Notes under the pieces: generated by a model
The model's input: the letters and a program-made list of their open reading frames with translations, nothing else
The model's database searches: none
Told to the model about the DNA's origin: nothing
IMG/VR virus record: IMGVR_UViG_3300045391_006216
Span: 36,097-100,096 of that record
DNA: 64,000 nucleotides
From: a virus
Reading direction: 5' to 3' (one strand)
Shown here: positions 1 through 64,000 of the stretch, in pieces
Layout: each line of letters begins with the position of its first letter
How positions within the stretch are numbered: position 1 is the stretch's first letter
Made by a program: the position numbers and the translations under genes

Positions 1-462
1 TCTTCTTCTTTAAATGCCCATCTTAGTGTTTATGCTAGAAATTCGCTGAGCATTATGGGTGATTCTGTTCCTGCATATTTAGGTTCTAATTCGGGAGGTA
101 ATTTTAGAATAGAAAGAAGTGGAACGACGGTTAGAGGACTTTTAGGTTCTGGGTCTGAAATGGTAGCTTCAGTTACAAACACTACAGTGCCAGGGCATTT
201 AATAACTACAAATATAGCGGCAAATCAAGGGTATTTGATTTATAACGGATCTCAAGTCGGATTAGATACATCATTTATTGCTAATAGCTTATCACAAGCA
301 CAAGTAGCTGTTTTCAATAGTTATAGTGGCACTGGTTTTGGTAGAGGTTCTAATCTAATTTGCGGATTTTATTCGATAGGGTATGGATTAACAGTTTCTG
401 AATGTAGTATTTTTTATAATGCAGTTCAAGTTTTACAAACTGCATTAGGGAGACAAGTCTAA
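1..462 (+). CDS. 3' part of a probable phage virion/tail-associated beta-rich protein (starts before the window)
   Basis: Frame is open from base 1; G/S/N/T-rich beta-strand composition, ending FYNAVQVLQTALGRQV. Confidence 0.4.
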   Translation, partial: SSSLNAHLSVYARNSLSIMGDSVPAYLGSNSGGNFRIERSGTTVRGLLGSGSEMVASVTNTTVPGHLITTNIAANQGYLIYNGSQVGLDTSFIANSLSQAQVAVFNSYSGTGFGRGSNLICGFYSIGYGLTVSECSIFYNAVQVLQTALGRQV

Positions 463-486
463 ATCAACAGATTTTACTAAAATAGT

Positions 487-1158
487 ATGAACAAATATAA
501 AGTCGATTTACCTTACCCAATTCCTCAAAGGATATTGTCTTTACCAGTACAAAACGGTTACCCTGTGCCTTGGTTTGTTGCTCAAGTTGACGGAAAATAT
601 GATTTCCGAATCACGGACGGATCGAAACTAAAAAAAGCTGTAAATTTAAAACGGTGCTGGATTTGCGGAGAAAGGTTAGGGAGTCATTTAGCATTTCCTA
701 TTGGGCCGATGTGTGCAATAAACAAGACAATTTCTGAGCCTCCCTCACATACCGAATGTGCTGAATGGTCAATTAAAACTTGTCCTTTTTTAGCGCAAAA
801 ACAAGAGATTCGCAGAGAGACCAATTTACCCGAAGGAATCAAAGAACCAGGTGGGATTGCAATTGCACGACAACCAGGTGTAACTTGCCTTTGGGTAACC
901 AACTTCTATAAAGTCGTTCAAGTCGCAAATGGAGTAATTTTTAAAATTGGAGATCCCCTAAAAATTAGTTGGTTTAGAGAAGGCAGGGAAGCGACAAGAA
1001 AAGAAGTCATGGAATCGATTGATAGTGGATATCCGATACTTCTTAATATGGCTATCAAAGAAGGGGATTTTGCAGTTAAAAATCTTGAGGCTATGCGACT
1101 TGAAGCTTTGAAGCTACTACCTGCTGACAGTGAGCAAATAGCAGTTTCGCAAAGCTAG
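487..1158 (+). CDS. conserved phage-type hypothetical protein with Cys/His motifs
   Basis: 223-aa ORF; PVPWFVA, CWICG, HxEC and CPFL motifs suggest Zn binding. Confidence 0.6.
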   Translation: MNKYKVDLPYPIPQRILSLPVQNGYPVPWFVAQVDGKYDFRITDGSKLKKAVNLKRCWICGERLGSHLAFPIGPMCAINKTISEPPSHTECAEWSIKTCPFLAQKQEIRRETNLPEGIKEPGGIAIARQPGVTCLWVTNFYKVVQVANGVIFKIGDPLKISWFREGREATRKEVMESIDSGYPILLNMAIKEGDFAVKNLEAMRLEALKLLPADSEQIAVSQS

Positions 1159-3580
1159 GTGGTACAGAATAGCCGATAATCGACCCTGCGGTGGCAACTT
1201 CGGATGGAAACTGATACCAACTAGGAAACCCTTGCAGGATTGCTGCTGCTTCGATAGTTAGAGACTTCACCATACCATTGGGCAGCCAGATATCGGCGAA
1301 CTTAGTACGGTTAGATCCTTTATCGTCAGTGAACTGCGATCGCACTATAGTATTACAAGGTAAATGTCCTGGTTTATATTTGGGTTTTTTACTACGAATT
1401 CCAGTACGCTGGATGAGTAGTGGTTGGGGTGAATTAGAAATTAAAAATTCATCAACCACTTTTTGCTGACTGGTCAGTAGTTTGGAGTCGGGCATAGTGT
1501 AGATGAGATGAGCAATTGCTTCATACCATCCAACTTGTTTATCTGATGGTGGGGGTAGTGGGATGTGAAAACCTTTTCCTGCCGTAAGTATCAGGCGTTT
1601 ACGCGATTGGGGTAGTCCATAGTCTGCAAAGTTGATAATTTCGTAGTTGATTAAATATCCAGCAGATTTTAGGGAATCGAGAATGCTATCAAAGCTTTGA
1701 CTTTCTACATAACCAGGAACATTCTCTAAGGTAAATATATTGGGAAGTAGTTCTTTGATTGATTTAGCTACTGCTTGTGCTGCCGATATATCTTCATTAG
1801 TTTCACCTCGTTGTCCTGCTTTTGCCGTGTGGGATTGGCTAAATCTCGAACAAACTGAAGAATCGTGCAAGTAATCTGGATATAAAGGAAAGTCGATAAA
1901 ACCAGACTCAGCAACTTGTTGAACCGTTTGCTGTATAACTTTGCAGTCCGGGAAATTTTGACGATGAACTTTTGTCATCGCACTGCTGAGTTTTGGTTTA
2001 GTCGGGTCGTGTTCCACTGCAATGGCTGGACGAATACCAGCTTCTACCATACCGGCTTCAATACCACCACCACCAGCAAACAGGATGACGGCACTAGGAG
2101 CGCTCTTTGGTAATGAGTTAGGAGTAATGGGTAATGAGTTAGAGGCTTTTTGTTGCTTGGCCCTAACAATGAAATTAACAATTTCTTCTCGACTAACTTT
2201 TTGAAACTGCATTGTGCGGATTTGAGCGATCGCAGTTATAGGTATAGACCCAATACTCCTGCCCTTCCAAGCACCGTTACGTTTCTCCTTCCAGTTAAAG
2301 CCCCAACGCCAATGGCTAGGGTTATTGGAGTCGCGCTCTCCAACAACACGAGGATAAGTGACCATAGATCCGTCATGAAGTTTTTTAGACTCCACATATT
2401 GATATAGACATCCAACCGATTCGCTTTGATAATCCTCAATAGGTTTATCTATTGATTGTGTTTCTAGTTCATGCGTCTCTCCATTTTTTTGTTTTAATTG
2501 ATTAATTACGCCATTTTTTTGAGCCTGCACGCTGTACCAAAACTCAAATTGTTTATTCAAAGACAGATTCAAGGCCGAATAGCATCCCTGTTGTTGTTCC
2601 TCAATATTTCTGTTCCCATCGCTCCAAACTGCTTTACAATACCTACTAGCAAGTTTCATCGCATAATTCGCATCCAAGCTAATCACGTTCATCTGAAAAT
2701 ACGCTAAAGCTTGTTTTTTAGGAGATCCGCCCAATAGATGAACAGGGCGTTCTCCAAACCACCTTGGATTAAGAGGCGTCGATCCATATGTAGAATCAAC
2801 GCTGTAACCAAGCCAGTATTTTTCGGGTATGTCAACATCGCATTTAGGTATTATTAAAACCCTTCCTGAATATTGTGCTAGTTCTTCCGCTTGTCTTAAA
2901 ATTTCTGGCAATAATTCAGGGCTAGTTACGTCTAACGCCGTTGCAATCAAAGGTTTATTATTTTTCACCATCTCAAGATGTTGATGGTGTTTATAATTTT
3001 TATAATCATTATCGACCATCATCATGTGGCAATAGTATTTATTTTTACCACTACTGTTGATGCCTAAATTCCATCCAACCTGAAAAGCAATCGCATCGTA
3101 TTTACTTTTTCCACCACCTCCGCAGTAAAACAATAAAGGCAGTTTGATGGAATATCGCCAGTGATTAATGAGGCTTTTCCTGCCTAGTTGTACAGTTTCT
3201 AATTCAAAACCGAGTTTTTGATAAAAATTATTAGCAGATAACTTCTCAGGACATTTGAGAAAAACACTAGTTTTACCTTCTTCAATAGCTCTACAAATTA
3301 CACGATAAATCAAAAGCCGTCCCCATCCTTGGTTTTGATATTGGGATAAAACAGCCAGTTTTCGGATAGTTACTTGCTCATCTTTTCTAATGTGGTAATA
3401 ACACGCTCCTATTCCTTCAATTACCTCTATTTGAGATTCTGATAGTTCAATCGATGATGTGAATCCCCCTAACTCATTCCTAAAGCTGTTAAAAATAATT
3501 TGAGCCTTTGATATTTCAGAACTGATATTTTCGCTTAATTTTAAGACTTCTTCGGTTTTCTCTAAGAATTTATTGGGCAT
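1091..3580 (-). CDS. fusion protein: GNAT acetyltransferase + DUF6610/TGT-like barrel + DNA (cytosine-5) methyltransferase
   Basis: GNAT motif QYQNQGWGRLL...ANNFYQKLGF; middle domain VHLLGGSP/SLDAN; C5-MTase motifs LFAGGGG (I), SVC in place of PC (IV), ENV (VI), QSRKR (VIII), LQGFP and IGYSVPP (X). Confidence 0.75.
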   Translation of the reverse strand: MPNKFLEKTEEVLKLSENISSEISKAQIIFNSFRNELGGFTSSIELSESQIEVIEGIGACYYHIRKDEQVTIRKLAVLSQYQNQGWGRLLIYRVICRAIEEGKTSVFLKCPEKLSANNFYQKLGFELETVQLGRKSLINHWRYSIKLPLLFYCGGGGKSKYDAIAFQVGWNLGINSSGKNKYYCHMMMVDNDYKNYKHHQHLEMVKNNKPLIATALDVTSPELLPEILRQAEELAQYSGRVLIIPKCDVDIPEKYWLGYSVDSTYGSTPLNPRWFGERPVHLLGGSPKKQALAYFQMNVISLDANYAMKLASRYCKAVWSDGNRNIEEQQQGCYSALNLSLNKQFEFWYSVQAQKNGVINQLKQKNGETHELETQSIDKPIEDYQSESVGCLYQYVESKKLHDGSMVTYPRVVGERDSNNPSHWRWGFNWKEKRNGAWKGRSIGSIPITAIAQIRTMQFQKVSREEIVNFIVRAKQQKASNSLPITPNSLPKSAPSAVILFAGGGGIEAGMVEAGIRPAIAVEHDPTKPKLSSAMTKVHRQNFPDCKVIQQTVQQVAESGFIDFPLYPDYLHDSSVCSRFSQSHTAKAGQRGETNEDISAAQAVAKSIKELLPNIFTLENVPGYVESQSFDSILDSLKSAGYLINYEIINFADYGLPQSRKRLILTAGKGFHIPLPPPSDKQVGWYEAIAHLIYTMPDSKLLTSQQKVVDEFLISNSPQPLLIQRTGIRSKKPKYKPGHLPCNTIVRSQFTDDKGSNRTKFADIWLPNGMVKSLTIEAAAILQGFPSWYQFPSEVATAGSIIGYSVPPSFAKLLFAHCQQVVASKLQVA

Positions 3581-3628
3581 AACAAATAGTTCTTTCTTTG
3601 GTAGCTATAAGTATTAGATTGGGCATTT

Positions 3629-4201
3629 TTATACATGTTTACTTTGACGCATCGATATTTTTCTAGCCAAGTCTTTGATTTGTGCTTTTGTTTCTTCTGG
3701 CATTGGTACAAATTCTTCTTGCCGCTCTGGTTTTCGTGGTGATGCAGATGCGGACGGTAAAAAATGAGAATCTTTATCAGAACACTGGCAATAAATTGTG
3801 GTGAAATTTTTTTCCATTTTTTCACGCAGTCTTTCCTCCGCCAAGCTGACCGCGTTTAACCCGCCAATTGCGTTTAGGGCTACTTTACCCCTGGCGGACA
3901 AATAAGCGATCGCTTCTTTCCTCCCAGATGCAGCTGATAGGACATCTTGCCATTCCCTGATTGCTTGTGCCTCTTTGCCACCATTGACAAAAGCAACAAG
4001 CTCTTTAGGAGTCGGCATAAAGCTGGGATGAGGCCTACATTGGATAATGGCTTGCTTGACGGATTGAGTCAATTCATCATCGGTCAAATTATCGCTAAGA
4101 TATTCCTGCCAAATAGCTAACGCGCTTTCGGGCTGGATTTGCTTGCTGAAATAAGTTTGCAGCACAGCGATCGCTTTTTCAAATTTTTCTTGGGTAATCA
4201 T
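3629..4201 (-). CDS. phage replication accessory protein (helicase loader/inhibitor-like, G39P/DUF6475-type)
   Basis: Directly downstream of the initiator; 'WQEYL..LTDDEL...FMPTPKEL' pattern typical of these proteins. Confidence 0.55.
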   Translation of the reverse strand: MITQEKFEKAIAVLQTYFSKQIQPESALAIWQEYLSDNLTDDELTQSVKQAIIQCRPHPSFMPTPKELVAFVNGGKEAQAIREWQDVLSAASGRKEAIAYLSARGKVALNAIGGLNAVSLAEERLREKMEKNFTTIYCQCSDKDSHFLPSASASPRKPERQEEFVPMPEETKAQIKDLARKISMRQSKHV

Positions 4202-5331
4202 AGTTCAAATTTTTTGCTACTGGCGCGCCTAATCCGTTCTAGTTCCGATTCTTCACTGATTTGCTGTAAAACCTGCTTGCCGCTTGTGCCATTCGATGAC
4301 ATCTCTGCCATGCGGACATAGTCCATAAGCTGATTGAAATCCTTGAGTGCATTGACACAGTTTGCATTTCTGATGCCCCTTTCCAAAGAATTGAGGCGAT
4401 CTTTGATTTTTTTTAAATTCGTGGTTCCATCCCCAAGCGAATACCACTCAGGATTTGCCGCGAAAACGGCTTTACAGACCTCTGGACTAAATTCCGTGGC
4501 ATTTATCCTCCAAGGAGCAATTGAAGGGTTGTAAGACAATTTTTGGGCTTGTTTTAAAATTTCGTACTCTTGTTCAGAGAGCGACCAATTTACCATCGCT
4601 GTCTCGTTTTCCACAGCAACCAAATTTTTACCTTGGGAGGTAGGAGGGTCTTCTTCTTTGTTTGTATTCTTTGTATTTTCTTTGTATATGAATGTAGATG
4701 ACCTTTGGGCAGTTACGTAACTGCCCAAAGGTAAGTTACAGGGTTCCCAAAGGTCATCTACTGTAGATGACCTTTGGGCAGTTACGGTAGATGACCTTTG
4801 GGCAGTTACAGTAGATTCCCTTTGGGCAGTTACGGTAGATTCCTTGCTAGTTGGACGTTTACTAGCTTTTGGCTCGTCTATTTTGATTAACTGCTCAATC
4901 AAATCATCGACTTTATCATGGTTGCGGAAGTACCAAGTCAGCCCTTTTTGTTTGTCATGATAGCTACAGTAATATTTCTCTTCCCCTTGCTCGTTGATGA
5001 AAGGGTTATCAGCTTGAAGGTAAGCAGTTTTGGAGCTATGCCTAACTCCCAATTGATCGAAGGCTGCTCTGAATTCCTTTTCACTAAAAGCTAATTCTTC
5101 AACCCAGCTATCACCTTCTCGATAATCTGGATGCCCTGGCGTAGGCGCGAGGAATTTATATATTCCATCAGGATAATCGGCAAAATGAAAATCCAATTGC
5201 TGAATTAAAATAGTTGCGGCAATGCTGCCGACGTGTTTTCGCAGAGATTTTCTATAAGGAATACCCTCCCTTATATCTGCTAAATATTTGTATTTCATGC
5301 CCATGACTTTGCCTCTTGTAAATTTGAGCAA
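4198..5331 (-). CDS. phage replication initiator (lambda O/DnaD-like architecture)
   Basis: N-terminal wHTH-like domain, central repeat linker (STVTAQRS)n followed by ENTKNTNKE; iterons inside the gene. Confidence 0.7.
   Translation of the reverse strand: MLKFTRGKVMGMKYKYLADIREGIPYRKSLRKHVGSIAATILIQQLDFHFADYPDGIYKFLAPTPGHPDYREGDSWVEELAFSEKEFRAAFDQLGVRHSSKTAYLQADNPFINEQGEEKYYCSYHDKQKGLTWYFRNHDKVDDLIEQLIKIDEPKASKRPTSKESTVTAQRESTVTAQRSSTVTAQRSSTVDDLWEPCNLPLGSYVTAQRSSTFIYKENTKNTNKEEDPPTSQGKNLVAVENETAMVNWSLSEQEYEILKQAQKLSYNPSIAPWRINATEFSPEVCKAVFAANPEWYSLGDGTTNLKKIKDRLNSLERGIRNANCVNALKDFNQLMDYVRMAEMSSNGTSGKQVLQQISEESELERIRRASSKKFEL
4694..4841. repeat. iteron array and palindromes, putative replication origin
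   Basis: 24-bp unit GTAGATGACCTTTGGGCAGTTAC(G/A) at 4694, 4763, 4787, 4811 (last copy has 2 changes); perfect 32-bp palindrome 4701-4732; 16-bp inverted arms 4746-4778. Confidence 0.8.
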
Positions 5332-5414
5332 AAGCCATAAACATTAGTCGATTGATTGATGCTATAATAAATCATACAAAGCTTATTTCCATGTCGATAA
5401 ATTATGGTTGCCAG

Positions 5415-5447
5415 TACCGCATTTGTTGGTTCAAATGCGGTATTTTT
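5415..5447. terminator. intrinsic terminator-like hairpin
   Basis: TACCGCATTTG / CAAATGCGGTA stem followed by a T-run. Confidence 0.5.
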
Positions 5448-5650
5448 ATGTCAAATGTGGTTCGTCCAGTAAGAGCGATCGCCAATATTCGCATATAAAT
5501 AACGGGATATGCGAATATTGCTAGTTCTTTCATAAAAAGTACATCGTGTTCCAATCTGAATTTGGTTGTCTGGAAGTGAAATCATTCCGCCCCTCAACAC
5601 ACGGACAAAGTCTTGAGAAGATAACCAAAAACAAAACAAGGAAGGTTCCA

Positions 5651-6160
5651 TTAGTTATCCTTTTGATCTCCTAAATAACTATCTAACGTCATTTGTTGGG
5701 CTTCTCGTACACCATTGATATAGTCTTCAAGTTCAGCAATTAAGTTGTTAACTTTATCTAAGAATTCACCCTTAGGGTACATTTCTTCAACACCAGAAAT
5801 TGCTACTGCTTCATCTGACACAACTCTAAGCGTAATCGACAACATTGTGCCCTGCTCTTGTTCTTTGAAGCGAATAGAAGTAATTCGCCCTGCTTGCCAT
5901 ATCTTCTTATCTAATCCGCAAGCAGTATAAAGGTTGGGCTTTAACTTTTCAAAAGCCTCTATAAACTGTTTTGTGGGACGTTCCTTGCAAAAAAGCTTGA
6001 CGTTTTTTCGTTCCGTGTCTTGGGATGGTAGTTCGTAATCAATTTGAATTTCCCAATCGCCCTTGATAACAATTTTGTTGATTGATACTTGGTATTTAGG
6101 TTTTCTTAGAGCATTGATTTGAAGTAGTTCCATGTCTTGATTTCCAGTTAATAAACTCAA
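5651..6160 (-). CDS. hypothetical protein
   Basis: 169-aa ORF tightly packed in the minus-strand operon. Confidence 0.55.
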   Translation of the reverse strand: MSLLTGNQDMELLQINALRKPKYQVSINKIVIKGDWEIQIDYELPSQDTERKNVKLFCKERPTKQFIEAFEKLKPNLYTACGLDKKIWQAGRITSIRFKEQEQGTMLSITLRVVSDEAVAISGVEEMYPKGEFLDKVNNLIAELEDYINGVREAQQMTLDSYLGDQKDN

Positions 6161-6166
6161 ACAGTG

Positions 6167-7867
6167 TTAAATTAAGCGCAACTCGTTTTTAAAATACCTC
6201 CTGGGGCGCTTTTCTTCATCGTGGTTCCAAATCACCATAACTTCATCAGATGAAATCTCCTCTACCACTAGCCCTTCTCTAAGGTAGAGTTCGCTGTAGA
6301 TATCGCTGGAGGCGACTGTTTTATCTAATTTGATGGGAGATGAAAGTTGGGTTTCGTGGTTGTGTTTGATTGTCCTGATGAAGTCTTTTTCAGAACTGTC
6401 CAATTTTGTCCAATACAGTTCTTTTACTTCTTGGTACTTCTCGGCTACTGACCAAAACTGTTCCCAAGTGCATTTTGTTGATATGATTGCGCGGATATCT
6501 TCAATCGCTTTTTCAATCATTATCCTTTGAGCGATCGCACTTTTGGTAGCCTCACATCCCAAGAGAATTGCCGCTGCTTCCAATGCCTGGGTATTATTGA
6601 TGGCTTGGGCTAAGTTCCCCAAAGCCAATCCCATCAATTGCAGGCACAGTACGGCATCTTTGGGAGGTTCAACGGCCAACTGTCTTAAATCAATGGTGTT
6701 TGTCAACGCTTCCTTCACCTCTTGATTCAAGACTTTAGCTGCTGCTTTCGGAATTGGGTTTGCCCATTCCATAGGTTTTTGGGCAACAAGCTTTTCTAGC
6801 TCTGCGTTCCGAGCCTGGAGACGCTGATTTTCTTCCTCCAAAAGCCTCAGTGCCTCTAATTGTTGTATTTTTTGTTGGAGTTTGCTGTTCTCCGTTTTCA
6901 TCTGCTGCACAAGGTTCCTGGAGGCTTGCAGCTGTTCTTGTAGTTGACGGGCGGCCAACTCCTCAATTTCTACTTTCCGCCCAATCAAGGCCTCTTCTAT
7001 GCATTTGGTGAGTTCTTCTTCTGTGTAGGTTTTGGCAGTAACAGGTTGTGGATACGGGACGCTACCACTATCTAAGTCTAAGTCCGCGATCGCAACCAAT
7101 TCACTCGGACAATCTGCAAAAGCAACGAACACATGCGTCATGTTTGCTTGACCAGTGATTGTGCCTTCTTGCCCATGCCGAATATGTAATTGTGATGAAA
7201 CCTTGACTTTTGCTACATAAGAATCAGGGTTTGATGGTTGTTCATGTCCAGTGGTGGACATGAAGGAGCTAGAATCCTGATTATTAGGTTCTACAAAGGA
7301 ATCAGGGTTTGATGGTTGTTCATGTCCACTACTGGACATGAAGGAGCTAGAATCCTGATTCTTCCGTTCAAGAATCTTTCCTTTGCGGGTATGCTTTCTC
7401 CTTTGAAAAAGAAGTATTTTTCCCTCCTTCTCTAATTCCTTCCTGGCTTCCCCAACAGTCGTTGGGCTACATTCGAGAATTCGGCTAATTTCCCTATCGC
7501 TCCACTCCACAAAAGAAGCATTTTGCAGTAAAAATTGCACAGATTCGCGCTTGTTGGGTATTTTGTGTGCTTCGATTACCTCTAGTGCAAGCGATCGCAC
7601 ATTAGTAGCCGTGACGGAGGAAAGCAGCATACCTAACCTGATGGAAGCCCTTGGCGTCCATCCGTTCGCTACTTCTTGTTGAAACTCTTGCCAATGGGCT
7701 TGCAGGAGTTCTGAAATTATGTCTGTGCTTACGCCGTAATATTCGGCGACTTTTTCAGTGGATACTGCACCTTTGGGATTATGCCAGATTGCGGAAAATA
7801 AGCATTCTGCCTTGGTGAGGATTGAATAAGATGCGGTTTCGTTGAAACTATCTGGTAATGTATTCAT
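6167..7867 (-). CDS. antirepressor-like N-terminal domain + HTH + coiled-coil protein
   Basis: VAEYYGV...RASIRLGMLL antirepressor-like motif; WSDREISRILECSPTTVGEAR HTH; long coiled coil. Confidence 0.55.
   Translation of the reverse strand: MNTLPDSFNETASYSILTKAECLFSAIWHNPKGAVSTEKVAEYYGVSTDIISELLQAHWQEFQQEVANGWTPRASIRLGMLLSSVTATNVRSLALEVIEAHKIPNKRESVQFLLQNASFVEWSDREISRILECSPTTVGEARKELEKEGKILLFQRRKHTRKGKILERKNQDSSSFMSSSGHEQPSNPDSFVEPNNQDSSSFMSTTGHEQPSNPDSYVAKVKVSSQLHIRHGQEGTITGQANMTHVFVAFADCPSELVAIADLDLDSGSVPYPQPVTAKTYTEEELTKCIEEALIGRKVEIEELAARQLQEQLQASRNLVQQMKTENSKLQQKIQQLEALRLLEEENQRLQARNAELEKLVAQKPMEWANPIPKAAAKVLNQEVKEALTNTIDLRQLAVEPPKDAVLCLQLMGLALGNLAQAINNTQALEAAAILLGCEATKSAIAQRIMIEKAIEDIRAIISTKCTWEQFWSVAEKYQEVKELYWTKLDSSEKDFIRTIKHNHETQLSSPIKLDKTVASSDIYSELYLREGLVVEEISSDEVMVIWNHDEEKRPRRYFKNELRLI
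7221..7360. repeat. two 62-bp self-complementary direct repeats inside the CDS
   Basis: Copies at 7221-7282 and 7299-7360; each has AATCAGG...TTCATGTCCA-N4-TGGACATGAA...CCTGATT. Confidence 0.85.
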
Positions 7868-8697
7868 ATGTGATTAAGGTAGGCAAGTAAAGGAAGATTA
7901 TTTGCGCTGCAACTTGGCGAAATCCATAGCGACTCAACAGCACTAACTTTCTTGCCGTTGACTTGGCTTATCCATTGGATTAGTTGCCAATCTTTATAAA
8001 GTTCTCGGTACAATTCGCAGTTGTATCCGGAGAGGACTACCATCGCTTTGGTCGAATGTAGAGATTCGGCCAATTTTTTATGATCGTCATCCGACATTTC
8101 GTAAAGATAATTGCTTGACTCAGTTCTCGTTGAATGGACGTATGGGGGGTCGCAGTAAATCAGACAATTTGGATTACGCCCATAACGCTCTATAACTGTT
8201 ATTGCTGGGTCATTTTCAATTTGCACCTGCTTGAAACGGTTTGCCAAACCCCATAAATGCTCCACTCTATTGAAGTTGGCAACTACATTATTGAAGCCTT
8301 CGTGCTTACGATATTGGAAGCGCCAACCAGATTTCTTGTAAGCGATCGCATCTGCGGAGTAAGATTGCCACGACCTCACATACAATCGCCTGGCTGCCTC
8401 TACTGGGTCATCTGCAATTTCAAAAGACTTCTTCCATTCGCCCCTACTGTAGGGAGTAAGTTCAATTGCGCGAATCAACTCATCTTGGCGATCGCGTAGA
8501 ACCTGAAAAAAGTTTGTTACATCGCTGCTGAGGTCGTTGTAAATTTCAAACTCCGCAGGAGTTTTTTGCAGCAAAACAGAAGCTCCTCCGCCAAACACCT
8601 CACAATATATTTCGTGCGGAGGAAAGTTGCTGATGATTTTAGCGGCGTCCCGATGCTTGCCGCCAAAGTAGCGCAATACGGGCACATTAGCACTCAT
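7864..8697 (-). CDS. Dam-like (D12 class) DNA adenine methyltransferase
   Basis: RYFGGK, EVFGGGASV, YND and catalytic DPPY motifs. Confidence 0.9.
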   Translation of the reverse strand: MSANVPVLRYFGGKHRDAAKIISNFPPHEIYCEVFGGGASVLLQKTPAEFEIYNDLSSDVTNFFQVLRDRQDELIRAIELTPYSRGEWKKSFEIADDPVEAARRLYVRSWQSYSADAIAYKKSGWRFQYRKHEGFNNVVANFNRVEHLWGLANRFKQVQIENDPAITVIERYGRNPNCLIYCDPPYVHSTRTESSNYLYEMSDDDHKKLAESLHSTKAMVVLSGYNCELYRELYKDWQLIQWISQVNGKKVSAVESLWISPSCSANNLPLLAYLNHI

Positions 8698-9377
8698 GAC
8701 TTTTCCCCAGTTGCAATTTTGGGGCGCAGCCGGCTATATTCATAATTAATGCTCCTAGTAGGTTTTGATTTGATAGGAGTAGCCTTTCCCCAAACTGCTT
8801 GCGACAGTGTTGGGGATTTTAATTTTAGGGCGTCATTGCGATTCTTGCTGATATTGCTCATCAAGCTGACGAGCAAAAGCCAATACCTGTTCTTTAAGCT
8901 TTTTGGGGATTCTAATTGATGTCGTTTCCCCAGATTTCCAAGTCGGTGTTCTGGGTAAAAGCCCCCTATATTGGGGATTATTGCATTTAGTTGGCATAAA
9001 TAATTAACAGATCCACTACCAAAATAGTATACACTTATGTTTCGTGAGTGTACAGCTATTTTTAAAAGAAAAAAAAATAAAGAATGTCTGAACATCTTTT
9101 TATAGCAATTAACCAGATAGTGGCGGGATGAAACAGGTGTGCGACTTGTAATCTGTAAGCAATTGTGTAAATGCACAATTTAAATACCCTTGCCAAATGT
9201 CCGTTTATTTTGGTACATATAAATTCCCAATAAAAGTCAGGGCTAGCCCAGCCCTAAAGTTGTTAGGGCCATGCTGCCTTTTTATCATCAGTACATACAT
9301 GATGATACATCAGCATGTTGCTAATAACACGGTTTATTTTTTATATGCAATATTTGTACAAAATCGGGTGTTAGGAC

Positions 9378-9713
9378 GTGGAGAAACAAAAATTAGCCGA
9401 TATAGTCAAAGAAATTCGCAGCGAAAGGGGAGACTCGCAAGAGGATCTTGGTATGCGTTTAGGCGTATCACAGACTACAATACGCAATTGGGAGCAAGCT
9501 AGAACTTGGCCTACTATAGATAATTTGATTGCGATCGCTGAGGTTTGGGGGCAAGGCGATATATTGCAACTTTTAGCAGTGGTCAAAGGCGAACAACAAC
9601 AACAGCATCCAAAACCAAAAGTTGCTGAAGACATGCTTAGCAATATCAGATCTCTCGATAAGACAGAGCAGGTAAGGCTACTACATTTGATTGTTGATAT
9701 TGTTGCTGGATAG
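9378..9713 (+). CDS. XRE-family HTH repressor (cI-like)
   Basis: SQEDLGMRLGVSQTTIRNWE HTH; divergent from the replication operon. Confidence 0.8.
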   Translation: MEKQKLADIVKEIRSERGDSQEDLGMRLGVSQTTIRNWEQARTWPTIDNLIAIAEVWGQGDILQLLAVVKGEQQQQHPKPKVAEDMLSNIRSLDKTEQVRLLHLIVDIVAG

Positions 9714-10125
9714 CGGTGGCTGCATCTTCAAGCAGCTTAACTGCTGCAATCAAATCTCTTTCTTTGGCATACTTCGTCAGCACGATGACAACTTCGTCGA
9801 TCGTGTAGCCATTAGCCTCTACGATGCAAAGAACGTCAACAAACACTGGCGTTAAGGCTTCAATTCGGTTTTCTTGCAGTTGCTCTTGAATTTCGGCCAA
9901 TTGCACTAAATTATGTTTTTGCTGTTGAATTTGCACGACATTAACTGCTTCTTCAAGCAGCTTAACTGCTGCACTTAATTTGCGCTCCTTAGCATACTTG
10001 CTTAATACAATTAAAACTTCATCTATTCTGTATCCATTAGACTCAACGATACACAGGACATCTGCAATAACTGGCGTCAGCGCTTTGATTCTGCTTTCTT
10101 GGAGTCTTTCGTGTAGCTCGTTCAT
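9646..10125 (-). CDS. hypothetical protein made of two tandem ~60-aa copies
   Basis: LQExRIxALTPV..DVLCIVExNGYxIDEV...AAVKLLE occurs twice. Confidence 0.65.
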   Translation of the reverse strand: MNELHERLQESRIKALTPVIADVLCIVESNGYRIDEVLIVLSKYAKERKLSAAVKLLEEAVNVVQIQQQKHNLVQLAEIQEQLQENRIEALTPVFVDVLCIVEANGYTIDEVVIVLTKYAKERDLIAAVKLLEDAATAIQQQYQQSNVVALPALSYREI

Positions 10126-10181
10126 GTTTGTTGCTGCTGATGTTGGATTTGGCTAAATAAAATATTACGGCGGTAAAAAAA

Positions 10182-10442
10182 TTAACTTTTTGATAATTTA
10201 TCAAATTCTTGCTGGAATCCTAAATTAACTTGGAGGGCTTCTTGTACCCTTAATAAAGTTTCTTCCGGTATCACGCCTTGTTCCTTTTCAATGACGTGCC
10301 AGTGACCCTCTGATATTCCAGCTTCTTTGGCTATTTCTTTGAGTGTTCTTCTATCAAGCTTTCTTGCTGTTCTTATTCTGTTCCCCAATCCTTTAATCTC
10401 AATGTAAGTTGTCCGAGCAATCCGCATAGAATCTCCTATCAA
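10182..10442 (-). CDS. XRE/Cro-like HTH regulator
   Basis: LGNRIRTAR...TLKEIAKEAGISEGHWHVIE. Confidence 0.75.
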   Translation of the reverse strand: MIGDSMRIARTTYIEIKGLGNRIRTARKLDRRTLKEIAKEAGISEGHWHVIEKEQGVIPEETLLRVQEALQVNLGFQQEFDKLSKS

Positions 10443-10566
10443 GCTGAATGCTGCATATATTCCAGACTTTCAGCAAATAATATCATATATGAAATGATGA
10501 ATATCACCTACAATATGATATTCTAATTAGTAGAGTTCTAATAAGTCATTCACACATAACTAATAT

Positions 10567-11703
10567 ATGCCTATTTCTGGTCTGACAAACCGTTACGATG
10601 CAAATTTCAATCCTCTAGGCAGGATAGAGGTATCTGCATTTAAAGGCAGTCGCAAGGTAAAAAATAGGACTGACGGAGGGAAAGAATACGAGGGTTATGG
10701 CAAAGATCTGGGACGTAATATCCGCTTGGTTACTACTAATAGAGAAGCCTCTATCATTTTCTCCAAAAGTTATGGGAATCCCGATGGCAATGGAGATTTT
10801 CTGATTCAAGCTCTGGATATATATCTGCCTTTTGATGAGGTGGATAGAACTTTCGCGACTTCAATGTCTAGCTATAAAGGGTCAGGGTTGCAATTGGTGT
10901 GCGATCGCACAAATATCCTTAAAAAATCTGTGACGTTCCAGGACAAAAAAGGGCAGTATCCCAAACTTGTGGATTGTCACGATACGCCTTGTCCCATGCA
11001 AGGGCAATCGTTATCTATGCAGTGTCAGCATGGGTGTAAAGCTGAAGGAAAGTTATATTTCTACGTCAAGGAGTTGCTAGATAACGACTTGATGATTCCT
11101 GGGCAAATGACTCTTCATTCTCTGGAAGACATTAGTTATCTGGATATCAAATTACGAGAATTCAAGGAGATGCTAGGAAGTATTACCAACGCTCCTTTTC
11201 CTTGTTCCCAGTACAAACATAAAGTCCCATTTATTTTGACTAGAACTGAGATTAAAACTAAAGTCCCGATTTTTGAAAATGGTCTGCGTACTGGGAAAAG
11301 AGGGGATAAGACAATTTATGCAATGTCAATTCAGATTGACCCCAACTATATGGCACTGCGTAGGGCTTGGATTGAATTCAACGAGTATCAAGCCCGACAG
11401 ATTCCAGTATCTCAGTCTGTGGTGAAGGGTCTGCTTCGGGGAGATGCAAGGGCTATTGATTATATAGATGTCGATGTTCAGGTGGTTGAGCCAGTCAAGA
11501 TGCTTGAACCAGCTTCAGAGTGGCATAAGTGGAAAAGTCCCCAAGATGCGATCGCCTGGGCCAAGAAGAAGCTACCACACGCAACAGACGATCAACTGTG
11601 GCAAGAGTTTAATAAGTTGACCCCGATCAACGGTAAAAAAGCTCCTGCTTGGTATGCCTTAATCCAGTCAGTCCGTGATGATAAGAAAAATTATGCAGAC
11701 TAA
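10567..11703 (+). CDS. Gp3-like 'recombination directionality factor' family / recombination protein
   Basis: MPISGLT..PLGRI start, Cys cluster CD...CPM...CQHGCK, position at the head of the early operon; recognised by eye. Confidence 0.5.
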   Translation: MPISGLTNRYDANFNPLGRIEVSAFKGSRKVKNRTDGGKEYEGYGKDLGRNIRLVTTNREASIIFSKSYGNPDGNGDFLIQALDIYLPFDEVDRTFATSMSSYKGSGLQLVCDRTNILKKSVTFQDKKGQYPKLVDCHDTPCPMQGQSLSMQCQHGCKAEGKLYFYVKELLDNDLMIPGQMTLHSLEDISYLDIKLREFKEMLGSITNAPFPCSQYKHKVPFILTRTEIKTKVPIFENGLRTGKRGDKTIYAMSIQIDPNYMALRRAWIEFNEYQARQIPVSQSVVKGLLRGDARAIDYIDVDVQVVEPVKMLEPASEWHKWKSPQDAIAWAKKKLPHATDDQLWQEFNKLTPINGKKAPAWYALIQSVRDDKKNYAD

Positions 11704-12109
11704 TCAAATTTCTCTCGAAACCGAAATGGCTTTAATAGCGATCGCCAAGCAACACTATCCCTACGCCCATTTCAAATTAAATTCAAACGTAGAAGAAAAT
11801 TGGGCAAATATTGACTTCGTGGCGTATTTCACCGAGTCTGCGCTGTGTGAAAGACCGTACGCTGACCCATGCCACGAATGGTATTCGATGGATGATTCTA
11901 GTTTTGGAGTTAGTTTTAATCCTCAAAGCACCTTTTTGTTTCTGTTTGGAGATTGGAGGGGCGCTAGTTTAACCCTCCATTACGACGGATGTGAATATCT
12001 CTGGAGCGATGAAGGCAAAGATATTCCACGTCCTTATCCCGATGGGGATAAGTTTGAAGCAATTGCTCAACAGATATATCCAATTTTGATAAAGGCTAGT
12101 GAGCAATGA
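11675..12109 (+). CDS. hypothetical protein
   Basis: ORF overlapping both neighbours in an operon. Confidence 0.5.
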   Translation: MMIRKIMQTNQISLETEMALIAIAKQHYPYAHFKLNSNVEENWANIDFVAYFTESALCERPYADPCHEWYSMDDSSFGVSFNPQSTFLFLFGDWRGASLTLHYDGCEYLWSDEGKDIPRPYPDGDKFEAIAQQIYPILIKASEQ

Positions 12110-12396
12110 AAAGAAGGTTTTATGGGTTTGGGTCAAACGAAATTGTTTTGCAGCATATCGCCCAGGTCAAAACATTACGGGATTTGTACCAGTTGTCTGA
12201 CGATATTTATTTGTCTGGAACAAATTTAGTTAAATTTTACCAATCTTCAACTGTAGATGGTATTTGGGAAATCCAAGATTTAACTGAATTAAGTAATACA
12301 AAAAGGCATTTATTTTTTACCAAGGAATCCTGGGAAGAAATAGGGGGATTAAGTGATGAGGAAAAAGCTTTAGCCGCAACCATTACTATTTTATGA
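12106..12396 (+). CDS. hypothetical protein
   Basis: ATGA overlap with the upstream gene. Confidence 0.5.
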   Translation: MKRRFYGFGSNEIVLQHIAQVKTLRDLYQLSDDIYLSGTNLVKFYQSSTVDGIWEIQDLTELSNTKRHLFFTKESWEEIGGLSDEEKALAATITIL

Positions 12397-12867
12397 AAGA
12401 GCGTCCTTTGTTATTTGCTTTGGGTGCGCGAAACTTGGAGACAGGCGTCATTTGATGATGCTGTATGTTTTGCTTATAAGGCGGATATGTCTTATAAATG
12501 CTTCCCCTCTGTCCCAAAGCTTGAGAAACTTGTAGCAGTAAATAGTGCGTGGAAACCTTCTATCCATATGCCAAAACAAGCCGCTTGTATTTGGCTTAAA
12601 ATAGTCAATATCCGAGTAGAAAAGTTGCAGAATATTACTCAAAAAGGTGCGATCGCAGAAGGGGTGAAAAAAGTTTTTAGGGATGCAAGTTATAACCAAC
12701 CAGCAAGAGAATTATATAAAGACTATCATTCAGGTGCTTTTGTTTACACACGCGCAAGAACGTCTTTTAAGAGTCTTTGGGAATCGATTAATGGGGCAAA
12801 TAGCTGGGTTATAGACCCTTGGATTTGGGTTGTGGAGTTCAAAAAATATGACGACGCAGGGACGTAA
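12393..12867 (+). pseudogene. ASCH/PUA-like phage protein (LWVRETW...WKPSIHMP family) with an N-terminal deletion/frameshift
   Basis: Family-typical start MKERPLLF at 12393 is out of frame with LWVRETW; the usual intervening segment is absent. Confidence 0.6.
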
Positions 12868-13396
12868 TGAAAATGGGAAATTTGCGCCTAAATCAAATGA
12901 ATTACGCATAGTCAGAAGTATTCGTACAACAGATTTCACCTGGGAACTATTAGGTGAATTAGCACAAAATGAGGGATTAACTAGAGCAGATTTATTGGAA
13001 GAATTAGGTACAATTATGATAGCTTCAGAGAAACTTTTTTTGTCAGGACGCGTGCCTCAAGAACTTTGGGAAGCAGTTGATAATAATGCTAAGTTGACTA
13101 GTCGGACGCGTACTCAGGTAATGATTGCCGCAATTACTCAATATCTGAATCTACCAAATTCTGCTGATGATTGTCACTCAAAAGTTGCGGAAATAGAGCA
13201 ATTAGAAAACAAGCTTCAACAAGTAGAAGAAAGTTTGGGGCGTCTGACAGAACAAAATGCCCAACTACTTCAAAAATATGAAGATTTAGAAAGCCGCTTA
13301 TCAATAATTGAATCTGTTAAATCTGATAACTCAAAAAAATCTATGTTCCCAGTTGATGATATTTGGAACAAGCATTACGGAAATGGCAAAAAATGA
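12848..13396 (+). CDS. ribbon-helix-helix (CopG-like) double-domain protein with coiled coil
   Basis: RSIRTTDFTWELL and SGRVPQELWEAV RHH-like segments. Confidence 0.5.
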   Translation: MTTQGRNENGKFAPKSNELRIVRSIRTTDFTWELLGELAQNEGLTRADLLEELGTIMIASEKLFLSGRVPQELWEAVDNNAKLTSRTRTQVMIAAITQYLNLPNSADDCHSKVAEIEQLENKLQQVEESLGRLTEQNAQLLQKYEDLESRLSIIESVKSDNSKKSMFPVDDIWNKHYGNGKK

Positions 13397-13468
13397 GCGG
13401 CGCAAAACAGTATAGAGAAAGGTGCGATCGCTGTAAGAAGTTCGTGAATATTGGGATAAAAGCGTCCA

Positions 13469-14035
13469 ATGACAAAAATGACAATCAATCAGGCTATTAA
13501 AATTTTAGGATTAAAGTCTCCTTTTTCTATGGCAGAGTTAAAAACTGCTTATCGAAAATTATGTTTGCTTACACATCCAGATTGTGGAGGTAAATCTGAA
13601 AATTTTATAGCAGTTGACTCAGCCTATGATTTGCTAAAAACTTATACTAATGATTTTAAAGATATCAATGACGAATACTGGGAGAAATATTGGAATAAGC
13701 GAATCAAAAACCTTGAAAAAGAATTCGCTAAGTCCTGGAAGCAGACTTTTGAAATTGCTAAATCAGAAAAAAATGGAATGTGGTTTTCTACATGTATAGA
13801 GCGTTTTGCCCGTGCCTACATGCGTCCTAGAGTTGAATGGTTTCAAGGCGTATTGTTTCAAGATGCAACAACCGAAGCCAAGAATTTATATCGAGAACTA
13901 CTGCTAGAAATTGCTCCCAATCAACGTTTACGGGAGCAATGGGCAATTAAATATTATCGTTTGGAGTTTGGTTATGAAACTCCATACACGTTCTATTTAC
14001 CACCAGCTAAGGAATTATTAAATGCAAGTACTTGA
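13469..14035 (+). CDS. J-domain (DnaJ-like) protein
   Basis: ILGL...ELKTAYRKL...HPD.GG motif. Confidence 0.85.
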   Translation: MTKMTINQAIKILGLKSPFSMAELKTAYRKLCLLTHPDCGGKSENFIAVDSAYDLLKTYTNDFKDINDEYWEKYWNKRIKNLEKEFAKSWKQTFEIAKSEKNGMWFSTCIERFARAYMRPRVEWFQGVLFQDATTEAKNLYRELLLEIAPNQRLREQWAIKYYRLEFGYETPYTFYLPPAKELLNAST

Positions 14036-14657
14036 GAGACATCCATTAAACTTTTACGAGTCGCCGTCATGGTTCACGACTGAATTACTGCGCTACGTGA
14101 AAATTGAAGGAGTAGTGGGAGAACCGTGTGTGGGTGGTGGTGCGATCGCATCTCTGTTAAATGTGTGGCCCCACACCAGAGGCATCTGGACAAATGACAT
14201 CGACCCCAAAAAACAAGCTGATTACCATCTAGATGCAACGCTATCTAAGTCTTGGGAAGAGTTTCCCAATGCCGATTGGATAGTGACCAACCCACCATAC
14301 TCAGAATTTGCAGCGCCCATCATTAAAAATGCTTACCAGAGAGCGCGTGTAGGCGTCGCAGCGTTTTTGTTGACTAGTTTTTTGGAACCCTGCGACGATA
14401 GGGCAGAATTCTTAGAGAAAAATCCGCCGAATTTAGTGCTGGTTTTTCCCCGATACTGCTTTCGCAAGGATAAGAGGGGTATTCGGTGGGCTACTGATAA
14501 CATTACTATCTCATGTTTTGTTTGGGATAAGCGATTGACTACACAACGTATTATCGTCCGTTCCAAGCACCAAATCATTGGGTTTTATAAAACTCCTGAT
14601 GCTGCTATTAGTCAGGAAAAAGCGGAAGATATTGTAAGAGCGATCGCTGCACAGTAG
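14022..14657 (+). CDS. phage-type DNA amino-methyltransferase (NPPY)
   Basis: FYESP, EPCVGGGAI (SAM-binding), TNPPY catalytic motif. Confidence 0.8.
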   Translation: MQVLERHPLNFYESPSWFTTELLRYVKIEGVVGEPCVGGGAIASLLNVWPHTRGIWTNDIDPKKQADYHLDATLSKSWEEFPNADWIVTNPPYSEFAAPIIKNAYQRARVGVAAFLLTSFLEPCDDRAEFLEKNPPNLVLVFPRYCFRKDKRGIRWATDNITISCFVWDKRLTTQRIIVRSKHQIIGFYKTPDAAISQEKAEDIVRAIAAQ

Positions 14658-14667
14658 AAGAAAATAA

Positions 14668-15408
14668 ATGCGAAAAATAATTGGTAAGAACCTAAAAGAA
14701 CTCCGTGAAATGGCGAAAGAATATAACATTAAAGGTCGCAGCAAAATGAATTATGAATCATTGCAGCGAGAACTATGGAAAGTCGTTTATGGAGAAAATT
14801 ATATCCCTAAAAATAGAGAAGAATCATCTGAATTTTTGCTATTACATCCGAATCATCTGGTTCAAAATATCTCAGATATGTGGATGACGTATGGCGGGAA
14901 AAAGATTGTTGAAGCCTTAGAAACAGTTAGTAGATGTCATGCCACAACATTGCATGAAAAGTCAAACCAAAATCCTGTTTTTACGATGTCTCAAGCATTG
15001 GGAGATCAAGCATTGGAAGATATGGTTAAAGCGAATGTAGCAGCAATCTACTCTAACATTTCTTGCTTGTCTGTCGTATTACAAAATATTGAGAATCAGT
15101 ATTATGCTGAAAAATATTTAGAGAAATGGGAGGGAGATGTGCTTTATCTCGTTTCTGAGCAAGGATTTTTATCTGAAAATCAAGCTCCTTTTCAGTTATT
15201 TTTCTACCAATCAGGAAAAACTCGCCCTAACAATACCTCTGGATGGATATTGTTAAAATCTGGGCAAAAAGAATTAGCTAAAAACTTAATTAAGCAACGC
15301 TGGGAATACGATGAAAGTAGTGAATGCTATTGGGTATCAATTTCGGAAGTTGAATCATTAAAAGAATATTTGGATGTTATTGAAGTGAGTGGAGGCATGA
15401 ATGATTAA
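14668..15408 (+). CDS. hypothetical protein with Rho-N-like helical N-terminus
   Basis: LKELREMAKEYNIKGRSKM motif. Confidence 0.55.
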   Translation: MRKIIGKNLKELREMAKEYNIKGRSKMNYESLQRELWKVVYGENYIPKNREESSEFLLLHPNHLVQNISDMWMTYGGKKIVEALETVSRCHATTLHEKSNQNPVFTMSQALGDQALEDMVKANVAAIYSNISCLSVVLQNIENQYYAEKYLEKWEGDVLYLVSEQGFLSENQAPFQLFFYQSGKTRPNNTSGWILLKSGQKELAKNLIKQRWEYDESSECYWVSISEVESLKEYLDVIEVSGGMND

Positions 15409-15822
15409 AGCAATATGACTTTGGGAACCTTGGGCAAGTTTAATCGGTATGGAAGTGAAACGATATGAAACCCGCTCTTGGGGCACAGATTATCGCGGTC
15501 GCCTGCTAATTTGTGCTGCCAAGAAAAAGAGTTCAGAGCAAAAATATGCCTGGACTTATTTAAGAAATAAGCACTTTGCTAACGAGCAAAAAACTTTTGA
15601 ATCATTACCGTTTGGGTGTGCGATCGCACTAGTTAACCTTGTCGATTGCATTCAAATGACCCCCAATTAATTAACCAACAGTCTCAAAGAGAAAGAGATT
15701 GTGGTGATTGGCAAGTAGGGAGATTTGCTTGGAAGTTAGAAATTGTAAGTTTGGTTGAAAATGTTTCTGTAATTGGGAAACAAGGATTGTTTGTAGTTGA
15801 TATTGAATTGAATTACAAATGA
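15401..15822 (+). pseudogene. ASCH-domain pseudogene
   Basis: MIKAI*LWEPWA...KRYETRSW..YRGRLLI; in-frame TGA at 15416 and a frameshift near 15660 before GDWQVGRFAW...GKQGLF. Confidence 0.75.
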
Positions 15823-15850
15823 AGGAGGAATTGAGTGAAGTATCCATGTA

Positions 15851-16177
15851 ATGATTGTCCATTTAGAAAAAAACGTGAGGTATGTACTTTGCACTGAAAA
15901 AGTGAACAGTATTTTAAATGCAATTACTCACGATGGCGCTTTCCACTGCCACAAAACTTTAGATTATTCCCAATCGTTTGAAGGGAAAGTTACCAAAGAT
16001 TCAAAGCTATGTTTTGGGGCAGTATTATTCTTAGAGAATACTGTGCGTGGTGGTTGTCGGTCTAATGTGGCTTTTCGATCTGGATTAAGAGCAAAGGAAT
16101 TTACTCTTACTGATTTACGTCAAGATGCAAACATTTATGATTCTTTTGAAGAGTTTTTAAAAGGAGTTTCGCTGTGA
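15851..16177 (+). CDS. Cys-rich phage protein (FHCHKT motif), possibly 5'-damaged
   Basis: FHCHKT...CFGA motif; a Cys-rich start just upstream lies in another frame. Confidence 0.45.
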   Translation: MIVHLEKNVRYVLCTEKVNSILNAITHDGAFHCHKTLDYSQSFEGKVTKDSKLCFGAVLFLENTVRGGCRSNVAFRSGLRAKEFTLTDLRQDANIYDSFEEFLKGVSL

Positions 16178-16419
16178 CTTCCTTGCAAGATAAATCAAGA
16201 AACAGATGACATACCTTTTTGAAAATATAAAATGACGAAACGTTTTTTTGCTCGAAGAGTAAATGGCTTTTACGGAATATTTGATAAAGTTCAAAAAAAC
16301 TTTCTTACAAATGAGCAAGGTATCATGTTTGGATTCAAGCGAAAATATGAAGCTTCCGCTTATATTCAAGAGCATGAAAAAGAGATTTTATCCTACATTG
16401 CGAAAACAGGACTTTCATC

Positions 16420-17394
16420 ATGAGTACTAATATTCAGTGGACAGATGAAACGATTAATCCAATAGTCGGTTGCTCTCGCGTTAGTCCCGGATGTGCAAAC
16501 TGTTATGCATCCACCGCAGCGGCATCAGCAAGACTGCAACAATTCCCCCAATATCAAAAAGTTAAAGATTGGGATGGTACTGTAGAGTTTGTAGAGTCGC
16601 AGTTACTCAAACCACTTTCGTGGAAGAAACCCAAGCGGATATTTGTCTGCTCAATGTCTGACCTATTCCATGAAAATGTACCCGACGAGTGGCGCGATCG
16701 CATTTTTACAGTAATGGCACTGACTCCGCATCATGCATACCAATTGCTAACTAAGCGTCCTGAGAATGCGCTTCGGTATTTATCTGATTTGAAATTAAGA
16801 TGGTACGCAATTGCTAAACAAGCAATGCAGATTGAAGTATTGAAATCAATTCCTGCTGAATTTTACTTGCCTCTTGATAATGTTTGGGTAGGAACAACGA
16901 TTGAAAATCAGGCAATGGCAGATAAGCGCATTCCTGTGCTGCTCCAAATTCCTGCTGCTGTGCGTTGGCTAAGCATCGAGCCACTATTAGAGAAAATAGC
17001 TTTGGATAGGTATACCCACTCCGATGGTGTTGGATGGTTTGGCAATCAAATTCGATGCAGTATATGTGGTAATGCAGGTATCCGCCCAAGGAATAAATCC
17101 TATTCTCGGTGCTGGATTTGCAGTATAGGCAAAATGCAAGAATTTGATTCAGGAATCTCTTGGTGTGTGATTGGAGGTGAATCTGGTAAAGGGGCGCGAC
17201 CTTGTCATGTCGAGTGGGTGCGATCGCTTGTTAAGCAGTGCGAATTCGCCAAAGTTCCAGTATTTGTGAAGCAACTGGGAGCAAATCCTATTATCTGTGC
17301 TTCTCAAATGAACTTGTGCGACGCAAAAGGTGGGGATATTGCTGAATTTCCAGAAGATTTACAAATTAGGGAGTTTCCAAATGGGCGAGTCTAA
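16420..17394 (+). CDS. phage Gp37/Gp68 (DUF5131) radical-SAM-like protein
   Basis: IQWTDETINPIVGC..VSPGCANCYA, IFVCSMSDLFH, LLTKRP, SIEPLL, IGGESG, FVKQLG. Confidence 0.9.
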   Translation: MSTNIQWTDETINPIVGCSRVSPGCANCYASTAAASARLQQFPQYQKVKDWDGTVEFVESQLLKPLSWKKPKRIFVCSMSDLFHENVPDEWRDRIFTVMALTPHHAYQLLTKRPENALRYLSDLKLRWYAIAKQAMQIEVLKSIPAEFYLPLDNVWVGTTIENQAMADKRIPVLLQIPAAVRWLSIEPLLEKIALDRYTHSDGVGWFGNQIRCSICGNAGIRPRNKSYSRCWICSIGKMQEFDSGISWCVIGGESGKGARPCHVEWVRSLVKQCEFAKVPVFVKQLGANPIICASQMNLCDAKGGDIAEFPEDLQIREFPNGRV

Positions 17395-17749
17395 GCGTAG
17401 AAAACAAATACTTGGGGATAACTATGGAATTCCCAATATTAACGAACAAGTACAAGCATTTTGGGACTATATAGCTTTTTCAATTGAGAAAGCAAGAATT
17501 GATAAAGCCGACTACTTGATTACTCAATGTACAAACAACGATAGATATTTCCATCCAGATGCGATCGCGCAGGTAAAAAAAGAAATTGAACATTGGAAGT
17601 GCGATTTACATATCCCAATTATAATTCAAATGTTGCCCCAAGGATTTAGACCTTCTGAAACTAAATTGTTTGATGGGTTTATTACAGTTTGGTGCAATTC
17701 TCCTGATTTTGAAATTTGGAAAGTTTTATTTGAAACTGATATTAAATAA
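17381..17749 (+). CDS. hypothetical protein (MGESKRRK start)
   Basis: Typical cyanobacterial MGExKRRK N-terminus; overlaps the upstream gene. Confidence 0.5.
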   Translation: MGESKRRKQILGDNYGIPNINEQVQAFWDYIAFSIEKARIDKADYLITQCTNNDRYFHPDAIAQVKKEIEHWKCDLHIPIIIQMLPQGFRPSETKLFDGFITVWCNSPDFEIWKVLFETDIK

Positions 17750-17962
17750 TAAATAAGCGATGTTTATCAAGCATCGCTTACTTCCCAAATTTGACTTTTA
17801 GCTATTTCGCAACCTAAAAGTGGACTCTATCATTTTGCCATAAAAAAGCGATCGCTCCTGATTTATGCGATCGCTTTGTTTATATCCCAAAGATATAGAT
17901 ATGTCTTGCCACGATAACAACTCAATTAGTATACTTTAAATCACATGATTACCGCAAATTTA

Positions 17963-18328
17963 TTAACCATAATTTCCAAAATCTCCTCCAGAACCATAAT
18001 CGGACATTGTACCGGAATCGCCACCAGAACTATAATCAGATGTTGTGCTGTAATCCGAGCTAATTCCAGAACTAATTGCAGCATTGTTAATGATTTCTGT
18101 GCTTAAATCCGCACTGGTCGTTGTTGGTGAAGAGTAATAAGTACCAGATTGCTTTTTTTCAAATCGTTTACTTCGTTTTACAACTTCATCAGCGATATCA
18201 GTATTATTATTTGCTAATTTTGTATTTTCCCCGGCACTATCAACACCCATGAATATCATGGTTATAGCAATTGTAAACATTACGATTAAAATTGTAATTA
18301 CTAAAGCTGTTACTTCTTGGTAGCTCAT
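17963..18328 (-). CDS. membrane-anchored protein with Ser/Gly/Asp-rich tail
   Basis: N-terminal TM helix; DYSSGGD repeats. Confidence 0.55.
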   Translation of the reverse strand: MSYQEVTALVITILIVMFTIAITMIFMGVDSAGENTKLANNNTDIADEVVKRSKRFEKKQSGTYYSSPTTTSADLSTEIINNAAISSGISSDYSTTSDYSSGGDSGTMSDYGSGGDFGNYG

Positions 18329-18636
18329 TTTTGATTACCTCATTACTTTTCTCTAAGAAAATCCTCGTAAGCCTCTGTTAGTTTTTGGGTAAAATTCAGA
18401 TGCGATTGCGTTAATCTATCAACAATGCGATCGCACTATATTTATTTATCCAATAAATGAGTTCCCAGAGTACCTTCGGACTCTCTGCGATTCCTGCGAG
18501 ATCTATGTTTTTTATTGTTGGTAGTGATGATGGTTCTGGGTCGAAATACAAAGTCACTATTCAAATTGAAGAAGTTTAGATAAGTTGTCAGGTGCGATGC
18601 CTGCGGCGGGCTATGCCTACGCACTTTCATCCACGC

Positions 18637-19296
18637 TTACCAGCGGCCCAACAACCCACCTTCTATAAAATAATCTCTGAGTTCTTGCTCGGTTCGCCCA
18701 GAGAAAAATAGTTGAATGTCGTTGGAATTGGTAATCTGAGCTTGTGTCTCAAAGCTCCATAGTGGCGTACTCCTCATTTTTTCCATGATGCTTCTAGCAA
18801 TTGGAAACACGCTCAATGTTTCTCCAGTTACGCCGTGTTTTTCATTAATAAAGGGTATGCTGCGATCGCTGACTACCGCTTCACCATTTGCGCTAATTTC
18901 TTCAGGTGTTTCAAATTGCCCCAAATATAAAATTAACCCAAATAGTTTGGGATGTCCCGCATACTCAAAACTAAAAAATATTGGTTCGTCGTTAAACTCT
19001 AATCTATTAAGGTTGGATTCTGCTAATCCAAATCCATATAAAGTTCCACCATTTTGCATCTTAGCAGTGAATTTAAGCATATTTTTTACCCAGTATGGAT
19101 GCTTGGGAGGAAATTGTACGGGACGAGGATCTTCAGAATTTGTTCTAAACCTGATTCTCAGCATCAATACAACTTCCTGTACAAATCGCCAATTTTTGTT
19201 GGGTCTTGTTGGCTCAAGGGAGTGCCACCAAGTCTTATTTCCAATTCTTTCAACCGAGAAAATGCTTCTTCCGTGCTTACTGATTCCATACAGCAA
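18637..19296 (-). CDS. hypothetical protein (true start probably internal, MLKFTAK)
   Basis: ORF track; looks chimeric. Confidence 0.4.
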   Translation of the reverse strand: MLYGISKHGRSIFSVERIGNKTWWHSLEPTRPNKNWRFVQEVVLMLRIRFRTNSEDPRPVQFPPKHPYWVKNMLKFTAKMQNGGTLYGFGLAESNLNRLEFNDEPIFFSFEYAGHPKLFGLILYLGQFETPEEISANGEAVVSDRSIPFINEKHGVTGETLSVFPIARSIMEKMRSTPLWSFETQAQITNSNDIQLFFSGRTEQELRDYFIEGGLLGRW

Positions 19297-19634
19297 GGGG
19301 ATTTAACTGCGATCGCACCAAAATTCTTCTTTAATATTTCTACAATTTCGTTGCGCGTGTAACCGTGAATTAAATAATTTGAATGCGGGTATTCCAGTGG
19401 GGGATAACCAAGTTCTTGTCGTATCTTATTAACATTTTGAGCTTTTGGGAAAAACTCCAGTATTTGCAGTATATCCCCTTGGCCCATCAAATTTGAAAAC
19501 AACAAATGTAGTGAAATACGACCACCAAGGCAAGCGGGTGGAGTATCTTCACTATGAACTGCCACGCCACTGTTTTCGTTTAACCAGTTAATAGCGTTAG
19601 GGTAACAATCAAATTTAAAAACTTGGAGTTCCAT
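19164..19634 (-). CDS. hypothetical protein
   Basis: 156-aa ORF. Confidence 0.45.
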   Translation of the reverse strand: MELQVFKFDCYPNAINWLNENSGVAVHSEDTPPACLGGRISLHLLFSNLMGQGDILQILEFFPKAQNVNKIRQELGYPPLEYPHSNYLIHGYTRNEIVEILKKNFGAIAVKSPCCMESVSTEEAFSRLKELEIRLGGTPLSQQDPTKIGDLYRKLY

Positions 19635-20334
19635 AGGTTTATTCTGAGGGGAAAGATTTTACTTCGTCGGGTTTAACTTGATATTTTAGTGTTTTAATTG
19701 TAGATGCGAATACTGCGATTGTGTTTCAGAACTAAGCTATTTTCATAGTAAAATGATTATAATGCGACAAGCCTCTGCTGAACACAAATACACTTTAAAT
19801 CTCATACTCTAATTAGTTGGGAATCTCAAATTAAAGAAATAGAAGTGATTGCAAGTAGTGATGCTTCATGAGGCATCATTGTGGATTATTTTTCTTGCAA
19901 ATAAGCTTCTTCCTCGTCACACCATTTTTTCAACTCTTCGAGTATTCGCTGTTTAACTCCGCCAGATTTTTCACTTTCTGCTATTCCTCTGCGAATAACT
20001 AAAATTACTTCCTCTAAATCTTCCTCTGGTACGCTTAAAATCTCATTTGCCATTTATTAAACTCCTAAATTACTATCTTTCTTCACCGGACACCAATTGA
20101 TAGAGCCGATATCTTCATATTATCCTTTTCTGGTTCGTAAACTTTATAGTCTTCACCATCCTCGTTCAATTCTGGCAGCTTTTAGCCCATTTTTTCAATT
20201 GTTTAACCGTTGTGTTGTGATTTTCCCATTTGATTACTCCAGTTTAAAATCTGTAATTCGGGTAGATAGCATTTTTGGTGGTTAATTGTGTAGTTAATCT
20301 TTATAATAGGCTAGCATTGATAGTCACTATTAAC

Positions 20335-21879
20335 ATGAAATTATCTTCTTTACGTAGATCACTTGATAGAGGTAAAAAAGAAGAGCGAGGGGTTTCCACT
20401 GTAGAAAAATTAGAGAAGTTGTGGAAACCCCAAGAGGGGCCGCAGACTCAGGCTTATTATCATCAGGCAGATGAACTCCTGTATGGAGGAATTTTTTTAT
20501 TTATAAATAGATAAATCAGGTATCGAGGAGCGGCAGGAGGTGGAAAAAGCGCGTTACTTTTAATTCTTGGTACTACTGCCCAAAAACGAGCCATCATTTT
20601 TAGACGCGAATATCCCCGGTTAAAAGACTTAATTGAAAAAGCCCGAAGTTTACTTGCGGGAATTGCCAGATATAACAGCAACGATAAAATCTGGCGTGGC
20701 ATTCCAGGCGATCGCACTTTAGAATTTGGTGCAGTACAACACGAACAAAGCGTGGAGGCGTACCGGGGAGTAGAACATGACGGTAAATTCTTCGATGAAT
20801 TGGGCGAATTTACCAGAAAACAATATGAATTCCTGATTACCTGGAATCGTTCATCTGACCCATCAGTTAAATGTCGGGTCGTGGCCACTTGCAACCCTCC
20901 CAGTGAAGAATCCGCAATGTGGATTAAAGAGTACTGGGCAGCATGGCTCGACCCCAATCACCCAAACCCAGCTGCTCCAGGCGAAATCAGATGGTACGCC
21001 ATGATAGATGGTGAGGAGAAAGAATTAGAGTCGGGCGAACCATTTGAACACGATGGGGAAATGATTCAACCGCGATCGCGCACCTTTATCCCATCCCGAC
21101 TAGAAGATAACGCTTATCTAAGAAACTCGAATTATCGCTCAGTACTGCAAAGATTACCAGAACCACTGCGATCGCAGTTATTGAGAGGTGATTTTGGTAC
21201 GGTTGCAAAGGTAGACCATCCTTGGCAAGTCATACCGAGCGCTTGGGTGGATGCCGCTGTTAAACGCTGGACGCCCGTACCCAATGCCCCGCAATCTCAT
21301 TTGGGCGTAGACGTAGCTAGGGGAGGACGAGATGAGAGCATAATCATCTCTCGGCATCACTACTGGATAGCTCCAATTATTGCTTTGGCAGGTAAAGAAA
21401 CGCCAGATGGCGATTCGTTAGCCGACCAGATAGTGGTAGCAAGGAAGTCAGCAAAAGTTGAAATTAGGGTGGATACGTTGAATGTTGGGTATGCGGTAGT
21501 GGACGCCCTAAATCGCCGGGGAACAAAATTGGTGTTTGGGTTGAATGGGGGAGGGTCTACAGATGCTTTAGATAAAAGTGGATTGTTGAAGTTTTTTAAT
21601 TTGCGATCGCGCTGGTGGTGGCATCTAAGGGAACTCCTCGACCCCGCCAATGGGTATAATGTAGCGCTGCCCAACGACCCAAAACTAATTGCCGACCTCA
21701 CTGCCCCCAGATGGAGTCGTACCGGGTCTAGGAATAAGTTTGGTGAGATTCGGGTGGAGAGTAAAGAAGATATTATTAGAAGACTTGGGCGCAGTCCCGA
21801 CAGAGGCGACGCTCTCGCTTATAGTTTCGCAGAAGATGTGGACGATGCTAGCAGTTATGATTGGTTGAATCAGTTGTGA
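20335..21879 (+). pseudogene. terL: phage terminase large subunit interrupted by a 39-bp in-frame insert carrying a stop
   Basis: WKPQEGPQ Q-motif; Walker A YGG|AAGGGKS split by the insert; Walker B FFDELGEF; NPP; RNase H-like LGVDVARGGRD and SPDRGDA. Confidence 0.85.
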
Positions 21880-21913
21880 CAACCTTGATAGTTGAAATTA
21901 TGGAGATAGTAAA

Positions 21914-22354
21914 ATGAGAGAGTTTAAAACTTTTCAGATATACGATGACGGGGATTTGCACCCAAGTGACTCAATGGCTGATGGTGTAATACTTCCGAAT
22001 GGACAAGTTGCACTAGAATGGCGTGGTAACAATCGCACATTCAATCTTTATCCCAGTATTGAAGCACTGCAAGCAATCCAAGATAAGATAGGGAGAAAAA
22101 TATTTTTTGGTGGATTTGCACCTGACGGTTATCATCTCACAACTTTTAAATTAGTACGTAAAGAAGATGTGACTGGTGTCAGTGGAACAGGAATTGTTGC
22201 TTTTGGGTGTAATCTTGGGATTGGTGCGGTTTTACAATGGAATGGTGAGATTGCTTCTATTGCCTACTATCCCGAAGGTGTTAGCCAAATAGAAAAACTG
22301 CACGGACATGGAAATAAAACAATAATAGAAGAAGACGTTACACCTTCTTGGTAA
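21914..22354 (+). CDS. phage protein with an internally duplicated domain
   Basis: Two related halves (F..Y..GD...MADGV...ALEW / F.LVRKEDVTGVSGTGIVAFG...LQW). Confidence 0.55.
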   Translation: MREFKTFQIYDDGDLHPSDSMADGVILPNGQVALEWRGNNRTFNLYPSIEALQAIQDKIGRKIFFGGFAPDGYHLTTFKLVRKEDVTGVSGTGIVAFGCNLGIGAVLQWNGEIASIAYYPEGVSQIEKLHGHGNKTIIEEDVTPSW

Positions 22355-22439
22355 TCCTGAAGATGGTTGAAATATGAATTTTTTATTTATTACCACTTTC
22401 GGATTCGCTTTTGCAGCAATGATTCATTAGTCACGTAAG

Positions 22440-22928
22440 TTGGAGAATCAATTGCATGAGCTAGGTTCTAAGATTAAATTCTATGAATTTAAAGAGATGA
22501 AAAATGGCATTTATCTAGGATTTGAAGATTTACCAACAATACCCGATGCTCATGTGTGGGCTAACGAGTTTATAAAAATAACTCAGCAAAATCCAGCGAT
22601 CGCACTTGACCTGCAAGCTATGGAAGCGTGGTTTGCAAATTCAATCATGGCTGGGTATGATTTAGCTCAAAAGGAATATCAACAACAACGAGATATTGCC
22701 CAATCCGTAGATAAATTGCTCAAAATAAACAACACAATACAAGCAATACTGTTGGGAATTGAACTTGTAACAAAATATCAAAAAGATGCTCCAATAGATG
22801 CACAGCATGGAATTATTTTTATTGGTAATCATGAAAGAACTCATGCATTAATGTCAGAAGAAGAGCGAGCGTTTATGAACAACTGGGGGTGGTTCCAAAA
22901 ATATAAAGCATGGGCAATTCGCGTTTAA
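22440..22928 (+). CDS. hypothetical protein
   Basis: DAHVWANEF...WFANSIMAGYD phage-like motif. Confidence 0.5.
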   Translation: MENQLHELGSKIKFYEFKEMKNGIYLGFEDLPTIPDAHVWANEFIKITQQNPAIALDLQAMEAWFANSIMAGYDLAQKEYQQQRDIAQSVDKLLKINNTIQAILLGIELVTKYQKDAPIDAQHGIIFIGNHERTHALMSEEERAFMNNWGWFQKYKAWAIRV

Positions 22929-23332
22929 AATTTTGGACATATCTTATGAATTGGGTGAATTTTGAAGAAATAGACATCAAGACTGGCGACATTTTAGAAT
23001 GCCCCGCAAATCGCTATGTATTTGTCATTACAGTAGATAGCGAGTTAATTCAAATGCTTTCTTATGTTCCAGAAAATAACTTTGGATACAACTTATTTAT
23101 TGAATCTCTTGCTTTCCCAATTTTATGGGAAAACTATAGGATACTAGCAGGCGAAGAAAAAAATGAGATTACACGTAACATTTTATCTGCGATTTGTTAC
23201 AAGCGTAATTTATTATCTGCCGATATGGAATTGTACAAAAACTTGAATGAAGTTGTTGCCATATCTAATACTCTAGATAATTATAAAAATAGAAAAATTC
23301 AATTAGAAGCAACTCGCAATAATCTCATATGA
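22910..23332 (+). CDS. hypothetical protein
   Basis: ORF in operon. Confidence 0.45.
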   Translation: MGNSRLKFWTYLMNWVNFEEIDIKTGDILECPANRYVFVITVDSELIQMLSYVPENNFGYNLFIESLAFPILWENYRILAGEEKNEITRNILSAICYKRNLLSADMELYKNLNEVVAISNTLDNYKNRKIQLEATRNNLI

Positions 23333-23625
23333 ACTATTTATGGATAATAACATTTACATTTGCTTTTTGTGCAATGCTTTTCTTGTCACATAAAATTGAA
23401 AAACAACTACTCGCACTCAAGCACAAGCAATGCCAAAACTATACTTATAAAGTAGTAAATGAAAATTCTTATTTAATTACACCTTGTCCCGCTAATTATG
23501 TAATTCTTGAGAATTTATCAAATGTAGTTTGGGTAGCACGCGATAGTGATAATTTGCTGATTAAAGCTGAAAGTCGTCAAGCTATCGAAGATTTAATAAT
23601 TGCACTTAATAGTACTTATTTTTAA
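23329..23625 (+). CDS. small membrane-anchored protein
   Basis: N-terminal hydrophobic helix. Confidence 0.45.
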   Translation: MNYLWIITFTFAFCAMLFLSHKIEKQLLALKHKQCQNYTYKVVNENSYLITPCPANYVILENLSNVVWVARDSDNLLIKAESRQAIEDLIIALNSTYF

Positions 23626-23823
23626 TATGCTAGAACTACGAGACAGAGTTAGGATTAATCAGTTAGATCAGAAAAAATTCAGCCATCAAATTGCTGCCTA
23701 CGGCATTAGTGAAGGAGTAGTAGAAGGGCTGCATGATTTTATAATTTCGGTTGCTTTTGAGACTACTCAAGGAAAAATACATAGAAAGGATATTCAGCGT
23801 ATGTATTTAGAGAAACTATAAAA

Positions 23824-24276
23824 TTAAGCGCCGATTTTCCAAATAACTAATTTTTCTAAATATTTGTAATAAGTATCAATTTCTGCGATCGCACTAATTA
23901 AACTTGTCTGTCTAGAAAGTGGGTTAGTAATTTGAGTTAAACATGGAATAACGCTAAATTCCAACACTGGGTAAGGAGCAGAAACCTTTTTCGTGGATAA
24001 AATATAAGAGCGGAGATTGTTTCTGTCTACTAGGTTATTACATTCTGTTTCCAAAGCTTTAGCTGACTCCAACAACATTGTTTCAAAATCAATTTTTCCA
24101 TGACGCCAATAATTTAAAAACCTCATAATTGTAGGATTTTCTTCAGAAATTGCAAATAATACGTAAGGATTACTCATTTGGATAGTGTAGTAAATTTTGC
24201 CAGTATAACTAAAATTCAATCTTTGAGTGGTTGTTTGTGTGGTATGGCGATCGCTATGAATTACTAGTACTGCCAA
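23824..24276 (-). CDS. hypothetical protein
   Basis: ORF track. Confidence 0.4.
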   Translation of the reverse strand: MAVLVIHSDRHTTQTTTQRLNFSYTGKIYYTIQMSNPYVLFAISEENPTIMRFLNYWRHGKIDFETMLLESAKALETECNNLVDRNNLRSYILSTKKVSAPYPVLEFSVIPCLTQITNPLSRQTSLISAIAEIDTYYKYLEKLVIWKIGA

Positions 24277-24779
24277 AAAAAATAATACGCACTAGTAGCT
24301 CCACACCAACCAGCTAGGACAGCATTGTTAGAAATGTTTTTGAGAACTACTAAGTTATCTTCTTTATTGAGATAGTAAGGTAAAGGTTCAGCGCTTAACC
24401 AACCATAAGCGATCGCCTGGGAGTCTCGCTCAAAAAAAGTTAAGACTTCTAAACTTTGTTCGTATTTTGAGTAATAGTAAGGTAGATGACAAGATGGATA
24501 TTCTCTTAATGATTCGCGATTAACTGTGTGCGATCGCCAGTGGTTCCTACCGCTCTGAACTTTCCAAGAGAGTCGATCGCCTTTGATTTCTTTTGGATTA
24601 GCTTCTAACCAATCGTAAAGTTTCTTAGCTTGCTGCAATGCGTGGTCTGATCCTTCAAAAACGACGTTTGGGGAAAAAATATCACCATCAAAATGCACCG
24701 CGACTTCAAATAAGTTTTCATCATCCTCATATTCTGCTTTTATTACCTCGATAATTCCATTTTTATATAGTTCTGCCAT
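24264..24779 (-). CDS. hypothetical protein
   Basis: ORF downstream of the recombinase. Confidence 0.5.
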   Translation of the reverse strand: MAELYKNGIIEVIKAEYEDDENLFEVAVHFDGDIFSPNVVFEGSDHALQQAKKLYDWLEANPKEIKGDRLSWKVQSGRNHWRSHTVNRESLREYPSCHLPYYYSKYEQSLEVLTFFERDSQAIAYGWLSAEPLPYYLNKEDNLVVLKNISNNAVLAGWCGATSAYYFFWQY

Positions 24780-24785
24780 GTAATT

Positions 24786-25436
24786 TTAAATTGTATTTAC
24801 GTTGCGATCGCTAAAATTGGAGATGTCGTCAAACACCCATTTCCCGACATTTTCTTCCACAGGAGAGAGCATTGATAAGGCAGAAGCGGCTCCTAGCACC
24901 TGTTCGTCTGTTACTTCTAAGTAACGCTGCAACTGCTCTAAGCTTTTGTGCCCAGAAATTTCTTGAATCACCCGCAACGGTACGCCGGCGTTGCTCATCT
25001 GGGTCAAGGCAGTGCGGCGAAAACTGTGGGTGCTGGCCCCCAAGATGCCGACTTGCTGGCAAGCCATTCTCAATATCCTAGAAGCTGAATCGTGGCTGAT
25101 ATGCCCGTCGCTGCGACCGGGGAATAAATACTCACTTCCTGCCAAAGGATGATATTTAATAAGTAATCTTCGCAAGTCTTCAATCACTGGGATGGAGCGA
25201 GTTGCCAGCTTGCCCTTGGTGTTTGCTTTTCTAATGATAAAGTGCGACCTGACTTGCCCTTTGGGGGTGTATATATCAGGGGTTAACAGAGTGCAGGCTT
25301 CGCGGATTCTGGCAGCACTAAATAAACACACGCCAAACAAAGTGCGATCTCTGTCATTTTCTAGACCTGATGCAAAAATTAGCTGTATCTCTTTTTGAGT
25401 TAGCACTTTAGCTTTGCCATGTCGATTAATTTTCAT
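24786..25436 (-). CDS. tyrosine recombinase (catalytic domain only; plasmid resolvase-type)
   Basis: ARIREA (R), TKGK (K), HSFRR (HxxR), SGH (H), RY (Y). Confidence 0.9.
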   Translation of the reverse strand: MKINRHGKAKVLTQKEIQLIFASGLENDRDRTLFGVCLFSAARIREACTLLTPDIYTPKGQVRSHFIIRKANTKGKLATRSIPVIEDLRRLLIKYHPLAGSEYLFPGRSDGHISHDSASRILRMACQQVGILGASTHSFRRTALTQMSNAGVPLRVIQEISGHKSLEQLQRYLEVTDEQVLGAASALSMLSPVEENVGKWVFDDISNFSDRNVNTI

Positions 25437-25622
25437 TGCTGCTGTGTAGTCCCCAATTTAAACACTACAGGAGTTTGATGCAGTCATTTCAGCAAAAATG
25501 TTGTGACTAGATAGCTTTGTTCGTCCTTCAGAAATTCATCATATAGTAGATTTTAATTATTTTATATGCAGTGTACACAGGATATATGGTAAAATTTTTA
25601 CAATAATATCCGACCAAAAACT

Positions 25623-28600
25623 ATGCCTAATCCACATCCTAAGGTTGAGAATTTAGTCAAGCAAAAAACGGTTTGGAAGAACTTACCAACTAAGCCTTTG
25701 CGAGTTCCGGAAATTTATTGCGAAGAAATTGAAAATTATGCGCGATTGCTCGATGCTGGGATGGAGTCTAAATTTTGGGATGGGGAAGATGACGAGCCAC
25801 CATCAGCATCGCAGTTAGAATTTGTCCTTAATTCAGTTAGATCTTGGCAACTAGAGGATATCGTCAAGCTTCAGTCAGAGTTACCCGCAATTATTGATGA
25901 GAAGAAAGAGAAGACATCCGATCGCCGACTTGAAAGGGCAATCTGTTATTTGTCATCACAGTGTGATGGTGCTAATTCTTTAGATGGTCAAGGTTTTAAT
26001 AAAGCCGACTCAGGCTTTGGGCATTGGTTAGCTGGTCAAATTCGACAGCAAAGGCCACTGCTCCAAGCACACGCTCTAGCTGCATACAACATGATTAAAA
26101 AGTATAGTAAGCAGATGAGTAAAGCGGGTTTATCGTTACCTTTATGGGATGCGATCGCTCATCAATATCCTGTTAATTCAGCACCAGTAATTGTTACTCA
26201 AGAAGACAAAACCATTACCCCAGAACATAGGGTAGAAGTCAAAGGGGATATGATTGCTGTGTACGCTCCTTATGATTCATCTGGTAAGTTTCAGCGTGAT
26301 TCTAAAACTATTGAGGGGTATAAGTTTGAAGGTAGCGATAAATCCTGGCGTTTTCCTCTCTCGAAAATTCAGGAAGTTATAGAAAAGCTGACAAATGACC
26401 AATTTCACCTGACACCAGAGGTTGAGGGAGCAGTAGCACTAGCCCAAAAAGAGCGTGAGGAGGAAGAAGCAGCTAAGAATGCAGCGGCGTTGGTAGCTGC
26501 TGATGAAATTGTGAAACTGGTAAAACAGGCCAGTTTAGATGCGCCCTTGGCTAATGGCTGGTATCTACGCGATTATCAAAAGCAGGGTGTAGAGTGGCTC
26601 CTTGCACACCGTCGCGGTGGAATTTACACCGGGGGTATTCTCTCAGATCACATGGGATTAGGAAAATCGCTTACAGCGTTGGTCGCAGCAAGGGCAATGC
26701 AGCGTACACACGATTGTCCAATATTTGTGATTGCTCCTGTGTCTGTGATGGATAACTGGGTACGCGAGGCGGAAAGGGCAGAGGTGAAGATTGAGTGTTT
26801 CAGTTGGGCTAAACTTCCAAAACCACTTGAGACTAAGAAATATGTGTTGATAGCTGATGAGTGCTTTCTTTATAGCACAACAATATTGACTAATATCGGT
26901 TGGCTGCCTATTGGGTCTATAGTCGAATTGAAGCTTAATGTGTTCATTGCATCTTTAAACATTGAGCGTAATGTGATAGAGTGGAAGCCTATAAATAGAT
27001 GGATTTCACGTACTAGAAAAAATAACTTGGTAAAAGTTATTCATACTACAGGTGAGTTCATTTGCACTGCAAACCACAAAATTTGGACTGAAGAAAACGG
27101 ATATGTTAAAGCAGAAACGCTCAAATGTGGAGCGAGTTTGCGAATATTGCCAGAGTATTTTTCTGACACCAACCAAAGGCAAGAACACAGCGAGATTTTG
27201 CAGTCGTACTTGTGCAAGCAAGGCAAAATACAGCACATCGGAAGCAAGGGAAAAGCATTCACGGACAACCAGACAACCATTAGTACAGAAAGCTTGTCAG
27301 TGGTGTGGACAGATTTTTCAAATGAGACAGAACAAGAAACTCAATCAGAGGAGGCAGTTTTGCAGCAAGGCTTGTGCGAATACTCACAAAGCCAATCAAC
27401 CACAAGAGAAAGAGCGATCGCGTCAATTAGTTCGTCATGCCATCGAATCAAACAAGGGCAGGACGCGACCCGATGCAAGCAAGCGCATGAAGGAAAGAAA
27501 CCCGATGAAAAACCCTGCTACTTTGTTGAGGGTATCTCAAGCCCTCAAGGGCAGGACATTTTTAGCCAGAGGCGGCAACTCAAAAATTACAGAACCTCAG
27601 ATGAATTTAGCTACTGCATTGCTGCTGACAGATTATATGGAATATCCGATATCTACCAGTTCAGTAAAACATTTGTTTCCTTGCCTTCCGCCCTCTTACA
27701 AGGTGGATATAGCTTATCCAGAGAAGAAAATAGCTATCGAGGTAGACGGGAGGACTCACAAGCTAAAGAAACAGAAGTTTTTGGATCAAAGGAAAACAGA
27801 GGTTTTGAATGCTCTAGGGTGGTCAGTGTTGAGGTTTTGGAACGAGGAGATATTGAACGACTTGGAATTAGTTTTACTGAAAGTCAAACAGTTTATAACT
27901 TAGAGGTTGCTGATAATCATAATTATTTTGCTAGTGGTGTTTTGGTTTCAAATTGTCACTATGCCCAAAATCTCAACAGTCAGCGTACTAAGAAGATGCT
28001 GGAACTGGCGCACCACGAAAATTGTTTAACAGCATGGCTGTTGACAGGGACACCAATCAAAAACGGTAGACCAGTTAATCTTTACCCGTTGCTGCTAGCA
28101 GTAAATCACCCACTGGCAGATGATAAGTGGGAATATGAACGTCATTACTGTGACGCTTATCAAAAGTCGATAGGCAGGAAAACAGTTTGGGACAATACAG
28201 GTGCATCACATCTTGATGAGTTGTCACAAAAAACTGAAGATGTAATTCTGCGTCGGACTAAACAACAGTGCTTAAAAGAATTACCAGATAAAACAAGACT
28301 GTTTGAAAAGGTTGAACTTGAAACTAAACAGGCTGATGAGTACCAAGAAACAGTTAGATTATTCGTAGAAGATTATCGTCGGCGATCGCAGTGTAAAAAG
28401 TTTAAGTACCATTTACCTTTACTATTTAAAACTCAATCACTGAAAATTTGGTTAAGCTGGGTACTGGCTTACAATCCGGCTGACCCTGAAGCTGAGGCAT
28501 TAGCAACACTAAACATTTTGCGGAAAGTTGGGAGTGAATTTAAAGTTGAGGCAGCGATCGCAACTGCTTCTGAACTACTAGAACAAGGTGAACAAGTTGT

Positions 28601-29039
28601 AATCTTCACTGAATTTTTAGAATCAGCAAAGAGAATTGCTCAAGAACTTGATGGACTGCTATTAACTGGTGAAACTAAACCAACTGAACGGCAATTATTA
28701 ATTGACCAATTTCAATCAGGAGATAAAAAGGTCTTCGTTGGCACTATCAAAGCTGGTGGTGTGGGTCTGACACTGACGGCTGCTAGTAATGTCATTATGG
28801 TCGATCGGCCTTGGACTCCTGGCGATGCAGAACAGGCAGAGGACAGATGCCACAGGCTAGGGCAACAAAACGCCGTGTTTGCAACTTGGTTACAGTTAAG
28901 TCATGTAGACCAAGCAATTGATGACCTTTTAATTCAAAAACAACAGCGAATTGAGCTTGTATTGAAGGGTAAACGTAAGACATTAAAAGGGATTAATTCC
29001 GCTAAAGATTTGGCTAAAGAATTACTGGCTATCCTCTAA
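25623..29039 (+). CDS. SNF2/SWI2-family helicase containing an intein
   Basis: LRDYQ, DHMGLGKS, ADE|CH (DExH split by the intein), LTGTP, GGVGLTL, QAEDRCHRLGQ. Confidence 0.92.
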   Translation: MPNPHPKVENLVKQKTVWKNLPTKPLRVPEIYCEEIENYARLLDAGMESKFWDGEDDEPPSASQLEFVLNSVRSWQLEDIVKLQSELPAIIDEKKEKTSDRRLERAICYLSSQCDGANSLDGQGFNKADSGFGHWLAGQIRQQRPLLQAHALAAYNMIKKYSKQMSKAGLSLPLWDAIAHQYPVNSAPVIVTQEDKTITPEHRVEVKGDMIAVYAPYDSSGKFQRDSKTIEGYKFEGSDKSWRFPLSKIQEVIEKLTNDQFHLTPEVEGAVALAQKEREEEEAAKNAAALVAADEIVKLVKQASLDAPLANGWYLRDYQKQGVEWLLAHRRGGIYTGGILSDHMGLGKSLTALVAARAMQRTHDCPIFVIAPVSVMDNWVREAERAEVKIECFSWAKLPKPLETKKYVLIADECFLYSTTILTNIGWLPIGSIVELKLNVFIASLNIERNVIEWKPINRWISRTRKNNLVKVIHTTGEFICTANHKIWTEENGYVKAETLKCGASLRILPEYFSDTNQRQEHSEILQSYLCKQGKIQHIGSKGKAFTDNQTTISTESLSVVWTDFSNETEQETQSEEAVLQQGLCEYSQSQSTTRERAIASISSSCHRIKQGQDATRCKQAHEGKKPDEKPCYFVEGISSPQGQDIFSQRRQLKNYRTSDEFSYCIAADRLYGISDIYQFSKTFVSLPSALLQGGYSLSREENSYRGRREDSQAKETEVFGSKENRGFECSRVVSVEVLERGDIERLGISFTESQTVYNLEVADNHNYFASGVLVSNCHYAQNLNSQRTKKMLELAHHENCLTAWLLTGTPIKNGRPVNLYPLLLAVNHPLADDKWEYERHYCDAYQKSIGRKTVWDNTGASHLDELSQKTEDVILRRTKQQCLKELPDKTRLFEKVELETKQADEYQETVRLFVEDYRRRSQCKKFKYHLPLLFKTQSLKIWLSWVLAYNPADPEAEALATLNILRKVGSEFKVEAAIATASELLEQGEQVVIFTEFLESAKRIAQELDGLLLTGETKPTERQLLIDQFQSGDKKVFVGTIKAGGVGLTLTAASNVIMVDRPWTPGDAEQAEDRCHRLGQQNAVFATWLQLSHVDQAIDDLLIQKQQRIELVLKGKRKTLKGINSAKDLAKELLAIL
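26862..27953 (+). mobile_element. intein (364 aa) inserted in the helicase Walker B motif
   Basis: N-terminal C1 (CFLYSTTILT), block B (CTANHKIW), C-terminal YNLEVADNHNYFASGVLVSN, +1 Cys; removing it restores ADECHYA. Confidence 0.92.
27052..27903 (+). CDS. Zn-finger + DUF559/Vsr-like endonuclease in the +1 frame inside the intein (likely ATG at 27103)
   Basis: Two CxxC...FCSxxC Zn ribbons; NUMOD-like basic linker; YKVDIA..KIAIEVDG..H...DQRKTEVLNALGWSVLRFWN. Confidence 0.85.
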   Translation: MSSFALQTTKFGLKKTDMLKQKRSNVERVCEYCQSIFLTPTKGKNTARFCSRTCASKAKYSTSEAREKHSRTTRQPLVQKACQWCGQIFQMRQNKKLNQRRQFCSKACANTHKANQPQEKERSRQLVRHAIESNKGRTRPDASKRMKERNPMKNPATLLRVSQALKGRTFLARGGNSKITEPQMNLATALLLTDYMEYPISTSSVKHLFPCLPPSYKVDIAYPEKKIAIEVDGRTHKLKKQKFLDQRKTEVLNALGWSVLRFWNEEILNDLELVLLKVKQFIT

Positions 29040-29261
29040 AAAAATAACCCAATGGTTGAAATATTTTACGAAGGTTTTGTAAAGTTTTTACGCATCAAAG
29101 CGCGATCGCTCTAATTGCTCAAAAAACATGCTCACAACAAGGATTGGATTTTCGATCCTCGGTTTGATGAATTTTTGAGGGACAAAAAATAATAACCTAT
29201 TAGACGTTTATAGTATTATGTATTAGTAATACTAAGATATTAGACGCAAAAGTGTGAACAA

Positions 29262-29981
29262 GTGTTAAAAATTGCAGTGTTCAATTTCAAAGGCGGTACG
29301 GCCAAAAGCACCACTACCATAAATTTAGGAGCTGCTTTAGCTATTCCTAAGCGTCGAGTGCTGCTGATAGACCTGGATGGGCAAAGAACTACATCATTTG
29401 GTCTGGGCATGGACGGCGGCAATCCAACAACTTTAGACTGGCTAGCTGAGGGGAAGTTTGTTGCCCCCCTAGCAACTCAAGTAAAAAATCTTTGGCTTAT
29501 TCCTGGGGACATTGGAATGTTCCGCTTAACAGCCAAGAACGATTTATTTACACCAGCTTTATCTAAATTGTCTGGATTTGATATCTGTTTGATGGATTGT
29601 CCACCTAGTTTGGGGGTGGCATCTGTGCAGGCCATTCTCGCAAGCCAACGCATTCTCATCCCCACCTTATGCGAGCCAGCTGCCCTTAAAGGGTTATCAG
29701 AAGCAGTTGAGTTGATTCGAGGTGAGAGAACGGACATCCCCATCGATGTGCTGAGGGTGCGTTATAGACCCCGATTGCTCCTTACCAAAGAAGCTGACGA
29801 TTTGTTAATTGAGGCGGCATCTGATTTAAACTATCGTCTTTTGCATACGACTATTCCAGAGAATGTCGCTGTTGCTGAATCCATAGCACAGCAAAAATCA
29901 GTTCTCGAATATGCTCCTAAATCTAGCGGTGCTAAAGCTTATCAATCATCGGCGAAAGAATGCTCGAAATTGTGGAATTAG
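29262..29981 (+). CDS. parA: ParA/Soj partition ATPase
   Basis: Deviant Walker A KGGTAKST, LIDLDGQ, MDCPP. Confidence 0.9.
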   Translation: MLKIAVFNFKGGTAKSTTTINLGAALAIPKRRVLLIDLDGQRTTSFGLGMDGGNPTTLDWLAEGKFVAPLATQVKNLWLIPGDIGMFRLTAKNDLFTPALSKLSGFDICLMDCPPSLGVASVQAILASQRILIPTLCEPAALKGLSEAVELIRGERTDIPIDVLRVRYRPRLLLTKEADDLLIEAASDLNYRLLHTTIPENVAVAESIAQQKSVLEYAPKSSGAKAYQSSAKECSKLWN

Positions 29982-30010
29982 TATCTTAAGGTATAAAGGT
30001 CTAATAGTAT

Positions 30011-30337
30011 ATGACAAAAAGTAAAATGGGCGGTATAAAACTCAGTCAGTTTTCTGGCATCAAAACAGAAACAGCAGAATCGCCGCAGCAATCTATAGCT
30101 GAACCTGCAAAGGAAAAACCTGTTTCCATCAACATCAAAATCAGCCGCGAACAGCATGAATGGTTAAACGATACCGCTCGTACAGTTCGAGACAATAATC
30201 TAGAGCCAGTTCCCCCTGGCGATCGCGTCTATCCTCAGCATCTAATTGGTATAGCTGTTGAATTGTTGCAAAACAGTGGCGTTGACTGGGGCCAAGTAAA
30301 GAACGTAGAAGACTTGAGACAACGGCTTAAACTATAA
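30011..30337 (+). CDS. small partition DNA-binding protein (type Ib, RHH-like)
   Basis: Directly downstream of parA; flexible N-terminus followed by a beta-helix-helix SINIKISREQHEWL. Confidence 0.65.
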   Translation: MTKSKMGGIKLSQFSGIKTETAESPQQSIAEPAKEKPVSINIKISREQHEWLNDTARTVRDNNLEPVPPGDRVYPQHLIGIAVELLQNSGVDWGQVKNVEDLRQRLKL

Positions 30338-30637
30338 AGGTCTAATACTGTTAGAGAACAGTATTTTTAAAATTTCCAAAGCAAGTTCAGTCTTTTTATC
30401 CGTTGGCATAGATTGGTGGTCTAACCTTTCTCTAAGAATGGAGATTGCTATTTTCTCTAGTAATGTGAGTTCCGATGATACTAGACATGCTGTCATTACT
30501 TCTTCACGAGTAGGTATTTTTACAATTCGGTAGCCTTTAGAATGTAGGCGATCGCCAATCTGCTCGATTTCGTACTTGGTGCATACATCAAGAATTTGTT
30601 CCACTCCATCAACATTATCCCAAAAAGAACTTGGCAT
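30332..30637 (-). CDS. hypothetical protein
   Basis: ORF track. Confidence 0.45.
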   Translation of the reverse strand: MPSSFWDNVDGVEQILDVCTKYEIEQIGDRLHSKGYRIVKIPTREEVMTACLVSSELTLLEKIAISILRERLDHQSMPTDKKTELALEILKILFSNSIRPL

Positions 30638-30927
30638 ATTTTCTCATTTATTAATGATGACATTTGTAGTTTGAATTATCTATTTTTGAGGATAATTCAA
30701 AACATTATCTTTGGTAACTCAGGCAAAATTTTTGCGAGTTGGCATCCAAATAATCGCAAAGTTTTTTCTGAATTACGGATTATCCTTAATCCTACCAAAT
30801 ATTCATGCTCTGCAATTAACCTATCATCAAATGCTTTTTTTAAAGCCTGTTCTTGAGCAACTAAGTTCGATTGCTTTCTAGAAACGGGTGGCTTAACTGG
30901 GATTGTATAACTCAATAACTTTACCAC

Positions 30928-31269
30928 TTAATTTACTCCAATTGCTTCAATAATAATATCGCCTAAAAACATCCAAACTTTTTTGTGAGAAGTAGTCCTA
31001 TTTTTTTCATCTTTATAACTATATCTTCGTAGTTCAAATTTATAATTCACTACTTCCATTTGCTGAGATATTTTCTGCCCTACTTTAATTTGGTTTTTGA
31101 ATTTTTTGGGCAGCGCAATAACATACTTATCTCCAGGTTTTAAGTTTACTGTTTCAGGATTTGGTAACTGTTTGATAACAAACTGCAATTGCTCCACAGT
31201 CAAAACATCAGGCAGGCAGTTTTCATTTATTGAAAAGTTCATTGCTGTTGGGTTGCTCGCGTTCAACAT
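30928..31269 (-). CDS. hypothetical protein
   Basis: Overlaps the end of the upstream gene. Confidence 0.45.
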   Translation of the reverse strand: MLNASNPTAMNFSINENCLPDVLTVEQLQFVIKQLPNPETVNLKPGDKYVIALPKKFKNQIKVGQKISQQMEVVNYKFELRRYSYKDEKNRTTSHKKVWMFLGDIIIEAIGVN

Positions 31270-32110
31270 CTATATTATTTACATCTTTAACGGGGTTAGC
31301 AGCGCTTAGCGCAGTTATCGCTTTTCTTTGGAACTCGTCTAAAGCTTCGGTTATCTCTTCACGGACAGATTGCGGTAAAACCTCAGAATCCGCTAATTTT
31401 TGAATTGCTTCTATTTCTGCTGTTCTAGTTGGCTTCATATCTTTCAAATCTATGGCAGTGCCCCATTCTTCCATCCCAGTTTGTATAAGATCGCCGCCTA
31501 CTTTGAGTAATGGGGCAATATTACTAGGGCCAAAAACTTCATCGGGTAAATCCATGATGCGAGAAAGCATTTTTTCAACAATTACAAGTCCACATTGGAT
31601 AATTTTTTCATTAACTTCAATCCTTTTTTGACGCCATTGTTGTAGCATTGTTTGGCGATCGCAGGCTTCCTGGATAGTAATTTTACTCGCAGCTTTTTTC
31701 CTGTCCTTTTCATACTGTTCGACTACCGATTGATAGTAATCTTGAAACTCAGGTATTTTTTTCCAGTTACTAATAGTTACTCGACTAACTTTTAGTAGTT
31801 TTGCTACCTCTATAACTAGTAATCCCTGACAAAGATAACCAGCTGCATCTCTTTGCTTTTGAGTCAAGTTTGGAAATTTATCTTCATTTTTTTCTTTTTG
31901 TTTCAAAAGTTCAAGGCTATGTTTTTCCCGTAGCAAAGCGCGATCGCTTGCTAACTGTTGATAATATTCATCAAATTCTGGCAGTCTTTTCCATTTAGCA
32001 ATAGTAACACGACTGACACCTGACTTTTTAGAAGCCTGGACGTTATTCATTCCATCGCACAGTAAAGCTGCTACATCTTTTTGTTTCTCGGTTAATTCAC
32101 CTCGCGCCAT
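31223..32110 (-). CDS. double-HTH protein, probable terminase small subunit
   Basis: Two repeats of LT.KQ..AA..L..G....A....VSRVTI..WK..PEF..YY followed by a helical oligomerisation-like region. Confidence 0.55.
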   Translation of the reverse strand: MARGELTEKQKDVAALLCDGMNNVQASKKSGVSRVTIAKWKRLPEFDEYYQQLASDRALLREKHSLELLKQKEKNEDKFPNLTQKQRDAAGYLCQGLLVIEVAKLLKVSRVTISNWKKIPEFQDYYQSVVEQYEKDRKKAASKITIQEACDRQTMLQQWRQKRIEVNEKIIQCGLVIVEKMLSRIMDLPDEVFGPSNIAPLLKVGGDLIQTGMEEWGTAIDLKDMKPTRTAEIEAIQKLADSEVLPQSVREEITEALDEFQRKAITALSAANPVKDVNNIDVEREQPNSNELFNK

Positions 32111-32802
32111 ACCAAAAATTACACCTATGACAAAGACAGATAACACTAGGTTATCCCTGGTTAAGATTTTAATCAAAAAGACGATTGGCGTGAACAAAAT
32201 ACGATCGCACTTTCTACAAAATCGATAAGAAATATGCCAAAATGCTTATCACTTATGTAGGATTGCGATCGCCCAAAGTTAAGTATTTGCCCAAACCCTT
32301 TGTGGGATTGGCTTTACAGATGTTAACTTGATGTCAATAACCCATCGCAGCATTTGATAAAGGATTATTGTTGCATCAGACAGCAGCCAGCTGGTAGTTA
32401 GCTGATGAGTAATTAACTTGATAAGTCTGGAATTGATTATTAGCATGAATTGATTCGTTTTTGCCTGGATTGCTAGCGTAGTTATACCGAGGAATAATCA
32501 TCTAAATTGCTGAGAATTTCAAAAGCGATCGCACAATCCATGCTTTTTGCTTGCTCGGTAATTCGATCTTTTCTATTAATAGGCAATTCTTCCAAATCTT
32601 TTTGTAGATGCCGTAAACTCCATAAAAATCTAATTAGCAGGGGAACTATGTCACTTTCTTGCAAGAAATGGTATTTCTCCGTAAGTTCCCTGAGTTTTTC
32701 GTCTGATAGCAGGGGGCACATATAATTCCAGCAGTATAAGTACTGAGATTATACAGCCGATTGTCGTCCAGAAGTCGATAGATTATGTTTGTCGTCGGGC
32801 CG

Positions 32803-32841
32803 TGCATATTAACTAATTATTTGTCGCCGTTAACAAATTAA
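32803..32841 (+). mobile_element. degenerate Tn7-like/CAST (V-K-type) transposon end remnant
   Basis: TGCATATTAACTAATTATTTGTCGCCGTTAACAAATTAA resembles TGTACA + AC.AATTAT.TGTC TnsB boxes as I recall them. Confidence 0.45.
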
Positions 32842-33001
32842 CAACCACTAGCTAGTCTGGATGCTCTATATCAAAAATAGACTTGTTCTATCACTAAAAT
32901 TATTTTACGATTGCATAAATCTTTCATAATCTTTGTTATAGCAGTTACCACCTTTCCACCTAGAATACCATTCATAATTAGCAAATAAAAAATTAAACAT
33001 A

Positions 33002-33277
33002 TTATTCATATTCCCAAAAATATTGACTATTAGCTTTTTTAAAAACTACTTCAAGTGTTGAAGATGAAGTAAAACATAAACCAAAATCTTTACAAACCCA
33101 TCGATGTCTATTGTATTTAACGGTAGCAAACAAAGACATACCTCGATCCAAATATTCTAGATATTCATCTAGAACGTCAAAAGTTAATGCCTCACGGTGA
33201 CGACGAAATATTAATCCATGTTGTAGCGCAATGACAATTACTTTTTGACACTCAAATTCTGCTTCTAAAGTAATCAT
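33002..33277 (-). CDS. hypothetical protein
   Basis: Translationally coupled small ORF. Confidence 0.4.
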   Translation of the reverse strand: MITLEAEFECQKVIVIALQHGLIFRRHREALTFDVLDEYLEYLDRGMSLFATVKYNRHRWVCKDFGLCFTSSSTLEVVFKKANSQYFWEYE

Positions 33278-33522
33278 TGAGGGATATATTTACTTAAATC
33301 TTTTTTGCGAATAAAACGGTACTCTACTCCGCAGTTTACATACGACATGTACTCGTTAAAGTCATTTGTCATAACTACTTTGGCTGCATTAAAATTACCA
33401 TCTCTATGCATATTTGATACAATACACCATTGTTGATTTTCAACATCAACTAATCTACAAATAAGAATTATATTAGGAACAGCATTTAATCGGGCCATTA
33501 ATTTGAATCTTGAACGTACCAC
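33274..33522 (-). CDS. hypothetical protein
   Basis: Small ORF in operon. Confidence 0.4.
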   Translation of the reverse strand: MVRSRFKLMARLNAVPNIILICRLVDVENQQWCIVSNMHRDGNFNAAKVVMTNDFNEYMSYVNCGVEYRFIRKKDLSKYIPQ

Positions 33523-33731
33523 TCATGTAAACATCTAGGACAAGTTTGAATTCCCTCAAACCAGTAAATTCTGGGATTTGCTCCAGGTGAATAACTTCCA
33601 CCATCTGTGGCTTTAAAGTAAGGTTTTGCGTACATCTCAAATTTATCAAATCCACACAAGGGGCATTCTCCCCACTCATTTCCTGGATTAATAATTTTGA
33701 GGAATGCTAGTAATCTCCAATACAAAAACAT
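33498..33731 (-). CDS. small Zn-ribbon protein
   Basis: CPLC...CPRC. Confidence 0.5.
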   Translation of the reverse strand: MFLYWRLLAFLKIINPGNEWGECPLCGFDKFEMYAKPYFKATDGGSYSPGANPRIYWFEGIQTCPRCLHEWYVQDSN

Positions 33732-33734
33732 AAC

Positions 33735-34484
33735 TTACCTTAAATCCGGCGAATAATACTCTTCAATTTCCGCAGTCAAATGCCAAACAATTTGTTTTGC
33801 TTGCAAGTATAGCAATTCTTGGTAGGTACATTGTAAACGAGTATGGGGGTAAGTGATGCGTTCGTTCATTTTCTTTTCAAATGAATTTACGATTGCTCGG
33901 ACTGCGATCGCGCTTAAGTTCTTATCTTGCCAGCATTTATCAAAATCTTTAGGAAGTACCTACCCTTTATTTAATACCCTAATTACAACTGCATCGCAAA
34001 GAACTTTAAATTCTGACGCTAAATCCTTCACTAGTCCTTCTTGAGTTTTGTAGGATTCGTGCCAATAACCTTGTGCGGGATTCAAACCAGCAGCATAAAT
34101 CGCAGTTTTGGCGAATTCTTCTAGCAATTGATAGGTGAAATTCAGCATCCGGTTAAATGGGAGATTATTGTTGCGCCCAACAAATTGCCAATCATTGTTT
34201 AAAGTCAAAGGTAATGCTCTGTAGTAAATTTGCATTCCTGCTCCCAGCAATCCTTGAAGCGAAGATACCGAATTTTGTTGGTAAACAGCGCCGATAATTG
34301 TTTGTAGGTCTTCGCAAGCTTGCTCGACGGGAGATTGGTTTTCCCTTGACTTTCTCAATAAAAAACGCCGATATCGGCGCAAGATGCCCCAAATAGTACA
34401 TCTAGACTCTATGTTTTGGCTAGCACCAACATAAACCTTTCCATCTAGTTTATTCGTGATTAAGTATATGCCTTTTGTTGCCAT
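33735..34484 (-). pseudogene. cas1: chimera of a GIY-YIG N-terminal fragment and a degenerate Cas1 helical domain, with one premature TAG
   Basis: GIYLIT...VYVGAS.NI..R, then SLQGLLGAG..YY, F.GRN, N.ML.F.Y, GLNP..GYWH, DLASEF..L.DAVV; past the TAG at 33960 the frame continues ...YPHTRLQCTYQELLYLQAK...YSPDLR*. Confidence 0.7.
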
Positions 34485-34548
34485 AAATTTTCTTAGTTAC
34501 TTAGTTGGCTCTCGCTCAACAGGAGAGCCATAAAGTATTACTCCTTTG

Positions 34549-34887
34549 TTAGTCAAATACCTCTGCAATCTCCGCACCAATATCTTGCACTATGCGATCG
34601 CCGATTAAATGGCCAACGTTACGAGCGCTTTCAGCCAGAATCGTAAAAGTGTTTCCAGTAGAAATTGCTTGAGGGCTAAACGCCCCACCCAGGTAACTCA
34701 TAGCTTGAGCATACTTGTCGGTTGGATTAAAGGACGCTAATTTTTTAACTTCTACATAGTTTTCGCTAAGAAATGCTTCAAGAACTTGACGATGTAAACT
34801 ATTGCTCGGTGGCATTTTCTCAAGAATAATATTGACTGCCTTTTGAATTTTTTCTTTGGTTATTTCTGTGGACTGAGTTGTAGTCAT
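34549..34887 (-). CDS. hypothetical protein
   Basis: 112-aa ORF with AGGAG RBS. Confidence 0.55.
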   Translation of the reverse strand: MTTTQSTEITKEKIQKAVNIILEKMPPSNSLHRQVLEAFLSENYVEVKKLASFNPTDKYAQAMSYLGGAFSPQAISTGNTFTILAESARNVGHLIGDRIVQDIGAEIAEVFD

Positions 34888-34891
34888 GCTG

Positions 34892-35404
34892 TTATCTCCT
34901 TAGCCAATCGTTTGAATTTTCTGCTTCTAACTGGGGTGCGTACAACGCATCCCAGTTGCGCTGTAAATGCTCATGGATGATTTTAGAAAGGTACTGAGCA
35001 ATCCTTGAGCCATCAAAATAGATTGCTGTTTTCAGTAGGATAAAATTCTGCTTGGTCAAGTATATGTAATTGATTACCTGTTTTTCCATCCCTCCTGGCA
35101 GTACAACATGCCCTAGTGGGTTTGGTGCAATATCCTCACTTGTTGGGGGACTTTTATAATCAGGTAAACCTTCAAATCCCTGAGTAACAACTATATTTAT
35201 CCATTCATCAACACCTATTTCTCGCTTAGTAAAATCTAATCTTGCCAATCCAGTGTAATAAGCTCGGTTGCGACCTAGCCATCCCCGGACATATTGCATA
35301 ATCAGTGTCTGCCTTGAATCTCCCGACGCTTCGCTGAAAGTATCGAGCTTTTTGTTGTTCTCTGGCGTGATGTAATAGTAAGAGAGGTTGAACTGGTAGG
35401 ACAT
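34892..35404 (-). CDS. probable double-RHH regulator
   Basis: Two beta-helix-helix-like segments; divergent from the 35587 operon. Confidence 0.45.
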   Translation of the reverse strand: MSYQFNLSYYYITPENNKKLDTFSEASGDSRQTLIMQYVRGWLGRNRAYYTGLARLDFTKREIGVDEWINIVVTQGFEGLPDYKSPPTSEDIAPNPLGHVVLPGGMEKQVINYIYLTKQNFILLKTAIYFDGSRIAQYLSKIIHEHLQRNWDALYAPQLEAENSNDWLRR

Positions 35405-35586
35405 TAGCTCATAAGCTATTGGATGTTATATTGTAAATCTAGTTTACCTCGATCTAAAACAAATTTACTCTAATTGTGATAATATAGTCCACAAAAGTTA
35501 AAGCGATCGCACGCCTTGGCCGGATTGCGATCGCTCCTTACCCCGAAGGGCAAGTAACCCCAAAGTTAGTTGGAGCTACCAAAAGT

Positions 35587-35793
35587 ATGACACCCGAAGA
35601 GTACGAAATTAAATATGGTTTGCGGCCGATGGCGGTCGCATACGAGCATTGCATGACTGAAACGGCATACCGTAGGCACAAATTGAAGACGCGCAACAGA
35701 AACAATCCTTCGATGATGGCCTGCCGAATCTCACAATTATTAGACTACTTGAGGCAACAAGGACTAGAACCACCACCACCTGATTTTTTTTGA
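35587..35793 (+). CDS. small Cro-like protein
   Basis: 68-aa ORF heading a divergent operon. Confidence 0.4.
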   Translation: MTPEEYEIKYGLRPMAVAYEHCMTETAYRRHKLKTRNRNNPSMMACRISQLLDYLRQQGLEPPPPDFF

Positions 35794-36066
35794 AAAATTT
35801 TCAGTTAATAACTAAATTATTTACTAAGTTAATTGCCCATCTTTGATGGGTTTTTTAGTATGAAAGTGTTCAAGGCTTCGACGAACAAATATGAGCAAAC
35901 TTAGTGATACTCAACAGGCTGAAGTATTCGCAATTAATTCAGTACGCGGGGATGGTACGAGCACCAACTATAAAAAATTAATCGACGACGCTCAGCAACA
36001 ACTTTCAACAAATCGTCCGTGGGAAGAGGTAAAAGAGGAACTTAGAAAAACCGCCCAATAGACATC

Positions 36067-36387
36067 ATGCCAACAATCAAAGAATGCCGCGAGCTTTTAG
36101 ATATCCAAAGCCGCGACACAATAAATGAAGACTTAAAGGCTTTGGGATTATTTGGGAATAGCTCTTTATCTTGGAGCGAAGTCCGAAGAGTTTTGGAAAT
36201 CAGGGTTTTTCTTGGGATTAAACCAGGAATCCACAGCCGGGAGAAATTCAACCAAACTCCGAAAGAGGAACTTGAACGTTTGTTTCAAAAGCATCAAAGC
36301 AGCATTGAGCAAAAGTTAGAACAGTTGCAACATCAGTACAAAAATAGACATAGAGTCACTGTACACTTGACTTTTGATCGAGACTAA
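36067..36387 (+). CDS. HTH-like DNA-binding protein
   Basis: TIKECRELLDIQSRDTINEDLKALG. Confidence 0.5.
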   Translation: MPTIKECRELLDIQSRDTINEDLKALGLFGNSSLSWSEVRRVLEIRVFLGIKPGIHSREKFNQTPKEELERLFQKHQSSIEQKLEQLQHQYKNRHRVTVHLTFDRD

Positions 36388-36853
36388 TTTTTGTATTGCA
36401 GATTTAATCGCCAGAATTGACGATTACGCTTTCAGGATGAGGTTTACAGAGATTTTTGCACAATTCACAAACTTTGATAACTTGGCACAACTACCAAGGT
36501 TCAGAGGCTCAAAAAATCATAGAGAGGAACTGATGAAAAGCCAACTTTTCACAAAACTCTTGATTTGCCTTGCTTTGAATAAAGTTACCTAAAGTTGAGC
36601 AACAATCACCTCTGCTAAATCGTACTTTTGAAAGGTGTTGTGTTTTAGGGGTACAGAGTAGGCAGACATAAATTAATACACATAAAGCAGGAATTAGATG
36701 TGTACAAAAAGGAGGAGAAATCAGTTATCCATCCAGATGGTAGGGTGGAAACCAGCATCAAAATTGAGCATAACGAGTCAGGAATTTTAGATTTTTGTGT
36801 GATGATTGGGGTCATTACATTTTGTATTGTTGCAGTTTGGTTAATCGTGAAAA

Positions 36854-37651
36854 ATGACAATAATCATCGAGGACTGGATAGCCCAGTACCCAAACTTAAT
36901 CAAACAATGCGAGATAATTCTTCGCAGAAAAATTCCCTATAGAACTTGGCATCATTGGCAAGAACTTATAGGAGTCTGCTATCCACAAGGCAAAAGGTTA
37001 AAAAGTCGCAAATATACCGACGAGCAAACCCAACTATTTTTGTGTTTAGCGTGGTTTCGCCGCCAATTCCCCAGGCGCAAATTGACCTACAAAAGTCTCA
37101 GAGAATTCTGGAAAAGTAACGAGTACAAAATTGAGGAAGTATTTGAAGCGATCGCTCAAGGAGAACAACCGCATTCCCCTGATGATGAGAAATTAGTGGC
37201 GATCGCCAAAGTCAAGGATTGTTGCGATGCAGTGATGGGGAGAGAAATTTCCAGAAAGTGCTGGGTCGCATGGAAAAAACATATTGGCATTTCTCTAAGA
37301 ACCAAATTCATTGATGAAGGGGCATCTGCATTATTAGTATTTGTCGCTTGTTGGAGGCGCGACAACTACAAAAAGAAGCTTCCCTCAGTGAGCCGATTGC
37401 TAATTATGATGCGGTCTAGCGATCGCCGAGCAATGAGCTTAGAAACTGCATCCAGTAAAACTCAGTTTATTGAGTGGCAGATGAGGGGGTGTACTGGCAA
37501 AGAATTGCCCAAATACCTTGCCGCTTATGGATTTAAAATTTCACCATTCACTCTGTATAGATGGGGTGGATATAGCCAGAAGAAGCATTATTCAGTTGCG
37601 GAATTGAATAATTGGAGAAAGATTGCAACCGACAAAAGGAGAATTGCTTGA
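36854..37651 (+). CDS. basic protein with three repeated wHTH-like units
   Basis: Three I(S/P)xxT/CW..W repeats; very K/R-rich. Confidence 0.5.
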   Translation: MTIIIEDWIAQYPNLIKQCEIILRRKIPYRTWHHWQELIGVCYPQGKRLKSRKYTDEQTQLFLCLAWFRRQFPRRKLTYKSLREFWKSNEYKIEEVFEAIAQGEQPHSPDDEKLVAIAKVKDCCDAVMGREISRKCWVAWKKHIGISLRTKFIDEGASALLVFVACWRRDNYKKKLPSVSRLLIMMRSSDRRAMSLETASSKTQFIEWQMRGCTGKELPKYLAAYGFKISPFTLYRWGGYSQKKHYSVAELNNWRKIATDKRRIA

Positions 37652-38178
37652 TGGCCCGTAGTAATCAGCTAACGGTGGTTCCAGAACAGACACTTGAATC
37701 AAAACCTAAAAGTATTTTGGCTCGACGACCAAAAAACGAAATTAGCATTCAAGCAGAAATACCACAAGCCCAAGCTCTACTAATTCAAGAACTGGAAATC
37801 TCGTTCGATCCAGATTTATGCGCTGCCATGATTGGGCGTTTGGTGCAGGCCCAACAAGAAATTAATGCTTTGACATCCAATGAAGAGAAGTTGACTAAAA
37901 CGGTTGAGTTAGGGCGATTAGCGGCAATTGAAAAAGCCAGGGCTTCTGGAATACAGCAGGCCAGGGCGGAGTTCGCGGAAAAAATGAAAAAACTCAAACG
38001 CGAACAGCAGCAAAAATTTATCGATATCGAGCTACCGAAACTCATTGGTGCTTGCGAACTCTTATCGGAAGAGCAAATGAAAGAAACTGTAGAAGCATTC
38101 GCTTCTAGATTGAAAGTTGAAATTAGCTGGGAAGAAACCGATGCAGGACTCCAATGCACCGCCAAACCTATCGCCTGA
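37650..38178 (+). CDS. coiled-coil hypothetical protein
   Basis: ORF with AGGAG RBS. Confidence 0.5.
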
Positions 38179-38653
38179 AATCCAAACCGCGATTGAGGCA
38201 TTATCAGAAGGTAAGGCGATCGCACAAATTTCGCAAATAGTTCAAAATCTAGTAAATCATCAACTCGAAGCCCACTTAATTGATTTTGAGCGTACTATTG
38301 CTCAAAGCAATGCTGCAACTATCGAATTGATGCAACAGGAATTAGAGCGCATTAAAAACGAATCTGCAACGGTAAAAGGAGCATTGCAGAGATTATCTAG
38401 TGCCGTTGCTCCTAATATTCCAGCGAATGCTGAGGTAGTGACATTCCGGCAAGCAATCCAAAACTTGGAAACCTGTGGCAGCATTTTGCCCAGTGATGCT
38501 GAAATCGCCACCGCTCAATTAAAGTTTCAGCGAAATCATGCTTGGTCATTATTTCGCCAGTCTCTTGCCAAAATTATTATTAGAAAATTGGAGGAAACGC
38601 TTTGCAAACCGCAGACTTCCACAGAGCCTACTGGAACTACGAAGCGAACTTAG
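38141..38653 (+). CDS. coiled-coil hypothetical protein
   Basis: ORF in operon. Confidence 0.5.
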   Translation: MQDSNAPPNLSPEIQTAIEALSEGKAIAQISQIVQNLVNHQLEAHLIDFERTIAQSNAATIELMQQELERIKNESATVKGALQRLSSAVAPNIPANAEVVTFRQAIQNLETCGSILPSDAEIATAQLKFQRNHAWSLFRQSLAKIIIRKLEETLCKPQTSTEPTGTTKRT

Positions 38654-39162
38654 GTATAGGTAAAGTTCATCAAGAGGATTTAGGAATATTTGCGCTGTTG
38701 TTTCAAGGTGGTAGCCCTGTATGCAACGTCAATTTCTTAGATAAAAGCCAGTTTTCTTACTACTGGCAGCAGTACAAAAAAAAAGGCACTCCTCTAACCT
38801 TAGGAATGCAAATTGATAGGGATGTTGAGGTAATAAGAGTAATTAGGCAGGATAACTTGTTTAAATTCCCAGAATTAAATCTGGAAATAAAACTCGAAAA
38901 TAATGCTCGTTACTTTCGTCCCCTTGATGGAGAATGGCAAGCTTTTGAAGATGATGTTTTTGTAGAATATAAACCTTGCGACTCCTTAATTAATGTCAGA
39001 TGAAAATAATCGTTGAGTCAGTGAGTAAAGAGCTTTATCTTGCTAAAGTAATACATCCAAATGGTATTTACTACTGTTATGGTATAAACGTCGATGATGC
39101 TATTGGCGGGTTAATAAGGGCAAGATGGAATTTGTTTTTAAGTCAAGAAGTAGAGATTATCA

Positions 39163-39813
39163 ATGGCAAAGCCAAAGTCTAACGATTTAGACCTTTCCGA
39201 TTTAAATGGCAATATTAGCAATGCAATCATCTTTCCCGATTCCCATTTTGGATTAGAGTTAGAAGTCTGGGAAAATGCTCAGCGTATTGCTGATATGCTT
39301 CCTGCCGGGTTTAAAGTTTTCGGCGACCTGGGTGATGAAGATGTAGCTTCTGCTATTGAAAAAGCCAAGGGTGCTGAACTTCAATCTAAGAATTGGAGTG
39401 AATATTCAACAGCAATTTCTAGATATTTAAAAGCTCTGATTAAAGTCAGAGAAACTCAATCTACTGTGAGTGAAAATGTTGCTCAATCTAGAGTAACTGT
39501 TGCTCAGATAGAGAAAGACTTGAAAACAAGTTTTGCAGGTTTAGAGGCTGAATACAGAAAAATCGTTGGCGATTCTAGAAGCGCGATCGCTGGGAAACAA
39601 TACGATTTAGAGCTTAGCCTCAATCGCATTGCTTCTCAATACACAGAAGGTAAAGCTAAAAAACAAGAACGATTGACAACGGAGACGACTAAAAAAGAGC
39701 CGACACCTTACGAGGAACAAACAACTTCTTTAGTTGATAAGTTTCGCCAACTCAGAGAAGCAAGGTATTCAGGTACGTCATTTGGAGTTACACAAAGGAT
39801 GAAAGCATCGTAA
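39163..39813 (+). CDS. coiled-coil hypothetical protein
   Basis: 216-aa ORF. Confidence 0.55.
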   Translation: MAKPKSNDLDLSDLNGNISNAIIFPDSHFGLELEVWENAQRIADMLPAGFKVFGDLGDEDVASAIEKAKGAELQSKNWSEYSTAISRYLKALIKVRETQSTVSENVAQSRVTVAQIEKDLKTSFAGLEAEYRKIVGDSRSAIAGKQYDLELSLNRIASQYTEGKAKKQERLTTETTKKEPTPYEEQTTSLVDKFRQLREARYSGTSFGVTQRMKAS

Positions 39814-39986
39814 TGAGAAAAATTGCAGTTACAGGATTTTTGATTATTTGTTTTGCGGTTGGTTACTTTGGCGTACAAAAATTTGAAGCACGTAAGCTAG
39901 TTTGGCTTGGTGTTGGGTTATGCGGATGTGGGGTTTTAGGAATTTTAATTCAGTCTCAACCAAAAAAAGTTATTAGGAGATATTAA
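39813..39986 (+). CDS. 57-aa two-TM membrane protein (not in the ORF track)
   Basis: MRKIAVTGFLIICFAVGYFG...LVWLGVGLCGCGVLGILI; TAATG coupling. Confidence 0.55.
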   Translation: MRKIAVTGFLIICFAVGYFGVQKFEARKLVWLGVGLCGCGVLGILIQSQPKKVIRRY

Positions 39987-40213
39987 ATGATTGCGGTAGT
40001 TACAAGTAGCAACTCTGAACCAAGTTTTCTACAAGTTATTCATGCAGGACAAAAGTTGGTTGATTCCAACAACCAAGTAATTAGTTCATTGCTGGAATTC
40101 ACATCTTCAGAATACACGGAATCTTCTGATATTCGTGATGCTATAAACAGCATCATTAACGCAAATAATGAGTACTGCAAACAAATTATTTTAGTAATGC
40201 AGCAAGGATATTC

Positions 40214-40435
40214 ATGAGTGGCTCTGAAATTTGCAAGGTTTTGCAGTCTGTGTTTGGATTTATTGTTGCATCCGCGATCGCACAACTTATTGCAGTACTG
40301 CCTCATTCACAATATCCAATTGCAATTGCGACGATAATTTGTTACCTAAAAGGGCATCAAGGTAGTTCACTTACATTGCAAGTCGTGGCGGTTGGGTTAG
40401 TTTTTGGATGGGGAAAATGTTATTTCGTTGGTTAG
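40214..40435 (+). CDS. small multi-TM membrane protein
   Basis: Hydrophobic 73-aa ORF coupled to the FtsK-like gene. Confidence 0.5.
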   Translation: MSGSEICKVLQSVFGFIVASAIAQLIAVLPHSQYPIAIATIICYLKGHQGSSLTLQVVAVGLVFGWGKCYFVG

Positions 40436-41997
40436 GGGTTGTAGGTCAAGGTGCGCTCGCAGTGGCATTTGTTTTATCGGCTAATAAAAATGAGCCTTGG
40501 TTCTTTTATCCAAGAAATATAACCGCAATGGCGCTTGGAGTTAATGCCATTTGTATGCTGCGGGGTATGGGCAAAGAGTACGAGGATATTGAACGCACAG
40601 AAGATACTTTACGGGTATTGAAAGACACCCAAGTAGAAGAACAATTACAATATTTGCAATCTGCTGCCGAATCAAAACTTGCCAACGAACAAGCAGATAA
40701 GTCTATCGAAAGACAGTTAGCCCTGTTGGAACAAACAGCACCAATATTTACTCAGTTGTTGCAACTAACTGGGAAAAATGGGCCAGTGGTGCAGATGGCG
40801 CTGGGCATGGTTCAAAATGGCGCGTCCTTTGGAGATGTACTGACAGCGGTTTCTGATGCTCAAATTCAAATGGAGCAAGCTAAAATCGTCACACAAGCTA
40901 GGCAGTTAGAATTGCAGCAACAGCAAATTATTGCCGCTCAATCAGTTCATCCCCAAAGTACTACGGTATCTATAGCAGCAACATCACAACCCGAACAATC
41001 AGATACAACCACTCAACTACAAAAAGCAGCGGCAGTAGTAGGACTCAAAACTGAATGCTTGAAGATTGATAAAGCACCAAGCTATCAACGATTAATTTTT
41101 AGTCTAAAAACGGTCGATTATCACCTACTACCGAAATGGAAAAAAGCTGCAAAAGTTTCACTGGGTAAAGATGAAGAATTCCCAATGTATATTTTTGGCA
41201 GCGAACAAGTAGGAGTAGAAGTGGGTTTAAATTCCAGCGAGCGCACATTCTATGATTTTCCAACTCGTGACTGGAAACAGGGTGGAAGATTGGTAGTTTT
41301 AGGGCAGTCCCTTGACGGGGAAGTGGTCATCGATTTAGGCAATGAAGATACTCCCCAGGTGTTGGTAGTGGGCACAACTGGCTCTGGTAAGTCAAACTTT
41401 TTACGCTCTGCTGCTTATTGTCTTTTGGTTCAAGGAGCAAGAGTAGACATCTGTGGCGGTAAAGTCAGCGATTATGAAGATTTTGCCGAACGTTTTCCCA
41501 CTATTACCGCCAATGATATGAGCAAGACTTTCGAGTTTGTGGGCGAATACTACATCGAGTGCGATCGCCGCAACTCAATGAGTAAGTCGGAATTAGCTGC
41601 ACAGCAACCCTGGATTCTGCTTATTGATGAGTACAAAGGTACTGTGCCTTTTGACGACAAACTTCGCAAACTTTACGACGACCAACTTTCTGAAGTCACG
41701 CGCAGAGGACGGGGATTAAAAATTCACATAGTTATTGGGTTGCAACACGGTTCCAAGCGTTCTAAAGAAGACCCTCAGGGATTGCCGCCAGACCTAAGAG
41801 CAAATTTACCAGCCCGGATAGCCTTTCGCTGTATTGAAGCGGTTGATGGACGGATGGTATTGCACAAACATGGCGAAGTTGTAACTTCGCTCCAGGGACG
41901 CGGCGATGGCATTATCCAAGCTGGAGCAATTAACACCAGATTTCAAGCTTATAGATTTGACAAAATACCACCTTTAACGGATTACCAACATGATTAA
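40408..41997 (+). CDS. FtsK/SpoIIIE-family ATPase with N-terminal TM segments
   Basis: PQVLVVGTTGSGKS, LLIDE, RRGRGLKIHIVIGLQ, RANLPARIAF, LQGRGDG. Confidence 0.85.
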   Translation: MGKMLFRWLGVVGQGALAVAFVLSANKNEPWFFYPRNITAMALGVNAICMLRGMGKEYEDIERTEDTLRVLKDTQVEEQLQYLQSAAESKLANEQADKSIERQLALLEQTAPIFTQLLQLTGKNGPVVQMALGMVQNGASFGDVLTAVSDAQIQMEQAKIVTQARQLELQQQQIIAAQSVHPQSTTVSIAATSQPEQSDTTTQLQKAAAVVGLKTECLKIDKAPSYQRLIFSLKTVDYHLLPKWKKAAKVSLGKDEEFPMYIFGSEQVGVEVGLNSSERTFYDFPTRDWKQGGRLVVLGQSLDGEVVIDLGNEDTPQVLVVGTTGSGKSNFLRSAAYCLLVQGARVDICGGKVSDYEDFAERFPTITANDMSKTFEFVGEYYIECDRRNSMSKSELAAQQPWILLIDEYKGTVPFDDKLRKLYDDQLSEVTRRGRGLKIHIVIGLQHGSKRSKEDPQGLPPDLRANLPARIAFRCIEAVDGRMVLHKHGEVVTSLQGRGDGIIQAGAINTRFQAYRFDKIPPLTDYQHD

Positions 41998-42346
41998 TTA
42001 CTTAAAAAATTTGAATGATTTTGTTTACAGAAAGTTTTTTCTAAAACCCAATTATTCAACTGCTAAACAAATTAAAAGAATAATTGAATTAAATAGCAAC
42101 ACTAAATTTTCAGACTTCGCTAAATTGAAGTCTGGATATGATAGATTTTCGGATTTAACTTTAGCCAACCTACAAAAAATCTCTCCATCTGAAATATCTA
42201 ATACTGTGAAAGCTTACATGTACGATGAATATTGGCAAGCCAAAGCTTTGAGATGGTATTTACGAGGATTGCCAATTAATTTGGCAATCAAAAAAATTTT
42301 GGTAGATCAAGAAATTTCTTTGAATGCAATGTCAAAAAATAAATAA
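41990..42346 (+). CDS. hypothetical protein
   Basis: ALRWYLRGL motif; operonic. Confidence 0.5.
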   Translation: MINYLKNLNDFVYRKFFLKPNYSTAKQIKRIIELNSNTKFSDFAKLKSGYDRFSDLTLANLQKISPSEISNTVKAYMYDEYWQAKALRWYLRGLPINLAIKKILVDQEISLNAMSKNK

Positions 42347-42978
42347 TGCACCCATCAAGATTTACAGAACTTGCTGGGTTCCCTGAACGCTGGCAAGAAA
42401 AACACTTACAACAGTATTTGGCTGAGCGTCTCCAAGAACAAGGTTACGGAGTCAAGCTAGAAGTCGGCGCAAACGGTGGTCGGGCCGATATCGTTAGCAA
42501 TTGGATGAATGGGGCGATTATTGAGGTTAAAAAATATCTTGACCGCAATACAATTTATCAATCTGTCGGGCAATTAAATCTTTATGGCTTAGGAAATAAA
42601 CGTAAGTTAGTAGTAATGGGTTTTCTAACTCCCGAAGCTAAGGAGCAAAAATCAGCTTTCTCTACCGCTTCGATGGTTCAACAAGATCCCCGTGTAAAGG
42701 TCGTATTTGTTAACCTTGAAAAAGAATGGCAACCGGGATATAAAGCAGCTAATTCTTGGATGAAGTTACAAATCTCTATACTGCCCAAACTTCAAGTTTT
42801 TTCATTTTCGCTTCCGCAATTACCTAAAATCAAATTGCAGTGGTTCTTTGAATTAGTGAAATCCCATCCTGTGTTATTTGCGCTAGCAATTGTGCTGTTG
42901 CTCAGTGCGCTACCAAAACCACAACACAATAATCAGTTCAAACAAAACGGAATTGTCAACCATATTTTTTATGTATAG
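42346..42978 (+). CDS. PD-(D/E)XK nuclease-like protein with C-terminal TM helix
   Basis: EKHLQ..L...GRADIV...IIEVK...GQL..Y. Confidence 0.6.
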   Translation: MHPSRFTELAGFPERWQEKHLQQYLAERLQEQGYGVKLEVGANGGRADIVSNWMNGAIIEVKKYLDRNTIYQSVGQLNLYGLGNKRKLVVMGFLTPEAKEQKSAFSTASMVQQDPRVKVVFVNLEKEWQPGYKAANSWMKLQISILPKLQVFSFSLPQLPKIKLQWFFELVKSHPVLFALAIVLLLSALPKPQHNNQFKQNGIVNHIFYV

Positions 42979-43150
42979 TAGCGAGCGCAACATATTGCCC
43001 GTTGAATTAATTTCTGAGCCAGAGTTAGAAGTGGAAAAATCCTATGCAGATTTAGAATTTGAGGGTGACAAACAGGACAATAATCAAAGCGATGGGCTAG
43101 AAAACTCTGTTTACAATTTGAATGAACTTCTTGATTCTGTATGAAAAATA

Positions 43151-43588
43151 ATGTTAGCTACTGAATCTCAAACTGAAACACTATTTTGGCTATCTGGCAG
43201 GGGTGTTGGTAAAGCCCGCCCCCGGACTAACTGGCGAACAGGAATGATTTACACTGCCGAAAAATATGGAACTTGGAAAGAAAACGCCATAAGTGCGATT
43301 ACGATTCAAATGCGAAATTATCCACCAGCACCAGTGCCTTGTCGTGTTGAATGCCAATTTATTAATTTTTTTAGCAGTGACGCTGACAACCTCCAAGGCT
43401 CAGTTTTAGACGCCTTGGTGCAAGCTAATTACTTAGAAAATGATTCGTCTAGCTTTGTCTCAAGTTGCTCTGGAACATTTTTTAAAGTCCGTAAAAAACA
43501 CAATCAACCAAAGCTACAGGGAATTTTGGTGAAAGTCACTCCAGCAGAAATTGAATTTCTGGAGTTAAATCGCTTTGTTTTGACCTAG
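43151..43588 (+). CDS. rusA: RusA-family Holliday junction resolvase
   Basis: KARPR...DADNL...LDALV.....DS motif. Confidence 0.7.
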   Translation: MLATESQTETLFWLSGRGVGKARPRTNWRTGMIYTAEKYGTWKENAISAITIQMRNYPPAPVPCRVECQFINFFSSDADNLQGSVLDALVQANYLENDSSSFVSSCSGTFFKVRKKHNQPKLQGILVKVTPAEIEFLELNRFVLT

Positions 43589-43631
43589 AAGTATATGTAA
43601 ACTTAGTATTGATTTTGCTAAGATAATTCTG

Positions 43632-43877
43632 TTGCAGACTGGTAATGGTATGGCAGTGTTGAAGATGGGAGCGCCCAGGACTATCAAGCCAGAGCGCGTT
43701 AAAGAATTAATAAAAGAAGCAGAAGCCCAAAAGCGAGATTGGTCTTATCCAGAACTCGCTAGGATTCTTTCCGAGGAAACGGGCAAGGAAATTAAGCCCG
43801 ACGCAGTCAGTAAATGCGCCAGATTTAACGGGATAGTTTTACCAAAATTGTCTGGGCGCAAACCTCCTAAAAGTTGA
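43632..43877 (+). CDS. small HTH protein
   Basis: GAPRTI...WSYPELARIL. Confidence 0.45.
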   Translation: MQTGNGMAVLKMGAPRTIKPERVKELIKEAEAQKRDWSYPELARILSEETGKEIKPDAVSKCARFNGIVLPKLSGRKPPKS

Positions 43878-43971
43878 TCCGCGATCCGATCCGCTGATCC
43901 GATAAAATCTCAAATTCTGGGCATTTTGGCGCGTGCGCGGATCTAAGGCAGTTAAAATTAATATTGTAATA

Positions 43972-44006
43972 AAAAATACCTCAGTGCTAGCCACTGGGGT
44001 ATTTTT
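43972..44006. terminator. bidirectional intrinsic terminator
   Basis: AAAAATACCTCAGTG / CACTGGGGTATTTTT. Confidence 0.65.
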
Positions 44007-44143
44007 GTGTATCTATATATATGCAATTTATAATTGTAAACTTTTGTAAACTTATGCTTGATTCTTAGATAAAACTGCTAAGTTAGTAATGTGAAATAAA
44101 TAAATTTGAGGTGAATAAAAAAGTAGAAATTAAATAGTATTAA

Positions 44144-44686
44144 TTGCTTGCATAAGTACGCTCGCAAGCAACATTTAGTCGTATTGGTTGAAGTAGCCAA
44201 GTGAGTTTCATTCCTTGGTAAAAGTGGCAACCAAAAATACAACCACAGCACACAGTAATGTGAATACAGCCTATCTCACTACACTACATACTGCGTAGTA
44301 AGTCAATGCGATCGCTAACCATACAAGGTTAGTTGTGACAGATCGTGCTGCCTTAAGACGGGTAAAAGTAGCGGTGGTCAGATGACCTATGCTTTACGGT
44401 AAGCATAACCATGCCATAGCTATATGCTATAAGTATTTAGGCGTTGCACTTAGAACTACTGACGACAAAGTTTATATACTTTGTAGGGTTGTAAGGTAGG
44501 TAGGGTTGAGTAGTTTTGAGTTTACCGTATCCACCAATAAATCAGCTTTGCTATTCCTTTTATTGGGGTATTAAGTTAGCGGCTTAATACCCCAATCTTC
44601 ATATCAGAAAGTTACACCTATGAACGCCATAGTCTGTAGCTTCACTGCTACGAAACAAAGACTACACAATAAAAGGATAGCACGTT
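44144..44686 (+). ncRNA. candidate large structured ncRNA / 5' leader
   Basis: No ORF of 60 aa or more; at least 9 stems including G-U pairs; the last stem pairs over the RBS of ORF 44687. Confidence 0.5.
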
Positions 44687-45508
44687 ATGGCAAGCTTACT
44701 CATCACAAAAGCCGATGATAAAAACAATACTATTGTCACCATCAATGGTAAGGGTGTATTTTATCAGGAATTGAGATTAGGCGATCGCCCAATGTCAGCA
44801 CGGGTACGCCTTGGAAAACTCGTTGTAGTCGATGACGAGATCGTTGTTGAATTCGATGCTTGGTGCGAGTATGACGCGCTTTTAGCCGAACGCAACACTT
44901 TAGAAAAGACTCGCAACGCCGCTAAAGACGTTATCAAGTCTCTAGAAGGAGATGCAGTTAGTCGCAAGCAGACCGAGATCGAACAGCTAACAGGTGCGAT
45001 CGCACGACTAGAAAAGCGTATCAACGAACACCCTATTAGACAACTAACTGTGCTGAATGCAAAGGTAATGTCAGCAGTTGATAAGATGCTGGATAAAGTA
45101 CGGCATCGCCATAAAAGCATCGAAACTACTGATAAAACAGTACAATTTACACATCACCCCAGCAAAGAATATTTCTTAGAGAAACAGGCTACCGAACTGT
45201 TGACTCGACACAATGAAAAGCTAGAGTCTAGGGGAATTGATGAGGGCTATCTGGATTTTGATGCATCAATGGAAATTGTTACAAAACGCTTTGCGAAAGT
45301 AGAGAAAAAAGCGCCTACGCCTAAGCCTGACGTTGCTTTGACTAAGGTGTTAGTTGATGACTTGGAATCCTCAATTGACAAAGCAGGGCATCTGAAAAGA
45401 CTTGATAGCAACCAAGTTAACGCTTTAGCTAAACACTATCAAGTTAGTGGTTCAAAAGCTGCTAAAATTGCAGCGATCGCAAAATTGTTCGTACCAGCTA
45501 CGGTTTAA
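44687..45508 (+). CDS. hypothetical protein, first gene after the structured leader
   Basis: 273-aa ORF with AAGGA RBS; coiled coil and K/A-rich C-terminus. Confidence 0.65.
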   Translation: MASLLITKADDKNNTIVTINGKGVFYQELRLGDRPMSARVRLGKLVVVDDEIVVEFDAWCEYDALLAERNTLEKTRNAAKDVIKSLEGDAVSRKQTEIEQLTGAIARLEKRINEHPIRQLTVLNAKVMSAVDKMLDKVRHRHKSIETTDKTVQFTHHPSKEYFLEKQATELLTRHNEKLESRGIDEGYLDFDASMEIVTKRFAKVEKKAPTPKPDVALTKVLVDDLESSIDKAGHLKRLDSNQVNALAKHYQVSGSKAAKIAAIAKLFVPATV

Positions 45509-45562
45509 TGTCCATCCTCTGCATCCTGGGGTGGGGACACCCCAGTTACTAAATATTCAACC

Positions 45563-46150
45563 ATGCAAAATATTACAGCTTTGAAAGCTGCTGACGGTAA
45601 GATTCAGCAGCGCGTTACCGTGCGCCATACCCCAGGTATGAATGCAGATATGTCAATCGATGCAAGGCAGGCAATTACGCCCAAAAAGCAGCACGTTAAG
45701 GACGTGAAAACGTCCAAGAGTACTGCTAATGGGCAATACTCCAAGGAAGCATCAACCTTTACCCGGTACAGGGTAGTGTTTTATAAATACCTGCCTAACC
45801 AGGTATTTCGTAGAGATTGCAAGACGGGTTTAGAAGTTCCAATCTTAGAGAAAATTGAGGGTGAGTGGTTCCCTTGTGAAGGTGTCACACTTACCCAGAA
45901 TGAGATTAATCAAATGCGCCCGTTTACTGGGGCGGCGGGGCTTGACGTTGACGGGACTATTGCCCGTAAGCGTCCCCTACCAAGTGCATCCAAGGGCACA
46001 GCTAACTATGGGAGTAGTTATACGTATAGATGCCGTCAAGATAACGATCCGATGGCAAATAGACGACAACATCGTAAGGATAAAAAGCAGGCTTCAAAGA
46101 TGCGATCGCTGATTGCATCTGTACAGATTGAGAATGTCAAGCGTAAGTAA
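45563..46150 (+). CDS. basic hypothetical protein
   Basis: 195-aa ORF. Confidence 0.55.
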   Translation: MQNITALKAADGKIQQRVTVRHTPGMNADMSIDARQAITPKKQHVKDVKTSKSTANGQYSKEASTFTRYRVVFYKYLPNQVFRRDCKTGLEVPILEKIEGEWFPCEGVTLTQNEINQMRPFTGAAGLDVDGTIARKRPLPSASKGTANYGSSYTYRCRQDNDPMANRRQHRKDKKQASKMRSLIASVQIENVKRK

Positions 46151-46151
46151 T

Positions 46152-46298
46152 CATGTCTGCATTCCCCTTCAAAATTTCATGCGATCGCCAAAACAATATG
46201 ATGCGATCGCCCTTGACTATCGCCAAATGGCAGCAAGCTTAGACTTGTTGCCAAATCAAGTACAAGCAATAACTTGGCTCGTTTGGAGGCAAAGATAA
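46152..46298 (+). pseudogene. C-terminal fragment of a phage 'QAITW..WR' family protein
   Basis: Y.....A..L.L.P.QVQAITW..WR motif with no N-terminal part. Confidence 0.4.
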
Positions 46299-46857
46299 TG
46301 TCTAGAAAATTTCTCTCAATCTCTGATTCGCAGGGTGCATACTGCGATATTTGTCGCGGTAAGGGATATGGGGCGCAAACCGCTAACTACTGCGTTAAGT
46401 ATGAAACGGATACAGCAGATCCCCCGTTTCACATCCGACATGGTAGCTGGTGTAGTGCTTGTGCTGCTGATGCGCTCGCACTTTTAGGTGGAACGGATAA
46501 AGATTTTCGCTTTGGAAGAGGGGGTTTCCAAGGCAATTCGTATTTTTGAGTCCTTTTTTGGATTTTCATGCTGTTGCCGATGGGCTTTCTGTTCCAATGA
46601 ATATAATATAGGGTGTGTATTTAGAAACAATTTAGGAACAACAGGAACAAGCATTGAGCAACAATAACAATCTTCGACCCCGCGAACCTTTTCGCGGACA
46701 AACAAAAAAGCGGCGCACCGTCGCCCTTACAGATGATGCCTGGACTGCATGGGGGGAAATAGCAGGCATTTTAAGCTGCTCCAAACAAGAGGCAATGGAG
46801 CGTATTGCTCGCAAAGAATTATCTAGCGAGGAATACAAAAAAATTTCCTCTTATCTA

Positions 46858-46887
46858 TTGACATCATCAATATAGGTAGTCTATATT
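46858..46887 (+). promoter_or_regulatory. sigma70-type promoter
   Basis: TTGACA-N18-TATATT, with an AAGGAG RBS upstream of ORF 46915. Confidence 0.55.
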
Positions 46888-46914
46888 GAAAACGTAAAGA
46901 AAAAGGAGACCGCA

Positions 46915-47358
46915 ATGATTACTCTAAGCCAACCAGTGAAAATTTCAAGATTCAATCCAGGCTCAATCTTCTTTTCGATTTTCGGAGGAAGCAATGGGCG
47001 AGCCGATGCCACATATGGTGACTACATATGTCGGGCAAAACGCGAACCAGATTGGATTTTGAAAAATAAATGCAAGATGCTAGGTCTACATCCTGAAAAG
47101 GATGTAGAAATAGTTGAATACAATGACTACAACTATGTAGTCATAAAAAGCCCGGAGGCATTGTTCAGGAAGCATCCTGAATTTCAGAAATGGTATGAGA
47201 GTTTGAGAAGATTCCCCAATGGGGGTTTGGGGTATGATTATGCCTCCTTCGATTTTGTCTCTATGCGAGACAAGGTAGGGGAACAAGGCGACGCAAAACA
47301 TTTAGCGAAATTTTTAATCCCTACTTGGCTTTTGTCAATCAATGTTGTCAAGTTCTAA
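46915..47358 (+). CDS. hypothetical protein
   Basis: Strong RBS and promoter. Confidence 0.6.
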   Translation: MITLSQPVKISRFNPGSIFFSIFGGSNGRADATYGDYICRAKREPDWILKNKCKMLGLHPEKDVEIVEYNDYNYVVIKSPEALFRKHPEFQKWYESLRRFPNGGLGYDYASFDFVSMRDKVGEQGDAKHLAKFLIPTWLLSINVVKF

Positions 47359-47406
47359 TGCCCGTCTTGGGGAACGCCTCATTGCCCAAGACGGGCAGCG
47401 TAAAAA

Positions 47407-47802
47407 ATGCAAAAGATAGTGACAAAAGTTGAGATGAAAATGATAAAAATTCTTAGTGAATTAGCCGAACAATTCATTTCTTCATTATCAAATGAAGAAA
47501 AAAAAGACCTTGAACAGTTTCCTCAAGATTGGGATGCTCAAGGATGGAAGAGGATGTTTGCATCAAAAATAGACATTGTGAAATTGTCTATTTACGACAT
47601 TGAGGAAATCGAGAGAGATAACATGGTTCTTCCTGAAGAAATTCAGGAAGCTATCCACCACTTCAGTCAATTCAAAGAGCATGAGTTCAGTGAAGTGGAG
47701 GTTGTATTCCCCCGCAACTACAAGCCATCTGCGCCTCTTCCAGATGCAGATGAATACAGATGGATATACCCGATTCAGTATTGGGTCGCTCAATCTCAAT
47801 AA
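47407..47802 (+). CDS. hypothetical protein
   Basis: ORF track. Confidence 0.5.
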   Translation: MQKIVTKVEMKMIKILSELAEQFISSLSNEEKKDLEQFPQDWDAQGWKRMFASKIDIVKLSIYDIEEIERDNMVLPEEIQEAIHHFSQFKEHEFSEVEVVFPRNYKPSAPLPDADEYRWIYPIQYWVAQSQ

Positions 47803-48269
47803 GAAAAGAAGGAAGAAATAATTTGGAGCGATCGCAATAAGTCTGATGCTGCTTCATCAAATGAGGTGCGATCGCATTGTCAGATAAAAATCAGAGGATA
47901 AATATCATGAAAGTTGAAATGCCAAATCTATCGAGCAAGTGTCAGAGTTTAACGAATATGCCCTCTGATTGGGGGGTAGAAAAAGACAAATTCGGAAGGA
48001 TAGTTGCGGTAATTGTTCCAACTCCAGAAGGAGGATGGAATAAAGAAATAGCTATCGAGATGCAACAAAATTTACCGCCATCTGGTACATATGGCAGCTG
48101 GTATCACATAAGGAGCAGAGTTGTCCGGGCACTTTCTCAAACACGTCTGACAGGTAAGGAATACCGCGCACCACGCAAAAATACAGATCCTACTACCTCA
48201 ATCACTAGCTATAGCTATCCTGGCTCACCAGATTAATGATTTCTTGCCTAATTTACAGAGGAGAAAACG

Positions 48270-48791
48270 ATGTCACACATAAACCTAAAAGGATTTAAAA
48301 AAATTTCTTGGTACGAACACAACGCAAACACGCCTCTGCCAAGAAAATTAACCAGAAGACAGCAACGAACCATTAAACGAATAGTTGAACAGGACAAAAA
48401 AATTAAATTAGTAAAGTTTGGAGAACACCTTCCCCAAACATTAACGTGTCAGTGTTGGGATGAAAAAGGAAAAGCCTACGTTTTTTCTTGGTATCTACCA
48501 ATAAAAACTGAGAGGTATCTTGGAGATAATGACGAATACCTTGTGTACGAAGGAGACGATTGTCTTCGGTACAATATTGAAGAGTTTGAAAAGTTGTCGT
48601 GCAAGTCACCGTTCCATCCCCTAAACCCCTTCTACGAGCAAGGGTTGATATCGGGTTCTTTCTCATGGGACGAGATTGAATCCGGGGAATGTGACATGCC
48701 AGACCCCGATCCTAATTGGTCGGATGAACAAAAAGAAGTTTTTCTTGAAGGGCAACAAATTGCCTATACAAACTCTTGTCTGGATGTTTGA
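48270..48791 (+). CDS. hypothetical protein with acidic C-terminus
   Basis: GAGGAG RBS. Confidence 0.55.
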   Translation: MSHINLKGFKKISWYEHNANTPLPRKLTRRQQRTIKRIVEQDKKIKLVKFGEHLPQTLTCQCWDEKGKAYVFSWYLPIKTERYLGDNDEYLVYEGDDCLRYNIEEFEKLSCKSPFHPLNPFYEQGLISGSFSWDEIESGECDMPDPDPNWSDEQKEVFLEGQQIAYTNSCLDV

Positions 48792-48875
48792 AGCAATCGC
48801 GCTTCAACATAAATCTGGATGCAATCTCCAGGCGACCACCTTTCACGAAAATCACCTGTGATTTACTTATAAGAA

Positions 48876-49289
48876 GTGAGAATGCTAACACTAATTAATG
48901 AAAATTCAAACTTTCCTTACAACTTCATCGTTTGGTTGGCAAATCAATCCCAAAGCAAGTACATGGGATTGTTTGCTCAAACTAAAAACGCCTATGAAAA
49001 AGAGGCGATTGTGTTTCAGACAATTCGGGTGATTGCCCAAAACCACCAAAACAAATTGCCTCCGTACTCAAAATTAAATCTTCACCTTGATAGTTCGTTA
49101 ACGCAAAATCGAGAAGCCTTCAATTGGTTAGTTGAAAATAAGTATCTGTATTTGGTGGAAGCTGAATTGATTGATGTTACCCATCTGTTGTTGGCGAGGT
49201 TGATCGTCCATTTTTTACAAGATATGCCCGTCTTGCCAGTGGCAAAAGAACATTTAGCGATACACAGGCAGCAAGATCAAGATATCTAG
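48876..49289 (+). CDS. hypothetical protein
   Basis: ORF track. Confidence 0.45.
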   Translation: MRMLTLINENSNFPYNFIVWLANQSQSKYMGLFAQTKNAYEKEAIVFQTIRVIAQNHQNKLPPYSKLNLHLDSSLTQNREAFNWLVENKYLYLVEAELIDVTHLLLARLIVHFLQDMPVLPVAKEHLAIHRQQDQDI

Positions 49290-49353
49290 TTGAAAACAAA
49301 TCATTTGCAAGCGATCGCACTTAAGCGATCGCTTTTTTCATGCAAGGACAATT

Positions 49354-49746
49354 ATGCCACCACTCGAAATTCAAACCTGTGACGGATATACGTTACAGCT
49401 AACCACAGACCAACAACTTTATATAGCTGGGGGATACATAATTTTTGAAGTAAATAGCTTGATTTATTCGGATAGAGAACCGGATTGGGACGGATATCTT
49501 GTTTGCCCAGACATGGGCGTAGATTTCAAGGTGACTATTCCTGCGCCAACAAGCGAAACTGAATTCTTAGAGAAAAGAATACCAGGACAATTTAGTGCCA
49601 GTGACCGATGGATATATTTCTTGAGTGAAGACCACACTTGTTATGAAGGCGATACTGATTTTACTGTCCAAGAAATCAAAAATGCGCACGCTACAAACGT
49701 CCTGCCTGATGGACGCACTTTTGAAGTTCTAACTTGGGTGGTGTAA
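49354..49746 (+). CDS. acidic hypothetical protein
   Basis: AAGGA RBS. Confidence 0.5.
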   Translation: MPPLEIQTCDGYTLQLTTDQQLYIAGGYIIFEVNSLIYSDREPDWDGYLVCPDMGVDFKVTIPAPTSETEFLEKRIPGQFSASDRWIYFLSEDHTCYEGDTDFTVQEIKNAHATNVLPDGRTFEVLTWVV

Positions 49747-50255
49747 TGAATAATTCAAGAGAATTTCTTGACCCAAAAAACTGGGGTACACCGCGCTGGA
49801 AAACAGCGATTAGAAGACCAAAACTATCTTTACCAATGCGAAATGCTTTAGATTCTGGCAAGCTTCCTACTGGTGATTGGCTTGATATTGGGTGCGGTCA
49901 TGGCGAAGATGTGGAACGATTACCAACATCCTACAACACTGTTGGTTTTGACCCATATTACAGACCCAATTTTGAGTTGTTAGATAGCACTTATCCGATA
50001 ACTAGCTTGCTTTATGTTCTGAATGTGATTGAGTGCGATGAAGACCGCGATCGCACTTTACAATTTGCATTTTCACTATGTATAAAAGCACTGGTAATAG
50101 CAGTGCGTACCGATAAAAAAGAATCTGGAATTACCAGTATTGGTACGTTCCAAAAGTATTATACACGCAAAGAATTTATCAACTACGCACAATCTCAATG
50201 TTGTGGTGGGAGAGTGATTGATATTGGCTCAGGTCATGTAATTGTTTTGAGGTGA
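49746..50255 (+). CDS. SAM-dependent methyltransferase resembling DNA phosphorothioation-associated methyltransferases
   Basis: KTAIRR..LS.P, LDIGCGHGED, GFDPYYRP, YVLNVIE, GTFQKYY. Confidence 0.7.
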   Translation: MNNSREFLDPKNWGTPRWKTAIRRPKLSLPMRNALDSGKLPTGDWLDIGCGHGEDVERLPTSYNTVGFDPYYRPNFELLDSTYPITSLLYVLNVIECDEDRDRTLQFAFSLCIKALVIAVRTDKKESGITSIGTFQKYYTRKEFINYAQSQCCGGRVIDIGSGHVIVLR

Positions 50256-50604
50256 ATATGGAAGTCATTAAGCAAAGAAGTTGTAAAAGTTGGTGCTGTA
50301 ATTGGTTTTTCAAAACCTACTTAATTAGGTTTACGATTCAGTATCACCATATCAGATTTTTAACTTTTGAGTGGAGATTGCCAGGGAAAACAATCCTTCA
50401 TTACCTGCATTGGTGCGGATATGAAAAGTTAGACTTTAGCCCTAATTTTAGAGATAAAGAGAGCTACGAATTTTCTATATACTTGCTTTTTTTTGAATTG
50501 CTACTCACAACCGAAGGTAAGTATTTCAGAAAGCACATCTAATTTTTTGTACTTGGATATGCTGACCGAAATCAATTGCTATAAATTTTTGAGTCATTCA
50601 ACAG

Positions 50605-50630
50605 GACGGGTTAACGCCCGTCTTTTTTTT
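50605..50630 (+). terminator. intrinsic terminator
   Basis: GACGGG-loop-CCCGTC + T8. Confidence 0.6.
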
Positions 50631-50672
50631 GTGACCAAAAGTTGTCACGATGTCGTTTATTAGGTACTAGCT

Positions 50673-51212
50673 ATGACCGCTATCAAAAGTTCTGACCCTA
50701 ATGCGATCGCACAATTACAAGCTAAGTTAGAGCAATTGCAAAAGTTTCAACAACAAATGAAGGATACTAATAAAATTATCCGCAAGAATTTGACTGATGA
50801 CCAAAAAGTTGAGGAGATAGTCAAGCTTGGAATATCCGAAAACGTAGCTCGTCAAATCTTAGTTCCAGACTTTGCCAAGCGTGTTGGGTTCCCTGACTTT
50901 AGACTGCAAAATAATAATGCCGAAATTCGCCGCATCAAAGGGCGGATTGAGGAGTTACAGCAACAGGAACAATTCTTAGAGAAAACTGACACTGAAGAGG
51001 AGTACCCAGAATTGGGACTTACTCTAGTTCGCAACAAAGACATCGATAGGCTACAGTTGGTGTTCAATGGGAAACCGTCAGAACAAGTGCGAACTATTCT
51101 TAAGCAAAACGGATTTAAGTGGAGTCCTACCAACGAAGCTTGGCAATGGTTACTCAATAACAATGCCGAAAGTGCAGCAAAGTGCGTGATTCAAAAGCTA
51201 CAACAACAGTGA
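50673..51212 (+). CDS. DUF3560-like / polyvalent-protein-type domain protein
   Basis: IKSSDPNAI..L..KL, LQNNNAEIRRIK.RI, RLQLVF.GKP....R..LK..GFKWSP...AWQ. Confidence 0.65.
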   Translation: MTAIKSSDPNAIAQLQAKLEQLQKFQQQMKDTNKIIRKNLTDDQKVEEIVKLGISENVARQILVPDFAKRVGFPDFRLQNNNAEIRRIKGRIEELQQQEQFLEKTDTEEEYPELGLTLVRNKDIDRLQLVFNGKPSEQVRTILKQNGFKWSPTNEAWQWLLNNNAESAAKCVIQKLQQQ

Positions 51213-51855
51213 TTAGTTAAAAGCGATGACTGCCTCAGTGTTTCTTGCCCAAAACCATACAATGAGTAAATCAACATCAGTAATTATAGAGGTGTAATCA
51301 TGCCAACAGCAGACGAATTAAAAGCAATTCAGTTAGTGCAGTCTGAACATCCCGACAAATACATTCATAGTTTTGGATTATCTGGCGATCGCTATGATAT
51401 CGCTGTTTATGAATCGGAAAAAGACTTTAATTTAGATGCCGAAGATAACAGCAATCAGCGAATGATAGCTAGACGCTCAATCGTTAAAAGTGACATCTAG
51501 ATTCTTTATTCAGTAATTTATTCTCCCCATGCAATTGCGTGGGGATTTTTTTTGGAGGAAACATGAAAATATTAGCAACGATTAAAATCAACGGACAACC
51601 CAAACAAGTTATCGGCAGCACTGAATATCTAACTAATGCGAAAGTCCTGTCAGAAGTAGTTGCTTATTGCTGGTTTGCAGGTCGGGTGACTGCATACAGA
51701 AATCAGCAATATGAAATAGATAATGGTGAAATCACCATTAAAGTTGAGAATTTTCAAGAAATAAGTCAACAAGAATATCTAAAACTAAAAACCAAAACTA
51801 TAATGTCTTTAATTGACAAAAAGCACATTGAAAACTTCTGGAACTTCAGAGCATC

Positions 51856-53484
51856 TTGGCAATGAAATCTGAAACATTCCAAATGTACGACTCTGTTAAA
51901 GTTATTGACCCTGATTCTAGATATTTTGGCATCACTGGGCAAGTAACTGATAACTTAAATTACTCAATCAGAGTAATGTTTCGTACTGGCATAGCCCCAA
52001 AAAATAATCGCGGGAGGGATTTAAGTGTTGGATTTTCTCCTTCAAAACTAGAGCTTATTAACCGCCCAACTGAAATAACTCCTGCACCTTCACTTATAGA
52101 TAAGAAAATCCATAAAGAAGGTACTTATCGGGAGTTTTGGGTTTCCGTACACGAGCGCCCAATAGAAGTTGGAATTAAGGTTTTGGCTATTTGCGACTTG
52201 AATCGAGATATTCGCTTTGAAGAGTTGCATCAAAACCTTACTCCCAGTGAAGTGTGGGATAAAACTATCCAAAAAATAGATGTATTGATTCAAGAATTGG
52301 GCTTAGATATTCCCGCACATCAAAAAAGATCCTCTAAATCAATAGGAGTTGTTACTGCTACCCAACTAGCAAAGGAGTTAATGATGGAGTCAAGCGTTAC
52401 ACTATCAGTTTTACGCCGTGAGCGTAGTGACGGGATTGTAGTTTACCAAGCATCGGTTCCTTGGCAATTTGTTGCTCAGTTCTTTGTGTATGAAGACCCA
52501 AATCTACCTGCGAACCAAAGAGCTAACCGCGTCCTCAATCCTTCCCACGCTAAGAAAATAAAAAATTATATTCTTAGCAATCCTAATTACTATTTTCCTC
52601 CGATGATTGCATCCATAGAAATAGATGAATCTGCCACCTTTACACCTTTGAAAAAGGACGCGTCCAATGGCATTTTAGAAGTGCCATTGACTGTAGTATT
52701 TCGCATGATTGACGGGCAGCATCGCACTTGGGCGATTCGTCAAATCATGCAAAGCAATGATGCAAGTAAGTACAGATCCGAATTTATTTCAGTGGATTTG
52801 ATTGTGAATGCTTCTTTAGAGTTGCGGAAAAAGATATTTAGGGAGGTGAATCTAGAGGCTAAAACAGTCAGTAAGAATTTAGGTACTTACTATAACGACT
52901 CCCCAATTTCACAGTTTACAAATAGCGTACTCTCAAGCATTCCTTTATTTGTAGAGTTTGCAGAAACAGAGAAAAATTCGCTAGGGAAAAAGTCTGATAA
53001 ACTTCTTATTTACAAGCATCTGTATGATGCCACGGTACTCGTGAAACCTGGGAGAGCAAGAGAGTCTGACTTTAAATATTGCCAAGTATTTTGGCAAACG
53101 TTAGTTGATGTTATTCCTGCTTGGACGAAAGTACTAGATGGTAAGTTGACTCCTCAAGAAGTCAGGGATACAACTGTTGCAGCTCATGGAGTGACAATTC
53201 ATGCATTAGGGGAATTAGGGAAGTATTTAGCAGCGAATCAAGAACCATATAATGTTGAAAAATTACTAAAGAAACTCAGTGATATTGATTGGTTAAAAAC
53301 TAATCCTGATTGGACTAACAGAGTAGTTGATGCTAATGGAGGAATGCTATCAAATAGACACAATGTCAAGTTGATGCTAAATTATTTCAAGATAAAAATC
53401 GGAGTTCCTTCTAAAGTCTTTAGTCAATCCGATAAAGACTTGGAGAAATTACACATCGGTTCTTCAAATTTATTTGCAAAATAG
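51856..53484 (+). CDS. DGQHR-domain (DndB-like) protein with N-terminal SH3/KOW-like domain
   Basis: RANR.LN..H...I..YI, YFPPM.AS, IDGQHR, F..VN. Confidence 0.8.
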   Translation: MAMKSETFQMYDSVKVIDPDSRYFGITGQVTDNLNYSIRVMFRTGIAPKNNRGRDLSVGFSPSKLELINRPTEITPAPSLIDKKIHKEGTYREFWVSVHERPIEVGIKVLAICDLNRDIRFEELHQNLTPSEVWDKTIQKIDVLIQELGLDIPAHQKRSSKSIGVVTATQLAKELMMESSVTLSVLRRERSDGIVVYQASVPWQFVAQFFVYEDPNLPANQRANRVLNPSHAKKIKNYILSNPNYYFPPMIASIEIDESATFTPLKKDASNGILEVPLTVVFRMIDGQHRTWAIRQIMQSNDASKYRSEFISVDLIVNASLELRKKIFREVNLEAKTVSKNLGTYYNDSPISQFTNSVLSSIPLFVEFAETEKNSLGKKSDKLLIYKHLYDATVLVKPGRARESDFKYCQVFWQTLVDVIPAWTKVLDGKLTPQEVRDTTVAAHGVTIHALGELGKYLAANQEPYNVEKLLKKLSDIDWLKTNPDWTNRVVDANGGMLSNRHNVKLMLNYFKIKIGVPSKVFSQSDKDLEKLHIGSSNLFAK

Positions 53485-53496
53485 GAGAAAACAAAA

Positions 53497-53787
53497 ATGA
53501 AATTGTTTGTTAAAGCTAGCTTGAGTCTTAATCATTTTGTTGATACCCATGAAGGATTTGATGTCACACTCTACGGAATTGCCGTAGTTAGCGAAAACGT
53601 CCAGGAAACTACTGAATTATTAGCAGATTTAGTAGTCGAACAGTTATGTCCACCTCAATTAGATTTGCTTCCCAAAGTGGAGGAATTCAAGATTATCACT
53701 GACGAGCAGTTTGTTTTACTCCAGGAATTATTACTTGTGCCTGTATTCAGCATTAATGGCGATGACATTCGAGAATCAGATGAGTAA
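53497..53787 (+). CDS. acidic hypothetical protein
   Basis: AGGAG RBS. Confidence 0.5.
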   Translation: MKLFVKASLSLNHFVDTHEGFDVTLYGIAVVSENVQETTELLADLVVEQLCPPQLDLLPKVEEFKIITDEQFVLLQELLLVPVFSINGDDIRESDE

Positions 53788-55828
53788 ACAACAACATCTT
53801 GAAAATGCGATCGCAGCAATAAAAATTCTTAAGTCAAGCCCCAAAGCCCTTTCGGTATCCGAAAGGGCTATTTTGATGGGTTTTTGTGGTGGCGGCGTAC
53901 TCAAAGAGTGCGGGATTTTCTTAGAGAAAGATAAGCCCGAATGGCTGAAGCAAGGCAAGATGCAGTTGCTAGAACTGCTAAGTAAGCAGGAGTGGACATC
54001 GCTGCAAAATGCTGGGTTACAGAACGCTCATTACACTTCGCCTGGGGTGCGACGGGTAATGTGGGATGTTCTCACCCCACTGCTGAAACCAGGGGATAAA
54101 GTTCTCGACCCCGGTTGTGGCGTTGCTGGGTTTGCTGTGGAGATGCCCAGTTTTTTCAAATATGTAGGGGTTGAAAAAGATGGGTTATCTGCTGCGATCG
54201 CTAAATTAGCCCATCCCACATTGCAGATATACCACAAGGACTTTTTGAAGTGGTCGTACCCCGAACAATTCAACTTGGTAATCGGTAATGTTCTATTTGT
54301 TAACGGCGTTGAGTCGATGAAGTTGGAAGGGAAGTGGTTAAGAATTGGACTTCATGCCCAATTTTTTGCCACTGCTGTTTCTCACCTACTCCCTAGTGGT
54401 TTGCTGGCACTGCTTACCAGTACCAATACTTTAGATTCTCGCACTCCCGACTACCTCTGGTTTCGTGAATGGATGCACAAAAAGTGTGAATTCTTGGGAG
54501 CGGTGCGATTACCTTCAGGGTCGCACATTGGGGAAACCGAAGTTACCACCGACTTAATTTTGTTGCGAAGGAGGGAGTCGGATTGCACGGGACTTGCTCT
54601 TCACTGGATAGGAGTTGGGCAAACCGACATCGTTGGTTACGACGGCAGACCAGCTTATTTGAGTAACTGGTATCTAGAAAATCCTAATTACTTAATTGGT
54701 GAACCTGTATGCAGTAAGTTACGGGGGAAAAACGGCAACCCAACAACAACTTTCGCTCTTAAAGCATATCCAAACCAAGATGTGCCAGGAGTTCTGAAAA
54801 CATTACTTAGTTCATTAGTTAATCAACAAGTCGAGGCATCAATCATGAGTGCTACTTTAATTCCCGCCGACAAATTCCACTCTAATTCCGTGTTTGCTTT
54901 CATTCTTAGAGAGAACCCCAAAAAAAGAGGGATTGAAATTCACTTACCAACTGATTGCGATACTAGTAGCCAAAAAGCAGTATCTTTCATTGCCAAAATA
55001 TTGGGCGCTGGTTTTCAAAAATCCAATTCCAACCCCAAAATGTACTACGCTCCCTTCTCTGAAGAGTTGATGCAACGTGCTAGGGGATGGGTTGAATCTT
55101 GTAAGACGACTTTTAAAGCCTATGAACTTAGCCCGGAAGAACCTGTAGAAAGTACTCCTACTCGCCGACGCTATTCTAAGAAAGAACCAGCAGCGACAAT
55201 TACACCTACACCTAACAAACTACTAGAAGCGATCGCACAATTAATAGATGCCAAACTAGATCCGCTAGCTGAGAGTATCGGTACGAGCATCATTGAGCAA
55301 CTCAAGTCAGAGCATAAAAATAGTCTTGCTGATGCCAAAGCCCTCAAGGATGAACTCGAAAAAGTCAAAGCCGAAAGAGATGGACTCGCTAAATCTCTTG
55401 AGCAAATTAGAAGTGAGATGTTGGATTTTCAAAAATCCTACACGGATTTAGAAAAAAAATCAGTGCAGCAACAAGAATCCATTAAATATTTAGAGCAAGA
55501 GCGCGAACGCCAGCGAGAAACAATCGAAGCTTTGCAGCACGACGATACTCAGCAACAACAAACAATTCAAGTTCTACAACAAAGGTGCGCTCGCTTGCAC
55601 AATCAACTACAAGAATTGGGATTAGATGATGAGGATGGTGAAATAGAAAGCCCCATATTTCTTGATGAATCTAATGAAGAAAAACTCCCAGTATTTGCTG
55701 ATGAATCTCAAGAAAATCAAGAGTCCCCAGTCTTTTCTGATGAATCTGATGAAACATCAAATACTCCATCATTTGAAGAAGAGAAAGAAGCAGGATTTGA
55801 TTTAACTAAATTAGATTCGGGAAAGTAA
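53780..55828 (+). CDS. DarB-like N6 DNA methyltransferase domain fused to a coiled-coil/acidic region
   Basis: L.GF.GGG, NAHYTS, VLDPGCG, IGNVLF (NxPF variant), GAVRLP, TEVTTDLI. Confidence 0.7.
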   Translation: MSKQQHLENAIAAIKILKSSPKALSVSERAILMGFCGGGVLKECGIFLEKDKPEWLKQGKMQLLELLSKQEWTSLQNAGLQNAHYTSPGVRRVMWDVLTPLLKPGDKVLDPGCGVAGFAVEMPSFFKYVGVEKDGLSAAIAKLAHPTLQIYHKDFLKWSYPEQFNLVIGNVLFVNGVESMKLEGKWLRIGLHAQFFATAVSHLLPSGLLALLTSTNTLDSRTPDYLWFREWMHKKCEFLGAVRLPSGSHIGETEVTTDLILLRRRESDCTGLALHWIGVGQTDIVGYDGRPAYLSNWYLENPNYLIGEPVCSKLRGKNGNPTTTFALKAYPNQDVPGVLKTLLSSLVNQQVEASIMSATLIPADKFHSNSVFAFILRENPKKRGIEIHLPTDCDTSSQKAVSFIAKILGAGFQKSNSNPKMYYAPFSEELMQRARGWVESCKTTFKAYELSPEEPVESTPTRRRYSKKEPAATITPTPNKLLEAIAQLIDAKLDPLAESIGTSIIEQLKSEHKNSLADAKALKDELEKVKAERDGLAKSLEQIRSEMLDFQKSYTDLEKKSVQQQESIKYLEQERERQRETIEALQHDDTQQQQTIQVLQQRCARLHNQLQELGLDDEDGEIESPIFLDESNEEKLPVFADESQENQESPVFSDESDETSNTPSFEEEKEAGFDLTKLDSGK

Positions 55829-55854
55829 AAGGGGATTTTTCAAGCATTTTACAG

Positions 55855-56634
55855 TTGTTTGAGAAAGCCTCTGTTAGCTTGAAAAATCCCAAGATTAAGC
55901 TATTAAAAATACAACTCTATCGTAGCAAATCTGGCAGATATCCTGGTGCAATTTACATTTCTCCTACCGACAAACAAGGTTGGTACGGCAGGATTGAAAC
56001 TGATGGGAATTTAACTCTAAATCAATCAAATATCCTCCCAGGACTAGAAAATGATTTGCGCTCTTTTGCAGGTAATCCAGTTTCCTATGTGGCGAGTTTT
56101 GGTAAGTTAACTGGTAACTGCTGTTTTTGCTCCTTGCCGCTTACTGACGAACGTTCTGTAGAAGCTGGTTACGGCGCTATTTGTGCCCAAAAGTTTGGAT
56201 TGCCTTATCCAGAAAAAGGAAGGAGGAAGAAAAAGGAGGAAGAAAAATTTCAACCAAATCAACAACTGGTTGATGAAATTACTCAAGAATTAGCCAACTT
56301 TTATGGCGGTAGCGAACAGTGTTATCGCCATTATTCTCGAGCATTTAACTACTCTGAAGGTATCAAGTATTTGGCTACTAAAGCTAACTGTTATTGGCTT
56401 TTGGATGCGATCGCATCTTGGCAGTTAAGTCCAAAAGTCAAAAAATCCCGAATGAATGAAGGTTTCCAGATTTGGGAGCTAACCAGAACCACTGGAAACC
56501 AAGCAATTTTAACAGGGGCTTGGGATACTGACAAAATTGTTGTTACTCAAGAGATTGAGTATACTGATTTCCCTTTGCCCAAAATAAAACTGTGGCTAAC
56601 TGATGAGTTTTTATGTTTACCAAGCGAGAAATGA
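55855..56634 (+). CDS. DUF6011-like Zn finger + DUF6876-like protein
   Basis: CCFC..LTDERS...GYGAICA; LANFYG.E..YRH...EG..YLA....YWLLDAIAS...QEIEYTDFP...LPSE. Confidence 0.65.
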   Translation: MFEKASVSLKNPKIKLLKIQLYRSKSGRYPGAIYISPTDKQGWYGRIETDGNLTLNQSNILPGLENDLRSFAGNPVSYVASFGKLTGNCCFCSLPLTDERSVEAGYGAICAQKFGLPYPEKGRRKKKEEEKFQPNQQLVDEITQELANFYGGSEQCYRHYSRAFNYSEGIKYLATKANCYWLLDAIASWQLSPKVKKSRMNEGFQIWELTRTTGNQAILTGAWDTDKIVVTQEIEYTDFPLPKIKLWLTDEFLCLPSEK

Positions 56635-56844
56635 TATGGAGAAATACATTATGTTGGGTAGTATTCAATTTGAATGCTTGATTAGTGTTGGCGAAGGTAC
56701 AACAATTTATGATAAAGCCAATAGTTTGTTAAATGATTTAGTTGATGCTAAATCGGCTCGTTTGTACCTAAGTGGTGAAGATGGAGAAACTAGAATAGTT
56801 AATTTGAAAATTGTTGAGGTTGAGTCTCAAGATATCGGTCAAGC

Positions 56845-57837
56845 ATGATACCAGATTTAATTAACTACGATTATATAATTGTAGCTTTGAGCGGTGGTAA
56901 GGATAGCGTTGCTTGTCTGCTTTATCTACTAGAACTTGGCGTACCCAAGTCAATTATTGAATGCTGGCATCATCTAGTAGATGGTAGAGAAAATCCCCTT
57001 TTGTTTGATTGGGAGTGTACTGAAGATTACATTAGAGTTCTTTGTAATGCACTCCAAATCAAACTTTTCTATAGCTGGAGAAGTGGGGGATTAGAACAAG
57101 AAATGTTGCGTTATGATTCTCCTACTGCCGCTACTTTTTATGAAACTCCAGAAGGTTTAAAAACTTCTGGAGGTAGTAGCAACAGTTTGGGTACGAGATT
57201 GCGTTATCCTCAACTTTCGGCAGGGATGACCACAAGATGGTGTAGTAGCTATGGCAAGATTATGGTTGCAGATGCAGCAATTAATAATCAAACTAGATTC
57301 AAAGGGAAGCGCACTTTAGTAATAACTGGAGAACGCAGATTAGAATCAAAATCTAGAAGCAAGTATTTAGAGTTTCAATCGCATAGAACCCATTGTCTAT
57401 CGAGACACGTTGACCATTGGCGTCCCGTGATTGATTGGACTAGCGAAGATACATTTATTATTGCTCAAAAATACTCGCTTTTGTGCCATCCCTGTTATTA
57501 CCTGGGATTTGGTAGAGCTTCTTGTCAAATGTGCATTTTTGCATCAGATGACCAATTGGCATCGATATACAAAATTGCACCACATAAAGTAAATCAAATT
57601 GCCGAATACGAGCGCCAGTTTAACGATTACTGGCAGCGAATAGAAGGCAAGAAATACACAATTCATCGCAATTTTTCAGTGATGGAGCGCGTAGCTAGGG
57701 GTAACCCTTTTGATATGGATGATGAAGATATCAAATTGGCACTATCCCCCGTTTATTACAAATCGGTAATCGTTCCCACTAACGAGTGGAAGATGCCAAA
57801 GGGCGCATTTAGTAAAGATACAGCAGGCCCGACTTGA
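56845..57837 (+). CDS. PAPS-reductase-family (PP-loop) protein
   Basis: SGGKDS, RWCS...K, GERRLES..R, WRPVIDW, HPCY..G..R.SC..C. Confidence 0.85.
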   Translation: MIPDLINYDYIIVALSGGKDSVACLLYLLELGVPKSIIECWHHLVDGRENPLLFDWECTEDYIRVLCNALQIKLFYSWRSGGLEQEMLRYDSPTAATFYETPEGLKTSGGSSNSLGTRLRYPQLSAGMTTRWCSSYGKIMVADAAINNQTRFKGKRTLVITGERRLESKSRSKYLEFQSHRTHCLSRHVDHWRPVIDWTSEDTFIIAQKYSLLCHPCYYLGFGRASCQMCIFASDDQLASIYKIAPHKVNQIAEYERQFNDYWQRIEGKKYTIHRNFSVMERVARGNPFDMDDEDIKLALSPVYYKSVIVPTNEWKMPKGAFSKDTAGPT

Positions 57838-57851
57838 AAGGAGTCAAAACC

Positions 57852-58316
57852 ATGAATTACAATCCCGATAACTTCAACGTTGAACTAAAAGCCATCAAAA
57901 TTTCTGGTGGTGAAGAAACTACTAGATTTGAAGCCAAGCTTTATATCAATAAAAAATTTGCGGCTACGGTGTCTAATGAAGGTACTGGAGGATGCCACTA
58001 TTGGTATTGGCAAAATAGAGAATTAGAGGATTTATTTAATCAACACATCAAATATTTAGACCAACAAGGTAAGTTTGAGTTTGACTTTGAACAGTGCGAC
58101 GAACTAATCGACCAAATGATTGCTGACCATGAAGAAGAAAAACGTTTGAAAAAGTGGTGCAAGACTAAAACTGTTTGCACAACATACGACCTTGCTAAAG
58201 GTGAATATAGAGTTTTTGATATACCTTATTCATCAGAGCTAAAAACACGTTTAAGAGCTAAATTTGGCAATAATTTGAAAGAAATTGTCAACGAACGTTT
58301 TCTCAATAAAAAATAA
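57852..58316 (+). CDS. hypothetical protein (EET..F.A.L...V.N.G.GG motif)
   Basis: Conserved-looking mobile-element motif; GGAG RBS. Confidence 0.55.
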   Translation: MNYNPDNFNVELKAIKISGGEETTRFEAKLYINKKFAATVSNEGTGGCHYWYWQNRELEDLFNQHIKYLDQQGKFEFDFEQCDELIDQMIADHEEEKRLKKWCKTKTVCTTYDLAKGEYRVFDIPYSSELKTRLRAKFGNNLKEIVNERFLNKK

Positions 58317-58431
58317 TCTGCGCCCCTCAGCACAGATTAATTCATATTAATTGGCAAGTCTATATCTTATCACAATCACAGGAAGACAGAAGTGAATTCA
58401 CTTCTGCCTTCTGTCCTCTGCCTTCATAGTT

Positions 58432-58824
58432 ATGCAACTCAAAGCTTCTTACATCCAATCCAAACTAATTAGAATTTCTTTAGTGGGGTTTAGTCCTAGC
58501 GACCCCACTTGTCAGACTCTTCAGAAAATGCTGGAGTCGAAAAAGTTTAGACAGATGCAATCTGACCAATGGGAGCGGCAAGAATTCGCAGATGTCAAAA
58601 CCGAATCTTTTGAATTTTGGTTCACTCAAACTAAACAACTTTGTACCAAATTCAAAAGTAGCGAACCAGTACCTATTCAAGAAGAACCAAAACCTACAGA
58701 CTATCCCGAAATTAAACAACTCCTAGAAAAAATTCGCTATCTAGAGGAGGAGATAGCACAACTAAAAAAGTTCGATACCTCCGCCAACAAGAGATTACAG
58801 CAATTGAGAAAGAAAAAGGCGTAA
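58432..58824 (+). CDS. hypothetical protein
   Basis: ORF track. Confidence 0.5.
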   Translation: MQLKASYIQSKLIRISLVGFSPSDPTCQTLQKMLESKKFRQMQSDQWERQEFADVKTESFEFWFTQTKQLCTKFKSSEPVPIQEEPKPTDYPEIKQLLEKIRYLEEEIAQLKKFDTSANKRLQQLRKKKA

Positions 58825-58901
58825 TTTATCAAGGCATTGTTCCTGATTTTACGCCCATTGTTGTTTTTGAATCCTCTCCAATTATATTAGGTGACGACGA
58901 T

Positions 58902-59615
58902 TTGAAGTGGACTGAGAGATTTCGCGGCGGAGTATTTTGCTTTTTTAATGGGCAACTGGGCATTTCGTTTAAAAATGCCCATCAAGGTTTGATTTGGGAA
59001 ATAGACAGGAGGTATTGCAATGCACCTATAAAGGTACATAAAAAAATCAAAGATATCACTTGTATTTCCCCAATTCTGCCGGGGACATTTCAGCCGATTG
59101 AAGCACCATCCGAACAATTAGAAGTGATGCGAACTCTAATTGATGGAGCTTCAATTGTTGAAGAACTTCTAGAGGCAGAAGCAACCCAGCAAGACGATGA
59201 AGAGTGCGATGCCTACGGCGGGCAATGCCAACGCTTGCGGGAAAAATTAAACCAATTCTACGATAACTTTGTTGCAGAATTTGGGTTGTTGAGTAACTGT
59301 AAGAGTTACTACGATGGCATCTGGAATGATGTCAGGTTAGAGATTTACCTCACCCAGCTAACAGATAGTTCAGGTAATAAATCTGATATTTTCTACAAAC
59401 GAATCAACTACCCCCCCAAATCTCTGCATGGGCAGCAGTTTTTTGAAGAAGATTTAGCCACCAGAGTCACTAATGCTTTTAGCTGGTGTATGGGTTGGTT
59501 TGGGGAAGTAAGATTGGATGAAATTGCTGACAAGTCTGGGCTAGATTGCGACCTTACTTTAGAGATTTTACTCAAGTTAAAGTTAGTTTACAGGGAATGG
59601 ATTAATGGAGATTAA
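58902..59615 (+). CDS. DarB-like central domain (stand-alone)
   Basis: LREKLNQFYDNFVAEFGLL...KSDIFYKR..., typical of the linker in DarB-type methylase-helicases. Confidence 0.55.
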   Translation: MKWTERFRGGVFCFFNGQLGISFKNAHQGLIWEIDRRYCNAPIKVHKKIKDITCISPILPGTFQPIEAPSEQLEVMRTLIDGASIVEELLEAEATQQDDEECDAYGGQCQRLREKLNQFYDNFVAEFGLLSNCKSYYDGIWNDVRLEIYLTQLTDSSGNKSDIFYKRINYPPKSLHGQQFFEEDLATRVTNAFSWCMGWFGEVRLDEIADKSGLDCDLTLEILLKLKLVYREWINGD

Positions 59616-59628
59616 AGCTATATATTAC

Positions 59629-59862
59629 GGTACTTTGATTACTCGTGAAGATGTGGCGGCGTTGAGTCCTTATATGACGAGTCATATCAAGCGTTTTGGC
59701 GATTACTTGATTGATATGGAGACTGTGCCGAATTTGTTGGATGATGACAAGTTCTTAGTTTTGGCTTGAGAATTTTGAAGGTAGTTCTGGTAGGGGTTGT
59801 AGAGTTTTTGTTTACATAACTTTACAACGTGTCCCATTTTGCACGTATCCCGGTTGTACCCC
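59629..59862 (+). mobile_element. Tn3-family remnant (transposase C-terminus + terminal inverted repeat)
   Basis: Frame reads EDVAALSPYMTSHIKRFGDY...* (stop at 59769); terminus ...CGGTTGTACCCC at 59862 (GGGG end on the reverse strand). Confidence 0.7.
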
Positions 59863-59896
59863 TTTATTAAATGCAGTCGCCAAAGCTAATTATTGT

Positions 59897-60355
59897 ATGC
59901 CCTTCATCCGTCGCGGATATACCGTAAAACAGATGATGCTGGGCAGAGCATCCAACATATTATCCGCCAAAATTCAACTTGAGTATTTGGTTGGGGCAGT
60001 TGACAGGCTAGCGAGTCTAGAAGATGGCGACAGGGCTTACAAAAATGCCTTTCGCCTTGGGTGCGCTAGTCGCATCGCTACCCGCATCCTAGAAAACATG
60101 GAAAAGCAAAAGTCTCAAGGGATCGCCGCTTCTGGTGATGGCAATCCGATATCTGCAATCATTGTGCGATCGCTCCACGAAAAATTAGAAGCCGAAGTAG
60201 ATGCCTACGCCAAAGCAAACCTAAACATCAAGAACCGAACTAGTAGACCGAGTTGCAGTTCATATAGTGGTTATTTTTCTGGTATGGCAGCAGGCGACGG
60301 AGTTTCACTCAACAAACAGGTAAGGGGAGAAAGTGGGCGGTATCTACCACAATAA
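59897..60355 (+). pseudogene. C-terminal part of a DUF2786-associated-type protein, 5'-truncated by the Tn3 remnant
   Basis: YKNAFRLG...RI, G..AGD.VSLNKQV ending. Confidence 0.5.
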
Positions 60356-60374
60356 AAATTTTTCTCTTAGGGTG

Positions 60375-60403
60375 TTGCCACCACAGAAAAAGTGTGCTTT
60401 AAT
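60375..60403 (+). promoter_or_regulatory. sigma70-type promoter
   Basis: TTGCCA-N17-TTTAAT with extended -10 TG. Confidence 0.5.
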
Positions 60404-60454
60404 AATTTCATGAACAGAAAACGGGTCTTCGCCGCACGGAAGTAAAAGGTAATT

Positions 60455-60934
60455 ATGCAAATTCAAGAATTAATCGCTATCCATCTCAATGTTTCGCCTT
60501 CCAAAATTGTCAAAATCGTTGAATTATACAAAGTTTGGTGTGTAGTTGTAGAAGGTTGTCGCGGTCGCTTTGTATCCAAACTACAAGTACTAGGTGAAGA
60601 AATCAAAACATCGATAAAAGTTCAGGTCAAAACTGGGTCTGAATGGCATACAACTGAGCGCAGAGGCGCAATGGTAAAGGTCAACGGAAAACCTATTTAT
60701 CAAGTATTAAATCCAGTTTCTCAAGAATGGGAATTGGTGGGTAATAAAGGCAAACATGGTAAATGGTGCGTTGCCGAATACGAACTTCCCGTAGGAGCAA
60801 AAATCGAATTCTCTGCTACTGCTAATGGTAGGGATGCAATAACTCATAGTTTTGTTGTTGGGGAAGTTAGTTCTGTAGATGTAGATGGCTACGGTTATGG
60901 AAGTGATATCTGTGGTTGGATAGTTTCTATATAG
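60455..60934 (+). CDS. hypothetical protein
   Basis: VWCVVVEG.R.RFVSK motif. Confidence 0.55.
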   Translation: MQIQELIAIHLNVSPSKIVKIVELYKVWCVVVEGCRGRFVSKLQVLGEEIKTSIKVQVKTGSEWHTTERRGAMVKVNGKPIYQVLNPVSQEWELVGNKGKHGKWCVAEYELPVGAKIEFSATANGRDAITHSFVVGEVSSVDVDGYGYGSDICGWIVSI

Positions 60935-61224
60935 TTTCATGGCGGGATGCGTCGCCTTAAATCCGCATGAGTTAGTTAACAATTAACAGGAGAAACGTAT
61001 GCTCGATCCCAATGAAGATGTCAATGGTGGCGATTGTCAAGACTGCGGTGGCACGGGAGCTACCTATGAAAAAGACGAAGAAACTGGCGATTATGAAGTG
61101 ACGGGTGATTGCTCTACTTGTGGTGGCACAGGGGACGAAAGCTAGATATCTAAAATCAATTTTTGGCAGAGTATCAATCTCTGCCAAAACCAAAAAAGTG
61201 TCTTCAACTAAAGGAAGTAAAATC

Positions 61225-61818
61225 ATGTCTAATACAGCAATTCGTCAAGAAGTCGAACGTGTCAAAAAACTCAAAAGAGCATTGGAGTCAGAGGTAGAAT
61301 TACTACGCTCTGATATGGAGAAAGGTAAGGTACACATCAGAGTCAGCAACGATAAAGAATTTCGAGATAAAGTAGCTCGGTGCGTCGTAGATGAAGCGCA
61401 CCCAGGATATCACGGCACTGGGTTTAGTTATGCCGACCCAGTGGAAGGTAGAGTTTACTACAAGGAACGCAATGCCGCTTGGAATCCTTGGAGCGATTCA
61501 ATTAATTGGCGGATTGTTTCTGTTGATGATTTGGTAAATCAAGACAATAATAACGATTTCTCGCCTACAGTTGATTGGAATTGTGCCGATATCCCTTACA
61601 GGGACATGGTTGCAGATTATTTAGAAGCAGAAGGTGAAAAGTTTGAAAGCAATGGCGATATTCCCGAATGGGTATCTAGGGATGATGTAATTGCTTTTGC
61701 TCGTGACAATGGATGGGACGGATTAATAGAAGGAGAAGAGGAGGCAGCAATGGACTCTGCTGTGCAGTTCGCTCTTGACGAATTCAAAGATGAAATTGTG
61801 ATTGATATAGTGCCGTAA
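61225..61818 (+). CDS. acidic hypothetical protein
   Basis: AAGGA RBS before MSNTAIRQ; D/E-rich C-terminus. Confidence 0.55.
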   Translation: MSNTAIRQEVERVKKLKRALESEVELLRSDMEKGKVHIRVSNDKEFRDKVARCVVDEAHPGYHGTGFSYADPVEGRVYYKERNAAWNPWSDSINWRIVSVDDLVNQDNNNDFSPTVDWNCADIPYRDMVADYLEAEGEKFESNGDIPEWVSRDDVIAFARDNGWDGLIEGEEEAAMDSAVQFALDEFKDEIVIDIVP

Positions 61819-61920
61819 TTTCTCGTCCTGAGCATGACTTTAAAAGGCTTGTTGGTTCAATAATGTTAACGCCAAGTGATTAACTGCGAATTAATCACTT
61901 GGTTTACTTAACCATAAAAA

Positions 61921-62334
61921 ATGCCAAGTAACCCTGATAGTCGCATTGCATTCCGCGATGTGAATTTAGCACAGTTTTACGATACCAATTATCAGCGCGA
62001 TCGCCGCTCCTTAGCAGCGAAGCAAGATGTAGAACGTTATCGCTTCTTGATATCTCAATCGCTTCCCAAATTGAGCGAACGAGAAGCAATTGCTGTTTGG
62101 TCTAGTTTGAATGGAACTAATACCAGTCACGTTGAAATGCTGCCAATTCTTCAGCAATCAGTTGTTAATGAACTAATTGAAGACGGACAAATTGAATTGG
62201 CGCACAAAATTAAAGATTGGGATTTGTGGCAGTGGATTGCTGTAGTTGATGCCTGCGATCGCGTGGGTGGGGGTAAGTATCGCGTTGAAGATTTAGCCGA
62301 AGAGTTGACAAGAACTGGTTTAGTCGGAGATTGA
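61921..62334 (+). CDS. hypothetical protein (plasmid-type)
   Basis: ERY..L....LP.LS..E.......LNG motif. Confidence 0.55.
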   Translation: MPSNPDSRIAFRDVNLAQFYDTNYQRDRRSLAAKQDVERYRFLISQSLPKLSEREAIAVWSSLNGTNTSHVEMLPILQQSVVNELIEDGQIELAHKIKDWDLWQWIAVVDACDRVGGGKYRVEDLAEELTRTGLVGD

Positions 62335-62335
62335 T

Positions 62336-63199
62336 ATGCACGGAACAGAAATACTTAAAAAAATGAAAACTGGTGAAATGTTTTCTTATTATGAAGACAT
62401 TTCACCAGCTAAAGCAAAATCGATGCTAGAACTGATGCCGCGAAATAGGAAGATTAACAAAACTAGAATCAAAAATTATGCTTTATTAATGAAGCAAGGT
62501 CAATGGGATGAAAATCATCCGCAAGGGCTAATTTTTGATAAAAACGGAAAATTAATCGACGGGCAACATAGGCTACACGCAGTTGTTGAAAGTAATAAAA
62601 CTATCAAGTTTTACTGTACTTTTAATGCAGATGATAACTGCGTTGCAAATTTAGACAATGGGTTATCAAGAACTATTGACCAAACAGGTCAAATCATGGG
62701 CTTAGATACGGATAAATTGAGTATAGCGATTGCTAAATGCTTATTTATCCAAATAGGTAAAAATGTCTCAACTAGAGATATTGATAGCAATCATGTTTTG
62801 GCTATGTATCAATCCCATCAAGAATCAATTGATTTCGCCAAACAAAAAAAATCGCATCCATCGATTGTTTACGCCCCAGTTCGGGCGATGGTAGCCCGCG
62901 CTCATTATCAAGCTTTGAATAATCCCGAACATATAGCTTTTGGAAGAGTTGACAAACTAGACCGTTTTATTGAGGTGCTGGACACTGGTTTTGCTACATC
63001 AGATAACGAGTCGCCTATCGTTGCCCTCCGCAACAGTTACTTGAATAGTAAAGTTAAAGGTGCAACGACAGAAAAAACTAAACTGAGCTTTGCCGCTAAA
63101 ACTGTAACGGCAATTTATAAGTATTTGAGTGATAGCAATACCAAAGTTATCCAAGAAGCAAAAGCACAATTATTTCCAATACCTGAAGATGGCGAATAG
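62336..63199 (+). CDS. ParB-like N-terminal domain protein (LIDGQHRL)
   Basis: ISPAKA..ML...RNR.I.....Y...M..G.W, LIDGQHRL.AV, D.G..RT. Confidence 0.75.
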   Translation: MHGTEILKKMKTGEMFSYYEDISPAKAKSMLELMPRNRKINKTRIKNYALLMKQGQWDENHPQGLIFDKNGKLIDGQHRLHAVVESNKTIKFYCTFNADDNCVANLDNGLSRTIDQTGQIMGLDTDKLSIAIAKCLFIQIGKNVSTRDIDSNHVLAMYQSHQESIDFAKQKKSHPSIVYAPVRAMVARAHYQALNNPEHIAFGRVDKLDRFIEVLDTGFATSDNESPIVALRNSYLNSKVKGATTEKTKLSFAAKTVTAIYKYLSDSNTKVIQEAKAQLFPIPEDGE

Positions 63200-63767
63200 A
63201 CGTACATCGGTTTTGACTATTTCGATTAGCGAAGCAGATAAAGAATCTCTAGCAGCGATCGCAGTAAAGCATGGATGTTCTTGGGGGGACAATCCAAATA
63301 TCTCAGAACTGATTCGCAAGATTGCTGCTGGAGAATTAGAAGTCGTAAGTCCTGGGCAAAAACCCCAGATTCCTGACGATGTAGCTACCGAGCTAAGTAA
63401 AGCATTGCTAGGTTTAAAAAAGGTAGCAGATTTATTATACCCTTCTTTCCAAGAAGAGATTTTGAACAAAAATTACCTTGTAGAGAGAAGAGAGCATGAC
63501 GCTTTTTATGAAGCATTCATTGAACCTAGAGGTAAAGTTCAAAAAGACAAATATGTAGCTTTATGTCCGAGTCCACTTGCAGGACAAAAGCATTTTGAAA
63601 CAACAGGAGCTACTGAAAATGAAGCGTTACAAAAAATGTATGAAGCGTTAGAGTCAACGGCACTACCAGAAAACACAATCGATAGCGTAGCCGAAAATAC
63701 AATCGTCTGCACTTTAGACGACCCCAAGCTTAATGGTTACAGAATGATGTTGACAATATCTAGTTGA
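63189..63767 (+). CDS. RHH + HicB-like domain protein
   Basis: LTISISEADKESL..IA; YVALCP...T.GATENEAL. Confidence 0.5.
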   Translation: MANRRTSVLTISISEADKESLAAIAVKHGCSWGDNPNISELIRKIAAGELEVVSPGQKPQIPDDVATELSKALLGLKKVADLLYPSFQEEILNKNYLVERREHDAFYEAFIEPRGKVQKDKYVALCPSPLAGQKHFETTGATENEALQKMYEALESTALPENTIDSVAENTIVCTLDDPKLNGYRMMLTISS

Positions 63768-63789
63768 GGTCAATAAGAGGATACATAGC

Positions 63790-63930
63790 ATGAAAACTCT
63801 AATTATTATTCGGGGATGTCCGGGCGATGGCAAAACTACGCTTGCCAAAAAGATATCTGGCGCACATTTTCATAGCATAGCTGCCGATGATATGCCAGAG
63901 CTTTATCTAGATGGGCAATATCAAAACCAT
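63790..63930 (+). pseudogene. P-loop kinase/AAA protein interrupted by IS1
   Basis: MKTLIIIRGCPGDGKTTLA; the IS starts at 63931. Confidence 0.7.
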
Positions 63931-64000
63931 GGCGTTGCATAATAGAGGGATGAATTGAGGTCATCTACTGTGCAATGTCCATACTGCAACTCTACTGAAA
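63931..64000 (+). mobile_element. left end of an IS1-family element (partial)
   Basis: GGCGTTGC terminus followed by an InsA-like Zn-ribbon start VQCPYCNSTE. Confidence 0.65.

Follow-up and report, generated by a model that had tools for sequence, protein, structure and literature searches.

To our knowledge, long-range programmed translational bypassing is firmly established in two systems only, T4 gene 60 with its homologues and the mitochondria of one yeast. T4 gene 60 contains a 50-nt coding gap that comes with a MobA homing-endonuclease cassette, and gene 60 cassettes often lose the endonuclease yet retain the gap, with GIY-YIG enzymes replacing MobA in some of them (bioRxiv 10.1101/2022.08.31.505936). 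In the mitochondria of Magnusiomyces capitatus, as summarised in the same preprint, diverse inserts of 27–55 nt (byps) interrupt essential genes and are skipped by the ribosome between matched codons (bioRxiv 10.1101/2022.08.31.505936). A further case concerns the terminase of Streptomyces phage Hau3, whose gene is disrupted in frame by two inserts of 10 nt, each beginning with UUA, and for which regulatory bypassing was proposed but not proven (PMC10732093).

Elements of another kind occur in the P-loop of the large terminase (TerL): we found a LAGLIDADG intein in gp059 of Aphanizomenon phage vB_AphaS-CL131 and another in locus L033. In T-even phages, free-standing homing endonucleases of the GIY-YIG type (the Seg family) spare the genomes that host them, which are protected via target-site polymorphism.

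Results

A stop-containing insert in the TerL gene

The window analysed here, a stretch of 64,000 nt, belongs to a 100-kb record estimated to be 83% complete. The portal, capsid and protease genes are intact in this record, which is that of a real phage. TerL (20335–21879, plus strand, like all features below) is the one large terminase gene that can be recognised in this Nostoc-type phage; a search for a second terminase matching PF03237 or PF03354 in the ~83% complete record found none, with models that are weak even on this TerL. In agreement with the original prediction, the gene is split by a 39-nt stop-containing insert between matched GGA codons, with a single in-frame stop interrupting 20335–21879. 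The N-terminal coding piece (20335–20490; 52 codons, MKLSSLRRSL...ADELLYGG), whose start codon at 20335 was assigned from homology to L002, L007 and L008, ends with the proposed take-off codon GGA (20488–20490). It is followed by the A/T-rich coding gap (20491–20529; G+C 26%) and by the C-terminal coding piece (20530–21879; 449 codons plus stop), which encodes the remainder of Walker A (AAGGGKS), the ATPase and the nuclease. The order at the junction is TAT GGA GGA (20482–20490), the insert, and then GCG GCA GGA GGT GGA AAA AGC. Reading the sequence, the sole in-frame stop of the TerL frame is TAA at 20512–20514, where termination would give 59 residues, 52 of TerL and 7 encoded by the insert; the other two frames are also shut within the insert (TAA 20504–20506, TAG 20508–20510). 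Excising 20491–20529 in silico restores TerL as had been predicted, with 52 + 449 = 501 codons against 500 aa in the uninterrupted relative L007, which is without the insert, and the junction yields the family consensus YGGAAGGGKS. With the annotated TerL of Aphanizomenon phage CL131 it shares 59% identity, with BPP-1-type terminases ~40%, and its Pfam Terminase_6N match is weak. The runs with the TerL region consist of low-depth soil-metagenome DNA contigs, none of which spans the insert, and one independent contig (run X3, 20320–20516) agrees with the 5' insert junction. Neither an RNA run nor a form with the insert deleted is listed among them, which at this depth carries no weight either way.

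The insert is bounded, again as predicted, by a GAGGA repeat, with copies at 20486–20490 and 20525–20529, and this repeat makes a placement of the insert at 20486–20524 equally valid. The exact repeat is the tail of a longer degenerate 15-nt direct repeat, with an upstream copy CTCCTGTATGGAGGA at 20476–20490 and a second copy ATCAGGTATCGAGGA at 20515–20529 (11/15 identical, final 5 nt exact). Because of the direct repeat, the downstream piece alone holds a full Walker A motif (G-AAGG-GKS, codons 20527–20550), preceded by a beta-strand-like IRYRG. The notion of a split Walker A motif therefore needs qualification: the insert does sever the first 52 residues, ending in the beta-strand ELLYGG, but the motif itself is whole downstream. 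The insert is present once in the 100-kb record, and no further stop-containing gaps were found in the window's phage or in the complete relative genome. All that came up in this comparison was a pair of frameshifts that differ between the two and a MITE-like insert, in frame and free of stops; the frameshifts show that the record contains some decay or assembly error.

Short inserts recur at the Walker A site

In a survey of 389 Nostocaceae genomes together with virus and metagenome collections, 7 of the 10 TerL loci in this family carried a short insert, all within three codons of one another in the Walker A motif. Six different insert sequences occur in Nostocaceae phages and prophages, namely of 18 nt (L099), 21 nt (L002/L006 and L086, in two variants), 39 nt (the window), 42 nt (L102), 66 nt (L103/L105) and 76 nt (L008). 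Nostoc linckia z4 has the 21-nt allele on a complete genome of 119 kb. The L008 insert is out of frame and has several stops, and that of L102 has two. Five of the six lengths are divisible by 3, a rule that bypassing does not need. Uninterrupted alleles exist in sister lineages (L007 beside L008, L100 beside L099), and in about 80 relatives from other phyla YGGxxGGGK[ST] is unbroken, interrupted only by inteins. Aligning TerL homologues thus bears out recurrence at this site, but not of the window's own 39-nt allele, which was seen in no other lineage surveyed. The 76-nt and 21-nt inserts have no second copy in their 8–9 Mb host assemblies. For interrupted TerL loci, protein databases hold N-truncated fragments only; further candidate relatives, seen as protein only, are P0004 (87% identical, called at 320 aa) and P0026 from Pelatocladus (N-truncated). 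In the literature searched, we found no description of gaps like these at the Walker A site of TerL.

There are several likenesses to the described systems. As in gene 60, an essential phage gene carries a short stop-containing insert at a strongly conserved point, with matched GGA codons, although the gene here is TerL rather than a topoisomerase gene and we saw no sequence resemblance to the gene 60 cassette. As in Hau3, short non-coding blocks are found at conserved junctions of a TerL gene whose flanks are contiguous in relatives, and several of our inserts carry UUA among their first three codons. UUA is rare and developmentally regulated in Streptomyces, whereas it is the commonest Leu codon in the phage studied here, so that a UUA trigger of the Hau3 type cannot apply; our inserts also exceed those of Hau3 in length, include stops and show a link to an endonuclease. 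The byps are likewise diverse short inserts in essential genes with matched codons. They are, however, multicopy, GC-cluster-like mobile elements in many genes and rely on an unassigned A-site codon, in contrast to a single-copy, A/T-rich insert at one site of one gene. The TerL P-loop inteins share the protein family and the motif (after GGGK), and are also an endonuclease-driven element that must be removed for ATPase activity. Inteins are translated and spliced as protein, whereas the inserts here comprise 6–25 codons with stops and so cannot be inteins; self-splicing introns were rejected along with them, given inserts of 18–76 nt with in-frame stops.

Link to a GIY-YIG homing endonuclease

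Directly upstream of TerL, five of the seven interrupted loci have a gene for a GIY-YIG endonuclease (Pfam PF01541/PF22945), as against none of the three uninterrupted ones (p ~0.08, hand-computed hypergeometric tail, for loci that are phylogenetically related). L002, L008 and L103 have an intact copy of it and L086 and L099 a decayed one, and neither an endonuclease gene nor a remnant was found upstream of the window TerL. A neighbouring free-standing homing endonuclease that is progressively lost while the gap stays is also seen at gene 60; unlike there, the endonuclease ORF does not split TerL as well. The arrangement further resembles the Seg family in that a GIY-YIG gene, equipped with HTH modules for DNA binding, sits between genes, beside its presumed target. 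Protection in the Seg family normally involves silent substitutions, as opposed to a frame-interrupting insert, and cleavage of the P-loop by the present enzyme is putative.

The mobile-element origin raised in the original prediction gains support from this link, but in the form of a free-standing homing endonuclease and not of a transposon or of an excision element of the heterocyst type. No recombinase, no dispersed insert copies and no allele with the insert excised were found. A dispersed small mobile repeat or MITE of Nostoc was rejected as well, the insert being single-copy in the phage record, as are the 76-nt and 21-nt ones in their host assemblies.

Selection on interrupted genes

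Purifying selection acts on insert-bearing TerL genes both before and after the gap. The dN/dS ratio is 0.11 between L002 and L086, which share an insert, and 0.04 (dN 0.05, dS 1.33) between L102 and L103, whose inserts are homologous; for the N-terminal piece of the latter pair pN/pS is 0.16. In the window, the C-terminal piece has a dN/dS of 0.03–0.05 against relatives. The private branch of the window allele carries 46 synonymous and 29 nonsynonymous changes (omega ~0.19, compared with 0.14 for the uninterrupted L007). The N-terminal peptide is as conserved in uninterrupted relatives as in interrupted ones.

One insert is itself conserved. Between L102 and L103, 39 of 42 aligned insert positions (93%) are identical, as against 54–70% of the flanking third codon positions. 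The two genes read the conserved block in frames that differ, so that it is a constrained non-coding element, and both insert ends (GUUUUA... and ...ACCCCUACUAAC) are conserved together with the internal block, whatever the frame.

Candidate signals for bypassing

The proposed landing codon, GGA at 20527–20529, matches the take-off codon. Six nt 5' of it lies AGG (20518–20520), a mini Shine-Dalgarno-like triplet with A/U-rich flanks and, by its sequence, a candidate signal; the A/U-rich gap and the position of the triplet recall gene 60, where (A)GAG(A) is the counterpart. L002 has GGGGGA 7 nt ahead of its landing GGT, and no such element is present in L099, L102 and L103. Matched codons that rebuild the consensus P-loop are GGA in the window, GGT in L002/L086 and L099, and AGT in L008. 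They are absent in L102 and L103 (GGC ... AAC|GGG), the pair for which evidence of function is best, and thus one mechanism of tRNA re-pairing cannot explain every allele. Flanking repeats of 4–7 nt accompany four independent alleles (we estimate the chance of a repeat of at least 4 nt at ~0.016 per insert, assuming uniform bases), and L102/L103 have 2 nt only. The other alleles also share with the window a common layout of target, A/T-rich core starting TTTTA and degenerate target copy. No splice-like boundary rule common to all six alleles was found in our comparison.

The imperfect inverted repeat noticed earlier corresponds to an 8-bp A/U hairpin (20496–20515), present in both the MFE and the centroid structure, with the stop in its 3' arm. 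It begins 5 nt past the take-off codon, but is weak, and the region folds no better than shuffles (region z = -0.8; z of the folds, -0.8 to +0.3). A CUCC/GGAG hairpin was also found and is inherent to the LLYGG codons. No significant RNA structure was detected in the inserts folded, except a 6-bp hairpin common to L102 and L103, in which the insert 3' end pairs with downstream GGGGGU codons, and no intrinsic terminator was found at the insert T-run.

In the window, the take-off GGA is followed by AUU, the Ile codon that the phage uses most (37 per 1000). There is no stop or slow codon directly after take-off. The stop comes 7 codons downstream; that it is not adjacent, as the original prediction had cautioned, is a real weakness of the analogy with gene 60. 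The present case also departs from gene 60 in having no significant take-off stem-loop among the structures found and no known nascent-peptide signal, in gaps of 18–76 nt that differ among close relatives, in two alleles without matched codons, and in that bypassing is proposed here from sequence.

Simpler routes of expression

ARAGORN found no tRNA genes in the window, in the whole record (100 kb, ~83% complete) or in its complete relative of 119 kb, and a suppressor tRNA was ruled out on this finding for the record and the relative. Frameshifting was rejected since all three frames are stopped inside the insert. As to restart, a start codon follows the stop in L102 only, and none does so in the window, L002, L099, L103 or L008. 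A short hop that sets off at the codon preceding the stop is feasible in the window (AGA to AGG) and in L008 (UUU to UUU, 49 nt), but impossible in L002, L099, L102 and L103, and was discarded as a general route.

Discussion

Relatives with other inserts at the same spot keep TerL under selection, and the insert is therefore probably skipped during expression. On the sequence evidence, we see about an even chance that the window insert is an endonuclease-linked coding gap that is skipped in expression, most likely by a ribosome hop from GGA to GGA. Homing-endonuclease traffic would have put short stop-containing inserts into the Walker A codons of TerL genes in Nostocaceae cyanophages, and these would abolish the endonuclease target site, much as the 50-nt gap of gene 60 guards T4 against MobA. 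A working terminase would then need the gap to be neutralised in expression, for which translational bypassing appears the likeliest route. Peptidyl-tRNA-Gly would depart from GGA 20488–20490, the ribosome would slide across 39 nt, and after re-pairing at GGA 20527–20529 translation would continue at GCG, giving ...ELLYGG-AAGGGKS..., a protein of 501 aa. The joined protein is predicted to carry the junction peptide ...ELLYGGAAGGGK. Target-site protection and the ribosome hop are both steps that we infer. The original prediction had left the choice between programmed removal and a dead scar; the comparative data favour removal, albeit with the window allele in no second lineage, and nothing in our analysis supports a regulatory switch for packaging.

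The strongest competitor holds that the window allele is a dead scar: the P-loop was cut in a resident prophage, by a homing endonuclease or another break, and sealed by error-prone microhomology repair with A/T-rich filler and a degenerate flank copy, so that TerL is inactive and decay is pending. This would fit alleles that all differ, each at a slightly different codon, and that all contain stops; it would fit the microhomology and the degenerate duplicate of the upstream 9–15 nt, which resemble templated-insertion repair, as well as the inconsistent bypass signals. The window allele, moreover, is unique and adjoins no endonuclease gene, and two frameshifts separate its record from the complete relative. 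What makes a dead scar unlikely, if still credible, is the L102/L103 insert, which has been kept through a dS of 1.33 at a dN/dS of 0.04 with no further lesion and is more conserved than silent sites. The dN/dS of 0.11 for L002/L086 and the omega of the window branch, similar to that of an intact relative, point the same way, as do the complete L002 genome (119 kb, with terminal repeats) and the intact structural genes of the window phage; a TerL-killing cassette, finally, could not spread among phages by homing. The same L102/L103 pair is an argument for removal at the mRNA level, in which host or phage enzymes would excise and re-ligate a tiny intervening sequence, matched codons being unnecessary: the pair lacks them, yet conserves insert ends and internal block independently of frame and forms the hairpin between insert 3' end and GGGGGU codons. 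The inserts also all start (G)UUUUA and finish in a similar SSUAY-containing stretch. Nevertheless, we know of no bacterial splicing mechanism for inserts of 18–76 nt, which are too short for ribozymes, the six alleles share no boundary rule, and no such gap occurs elsewhere in the phage or the complete relative, making this route rather improbable.

Restoration at the DNA level, by replication slippage between the direct repeats, aided in the window by the A/T hairpin, that deletes the insert precisely in a few genome copies and supplies terminase in trans, would account for the exact 4–7 nt repeats of four alleles, the small palindrome between the window repeats and the uninterrupted sister lineages (terminase does act in trans). 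It leaves the conservation of insert sequence without explanation, however; slippage at a 5-bp repeat is expected to be very low for an essential late gene, the repeat of L102/L103 is only 2 nt, and degeneracy of the longer repeats lowers slippage further, so that we hold it very improbable. Read-through of the stop or restart after it, with a protein that works with extra residues or as two chains, seems to us hardly probable at all. The divisibility of most insert lengths by 3, the complete Walker A motif after IRYRG in the downstream piece and the TAA-ATG that closes the L102 insert could be taken in its favour, but no tRNA genes were found in the record or the complete relative, L102 has two stops and L008 is out of frame with several. 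L002/L086 would by read-through gain six residues inside the P-loop, the L102/L103 block is conserved in different frames, and post-stop start codons are lacking in all alleles named above except L102.

Beyond the window allele, L102 and L103 lack matched codons while gene and insert are strongly conserved, which points to skipping that is free of matched codons. That Nostocaceae phages in general neutralise 18–76-nt inserts with neither matched codons nor an adjacent stop is nonetheless distinctly unlikely in our estimate. This could take the form of a new bacterial mRNA excision and re-ligation, or of sliding guided by conserved ends (GUUUUA ... CCCCUACUAAC paired to downstream GGGGG).

Gapped genes of this kind are miscalled as pseudogenes or truncated ORFs, which distorts calls of phage completeness and viability. 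The TerL loci offer natural, non-homologous gaps of varied length and sequence, all at a single site of one essential gene, some of them with and others without matched codons, with uninterrupted sisters as controls, and hence a ready-made mutational series for finding out what skipping of RNA requires of the ribosome or of another machine. For the phages themselves, they support a general rule whereby homing endonucleases that target indispensable motifs can immunise their carriers by inserts only if expression is able to ignore these inserts.

A stop-containing insert interrupts the terminase gene of the window

The large terminase (TerL) frame of the window (20335-21879, plus strand) contains a sole internal stop, a TAA at 20512-14, within a 39-nt insert (20491-20529) that is 26% G+C and stopped in all three frames. 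The insert follows TAT GGA GGA and precedes GCG GCA GGA GGT GGA AAA AGC; its removal gives a product of 52 + 449 = 501 aa that carries the consensus of the family, ...ELLYGGAAGGGKS. The predicted stop-containing insert between GGA codons was thus borne out as first read. The prediction also had the Walker A motif (P-loop) split; the insert does sit at its codons, but the motif is complete in the downstream piece because of the flanking repeat, and it is the N-terminal 52 residues and the β-strand preceding Walker A that are separated. That repeat, an exact GAGGA on both sides of the insert (20486-90 and 20525-29), is the tail of a degenerate 15-nt repeat (20476-90 versus 20515-29, 11/15 identical). 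An inverted repeat, likewise predicted, is present as an 8-bp A/U hairpin within the insert (20496-20515), but it is weak and the region folds no better than shuffles. The insert is present in a single copy in the 100-kb record, and its 5' junction is also seen in one low-depth metagenome contig of independent origin.

The protein shares 59% identity with the annotated TerL of the closest cultured phage, Aphanizomenon phage vB_AphaS-CL131 (112.8 kb), and approximately 40% with terminases of the PaV-LD and BPP-1 types; its match to Pfam Terminase_6N is weak. The record (100,096 bases, an IMG/VR virus estimated to be 83% complete) encodes a portal fusion, major head protein, head protease and sigma factor, all of them intact, while PF03237 and PF03354, models that are weak here, detected no other terminase in it. 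Elsewhere in the window, a 174-aa ORF (33960-34484, minus strand) carries a GIY-YIG N-terminal fragment of 26 residues fused to the C-terminal two thirds of a Cas1 domain (PF01867, E 2.9e-29), and has the appearance of a phage-borne gene fragment derived from Cas1.

Inserts recur at the same site, often beside a homing endonuclease gene

We gathered related loci from collections of viruses, genomes and metagenomes, and searched 389 Nostocaceae genomes. Inserts recur: among 10 distinct Nostocaceae TerL loci of the window's family, the Walker A codons are interrupted in seven. Besides the window (GGA ... GGA), matched GGT codons flank a 21-nt insert in Nostoc linckia z4 (L002, identical to L006; a complete 119-kb record with terminal repeats), the same insert with two changes in a metagenome contig (L086), and an 18-nt insert in Nostocaceae genome G309 (L099). 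A MAG of Nostoc sp. NMS7 (L008) has a 76-nt, out-of-frame insert between AGT codons, with the 7-bp repeat TGGTAGT. Matched codons are lacking (GGC ... AAC then GGG) at the 42-nt insert in the chromosome of Nostocaceae genome G095 (L102) and at the 66-nt insert, with the same ends, of genome G094 and an IMG/VR contig (L103, identical to L105). Every insert starts with (G)TTTTA, contains in-frame stops and closes with an imperfect repeat of the 9-15 nt upstream. As a set they are A/T-rich and weakly structured, and even closely related loci carry different ones. In the 8-9-Mb assemblies of their hosts, the 76-nt and the 21-nt insert are each present once. Three loci (L007, L100, L101) are uninterrupted. 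For two further close relatives, P0004 (320 aa, 87% identical, on an ENA contig of 117,732 b) and P0026 (Pelatocladus sp., 438 aa), gene calling gave only ORFs truncated at the N-terminus, which may conceal additional interrupted TerL genes.

Directly upstream of TerL, a GIY-YIG endonuclease gene (PF01541/PF22945, HTH modules) is intact in L002, L008 and L103, whereas in L086 and L099 it survives only in decayed form; none was detectable in the window or L102. The three uninterrupted loci all lack it, and there TerL directly adjoins a small-terminase-like gene. The association (5/7 interrupted versus 0/3 uninterrupted loci) is suggestive only. In T4, the 50-nt gap of gene 60 guards against nicking by MobA; in the mobA/gene 60 cassette the gap often outlives the endonuclease, and GIY-YIG enzymes can take the place of MobA (bioRxiv 10.1101/2022.08.31.505936). 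The TerL loci resemble this cassette in having a GIY-YIG gene beside the interrupted gene, in places decayed or undetectable while the insert persists.

The interrupted genes are under purifying selection

Downstream of the insert, we compared 445 codons by the Nei-Gojobori method in pairs with a common insert, and found purifying selection both for L002/L086 (dN 0.025, dS 0.22, ratio 0.11) and for L102/L103 (dN 0.052, dS 1.33, ratio 0.04). The L102/L103 piece upstream of the gap is constrained too (pN/pS 0.16), and none of the seven interrupted genes has further lesions. These patterns argue strongly that such genes would make functional protein. On the window's own branch we counted 46 synonymous changes private to it, against 29 nonsynonymous ones (omega approximately 0.19, compared with 0.14 for the uninterrupted L007), but the case for expression is weaker for this unique allele because the age of its insert is not established.

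The inserts of L102 and L103 are identical at 39/42 aligned positions, compared with 54-70% of third codon positions in the flanks and 80% of the downstream 300 nt, and their conserved block ATATTTGTCA is in different reading frames in the two loci; they are therefore a constrained non-coding element rather than decaying filler. A recent conversion tract is not the source, since the N-terminal codons between endonuclease and insert have diverged. Between L002 and L086, TerL divergence is mosaic (0 to 30 differences per 100 nt over 2300-4500), with only two differences in the 200 nt around the gap, both inside the 21-nt insert, a pattern that suggests recombination tracts and a relaxed insert interior.

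How the insert may be skipped

The original prediction offered either a programmed switch, by bypassing or excision, or the scar of a mobile element. It is partly supported: we favor a skipped coding gap, with the mechanism of expression as a proposal. The window allele may instead be a dead scar of break repair. Target, filler and degenerate target copy resemble microhomology-mediated templated repair of a break, by which the inserts may well arise and which accounts for their diversity and stops; however, the long-lived, conserved L102/L103 and L002/L086 alleles do not fit a dead scar, and a homing cassette must travel in viable phages. Several other routes are excluded or unlikely: transposon-like mobility because the inserts are single-copy, an intein or ribozyme because of their shortness, frameshifting because every frame is closed, and translation restart because only in L102 does a start codon come after the stop. 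The same applies to read-through, given the out-of-frame insert of L008, the two stops of L102 and the six residues that the L002 P-loop would gain. No suppressor tRNA was found in the window record (approximately 83% complete) or the complete 119-kb relative.

For the skipped gap of the window, the most likely route is a candidate translational bypass, in which the ribosome would hop from GGA to GGA; overall, we consider its chances roughly balanced. Matched codons also fit this route in L002/L086, L099 and L008. An AGG lies 6 nt ahead of the landing codon in an A/U-rich context, a sequence-level likeness to the (A)GAG(A) element described for gene 60 (bioRxiv 10.1101/2022.08.31.505936). The take-off codon is followed by neither a stop nor a rare codon (AUU is the commonest Ile codon), and no RNA fold was significant. 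Bypassing as the sole route is contradicted by L102 and L103, without matched codons. RNA-level excision, ranked lower for the window, would account for these two loci and for the conserved insert ends, and there the 3' end ACCCCU pairs with a downstream GGGGGU, but it is without precedent and we found no boundary rule common to all alleles. Also ranked lower is occasional exact loss of the insert from the DNA by deletion between the repeats, the terminase then being provided in trans; this route does not work for L102/L103 and leaves the insert conservation unexplained. The conserved 6-bp hairpin of L102/L103 (ACCCCU-ACUAAC-GGGGGU) comprises the insert 3' end and the next two codons, joining an anti-SD-like insert end to SD-like Gly codons where translation would resume.

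A site-specific phenomenon

Comparison of all ORFs of the window record with the complete relative G390 revealed no other stop-containing gap. In contrast to the byps of Magnusiomyces mitochondria, the phenomenon is thus confined to one site. Two genes that G390 encodes as undivided ORFs (243 and 273 aa) are each split by a frameshift in the window record, at approximately 23323-23815 and 42319-43141; these two differences could be real decay, programmed frameshifts or low-coverage metagenome assembly errors. G390 also carries a MITE-like element of approximately 207 nt (L194:4663-4872) that bears terminal inverted repeats (AGAAGGCAGAGGGCAG...) and lies close to the C-terminal end of a conserved protein of 566 aa, homologous to window ORF 6167-7867 (minus strand). 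The element is in frame and stop-free, and translation apparently runs through it, in contrast to the TerL inserts. In the literature searched, the only terminase case was Streptomyces phage Hau3, with two 10-nt UUA-led inserts and a proposed bypass (PMC10732093); we found no account of stop-containing gaps in TerL Walker A.

In approximately 80 relatives from other phyla the motif YGGxxGGGK[ST] is unbroken, except by true inteins. The CL131 TerL (gp059, L104:1552-4359, 936 aa) has a Hint + LAGLIDADG intein right after GGGK, ending ...THN|S, and a Lysobacterales MAG (L033, from approximately 1917 onward) has one at the same place. The window insert is best read as a coding gap tied to a homing endonuclease and passed over during expression. 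Inserts and inteins thus meet at one motif, which makes the P-loop codons of this TerL family a hotspot for elements driven by endonucleases.

Follow-up and report, generated by a model that had tools for sequence, protein, structure and literature searches.

The intein and its host gene

The DNA analysed here, to which we refer as the window, is a 64,000-nucleotide stretch of the IMG/VR virus record IMGVR_UViG_3300045391_006216 (positions 36,097 to 100,096). It carries a gene for an SNF2-family helicase (Table 1), the product of which matches the Pfam families SNF2-rel_dom and Helicase_C (E = 9e-25 and 4.5e-17, respectively). Orthologues with 70–90% identity occur on Nostoc plasmids, and this gene, which bears an intein, is a cyanobacterial mobile-element gene.

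Table 1. Features of the intein-bearing helicase gene (window coordinates)
Feature	Coordinates	Strand	Remarks and basis
SNF2-family helicase gene	25623–29039	+	1138-aa precursor, stop included; ORF list
N-extein of SNF2 helicase	25623–26861	+	
Intein, host frame, 364 aa	26862–27953	+	TIGR01445, TIGR01443, PF14890
N-terminal HINT half, intein residues 1–100	26862–27161	+	AF2 pLDDT 91–98
Putative homing-endonuclease ORF, +1 frame, 266 aa + TAG	27103–27903	+	ORF list, 117 homologues
Zinc ribbon 1 (C13, C16, C33, C37; 266-aa numbering)	27139–27213	+	Cys columns at least 90% conserved, alignment A1
Host-frame spacer, intein residues 101–315 (~215 aa)	27162–27806	+	Stop-free, no recognisable domain
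Zinc ribbon 2 (C65, C68, C87, C91), zf-FCS-like	27295–27375	+	Cys columns invariant, alignment A1
RGGN motif, linker before nuclease domain	27568–27579	+	Invariant in alignment A1
DUF559/Vsr-like nuclease domain	27694–27897	+	PF04480, E = 1.1e-14
Doubly functional stretch	27793–27852	+	Resampling excess, both AF2 models confident
C-terminal HINT half, intein residues 316–364	27807–27953	+	AF2 block-mean pLDDT 72–98, mostly >80
C-extein of SNF2 helicase	27954–29036	+	

A first-pass annotation of the window had placed a 364-residue intein in the DExH motif of the helicase, and the intein is indeed present. Its junctions read ADE|CFLY on the N side and LVSN|CHY on the C side, with the insertion point in helicase motif II (DE|CH), and the host reading frame runs across the whole element as a single unbroken ORF. 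The splicing residues comprise Cys1, block B T69-A-N-H72 (27066–27077) and Asn364 (27951–27953), which is followed by Cys as the +1 residue (27954–27956). The penultimate residue is Ser where His is canonical; this is probably tolerated, since Ser also occupies the position in about half of the family described below. The N-terminal splicing profile TIGR01445 scores 24.5 bits, which is at its cut-off, the C-terminal profile TIGR01443 scores 23.9 bits against a cut-off of 15.6, and PF14890, run on the intein alone, reaches 33.2 bits, slightly below its cut-off of 35.8.

In the AF2 model, the two ends of the intein (residues 1–100 and 316–364) match the RecA, DnaX and DnaE mini-inteins with a Foldseek probability of 1.00. 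The C-terminal HINT half begins with the strand ECSRVVSVEVL and continues into blocks F/G, VYNLEVADNHNYFASGVLVSN, the modelled strands spanning residues 316–326, 343–349, 354–357 and 360–363; the C-terminal splicing motif is kept in nearly all loci of the family. The stretch between the two halves is rich in Ser, Gln and Glu, its block-mean pLDDT is ~38–75 and mostly below 60, and searches of Pfam and NCBIfam gave no above-threshold match in this host-frame centre. The first-pass annotation had described a centre of some 270 residues that lacks a LAGLIDADG or HNH motif and reads like an off-frame translation; the region is unstructured in the model, but it extends over about 215 residues and not 270.

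A nuclease gene in the +1 frame

The same DNA read in the +1 frame had been reported to encode a protein with two zinc ribbons and a DUF559/Vsr-like domain, and such an ORF, with matches to zf-FCS and PF04480, is found over the intein. The frame is open from 27034, with a GTG at 27052, an ATG at 27103 and a TAG stop at 27901–27903. A search down to E = 1e-12 returned 117 homologues of the nuclease, most of which start at the equivalent of the Met at 27103. The alternative GTG start would add 17 residues that are neither conserved nor ordered; in the AF2 model, of mean pLDDT 88.9, residues 1–18 of the resulting 283-residue form fall below 50.

The N-terminal part of the protein contains two CxxC...FCSxxC motifs (Pfam zf-FCS, E = 1.8e-5), and a double ribbon of this kind is a peculiarity of the family. 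It is followed by the RGGN motif, the most conserved block of the family after the catalytic core, in which R173, G174 and G175 (283-residue numbering) are invariant in alignment A1. The C-terminal domain scores 54.6 bits against PF04480 (DUF559; cut-off 20.6), and its conserved residues D202, E213, D215 and H219 (D219, E230, D232 and H236 in the 283-residue form) are invariant among the 30 sequences of alignment A1. The closest structures found by Foldseek for this domain are 3R3P (I-Bth0305I), 3HRL (DUF559) and 1VSR (Vsr). In a profile search of the PDB, 3HRL is matched with E = 3e-12 and 3R3P with E = 0.009, and judged by sequence the nuclease would be nearer to generic DUF559 proteins than to 3R3P. 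Profile searches therefore divide the locus as the first-pass annotation had supposed, with Hint in frame 0 and DUF559 in +1.

A family of inteins with the same layout

We found 96 related loci in which both intein junctions are present and the nuclease lies in the +1 frame of an intein inserted at DE|C. The junctions of the window intein align with those of all of these inteins, and the pattern of splicing residues, Cys1...[H/S]N|C/S with a +1 Thr in one case, is present in 96/96; the median intein length is 364 residues. The host genes are several different P-loop NTPases, namely SNF2, DEAH/ResIII and DnaX-like genes, helicase-methylases and one terminase. The arrangement also occurs in a cultured virus, as gp10 of Vibrio phage CP-T1; in this phage and some 40 other cultured phages "helicase" is the sole annotation and the nuclease has been missed. 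Locus L159 was considered as an overprint without an intein, and this was rejected on inspection by hand: the intein is present, the layout is identical to that of the 96 loci, and the nuclease merely lacks its usual stop. One decayed example, L135, is frameshifted, two relatives, L011 and L014, are free-standing, and L022 may be a split relative.

Occupancy of the site is sporadic. Among 86 orthologous helicases, 82 have no intein, reading LICDEAHYAQN across the site, and four have one; the intein-free alleles that the first-pass annotation had suggested looking for are thus abundant. Besides the window, the orthologues P0130 and P0191 carry a 364-residue intein at the same DE|CH site, and P0138 carries an in-frame LAGLIDADG intein whose position was not located. 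Units of intein and nuclease related to that of the window are found in unrelated host genes; the next-nearest are in helicases with just 12–16% identity in the flanks, a comparison from which only the identities are used, its host-class labels being rough regular expressions and in places wrong (e.g. for L089).

Intein and nuclease are inherited together. Across the family, the more alike two nucleases are, the more alike are the N-splicing domains outside the overlap (Mantel r = 0.61, p = 0.001); for the exteins the correlation is just as strong (Mantel r = 0.63). Both values are inflated by shared ancestry, and much of the inheritance is therefore vertical. Between the window and locus L082, extein, intein and nuclease have diverged to a similar extent, so that recent horizontal homing of the window copy is not evident.

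Against 401 cyanobacterial genomes, with the best six candidates per genome considered, the nuclease profile returned one full-length match, L170, which has the same architecture. The plasmid collection gave one distant match, in Deinococcus. In a weak test for in-frame fusions, none was found at E ≤ 1e-15 among longer proteins (467–2000 residues).

Selection on both reading frames

When the nuclease codons were shuffled synonymously, the host frame stayed open in 0/200,000 trials and contained 16.6 stops on average. Conversely, the +1 frame has no stop in the 265 codons of the overlap, compared with 27/412 and 25/360 in the two exteins, and on these counts an open +1 frame arising by chance was dropped as an explanation. 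The avoidance of host stops can be seen at single positions: T is the third base of a nuclease codon before AA, AG or GA in 0/87 cases, against 62/178 elsewhere.

These figures bear on whether the offset between the frames is genuine. The window derives from a metagenome assembly, and two compensating indel errors could in principle have displaced a nuclease that is truly in frame. We regard such a sequencing or assembly artefact as vanishingly unlikely: the same offset recurs in 96 independent loci and one finished phage genome, frame 0 is open where 16.6 stops would be expected, and there are no indels relative to L082. Moreover, three separate soil-metagenome studies have yielded contigs identical to the window, free of indels across both intein junctions and the start and stop of the nuclease, and no joints or variants were seen in the low-depth DNA contigs that cover the window.

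Comparison of the window with L082 shows which frame is constrained in each part of the gene. Host codons vary most at their third position in the two exteins (0.46, 0.45) and across the N-splicing region (0.25). Between 27103 and 27900, variation is highest at the first position of the host codon, equivalent to the third of the nuclease codon (0.36, against 0.08 and 0.12 at the others); over this overlap, 83% of amino acids are identical in +1 and 62% in frame 0, and indels are absent. Since the substitutions fall mainly at nuclease third positions, the nuclease is under ongoing purifying selection. The same asymmetry holds across the family, in which the mean pairwise identity is 0.35 in the nuclease frame and 0.20 in the host frame and the mean BLOSUM scores are 1.57 and 0.30, respectively. 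Thus, as the first-pass annotation had anticipated for homologues, the +1 frame is open and conserved and the centre of frame 0 is merely stop-free.

The pattern of substitution also weighs against an inactive or domesticated +1 ORF carried by an intein that is inherited only vertically, its product having ceased to drive homing or taken on a different role. Such a relic is what the similar divergence of extein, intein and nuclease from L082 would predict under vertical descent, and the presence of an intein in just four of the 86 orthologues points the same way. Nevertheless, every residue that is invariant in the family is intact in the window copy (the eight zinc-binding Cys, RGGN and the D/E/D/H set), the ORF has both its start and its stop, and it looks different from the frameshifted L135. 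With the nuclease frame still under selection, we think it unlikely that the window copy is a relic.

The host frame of the centre might, on the other hand, encode a functional folded domain, which would make the whole overlap doubly functional. AF2 draws two long helices here (residues 99–121 and 143–176; pLDDT ~50–75), and host-frame similarity slightly exceeds the resampling expectation (0.26 against 0.16). This small excess is accounted for by shared ancestry alone, and substitutions pile up at host codon position 1. Taken with the S/Q/E-rich composition, the low pLDDT and the lack of above-threshold domain matches, this makes a folded centre very unlikely, and the model contains no confidently folded central domain of the kind that would have spoken against the first-pass annotation.

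The ends of the overlap behave differently, in that the first ~20 and last ~30 nuclease codons coincide with true HINT strands. At the 5′ end (27103–27161), the last ~20 codons of the N-terminal HINT half also specify, in +1, the N-terminus of the nuclease with its first zinc knuckle. At the 3′ end, the stretch 27793–27852 encodes the nuclease core, LNALGWSVLRFWNEE, in +1 and a HINT β-strand (RVVSVEVLERG) in the host frame, and here host-frame similarity lies far above the synonymous-resampling expectation (z = 12.6 and 20.3, compared with values of at most 5 in the central blocks). The earlier supposition that frame 0 is subject to stop avoidance only therefore holds for the centre but fails in this stretch, where both frames are functional. 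Overall, selection maintains both the host and the +1 frames.

Expression of the nuclease

In 77/89 loci, the first CxxC is preceded by an ATG at a distance of no more than 25 codons; in the other 12/89, none lies in this interval. Shine–Dalgarno cores are present at the nuclease start in 32/85, a three-fold enrichment over the background of 12.8% (p = 6e-9); the ATG at 27103 in the window has a weak Shine–Dalgarno-like context (GGA). A crude promoter scan gave 5 sigma-70-like sites against 8.7 expected, none of them on the + strand within the gene ahead of the nuclease start, and thus lends no support to an internal promoter.

These sequence features favour internal initiation over +1 frameshifting as the route by which the nuclease would be made. 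Programmed +1 ribosomal frameshifting would yield a fusion of the N-extein, the N-terminal half of the intein and the nuclease, and it could draw on the 23 open codons that precede the ATG in the +1 frame (27034–27102), on the want of a strong Shine–Dalgarno sequence and of an internal promoter in the window, and on the 12 loci in which no ATG was found in the interval. It is nevertheless unlikely, to about the same degree as the relic considered above. Most loci have an ATG at a conserved position, the Shine–Dalgarno enrichment is highly significant, and homologous proteins mostly begin at the equivalent of the Met at 27103. The +1 residues upstream of this Met are disordered and not conserved, such conservation as remains being due to block B in the host frame, and a fusion would burden the nuclease with more than 490 additional residues.

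Proposed explanation

Taking these results together, we consider it highly probable that the locus is a mobile intein containing, overprinted in the +1 frame of its own coding DNA, a distinct gene for its homing endonuclease. The dual-coding selfish element proposed in the first-pass annotation is thereby supported by HMM matches, homologues, predicted folds and intein-free alleles. Ribosomes translating the helicase frame would produce the 1138-residue precursor, in which the HINT halves (residues 1–100 and 316–364) would fold around a flexible spacer of ~215 residues and then splice, releasing a 774-residue helicase with DECH as its motif II. On the same mRNA, independent initiation at the internal ATG at 27103 would give the 266-residue protein with its two Cys4 zinc ribbons, a helical linker containing RGGN, and a nuclease domain of the Vsr/DUF559 type. 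This enzyme would cut or nick intein-free alleles at the site coding for motif II (DEAH), and recombinational repair of the cut allele would copy intein and nuclease in together. Selection acting on synonymous sites of the nuclease keeps the host frame free of stops throughout the nuclease gene; a stop in that frame would destroy the helicase.

Relation to known systems

The general idea of an intein with a separately framed endonuclease is already known, and the window presents a different form of it. Gosselin, Arsenault and Gogarten (bioRxiv 10.1101/2025.01.02.630785) describe actinobacteriophage inteins whose endonuclease has an ORF of its own, and Gorbalenya (1998) is cited as an earlier description of the out-of-frame idea. 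As in the window, one piece of DNA encodes the splicing domain in one frame and the endonuclease in another, no fold can be recognised in the host-frame sequence that overlies the endonuclease, and the elements occupy nucleotide-binding motifs, are apparently mobile and have ORFs missed by annotation. Their enzymes, however, are endonuclease VII-like in frame 3, or antisense LAGLIDADG or Vsr-like, whereas that of the window is a DUF559/Vsr-like protein with two zinc ribbons, read in +1 from the strand that encodes the intein. The host genes differ also: actinophage terminase, polymerase, capsid and ThyX genes in the one case, and SNF2, DEAH and DnaX-like genes of cyanobacterial, Vibrio and metagenomic elements in the other.

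A dnaX intein of cyanobacteria, with its homing endonuclease out of frame (bioRxiv 10.64898/2026.09.14.751524), is similar in its site (DE|CH of a P-loop NTPase), in its splicing blocks and in having a separate same-strand endonuclease ORF over the intein centre. In the dnaX inteins L174 and L175, the hidden ORF lies in the -1/+2 frame and encodes a LAGLIDADG_2 protein (E ~1e-19) that shows no similarity to the window nuclease, and identity of the two elements was dropped. By term counts, SNF2, DUF559 and Vsr are not mentioned in that preprint.

In the fractured genes of Dassa et al. (2009; PMC2677866), the two parts of a split intein are separated by a free-standing endonuclease gene of Vsr-like or GIY-YIG type. 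They share with the window a Vsr-related endonuclease gene of free-standing type between intein halves and a location in DNA-metabolism genes, mostly of phages, and in them too the endonuclease gene runs at its 3′ end into the region coding for the C-terminal intein. There, however, the host gene is split into two ORFs and needs trans-splicing, whereas in the window the intein is contiguous and the host frame stays open across the whole of the endonuclease gene. In the ShiLan type of insertion, found in a phage DNA methylase (Arsenault et al. 2025; PMC11855218), an alternative-frame homing endonuclease likewise sits in an in-frame, stop-free insertion of a phage gene; that insertion lacks intein splicing domains and its nuclease is HNH, in contrast to the complete HINT domain and DUF559 enzyme described here.

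The catalytic domain finds its best structural match (Foldseek probability 1.00; TM 0.64–0.67 on target) in I-Bth0305I, a Vsr-like homing endonuclease of the EDxHD family (Taylor et al. 2011; PMC3239194; PDB 3R3P). Both enzymes are Vsr-like and belong to mobile intervening sequences, but I-Bth0305I is encoded by a group I intron, its sequence similarity to the window nuclease is marginal, as noted above, and the core motif of the latter, E-x-D-G-x-x-H (IEVDGxxH), differs from EDxHD. We found no paper on a same-strand +1 DUF559 form of intein; the one paper that names both intein and DUF559 (PMC9403480) proved to be unrelated. Novelty is thus lower than the first-pass annotation had implied, since separately framed intein endonucleases are known.

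Possible wider significance

We suggest only tentatively, leaning if anything the other way, that the window intein is one of an old family, large and for the most part unannotated, whose overprinted state is obligate and stable. In that event, the nuclease would always lie in +1, locked in place by the ~150 nt at the ends of the overlap, with both frames functional. The unit would hop among P-loop NTPase genes by way of the Walker-B (DExH) coding motif that they share, and a shared ATPase motif as target could explain the jumps of the element between genes. Nucleases of this kind are missed by standard annotation, and inteins listed in databases as "endonuclease-less" or "degenerate" are worth re-reading in all frames. 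The cultured carriers offer a tractable system for internal initiation, for splicing over an unstructured insert of ~215 residues and for target recognition. Some 60–100 nt specify part of the nuclease core and a β-strand of the intein simultaneously, and the family offers a clean natural case for the evolution of overlapping genes.

How homing endonucleases came to lie inside inteins is an old question, and this family presents both parts as separate genes on shared DNA. If overprinting is obligate, the family would be the "unfractured" counterpart of the fractured genes of Dassa et al., and a living intermediate on the way from free-standing endonucleases to intein endonucleases or split inteins. 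The free-standing L011 and L014 and the possibly split L022 would then represent neighbouring states.

Overlapping reading frames in the helicase intein

Searches of Pfam and NCBIfam with both frames confirmed the first-pass observation of an intein in the SNF2 helicase with a nuclease in an overlapping +1 frame. Intein splicing regions were matched in the host frame; the +1 product matched DUF559 (E=1.1e-14, with a score well over the cut-off) and an FCS-type zinc finger. The splice junctions, ADE|CFLY... and ...LVSN|CHY, are as originally assigned. Contigs identical to the window over the two intein junctions and over the start and end of the +1 ORF come from three separate soil-metagenome studies, which excludes an assembly frameshift as the source of the offset.

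Positions of the intein, the overlapping ORF and neighbouring genes in the window
Feature	Position	Strand	Details
Long ORF	25623-29039	+	1138 aa; SNF2-rel_dom, Helicase_C (Pfam/NCBIfam)
Intein N- and C-terminal splicing regions	26862-27953	+	Pfam/NCBIfam matches in long ORF
Second ORF, +1 frame of long ORF	open from 27034; GTG 27052; ATG 27103; TAG stop 27901-27903	+	
GNAT-DUF6610-C5 cytosine methylase fusion	1091-3580	-	
Tyrosine integrase	24786-25436	-	
ParA	29262-29981		
FtsK/SpoIIIE-like ATPase	40408-41997		
DndB-like protein	51856-53484		

The frequency of +1-frame stops is 27/412 and 25/360 in the two exteins, the helicase parts flanking the intein, as against 0/265 across 27103-27900. 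When the synonymous codons of the nuclease were permuted, holding its protein sequence and codon usage fixed, the host frame was open in none of 200,000 shuffles and gained a mean of 16.6 stops. None of the 87 nuclease codons that stand before AA, AG or GA codons ends in T, which is otherwise the most frequent third base (62/178), a mark left by selection against host-frame TAA, TAG and TGA.

Selection on the two frames

The closest relative of the window is L082, an IMG/VR contig of 20,469 bp, and the two inteins align without indels. Host codon position 3 is the most variable in the exteins (0.46 and 0.45) and in the N-terminal splicing region (0.25), whereas across 27103-27900 it is host position 1, equivalent to nuclease position 3, that varies most (0.36 versus 0.08 and 0.12). 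Amino acid identity over this segment is 83% in the +1 frame and 62% in the host frame. Over 89 distinct members of the family, pairwise identity averages 0.35 for +1 and 0.20 for the host frame, and the BLOSUM score 1.57 and 0.30, respectively.

The host-frame similarity expected passively from nuclease conservation was estimated by redrawing synonymous nuclease codons within each family member. In the centre of the overlap, the observed similarity is just slightly above this expectation, as shared ancestry would predict, but at 27793-27852 it is far above it (z=12.6 and 20.3). The latter segment encodes the nuclease core LNALGWSVLRFWNEE in +1 and the strand RVVSVEVLERG of the protein-splicing (HINT) fold in the host frame, and both products are modelled with confidence. 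Nuclease codons ~1-20 also overlap HINT strands, downstream of block B. We therefore conclude that the overlap consists of a central ~640 nt in which the host frame is merely a stop-free spacer, together with two short flanks that are doubly functional. The expectation of purifying selection at +1 and mere stop avoidance in the host frame thus holds for the +1 frame and the centre but fails at the two end stretches, where both frames are functional.

Predicted folds

AlphaFold2 modelling of the +1 protein from a 30-sequence alignment gave a mean pLDDT of 88.9, with disorder only in residues 1-18, upstream of ATG 27103. The best matches to its C-terminal domain are the catalytic domain of the homing endonuclease I-Bth0305I (3R3P), a DUF559 protein (3HRL) and Vsr. 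In the model of the host-frame intein, built with 74 homologues, confidence is high only for residues 1-100 and 316-364, which match mini-intein HINT structures, including that of a Spirulina DnaX mini-intein. Residues 101-315 are S/Q/E-rich, of low model confidence and without a family match.

An unannotated intein family

The window element belongs to a large unannotated family. There are 117 database homologues of the +1 protein, and frame-blind searches at the DNA level returned 160 loci. Some 100 full-length nuclease relatives, the most distant at 26% identity, are embedded in a longer ORF, always in its +1 frame. A Cys1...[H/S]N|C/S intein, of median length 364 aa, is present in 96 loci (with +1 Thr in one); L159, a locus at first excluded, likewise has it. 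The host genes encode SNF2 helicases, ResIII/DEAH helicases, DnaX-like clamp loaders, very large helicases (with a DNA-methylase domain in one cluster) and one large terminase. Insertion is directly after the Walker-B/motif-II DE in 82 of the 96 loci and 1-3 residues further downstream in the others. No in-frame nuclease fusion was found among the related loci or, as weak evidence, among longer proteins. Nuclease relatives without overprinting stand free beside intein-less helicase genes at two loci (L011, 2821-3462; L014, 2866-3522). At L022 (1759-3393) a break in the host frame separates the two intein halves, the sign of a split intein ('fractured gene') or else of a mistake in an assembly of very low coverage; L135 is frameshifted.

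Relatives also occur in about 40 records of cultured phages (Vibrio lentus phages, Corynebacterium, Pseudomonas), where annotation covers the host gene only. In the cultured Vibrio cholerae phage CP-T1 (L176, NC_019457.1 6842-9823), gp10 is annotated solely as 'putative helicase'; it carries a 353-aa intein (DE|C...HN|CHH) and an unannotated 250-aa +1 DUF559 ORF.

Taken with the shuffles, the codon-position shift and the folds, this family layout supports the dual-coding interpretation proposed from the sequence, in which a putative nuclease would be made as a separate +1 protein while the host frame is kept open.

The SNF2 host ORF L092:876-4841:+ has, besides a +1-DUF559 intein, an upstream insertion with in-frame LAGLIDADG_3 and Hom_end matches at residues ~396-479. 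This is probably a second, canonical intein, placing two endonuclease architectures in a single gene.

Comparison with known systems

What is new in the window element is the nuclease type, the frame and the host gene; non-canonical inteins with a separately framed endonuclease are already known. For actinobacteriophage inteins, Gosselin et al. (bioRxiv 10.1101/2025.01.02.630785) report an endonuclease VII-like protein read in frame 3, and LAGLIDADG or Vsr-like ones encoded antisense; on the Synechocystis dnaX intein they refer to Gorbalenya 1998. A September 2026 preprint (bioRxiv 10.64898/2026.09.14.751524) reports that dnaX inteins of cyanobacteria have an endonuclease out of frame. Of 151 cyanobacterial genomes sampled, 9 carry a dnaX split at this DE|CH position. 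In the two full-length (~426-aa) dnaX inteins examined (L174:248-1282:- and L175:208-1212:-), the hidden ORF encodes a LAGLIDADG_2 protein of 335-345 aa with an N-terminal CxCGCG motif; it lies in the -1/+2 frame and is unrelated to the +1 DUF559 nuclease of the window. A third dnaX intein, L171, retains just a 132-aa N-terminal remnant of the hidden ORF, and in L172 and L173 this site is occupied by mini-inteins.

Vsr-like endonuclease genes with short 3' overlaps have been described between split-intein halves ("fractured genes"; Dassa et al. 2009, PMC2677866); the layout in the window corresponds to these, but is unbroken. Arsenault et al. 2025 (PMC11855218) report an out-of-frame HNH in an insertion without an intein. 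Our literature search turned up no account of inteins with a DUF559 nuclease on the same strand in +1.

Expression of the nuclease

In 77 of 89 loci, an ATG is located right after block B, no more than 25 codons before the first CxxC. A Shine-Dalgarno core precedes 32/85 such ATGs, compared with 12.8% of control windows from the same inteins (p=6e-9), and the majority of database homologues start at this Met. Together these features point to internal initiation rather than +1 frameshifting. In the window, the nuclease start has a weak Shine-Dalgarno context, and no promoter-like site for the nuclease was detected inside the gene; the helicase mRNA thus probably serves for its translation, at a low level. 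The best promoter-like match of the region (27951-27922, - strand, 10/12) is antisense, within the intein C-terminal splicing block, and is probably due to chance, since the region has fewer such sites than shuffled sequence.

Mobility and genomic context

Most alleles are free of any intein: 82 of 86 orthologous helicases (mostly from Nostocales, several on plasmids) have none, and read LICDEAHYAQN where the window has LIADE|intein|CHYAQN. At window 26850-26861, intein-free orthologues have LICDEAH and intein-bearing ones LIADE|C..H, so that the intein is accompanied by Ala->Cys after the splice site and Cys->Ala at one upstream position; the pair could reflect co-conversion or target-site immunity.

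Judged by sequence comparison, the intein and nuclease appear to travel as a single unit, occasionally between different genes with a common DExH motif. This is because the orthologue P0191, despite an N-extein just 41% identical, carries an intein of 364 aa at the position used in the window; the nuclease and the N-splicing domain, whose DNA lies outside the overlap, correlate in identity (Mantel r=0.61, p=0.001); and the helicases that hold the next-nearest intein-plus-nuclease relatives of the window show no more than 12-16% identity in their flanks. Inheritance is also in large part vertical, since extein and nuclease identity correlate at r=0.63.

The window comes from a 100-kb IMG/VR "virus" record; no structural phage genes were found among the ten window ORFs scanned. 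Given the neighbouring genes and the occurrence of helicase orthologues on Nostoc plasmids, the neighbourhood resembles an integrative (ICE) or plasmid-like element more than it does a lytic phage.

The helicase orthologue P0138 (1210 aa, 58% identity) has precomputed Pfam hits to in-frame LAGLIDADG_3 and intein splicing regions; its motif II, LIADEAHY, is unbroken, and its intein is therefore at another site.

Follow-up and report, generated by a model that had tools for sequence, protein, structure and literature searches.

The window analysed here is a stretch of 64,000 nucleotides corresponding to positions 36097-100096 of a 100,096-bp IMG/VR virus record, the record being ~83% complete. 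An operon encoding an FtsK/SpoIIIE-like ATPase, a PD-(D/E)XK nuclease, RusA and a small HTH protein ends at an intrinsic terminator-like hairpin on the + strand (43973-44006; A-tract, 9-bp stem and T-tract), which the promoter/terminator scan places on the − strand and which is kept, with changes in the stem, in a relative from Nostoc linckia z4. Between the stop codon of the HTH gene and this terminator (43880-43945) lie three GATCCG repeats (CGCGATCCGATCCGCTGATCCGAT) and an inverted GCGCGGATC, nearly identical in the same relative, that could be a protein-binding site. The first-pass annotation had described the interval that follows as free of ORFs, and indeed no conserved ORF is present from the + strand terminator to the ATG at 44687; two small ATG ORFs (44389-44499 and 44620-44718) were rejected as conserved because the start codon is lost in the closest relative. 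HIP1 octamers (GCGATCGC) occur inside the region and its closest relatives are found in Nostoc genomes, which together point to a filamentous cyanobacterium as the host. IMG/VR classifies the record as viral, and we refer to it as a Nostoc phage-like element.

Immediately 3′ of this region, on the + strand, is ORF1 (44687-45508; 273 aa, unknown family), which always lies just downstream of the RNA described below. ORF1 has 10 relatives (clusters) in 5.8e9 proteins and 14 among 1.84e9 representatives, with no Pfam match above the curated cut-off and none in PHROG, PDB or ESM-atlas searches. It is followed by ORF2 (45563-46150, + strand; 195 aa, unknown), for which Pfam, PDB and ESM-atlas likewise gave no family match. 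ORF2 is the second gene of a module shared by both groups of relatives: its homologues directly follow ORF1 in all five related loci (L002, L005, L006, L007 and L008), and the two are the sole genes conserved 3′ of the RNA in both groups. In the window the co-oriented gene run continues up to the window end and includes methyltransferase-like, DndB-like, DUF6876/DUF6011 and PAPS-reductase-like proteins, and no tRNA genes lie near the RNA. Strong co-oriented intrinsic terminator-like hairpins, with 9-11-bp stems followed by T-runs, are located on the + strand at 49309-34, 50603-24, 51524-45 and 53845-69. Three of the four sit in inter-ORF gaps, while that at 53845-69 lies within the listed frame 53711-55828 and would count as intergenic only with a start of this ORF further downstream. 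Overall, 44500-64000 holds 31 terminator-like sites vs 15.5±4.5 in shuffles, about twice as many. The intergenic hairpin at 49309-49334 is made of two HIP1 palindromes (AAGCGATCGC...GCGATCGCTT) followed by a T-run.

The homologous region was found upstream of the same ORF in five related loci. Three form group A, namely L002 (= L004; Nostoc linckia z4), L005 (Nostoc sp. CHAB 5836) and the metagenome contig L006, with ORF1 69-79% identical; ORF1 identity drops to 47-49% in group B, made up of the contigs L007 and L008. A long non-coding region lies directly 5′ of ORF1 in six of six loci, the window included, and the RNA is present in every one of the six loci having the upstream flank, as one copy per element. 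The RNA set comprises these six known loci, with five distinct core sequences, and stops short of the more distant ORF1 relatives P0007-P0020, which are on short Logan/JGI contigs. Across 389 Nostocaceae species genomes, BLAST and the core motif pattern identified two carriers, the 17 other hits of the pattern in the same genomes being unrelated-looking by sequence; the pattern also found carriers in three IMG/VR contigs, including the window's own record. An extra IMG/VR pattern match (L012) sits inside a 1117-aa ORF and was set aside as chance, and a weak BLAST match in G311 (L011) was confirmed neither by nhmmer nor by the covariance model R1 introduced below. No further family members were recovered with a 24-nt motif in IMG/VR, with ORF1 profile scans of viral, genome and metagenome contigs, or in plasmid and phage GenBank collections, and four soil-metagenome runs yielded identical fragments only, with no new RNA variants. 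In L008, an HTH protein, an SSB and a DUF5754 protein are encoded upstream of the module on the opposite strand (66-1741), and a 625-aa PcfJ-like protein is encoded downstream (4622-6499), a gene set typical for leading regions of conjugative elements.

A conserved fold on the sense strand

In group A, nucleotide conservation of the RNA core exceeds that of both flanking genes. The central domain is 87, 84 and 74% identical to L002, L005 and L006, respectively, and the G-domain 88, 79 and 88%, compared with 69, 68 and 69% for ORF1 DNA and 78, 58 and 55% for the upstream HTH gene. Group B retains the order of central domain, G-domain, terminator, hairpin and ORF1, and has a different and larger 5′ part with two extra hairpins. 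Insertions in the RNA region are tolerated at peripheral places only. Nostoc sp. CHAB 5836 (L005) carries, in the interval between the promoter-like block and the first RNA hairpin, a MITE-like insertion of ~250 nt (~2204-2450) with long terminal inverted repeats of GGAGGCAGGAGG units and a predicted fold of -131 kcal/mol. L006 has a 210-nt insertion in the 5′ domain (~2342-2554) and a 31-nt insertion of TAATTCG heptamer repeats in a hairpin loop of the central domain (~2675-2705).

The region had been described from the window alone as densely structured, and comparison with dinucleotide shuffles bears this out: as + strand RNA, 44144-44700 folds with z = -3.72 and 44091-44606 with z = -4.13, 0 of 100 shuffles being as good in either case. 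The − strand also folds well (z = -3.45 as RNA and -4.79 as DNA), so that folding of a single sequence cannot identify the strand or the molecule. Applied to 44262-44612 of the window and the three group-A relatives, RNAalifold gave 94 pairs in 13 helices, and 98.1% of the 376 cells in group A are standard pairs. Twelve pairs are compensatory, vs 5.0±1.4 in column shuffles (reached in 0 of 500) and 0-2 when partners are slid by 1-3 columns, for a structure derived from the same alignment that was scored. Two covariance models, R1 for the central core (44283-44372) and R2 for the G-domain, were built with group A only as input. R1 matches group B at full length and in the syntenic place, both in L008 (2513-2597; 37.1 bits, E 2.4e-6) and in L007 (2504-2593; 31.6 bits, E 5.6e-5), and R2 matches L008 at 2660-2724 (23.3 bits, E 6e-4). 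The six-locus core alignment, itself fitted to the model, has 95.5% of its cells paired and compensatory changes in 12 of its 32 pairs, a count that 0 of 500 shuffles reach. The G·U to A·C cell counts are 41:2 in group A and 29:0 in the six-locus core, and on the opposite strand 11% of the pairs would become C·A mismatches. It follows that the conserved fold belongs to the sense (+) strand, in keeping with a transcript.

The whole window has no Rfam match at gathering thresholds. With Rfam 15 at E<=10 over 43900-44760 the highest-scoring hit fell on the upstream terminator hairpin and reached 19.7 bits where the threshold is 47.3, and the unmatched families include ROOL, GOLLD, EAR, riboswitches, group I/II introns, 6S and tmRNA. 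The first-pass proposal of an undescribed large ncRNA or cis-regulatory element is thus supported, given the lack of an Rfam match, the significant covariation, the sense-strand G·U asymmetry and the conservation above that of the flanking genes: the predicted RNA is ~500 nt long, multi-domain and in no described family.

Most of the stems initially picked out survive the comparison, and three do not. The 5′ domain (44144-44262, + strand) is variable between groups and holds P1 (44144-51/44164-71), a stem already noted in the window whose pairing is maintained in relatives where G-C has become A-U and where U-A has passed via U-G to C-G, and P2, a hairpin at 44196-44219 with an invariant loop. 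The CCAAG/CTTGG hairpin is likewise invariant, and an outer stem of the form GTATTGG.../...AAATAC finds partial support only. The central multi-helix domain (44265-44448, + strand), defined by RNAalifold and pair counts, is closed by 44265-73/44438-48. Its core (44283-44372), delineated by R1 and pair counts, is composed of a CUAC/GUAG pairing, a long interrupted helix, a HIP1-containing stem and a fully covarying hairpin. The CTAACC/GGTTAG, TATGCTT/AAGCATA and ATAGC/GCTAT stems are all supported by the relatives. The stem proposed between CAGCAC (44246-51) and GTGCTG (44345-50) is not: its 5′ arm is not conserved, and GTGCTG has 44305-11 as its partner in every relative.

The G-domain (44449-44520, + strand), defined by RNAalifold, pair counts and R2, consists of a 12-bp G·U-rich stem (44449-60/44509-20) around a 7-bp hairpin (44465-84, paired as 44465-71/44478-84) and a 24-nt loop, and the relatives support this nested arrangement as first drawn. 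Within the loop (44485-44508) the GGG, GG, GG and GGG runs are invariant in six of six loci, with spacers that vary in length and sequence (6, 1 or 2 nt; UA; 1-2 nt). The pattern fits a two-tier G-quadruplex, an idea that stays speculative because ViennaRNA with its G-quadruplex option predicts one in L005 and L008 only.

The 14-bp stem at 44562-44596 (+ strand; loop TTAGCGG) is real, with compensatory changes in 4 of 12 pairs. It had been taken for one arm of a switch and is better read as an intrinsic terminator, hereafter t1. The window has a weak U-tract here (AATCTTCAT), but that of the relatives is clear: a stem followed by a U-tract is present in five of five, the terminator scan calls t1 in L005 (2884-2914, then ATTTTCAT), and the counterpart in L008 and L007 is an 11-bp stem followed by U8 and U7, respectively. 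The segment after the terminator (44606-44686, + strand) contains AGAAAGTTACAC at 44606-17, a GTAGC/GCTAC hairpin at 44636-51 and the Shine-Dalgarno (SD) sequence AAGGA at 44673-77. Both the AGAAAGTTACAC block and the hairpin are conserved in groups A and B, the latter as GUAGUC/GACUAC in B, so that the inner part of a stem proposed earlier stands, while its outer TAGTCT/AGACTA pairing is not conserved. TTACAC and TAGTCT are separated by 12 nt in the window but by 15 nt in L002, a difference that argues against a promoter in 44606-44686.

The promoter-like block and the proposed leader

Upstream of the first helix, a tandem direct repeat of two TTGTAAACTT units (44034-44053, + strand) is a putative operator; these are the sole two exact copies in the 64-kb window, and both are retained in all group-A relatives. 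A putative extended -10 element (TGCTAAGTT, 44076-44084, + strand) lies in the most conserved block, 44076-44124, followed by a conserved GAGGTGAATAAAAA and together with an invariant TGCTAAKTTAGTAATGTGAAA. The interval 44030-44124 is 97, 74 and 83% identical to L002, L005 and L006, vs 69, 68 and 69% for ORF1 DNA. We infer that the 44076-44124 block, which the consensus scan does not call, acts as the promoter, with the putative -10 placing the transcription start near 44091. From 43610 to 44732 the scan reported no sigma-70-like pair for the + strand; within the region it listed one pair only, on the − strand (44693-44666), with a weak 9/12 match. A search of group B for a counterpart of the promoter block gave none. 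The window fold also pairs the 5′ GAGGTGAATAAAAA block with 44545-60; this pairing was discarded, the partner being deleted in L002 and L006. The block also shares a direct repeat, AGTAATGTGAA, with the 5′ domain (44088-44098 and 44255-44265); the second copy is not conserved in relatives, and the repeat is therefore probably due to chance.

The RNA is always co-oriented with, and immediately 5′ of, ORF1 and ORF2, its covarying terminator lies ~90 nt before the start codon, and no conserved promoter intervenes; on these grounds we read the region as a leader. We consider the chances about even that this leader acts in cis on elongation and so controls, through attenuation and/or processive antitermination, whether transcription enters the multi-terminator operon that follows. 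We propose the following sequence of events. A structured sense-strand RNA of ~500 nt would start near 44091 and carry the conserved intrinsic terminator (44562-44596), forming the leader of an ORF1-ORF2 operon that would extend for at least 20 kb. The tandem TTGTAAACTT repeat could serve as the operator for a repressor gating the promoter. By default, transcription from this repressor-controlled promoter would halt at the leader terminator and give a ~0.5-kb RNA. The folded leader, either alone or with ORF1/ORF2 or a host factor, would then allow RNA polymerase to pass both the leader terminator and the later terminators at 49.3, 50.6, 51.5 and 53.8 kb.

In support of elongation control, the gene run is enriched in co-oriented intrinsic terminators, and the layout resembles that of RNA-based elongation-control systems in other mobile elements, with a structured RNA close to the putative promoter, t1 after it and, further on, four more terminators in the same orientation. 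These internal terminators may just as well bound separate transcription units, each driven by a promoter of its own. Inspection by eye revealed no conserved antiterminator hairpin that competes with t1, and a classical attenuator switch is therefore not evident; the window can pair 44534-41 with 44559-66, with no conserved equivalent seen by eye in L002, L005, L006 or group B. Known protein antiterminators were also searched for: NusG/LoaP (PF02357) and Q (PF06530) are absent from the 100-kb record, itself ~83% complete, in searches to which control genomes responded. PF17362 (ConAn1) was matched by neither ORF1 nor ORF2 in Pfam scans against all families at E<=0.01, and a six-frame search of the 100-kb record with this family gave no match, a result that carries no weight because the control genomes were silent too.

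Known systems and alternative readings

To date, large leaders that act in cis as antiterminators or attenuators are documented chiefly from conjugative elements of Firmicutes and from a single lambdoid phage. We know of no such large leader in cyanobacteria or their phages, and a literature search found nothing relevant. Mobile elements of Firmicutes and coliphage HK022 do provide precedents for large RNAs of the leader or antiterminator kind, and the likeness drawn here to the canT, pLS20 and put systems is one of layout. As processive antiterminators, put, EAR and canT RNAs act in cis and let RNA polymerase pass successive terminators, heterologous ones included. One precedent of the same size is canT of Tn916, a 452-nt structured RNA that acts in cis as a processive antiterminator (PMC11658703). 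Both are promoter-proximal RNAs of ~450 nt with several predicted stem-loops, carried by mobile elements, and the passage of polymerase through downstream intrinsic terminators of a long operon, brought about in cis, is known for canT and proposed here. However, canT belongs to the conjugative transposons of Firmicutes, and it is likened to the present RNA by size and layout only. To our knowledge, there is no published covariation model of canT.

A second comparison can be made with pLS20, whose 32-kb operon opens with a 456-nt leader attenuator, followed by two genes of an antitermination system that is bipartite, with an RNA and a protein component (bioRxiv 10.1101/2025.11.24.689506; PMC8191782). 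The two systems share a long leader with an intrinsic terminator just 5′ of the first gene, two conserved first genes and a very long operon with internal terminators. In contrast to the zipper-type attenuator of pLS20, no zipper-like extended stem was found to overlap t1 here; the pLS20 antiterminator RNA conAn2, a large element downstream of conAn1, lies after gene 28 rather than in the leader; ConAn1, a processivity protein encoded at the operon start, carries the Pfam domain pXO2-34 (PF17362), for which ORF1 and ORF2 have no match; and the host here is a cyanobacterium, not a Firmicute. Antitermination by conAn2 needs both a GC-rich segment and the stem-loop SL1, to which the G-tract loop and hairpin of 44449-44520 bear a loose resemblance only. 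Phage precedents for RNA-based antitermination come from HK022 put (PMC9378689), and, as in the lambda pR′-qut-6S RNA-tR′ leader, a promoter-proximal RNA or leader is followed by a terminator ahead of a multi-terminator operon. The put RNA is a two-hairpin element of ~70 nt, whereas the RNA described here is 6-7 times larger and of another architecture, and the lambda leader requires protein Q, of which the 100-kb record yielded no homologue.

The elongation-control leader has to be weighed against readings in which the RNA works in trans or in which the element is not a leader RNA of this kind at all. A stand-alone, trans-acting large ncRNA ending at 44596 could join ORF1/ORF2 in a ribonucleoprotein (RNP), serve as a decoy or sponge, or belong with 'ornate' phage RNAs like ROOL or GOLLD, with ORF1 expressed by leaky read-through only; we regard this as rather unlikely. 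The RNA is large, with several domains, has its own terminator, is better conserved than the neighbouring genes and co-occurs strictly with the orphan ORF1/ORF2 pair, and a trans-acting RNA or RNP would likewise account for the strong conservation of unpaired nucleotides in the G-tract loop, whose G-runs do not vary in either group. ROOL and GOLLD are similarly longer than 400 nt, multi-domain, found in phage or prophage DNA and of unknown function. Nevertheless, the RNA matches no covariance model for these or any other Rfam family and has no neighbouring tRNA genes, its host is a cyanobacterium, and its position is invariably that of a leader, terminator included, with no independent ORF1 promoter evident. 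It is also single-copy in each element, and the AF2 model of ORF1 is poor (pLDDT 65), without a recognisable RNA-binding fold. Related to both readings is a more far-reaching possibility, doubtful though we think it: cyanobacterial mobile elements may here show a new class of large RNA with tertiary structure, in which the invariant, helix-clamped GGG-N(1-6)-GG-UA-GG-N(1-2)-GGG loop would fold into a two-tier G-quadruplex or comparable platform for binding RNA polymerase, a small molecule or ORF1/ORF2. Such an RNA would work either as a processive antiterminator that needs no factor and is unrelated to put, EAR and canT, or as a phage ribonucleoprotein of new function.

Control at the level of translation was suggested in the first-pass annotation, according to which a helix between 44549-65 and 44667-82 masks the ribosome-binding site (RBS) of ORF1 in competition with the 14-bp stem, as a riboswitch or thermosensor might. 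The two segments are almost perfectly complementary in the window and are paired in the minimum free energy (MFE) fold of 44144-44700. However, a 13-nt deletion removes the 5′ arm in L002 and L006, L005 can form ~5 bp only, the SD region itself is not conserved and group B has no counterpart. The switch with the 14-bp stem is thus not conserved, the masking helix would be at most a lineage-specific add-on, and we consider translational control of this type very improbable. The least probable of the readings, in our view, is a DNA-level element, be it an ssDNA promoter or priming signal (Frpo/ssi-like), as also raised initially, or an origin or packaging site with hairpins in the DNA. A structured non-coding stretch at the head of an anti-defence-like gene run does recall Frpo/ssi elements, the context is like that of conjugative leading regions (methyltransferases, DndB-like, PAPS-reductase-like and DUF6876 proteins in the window; SSB and PcfJ-like proteins in group B), and the − strand folds as DNA with z -4.8. 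The Frpo hairpin is a long, duplex-mimicking structure in the template (transferred) strand with -35/-10 hexamers in its stem (PMC11541004). By contrast, the fold conserved here is multi-branched, G·U-rich and specific to the sense strand, with 13 short helices of 4-12 bp in place of one long promoter-mimicking hairpin and no -35/-10 pair embedded in a long stem. The 11% of paired cells that are sense-strand G·U would be C·A mismatches on the template strand, where a Frpo-type hairpin must form. The element also includes a co-oriented, covarying terminator, and the record is classed as viral.

Implications for Nostoc mobile elements

Structured RNAs of more than ~400 nt with real covariation support are rare, and new ones have tended to reveal new biology. 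If the RNA indeed gates the 20-kb run of DNA-modification and anti-defence-like genes, it would be a master switch for that cargo in Nostoc mobile elements and could provide a compact, portable regulatory part for cyanobacterial genetics. A testable role would then also emerge for the orphan proteins ORF1 and ORF2, which strictly co-occur with the RNA.
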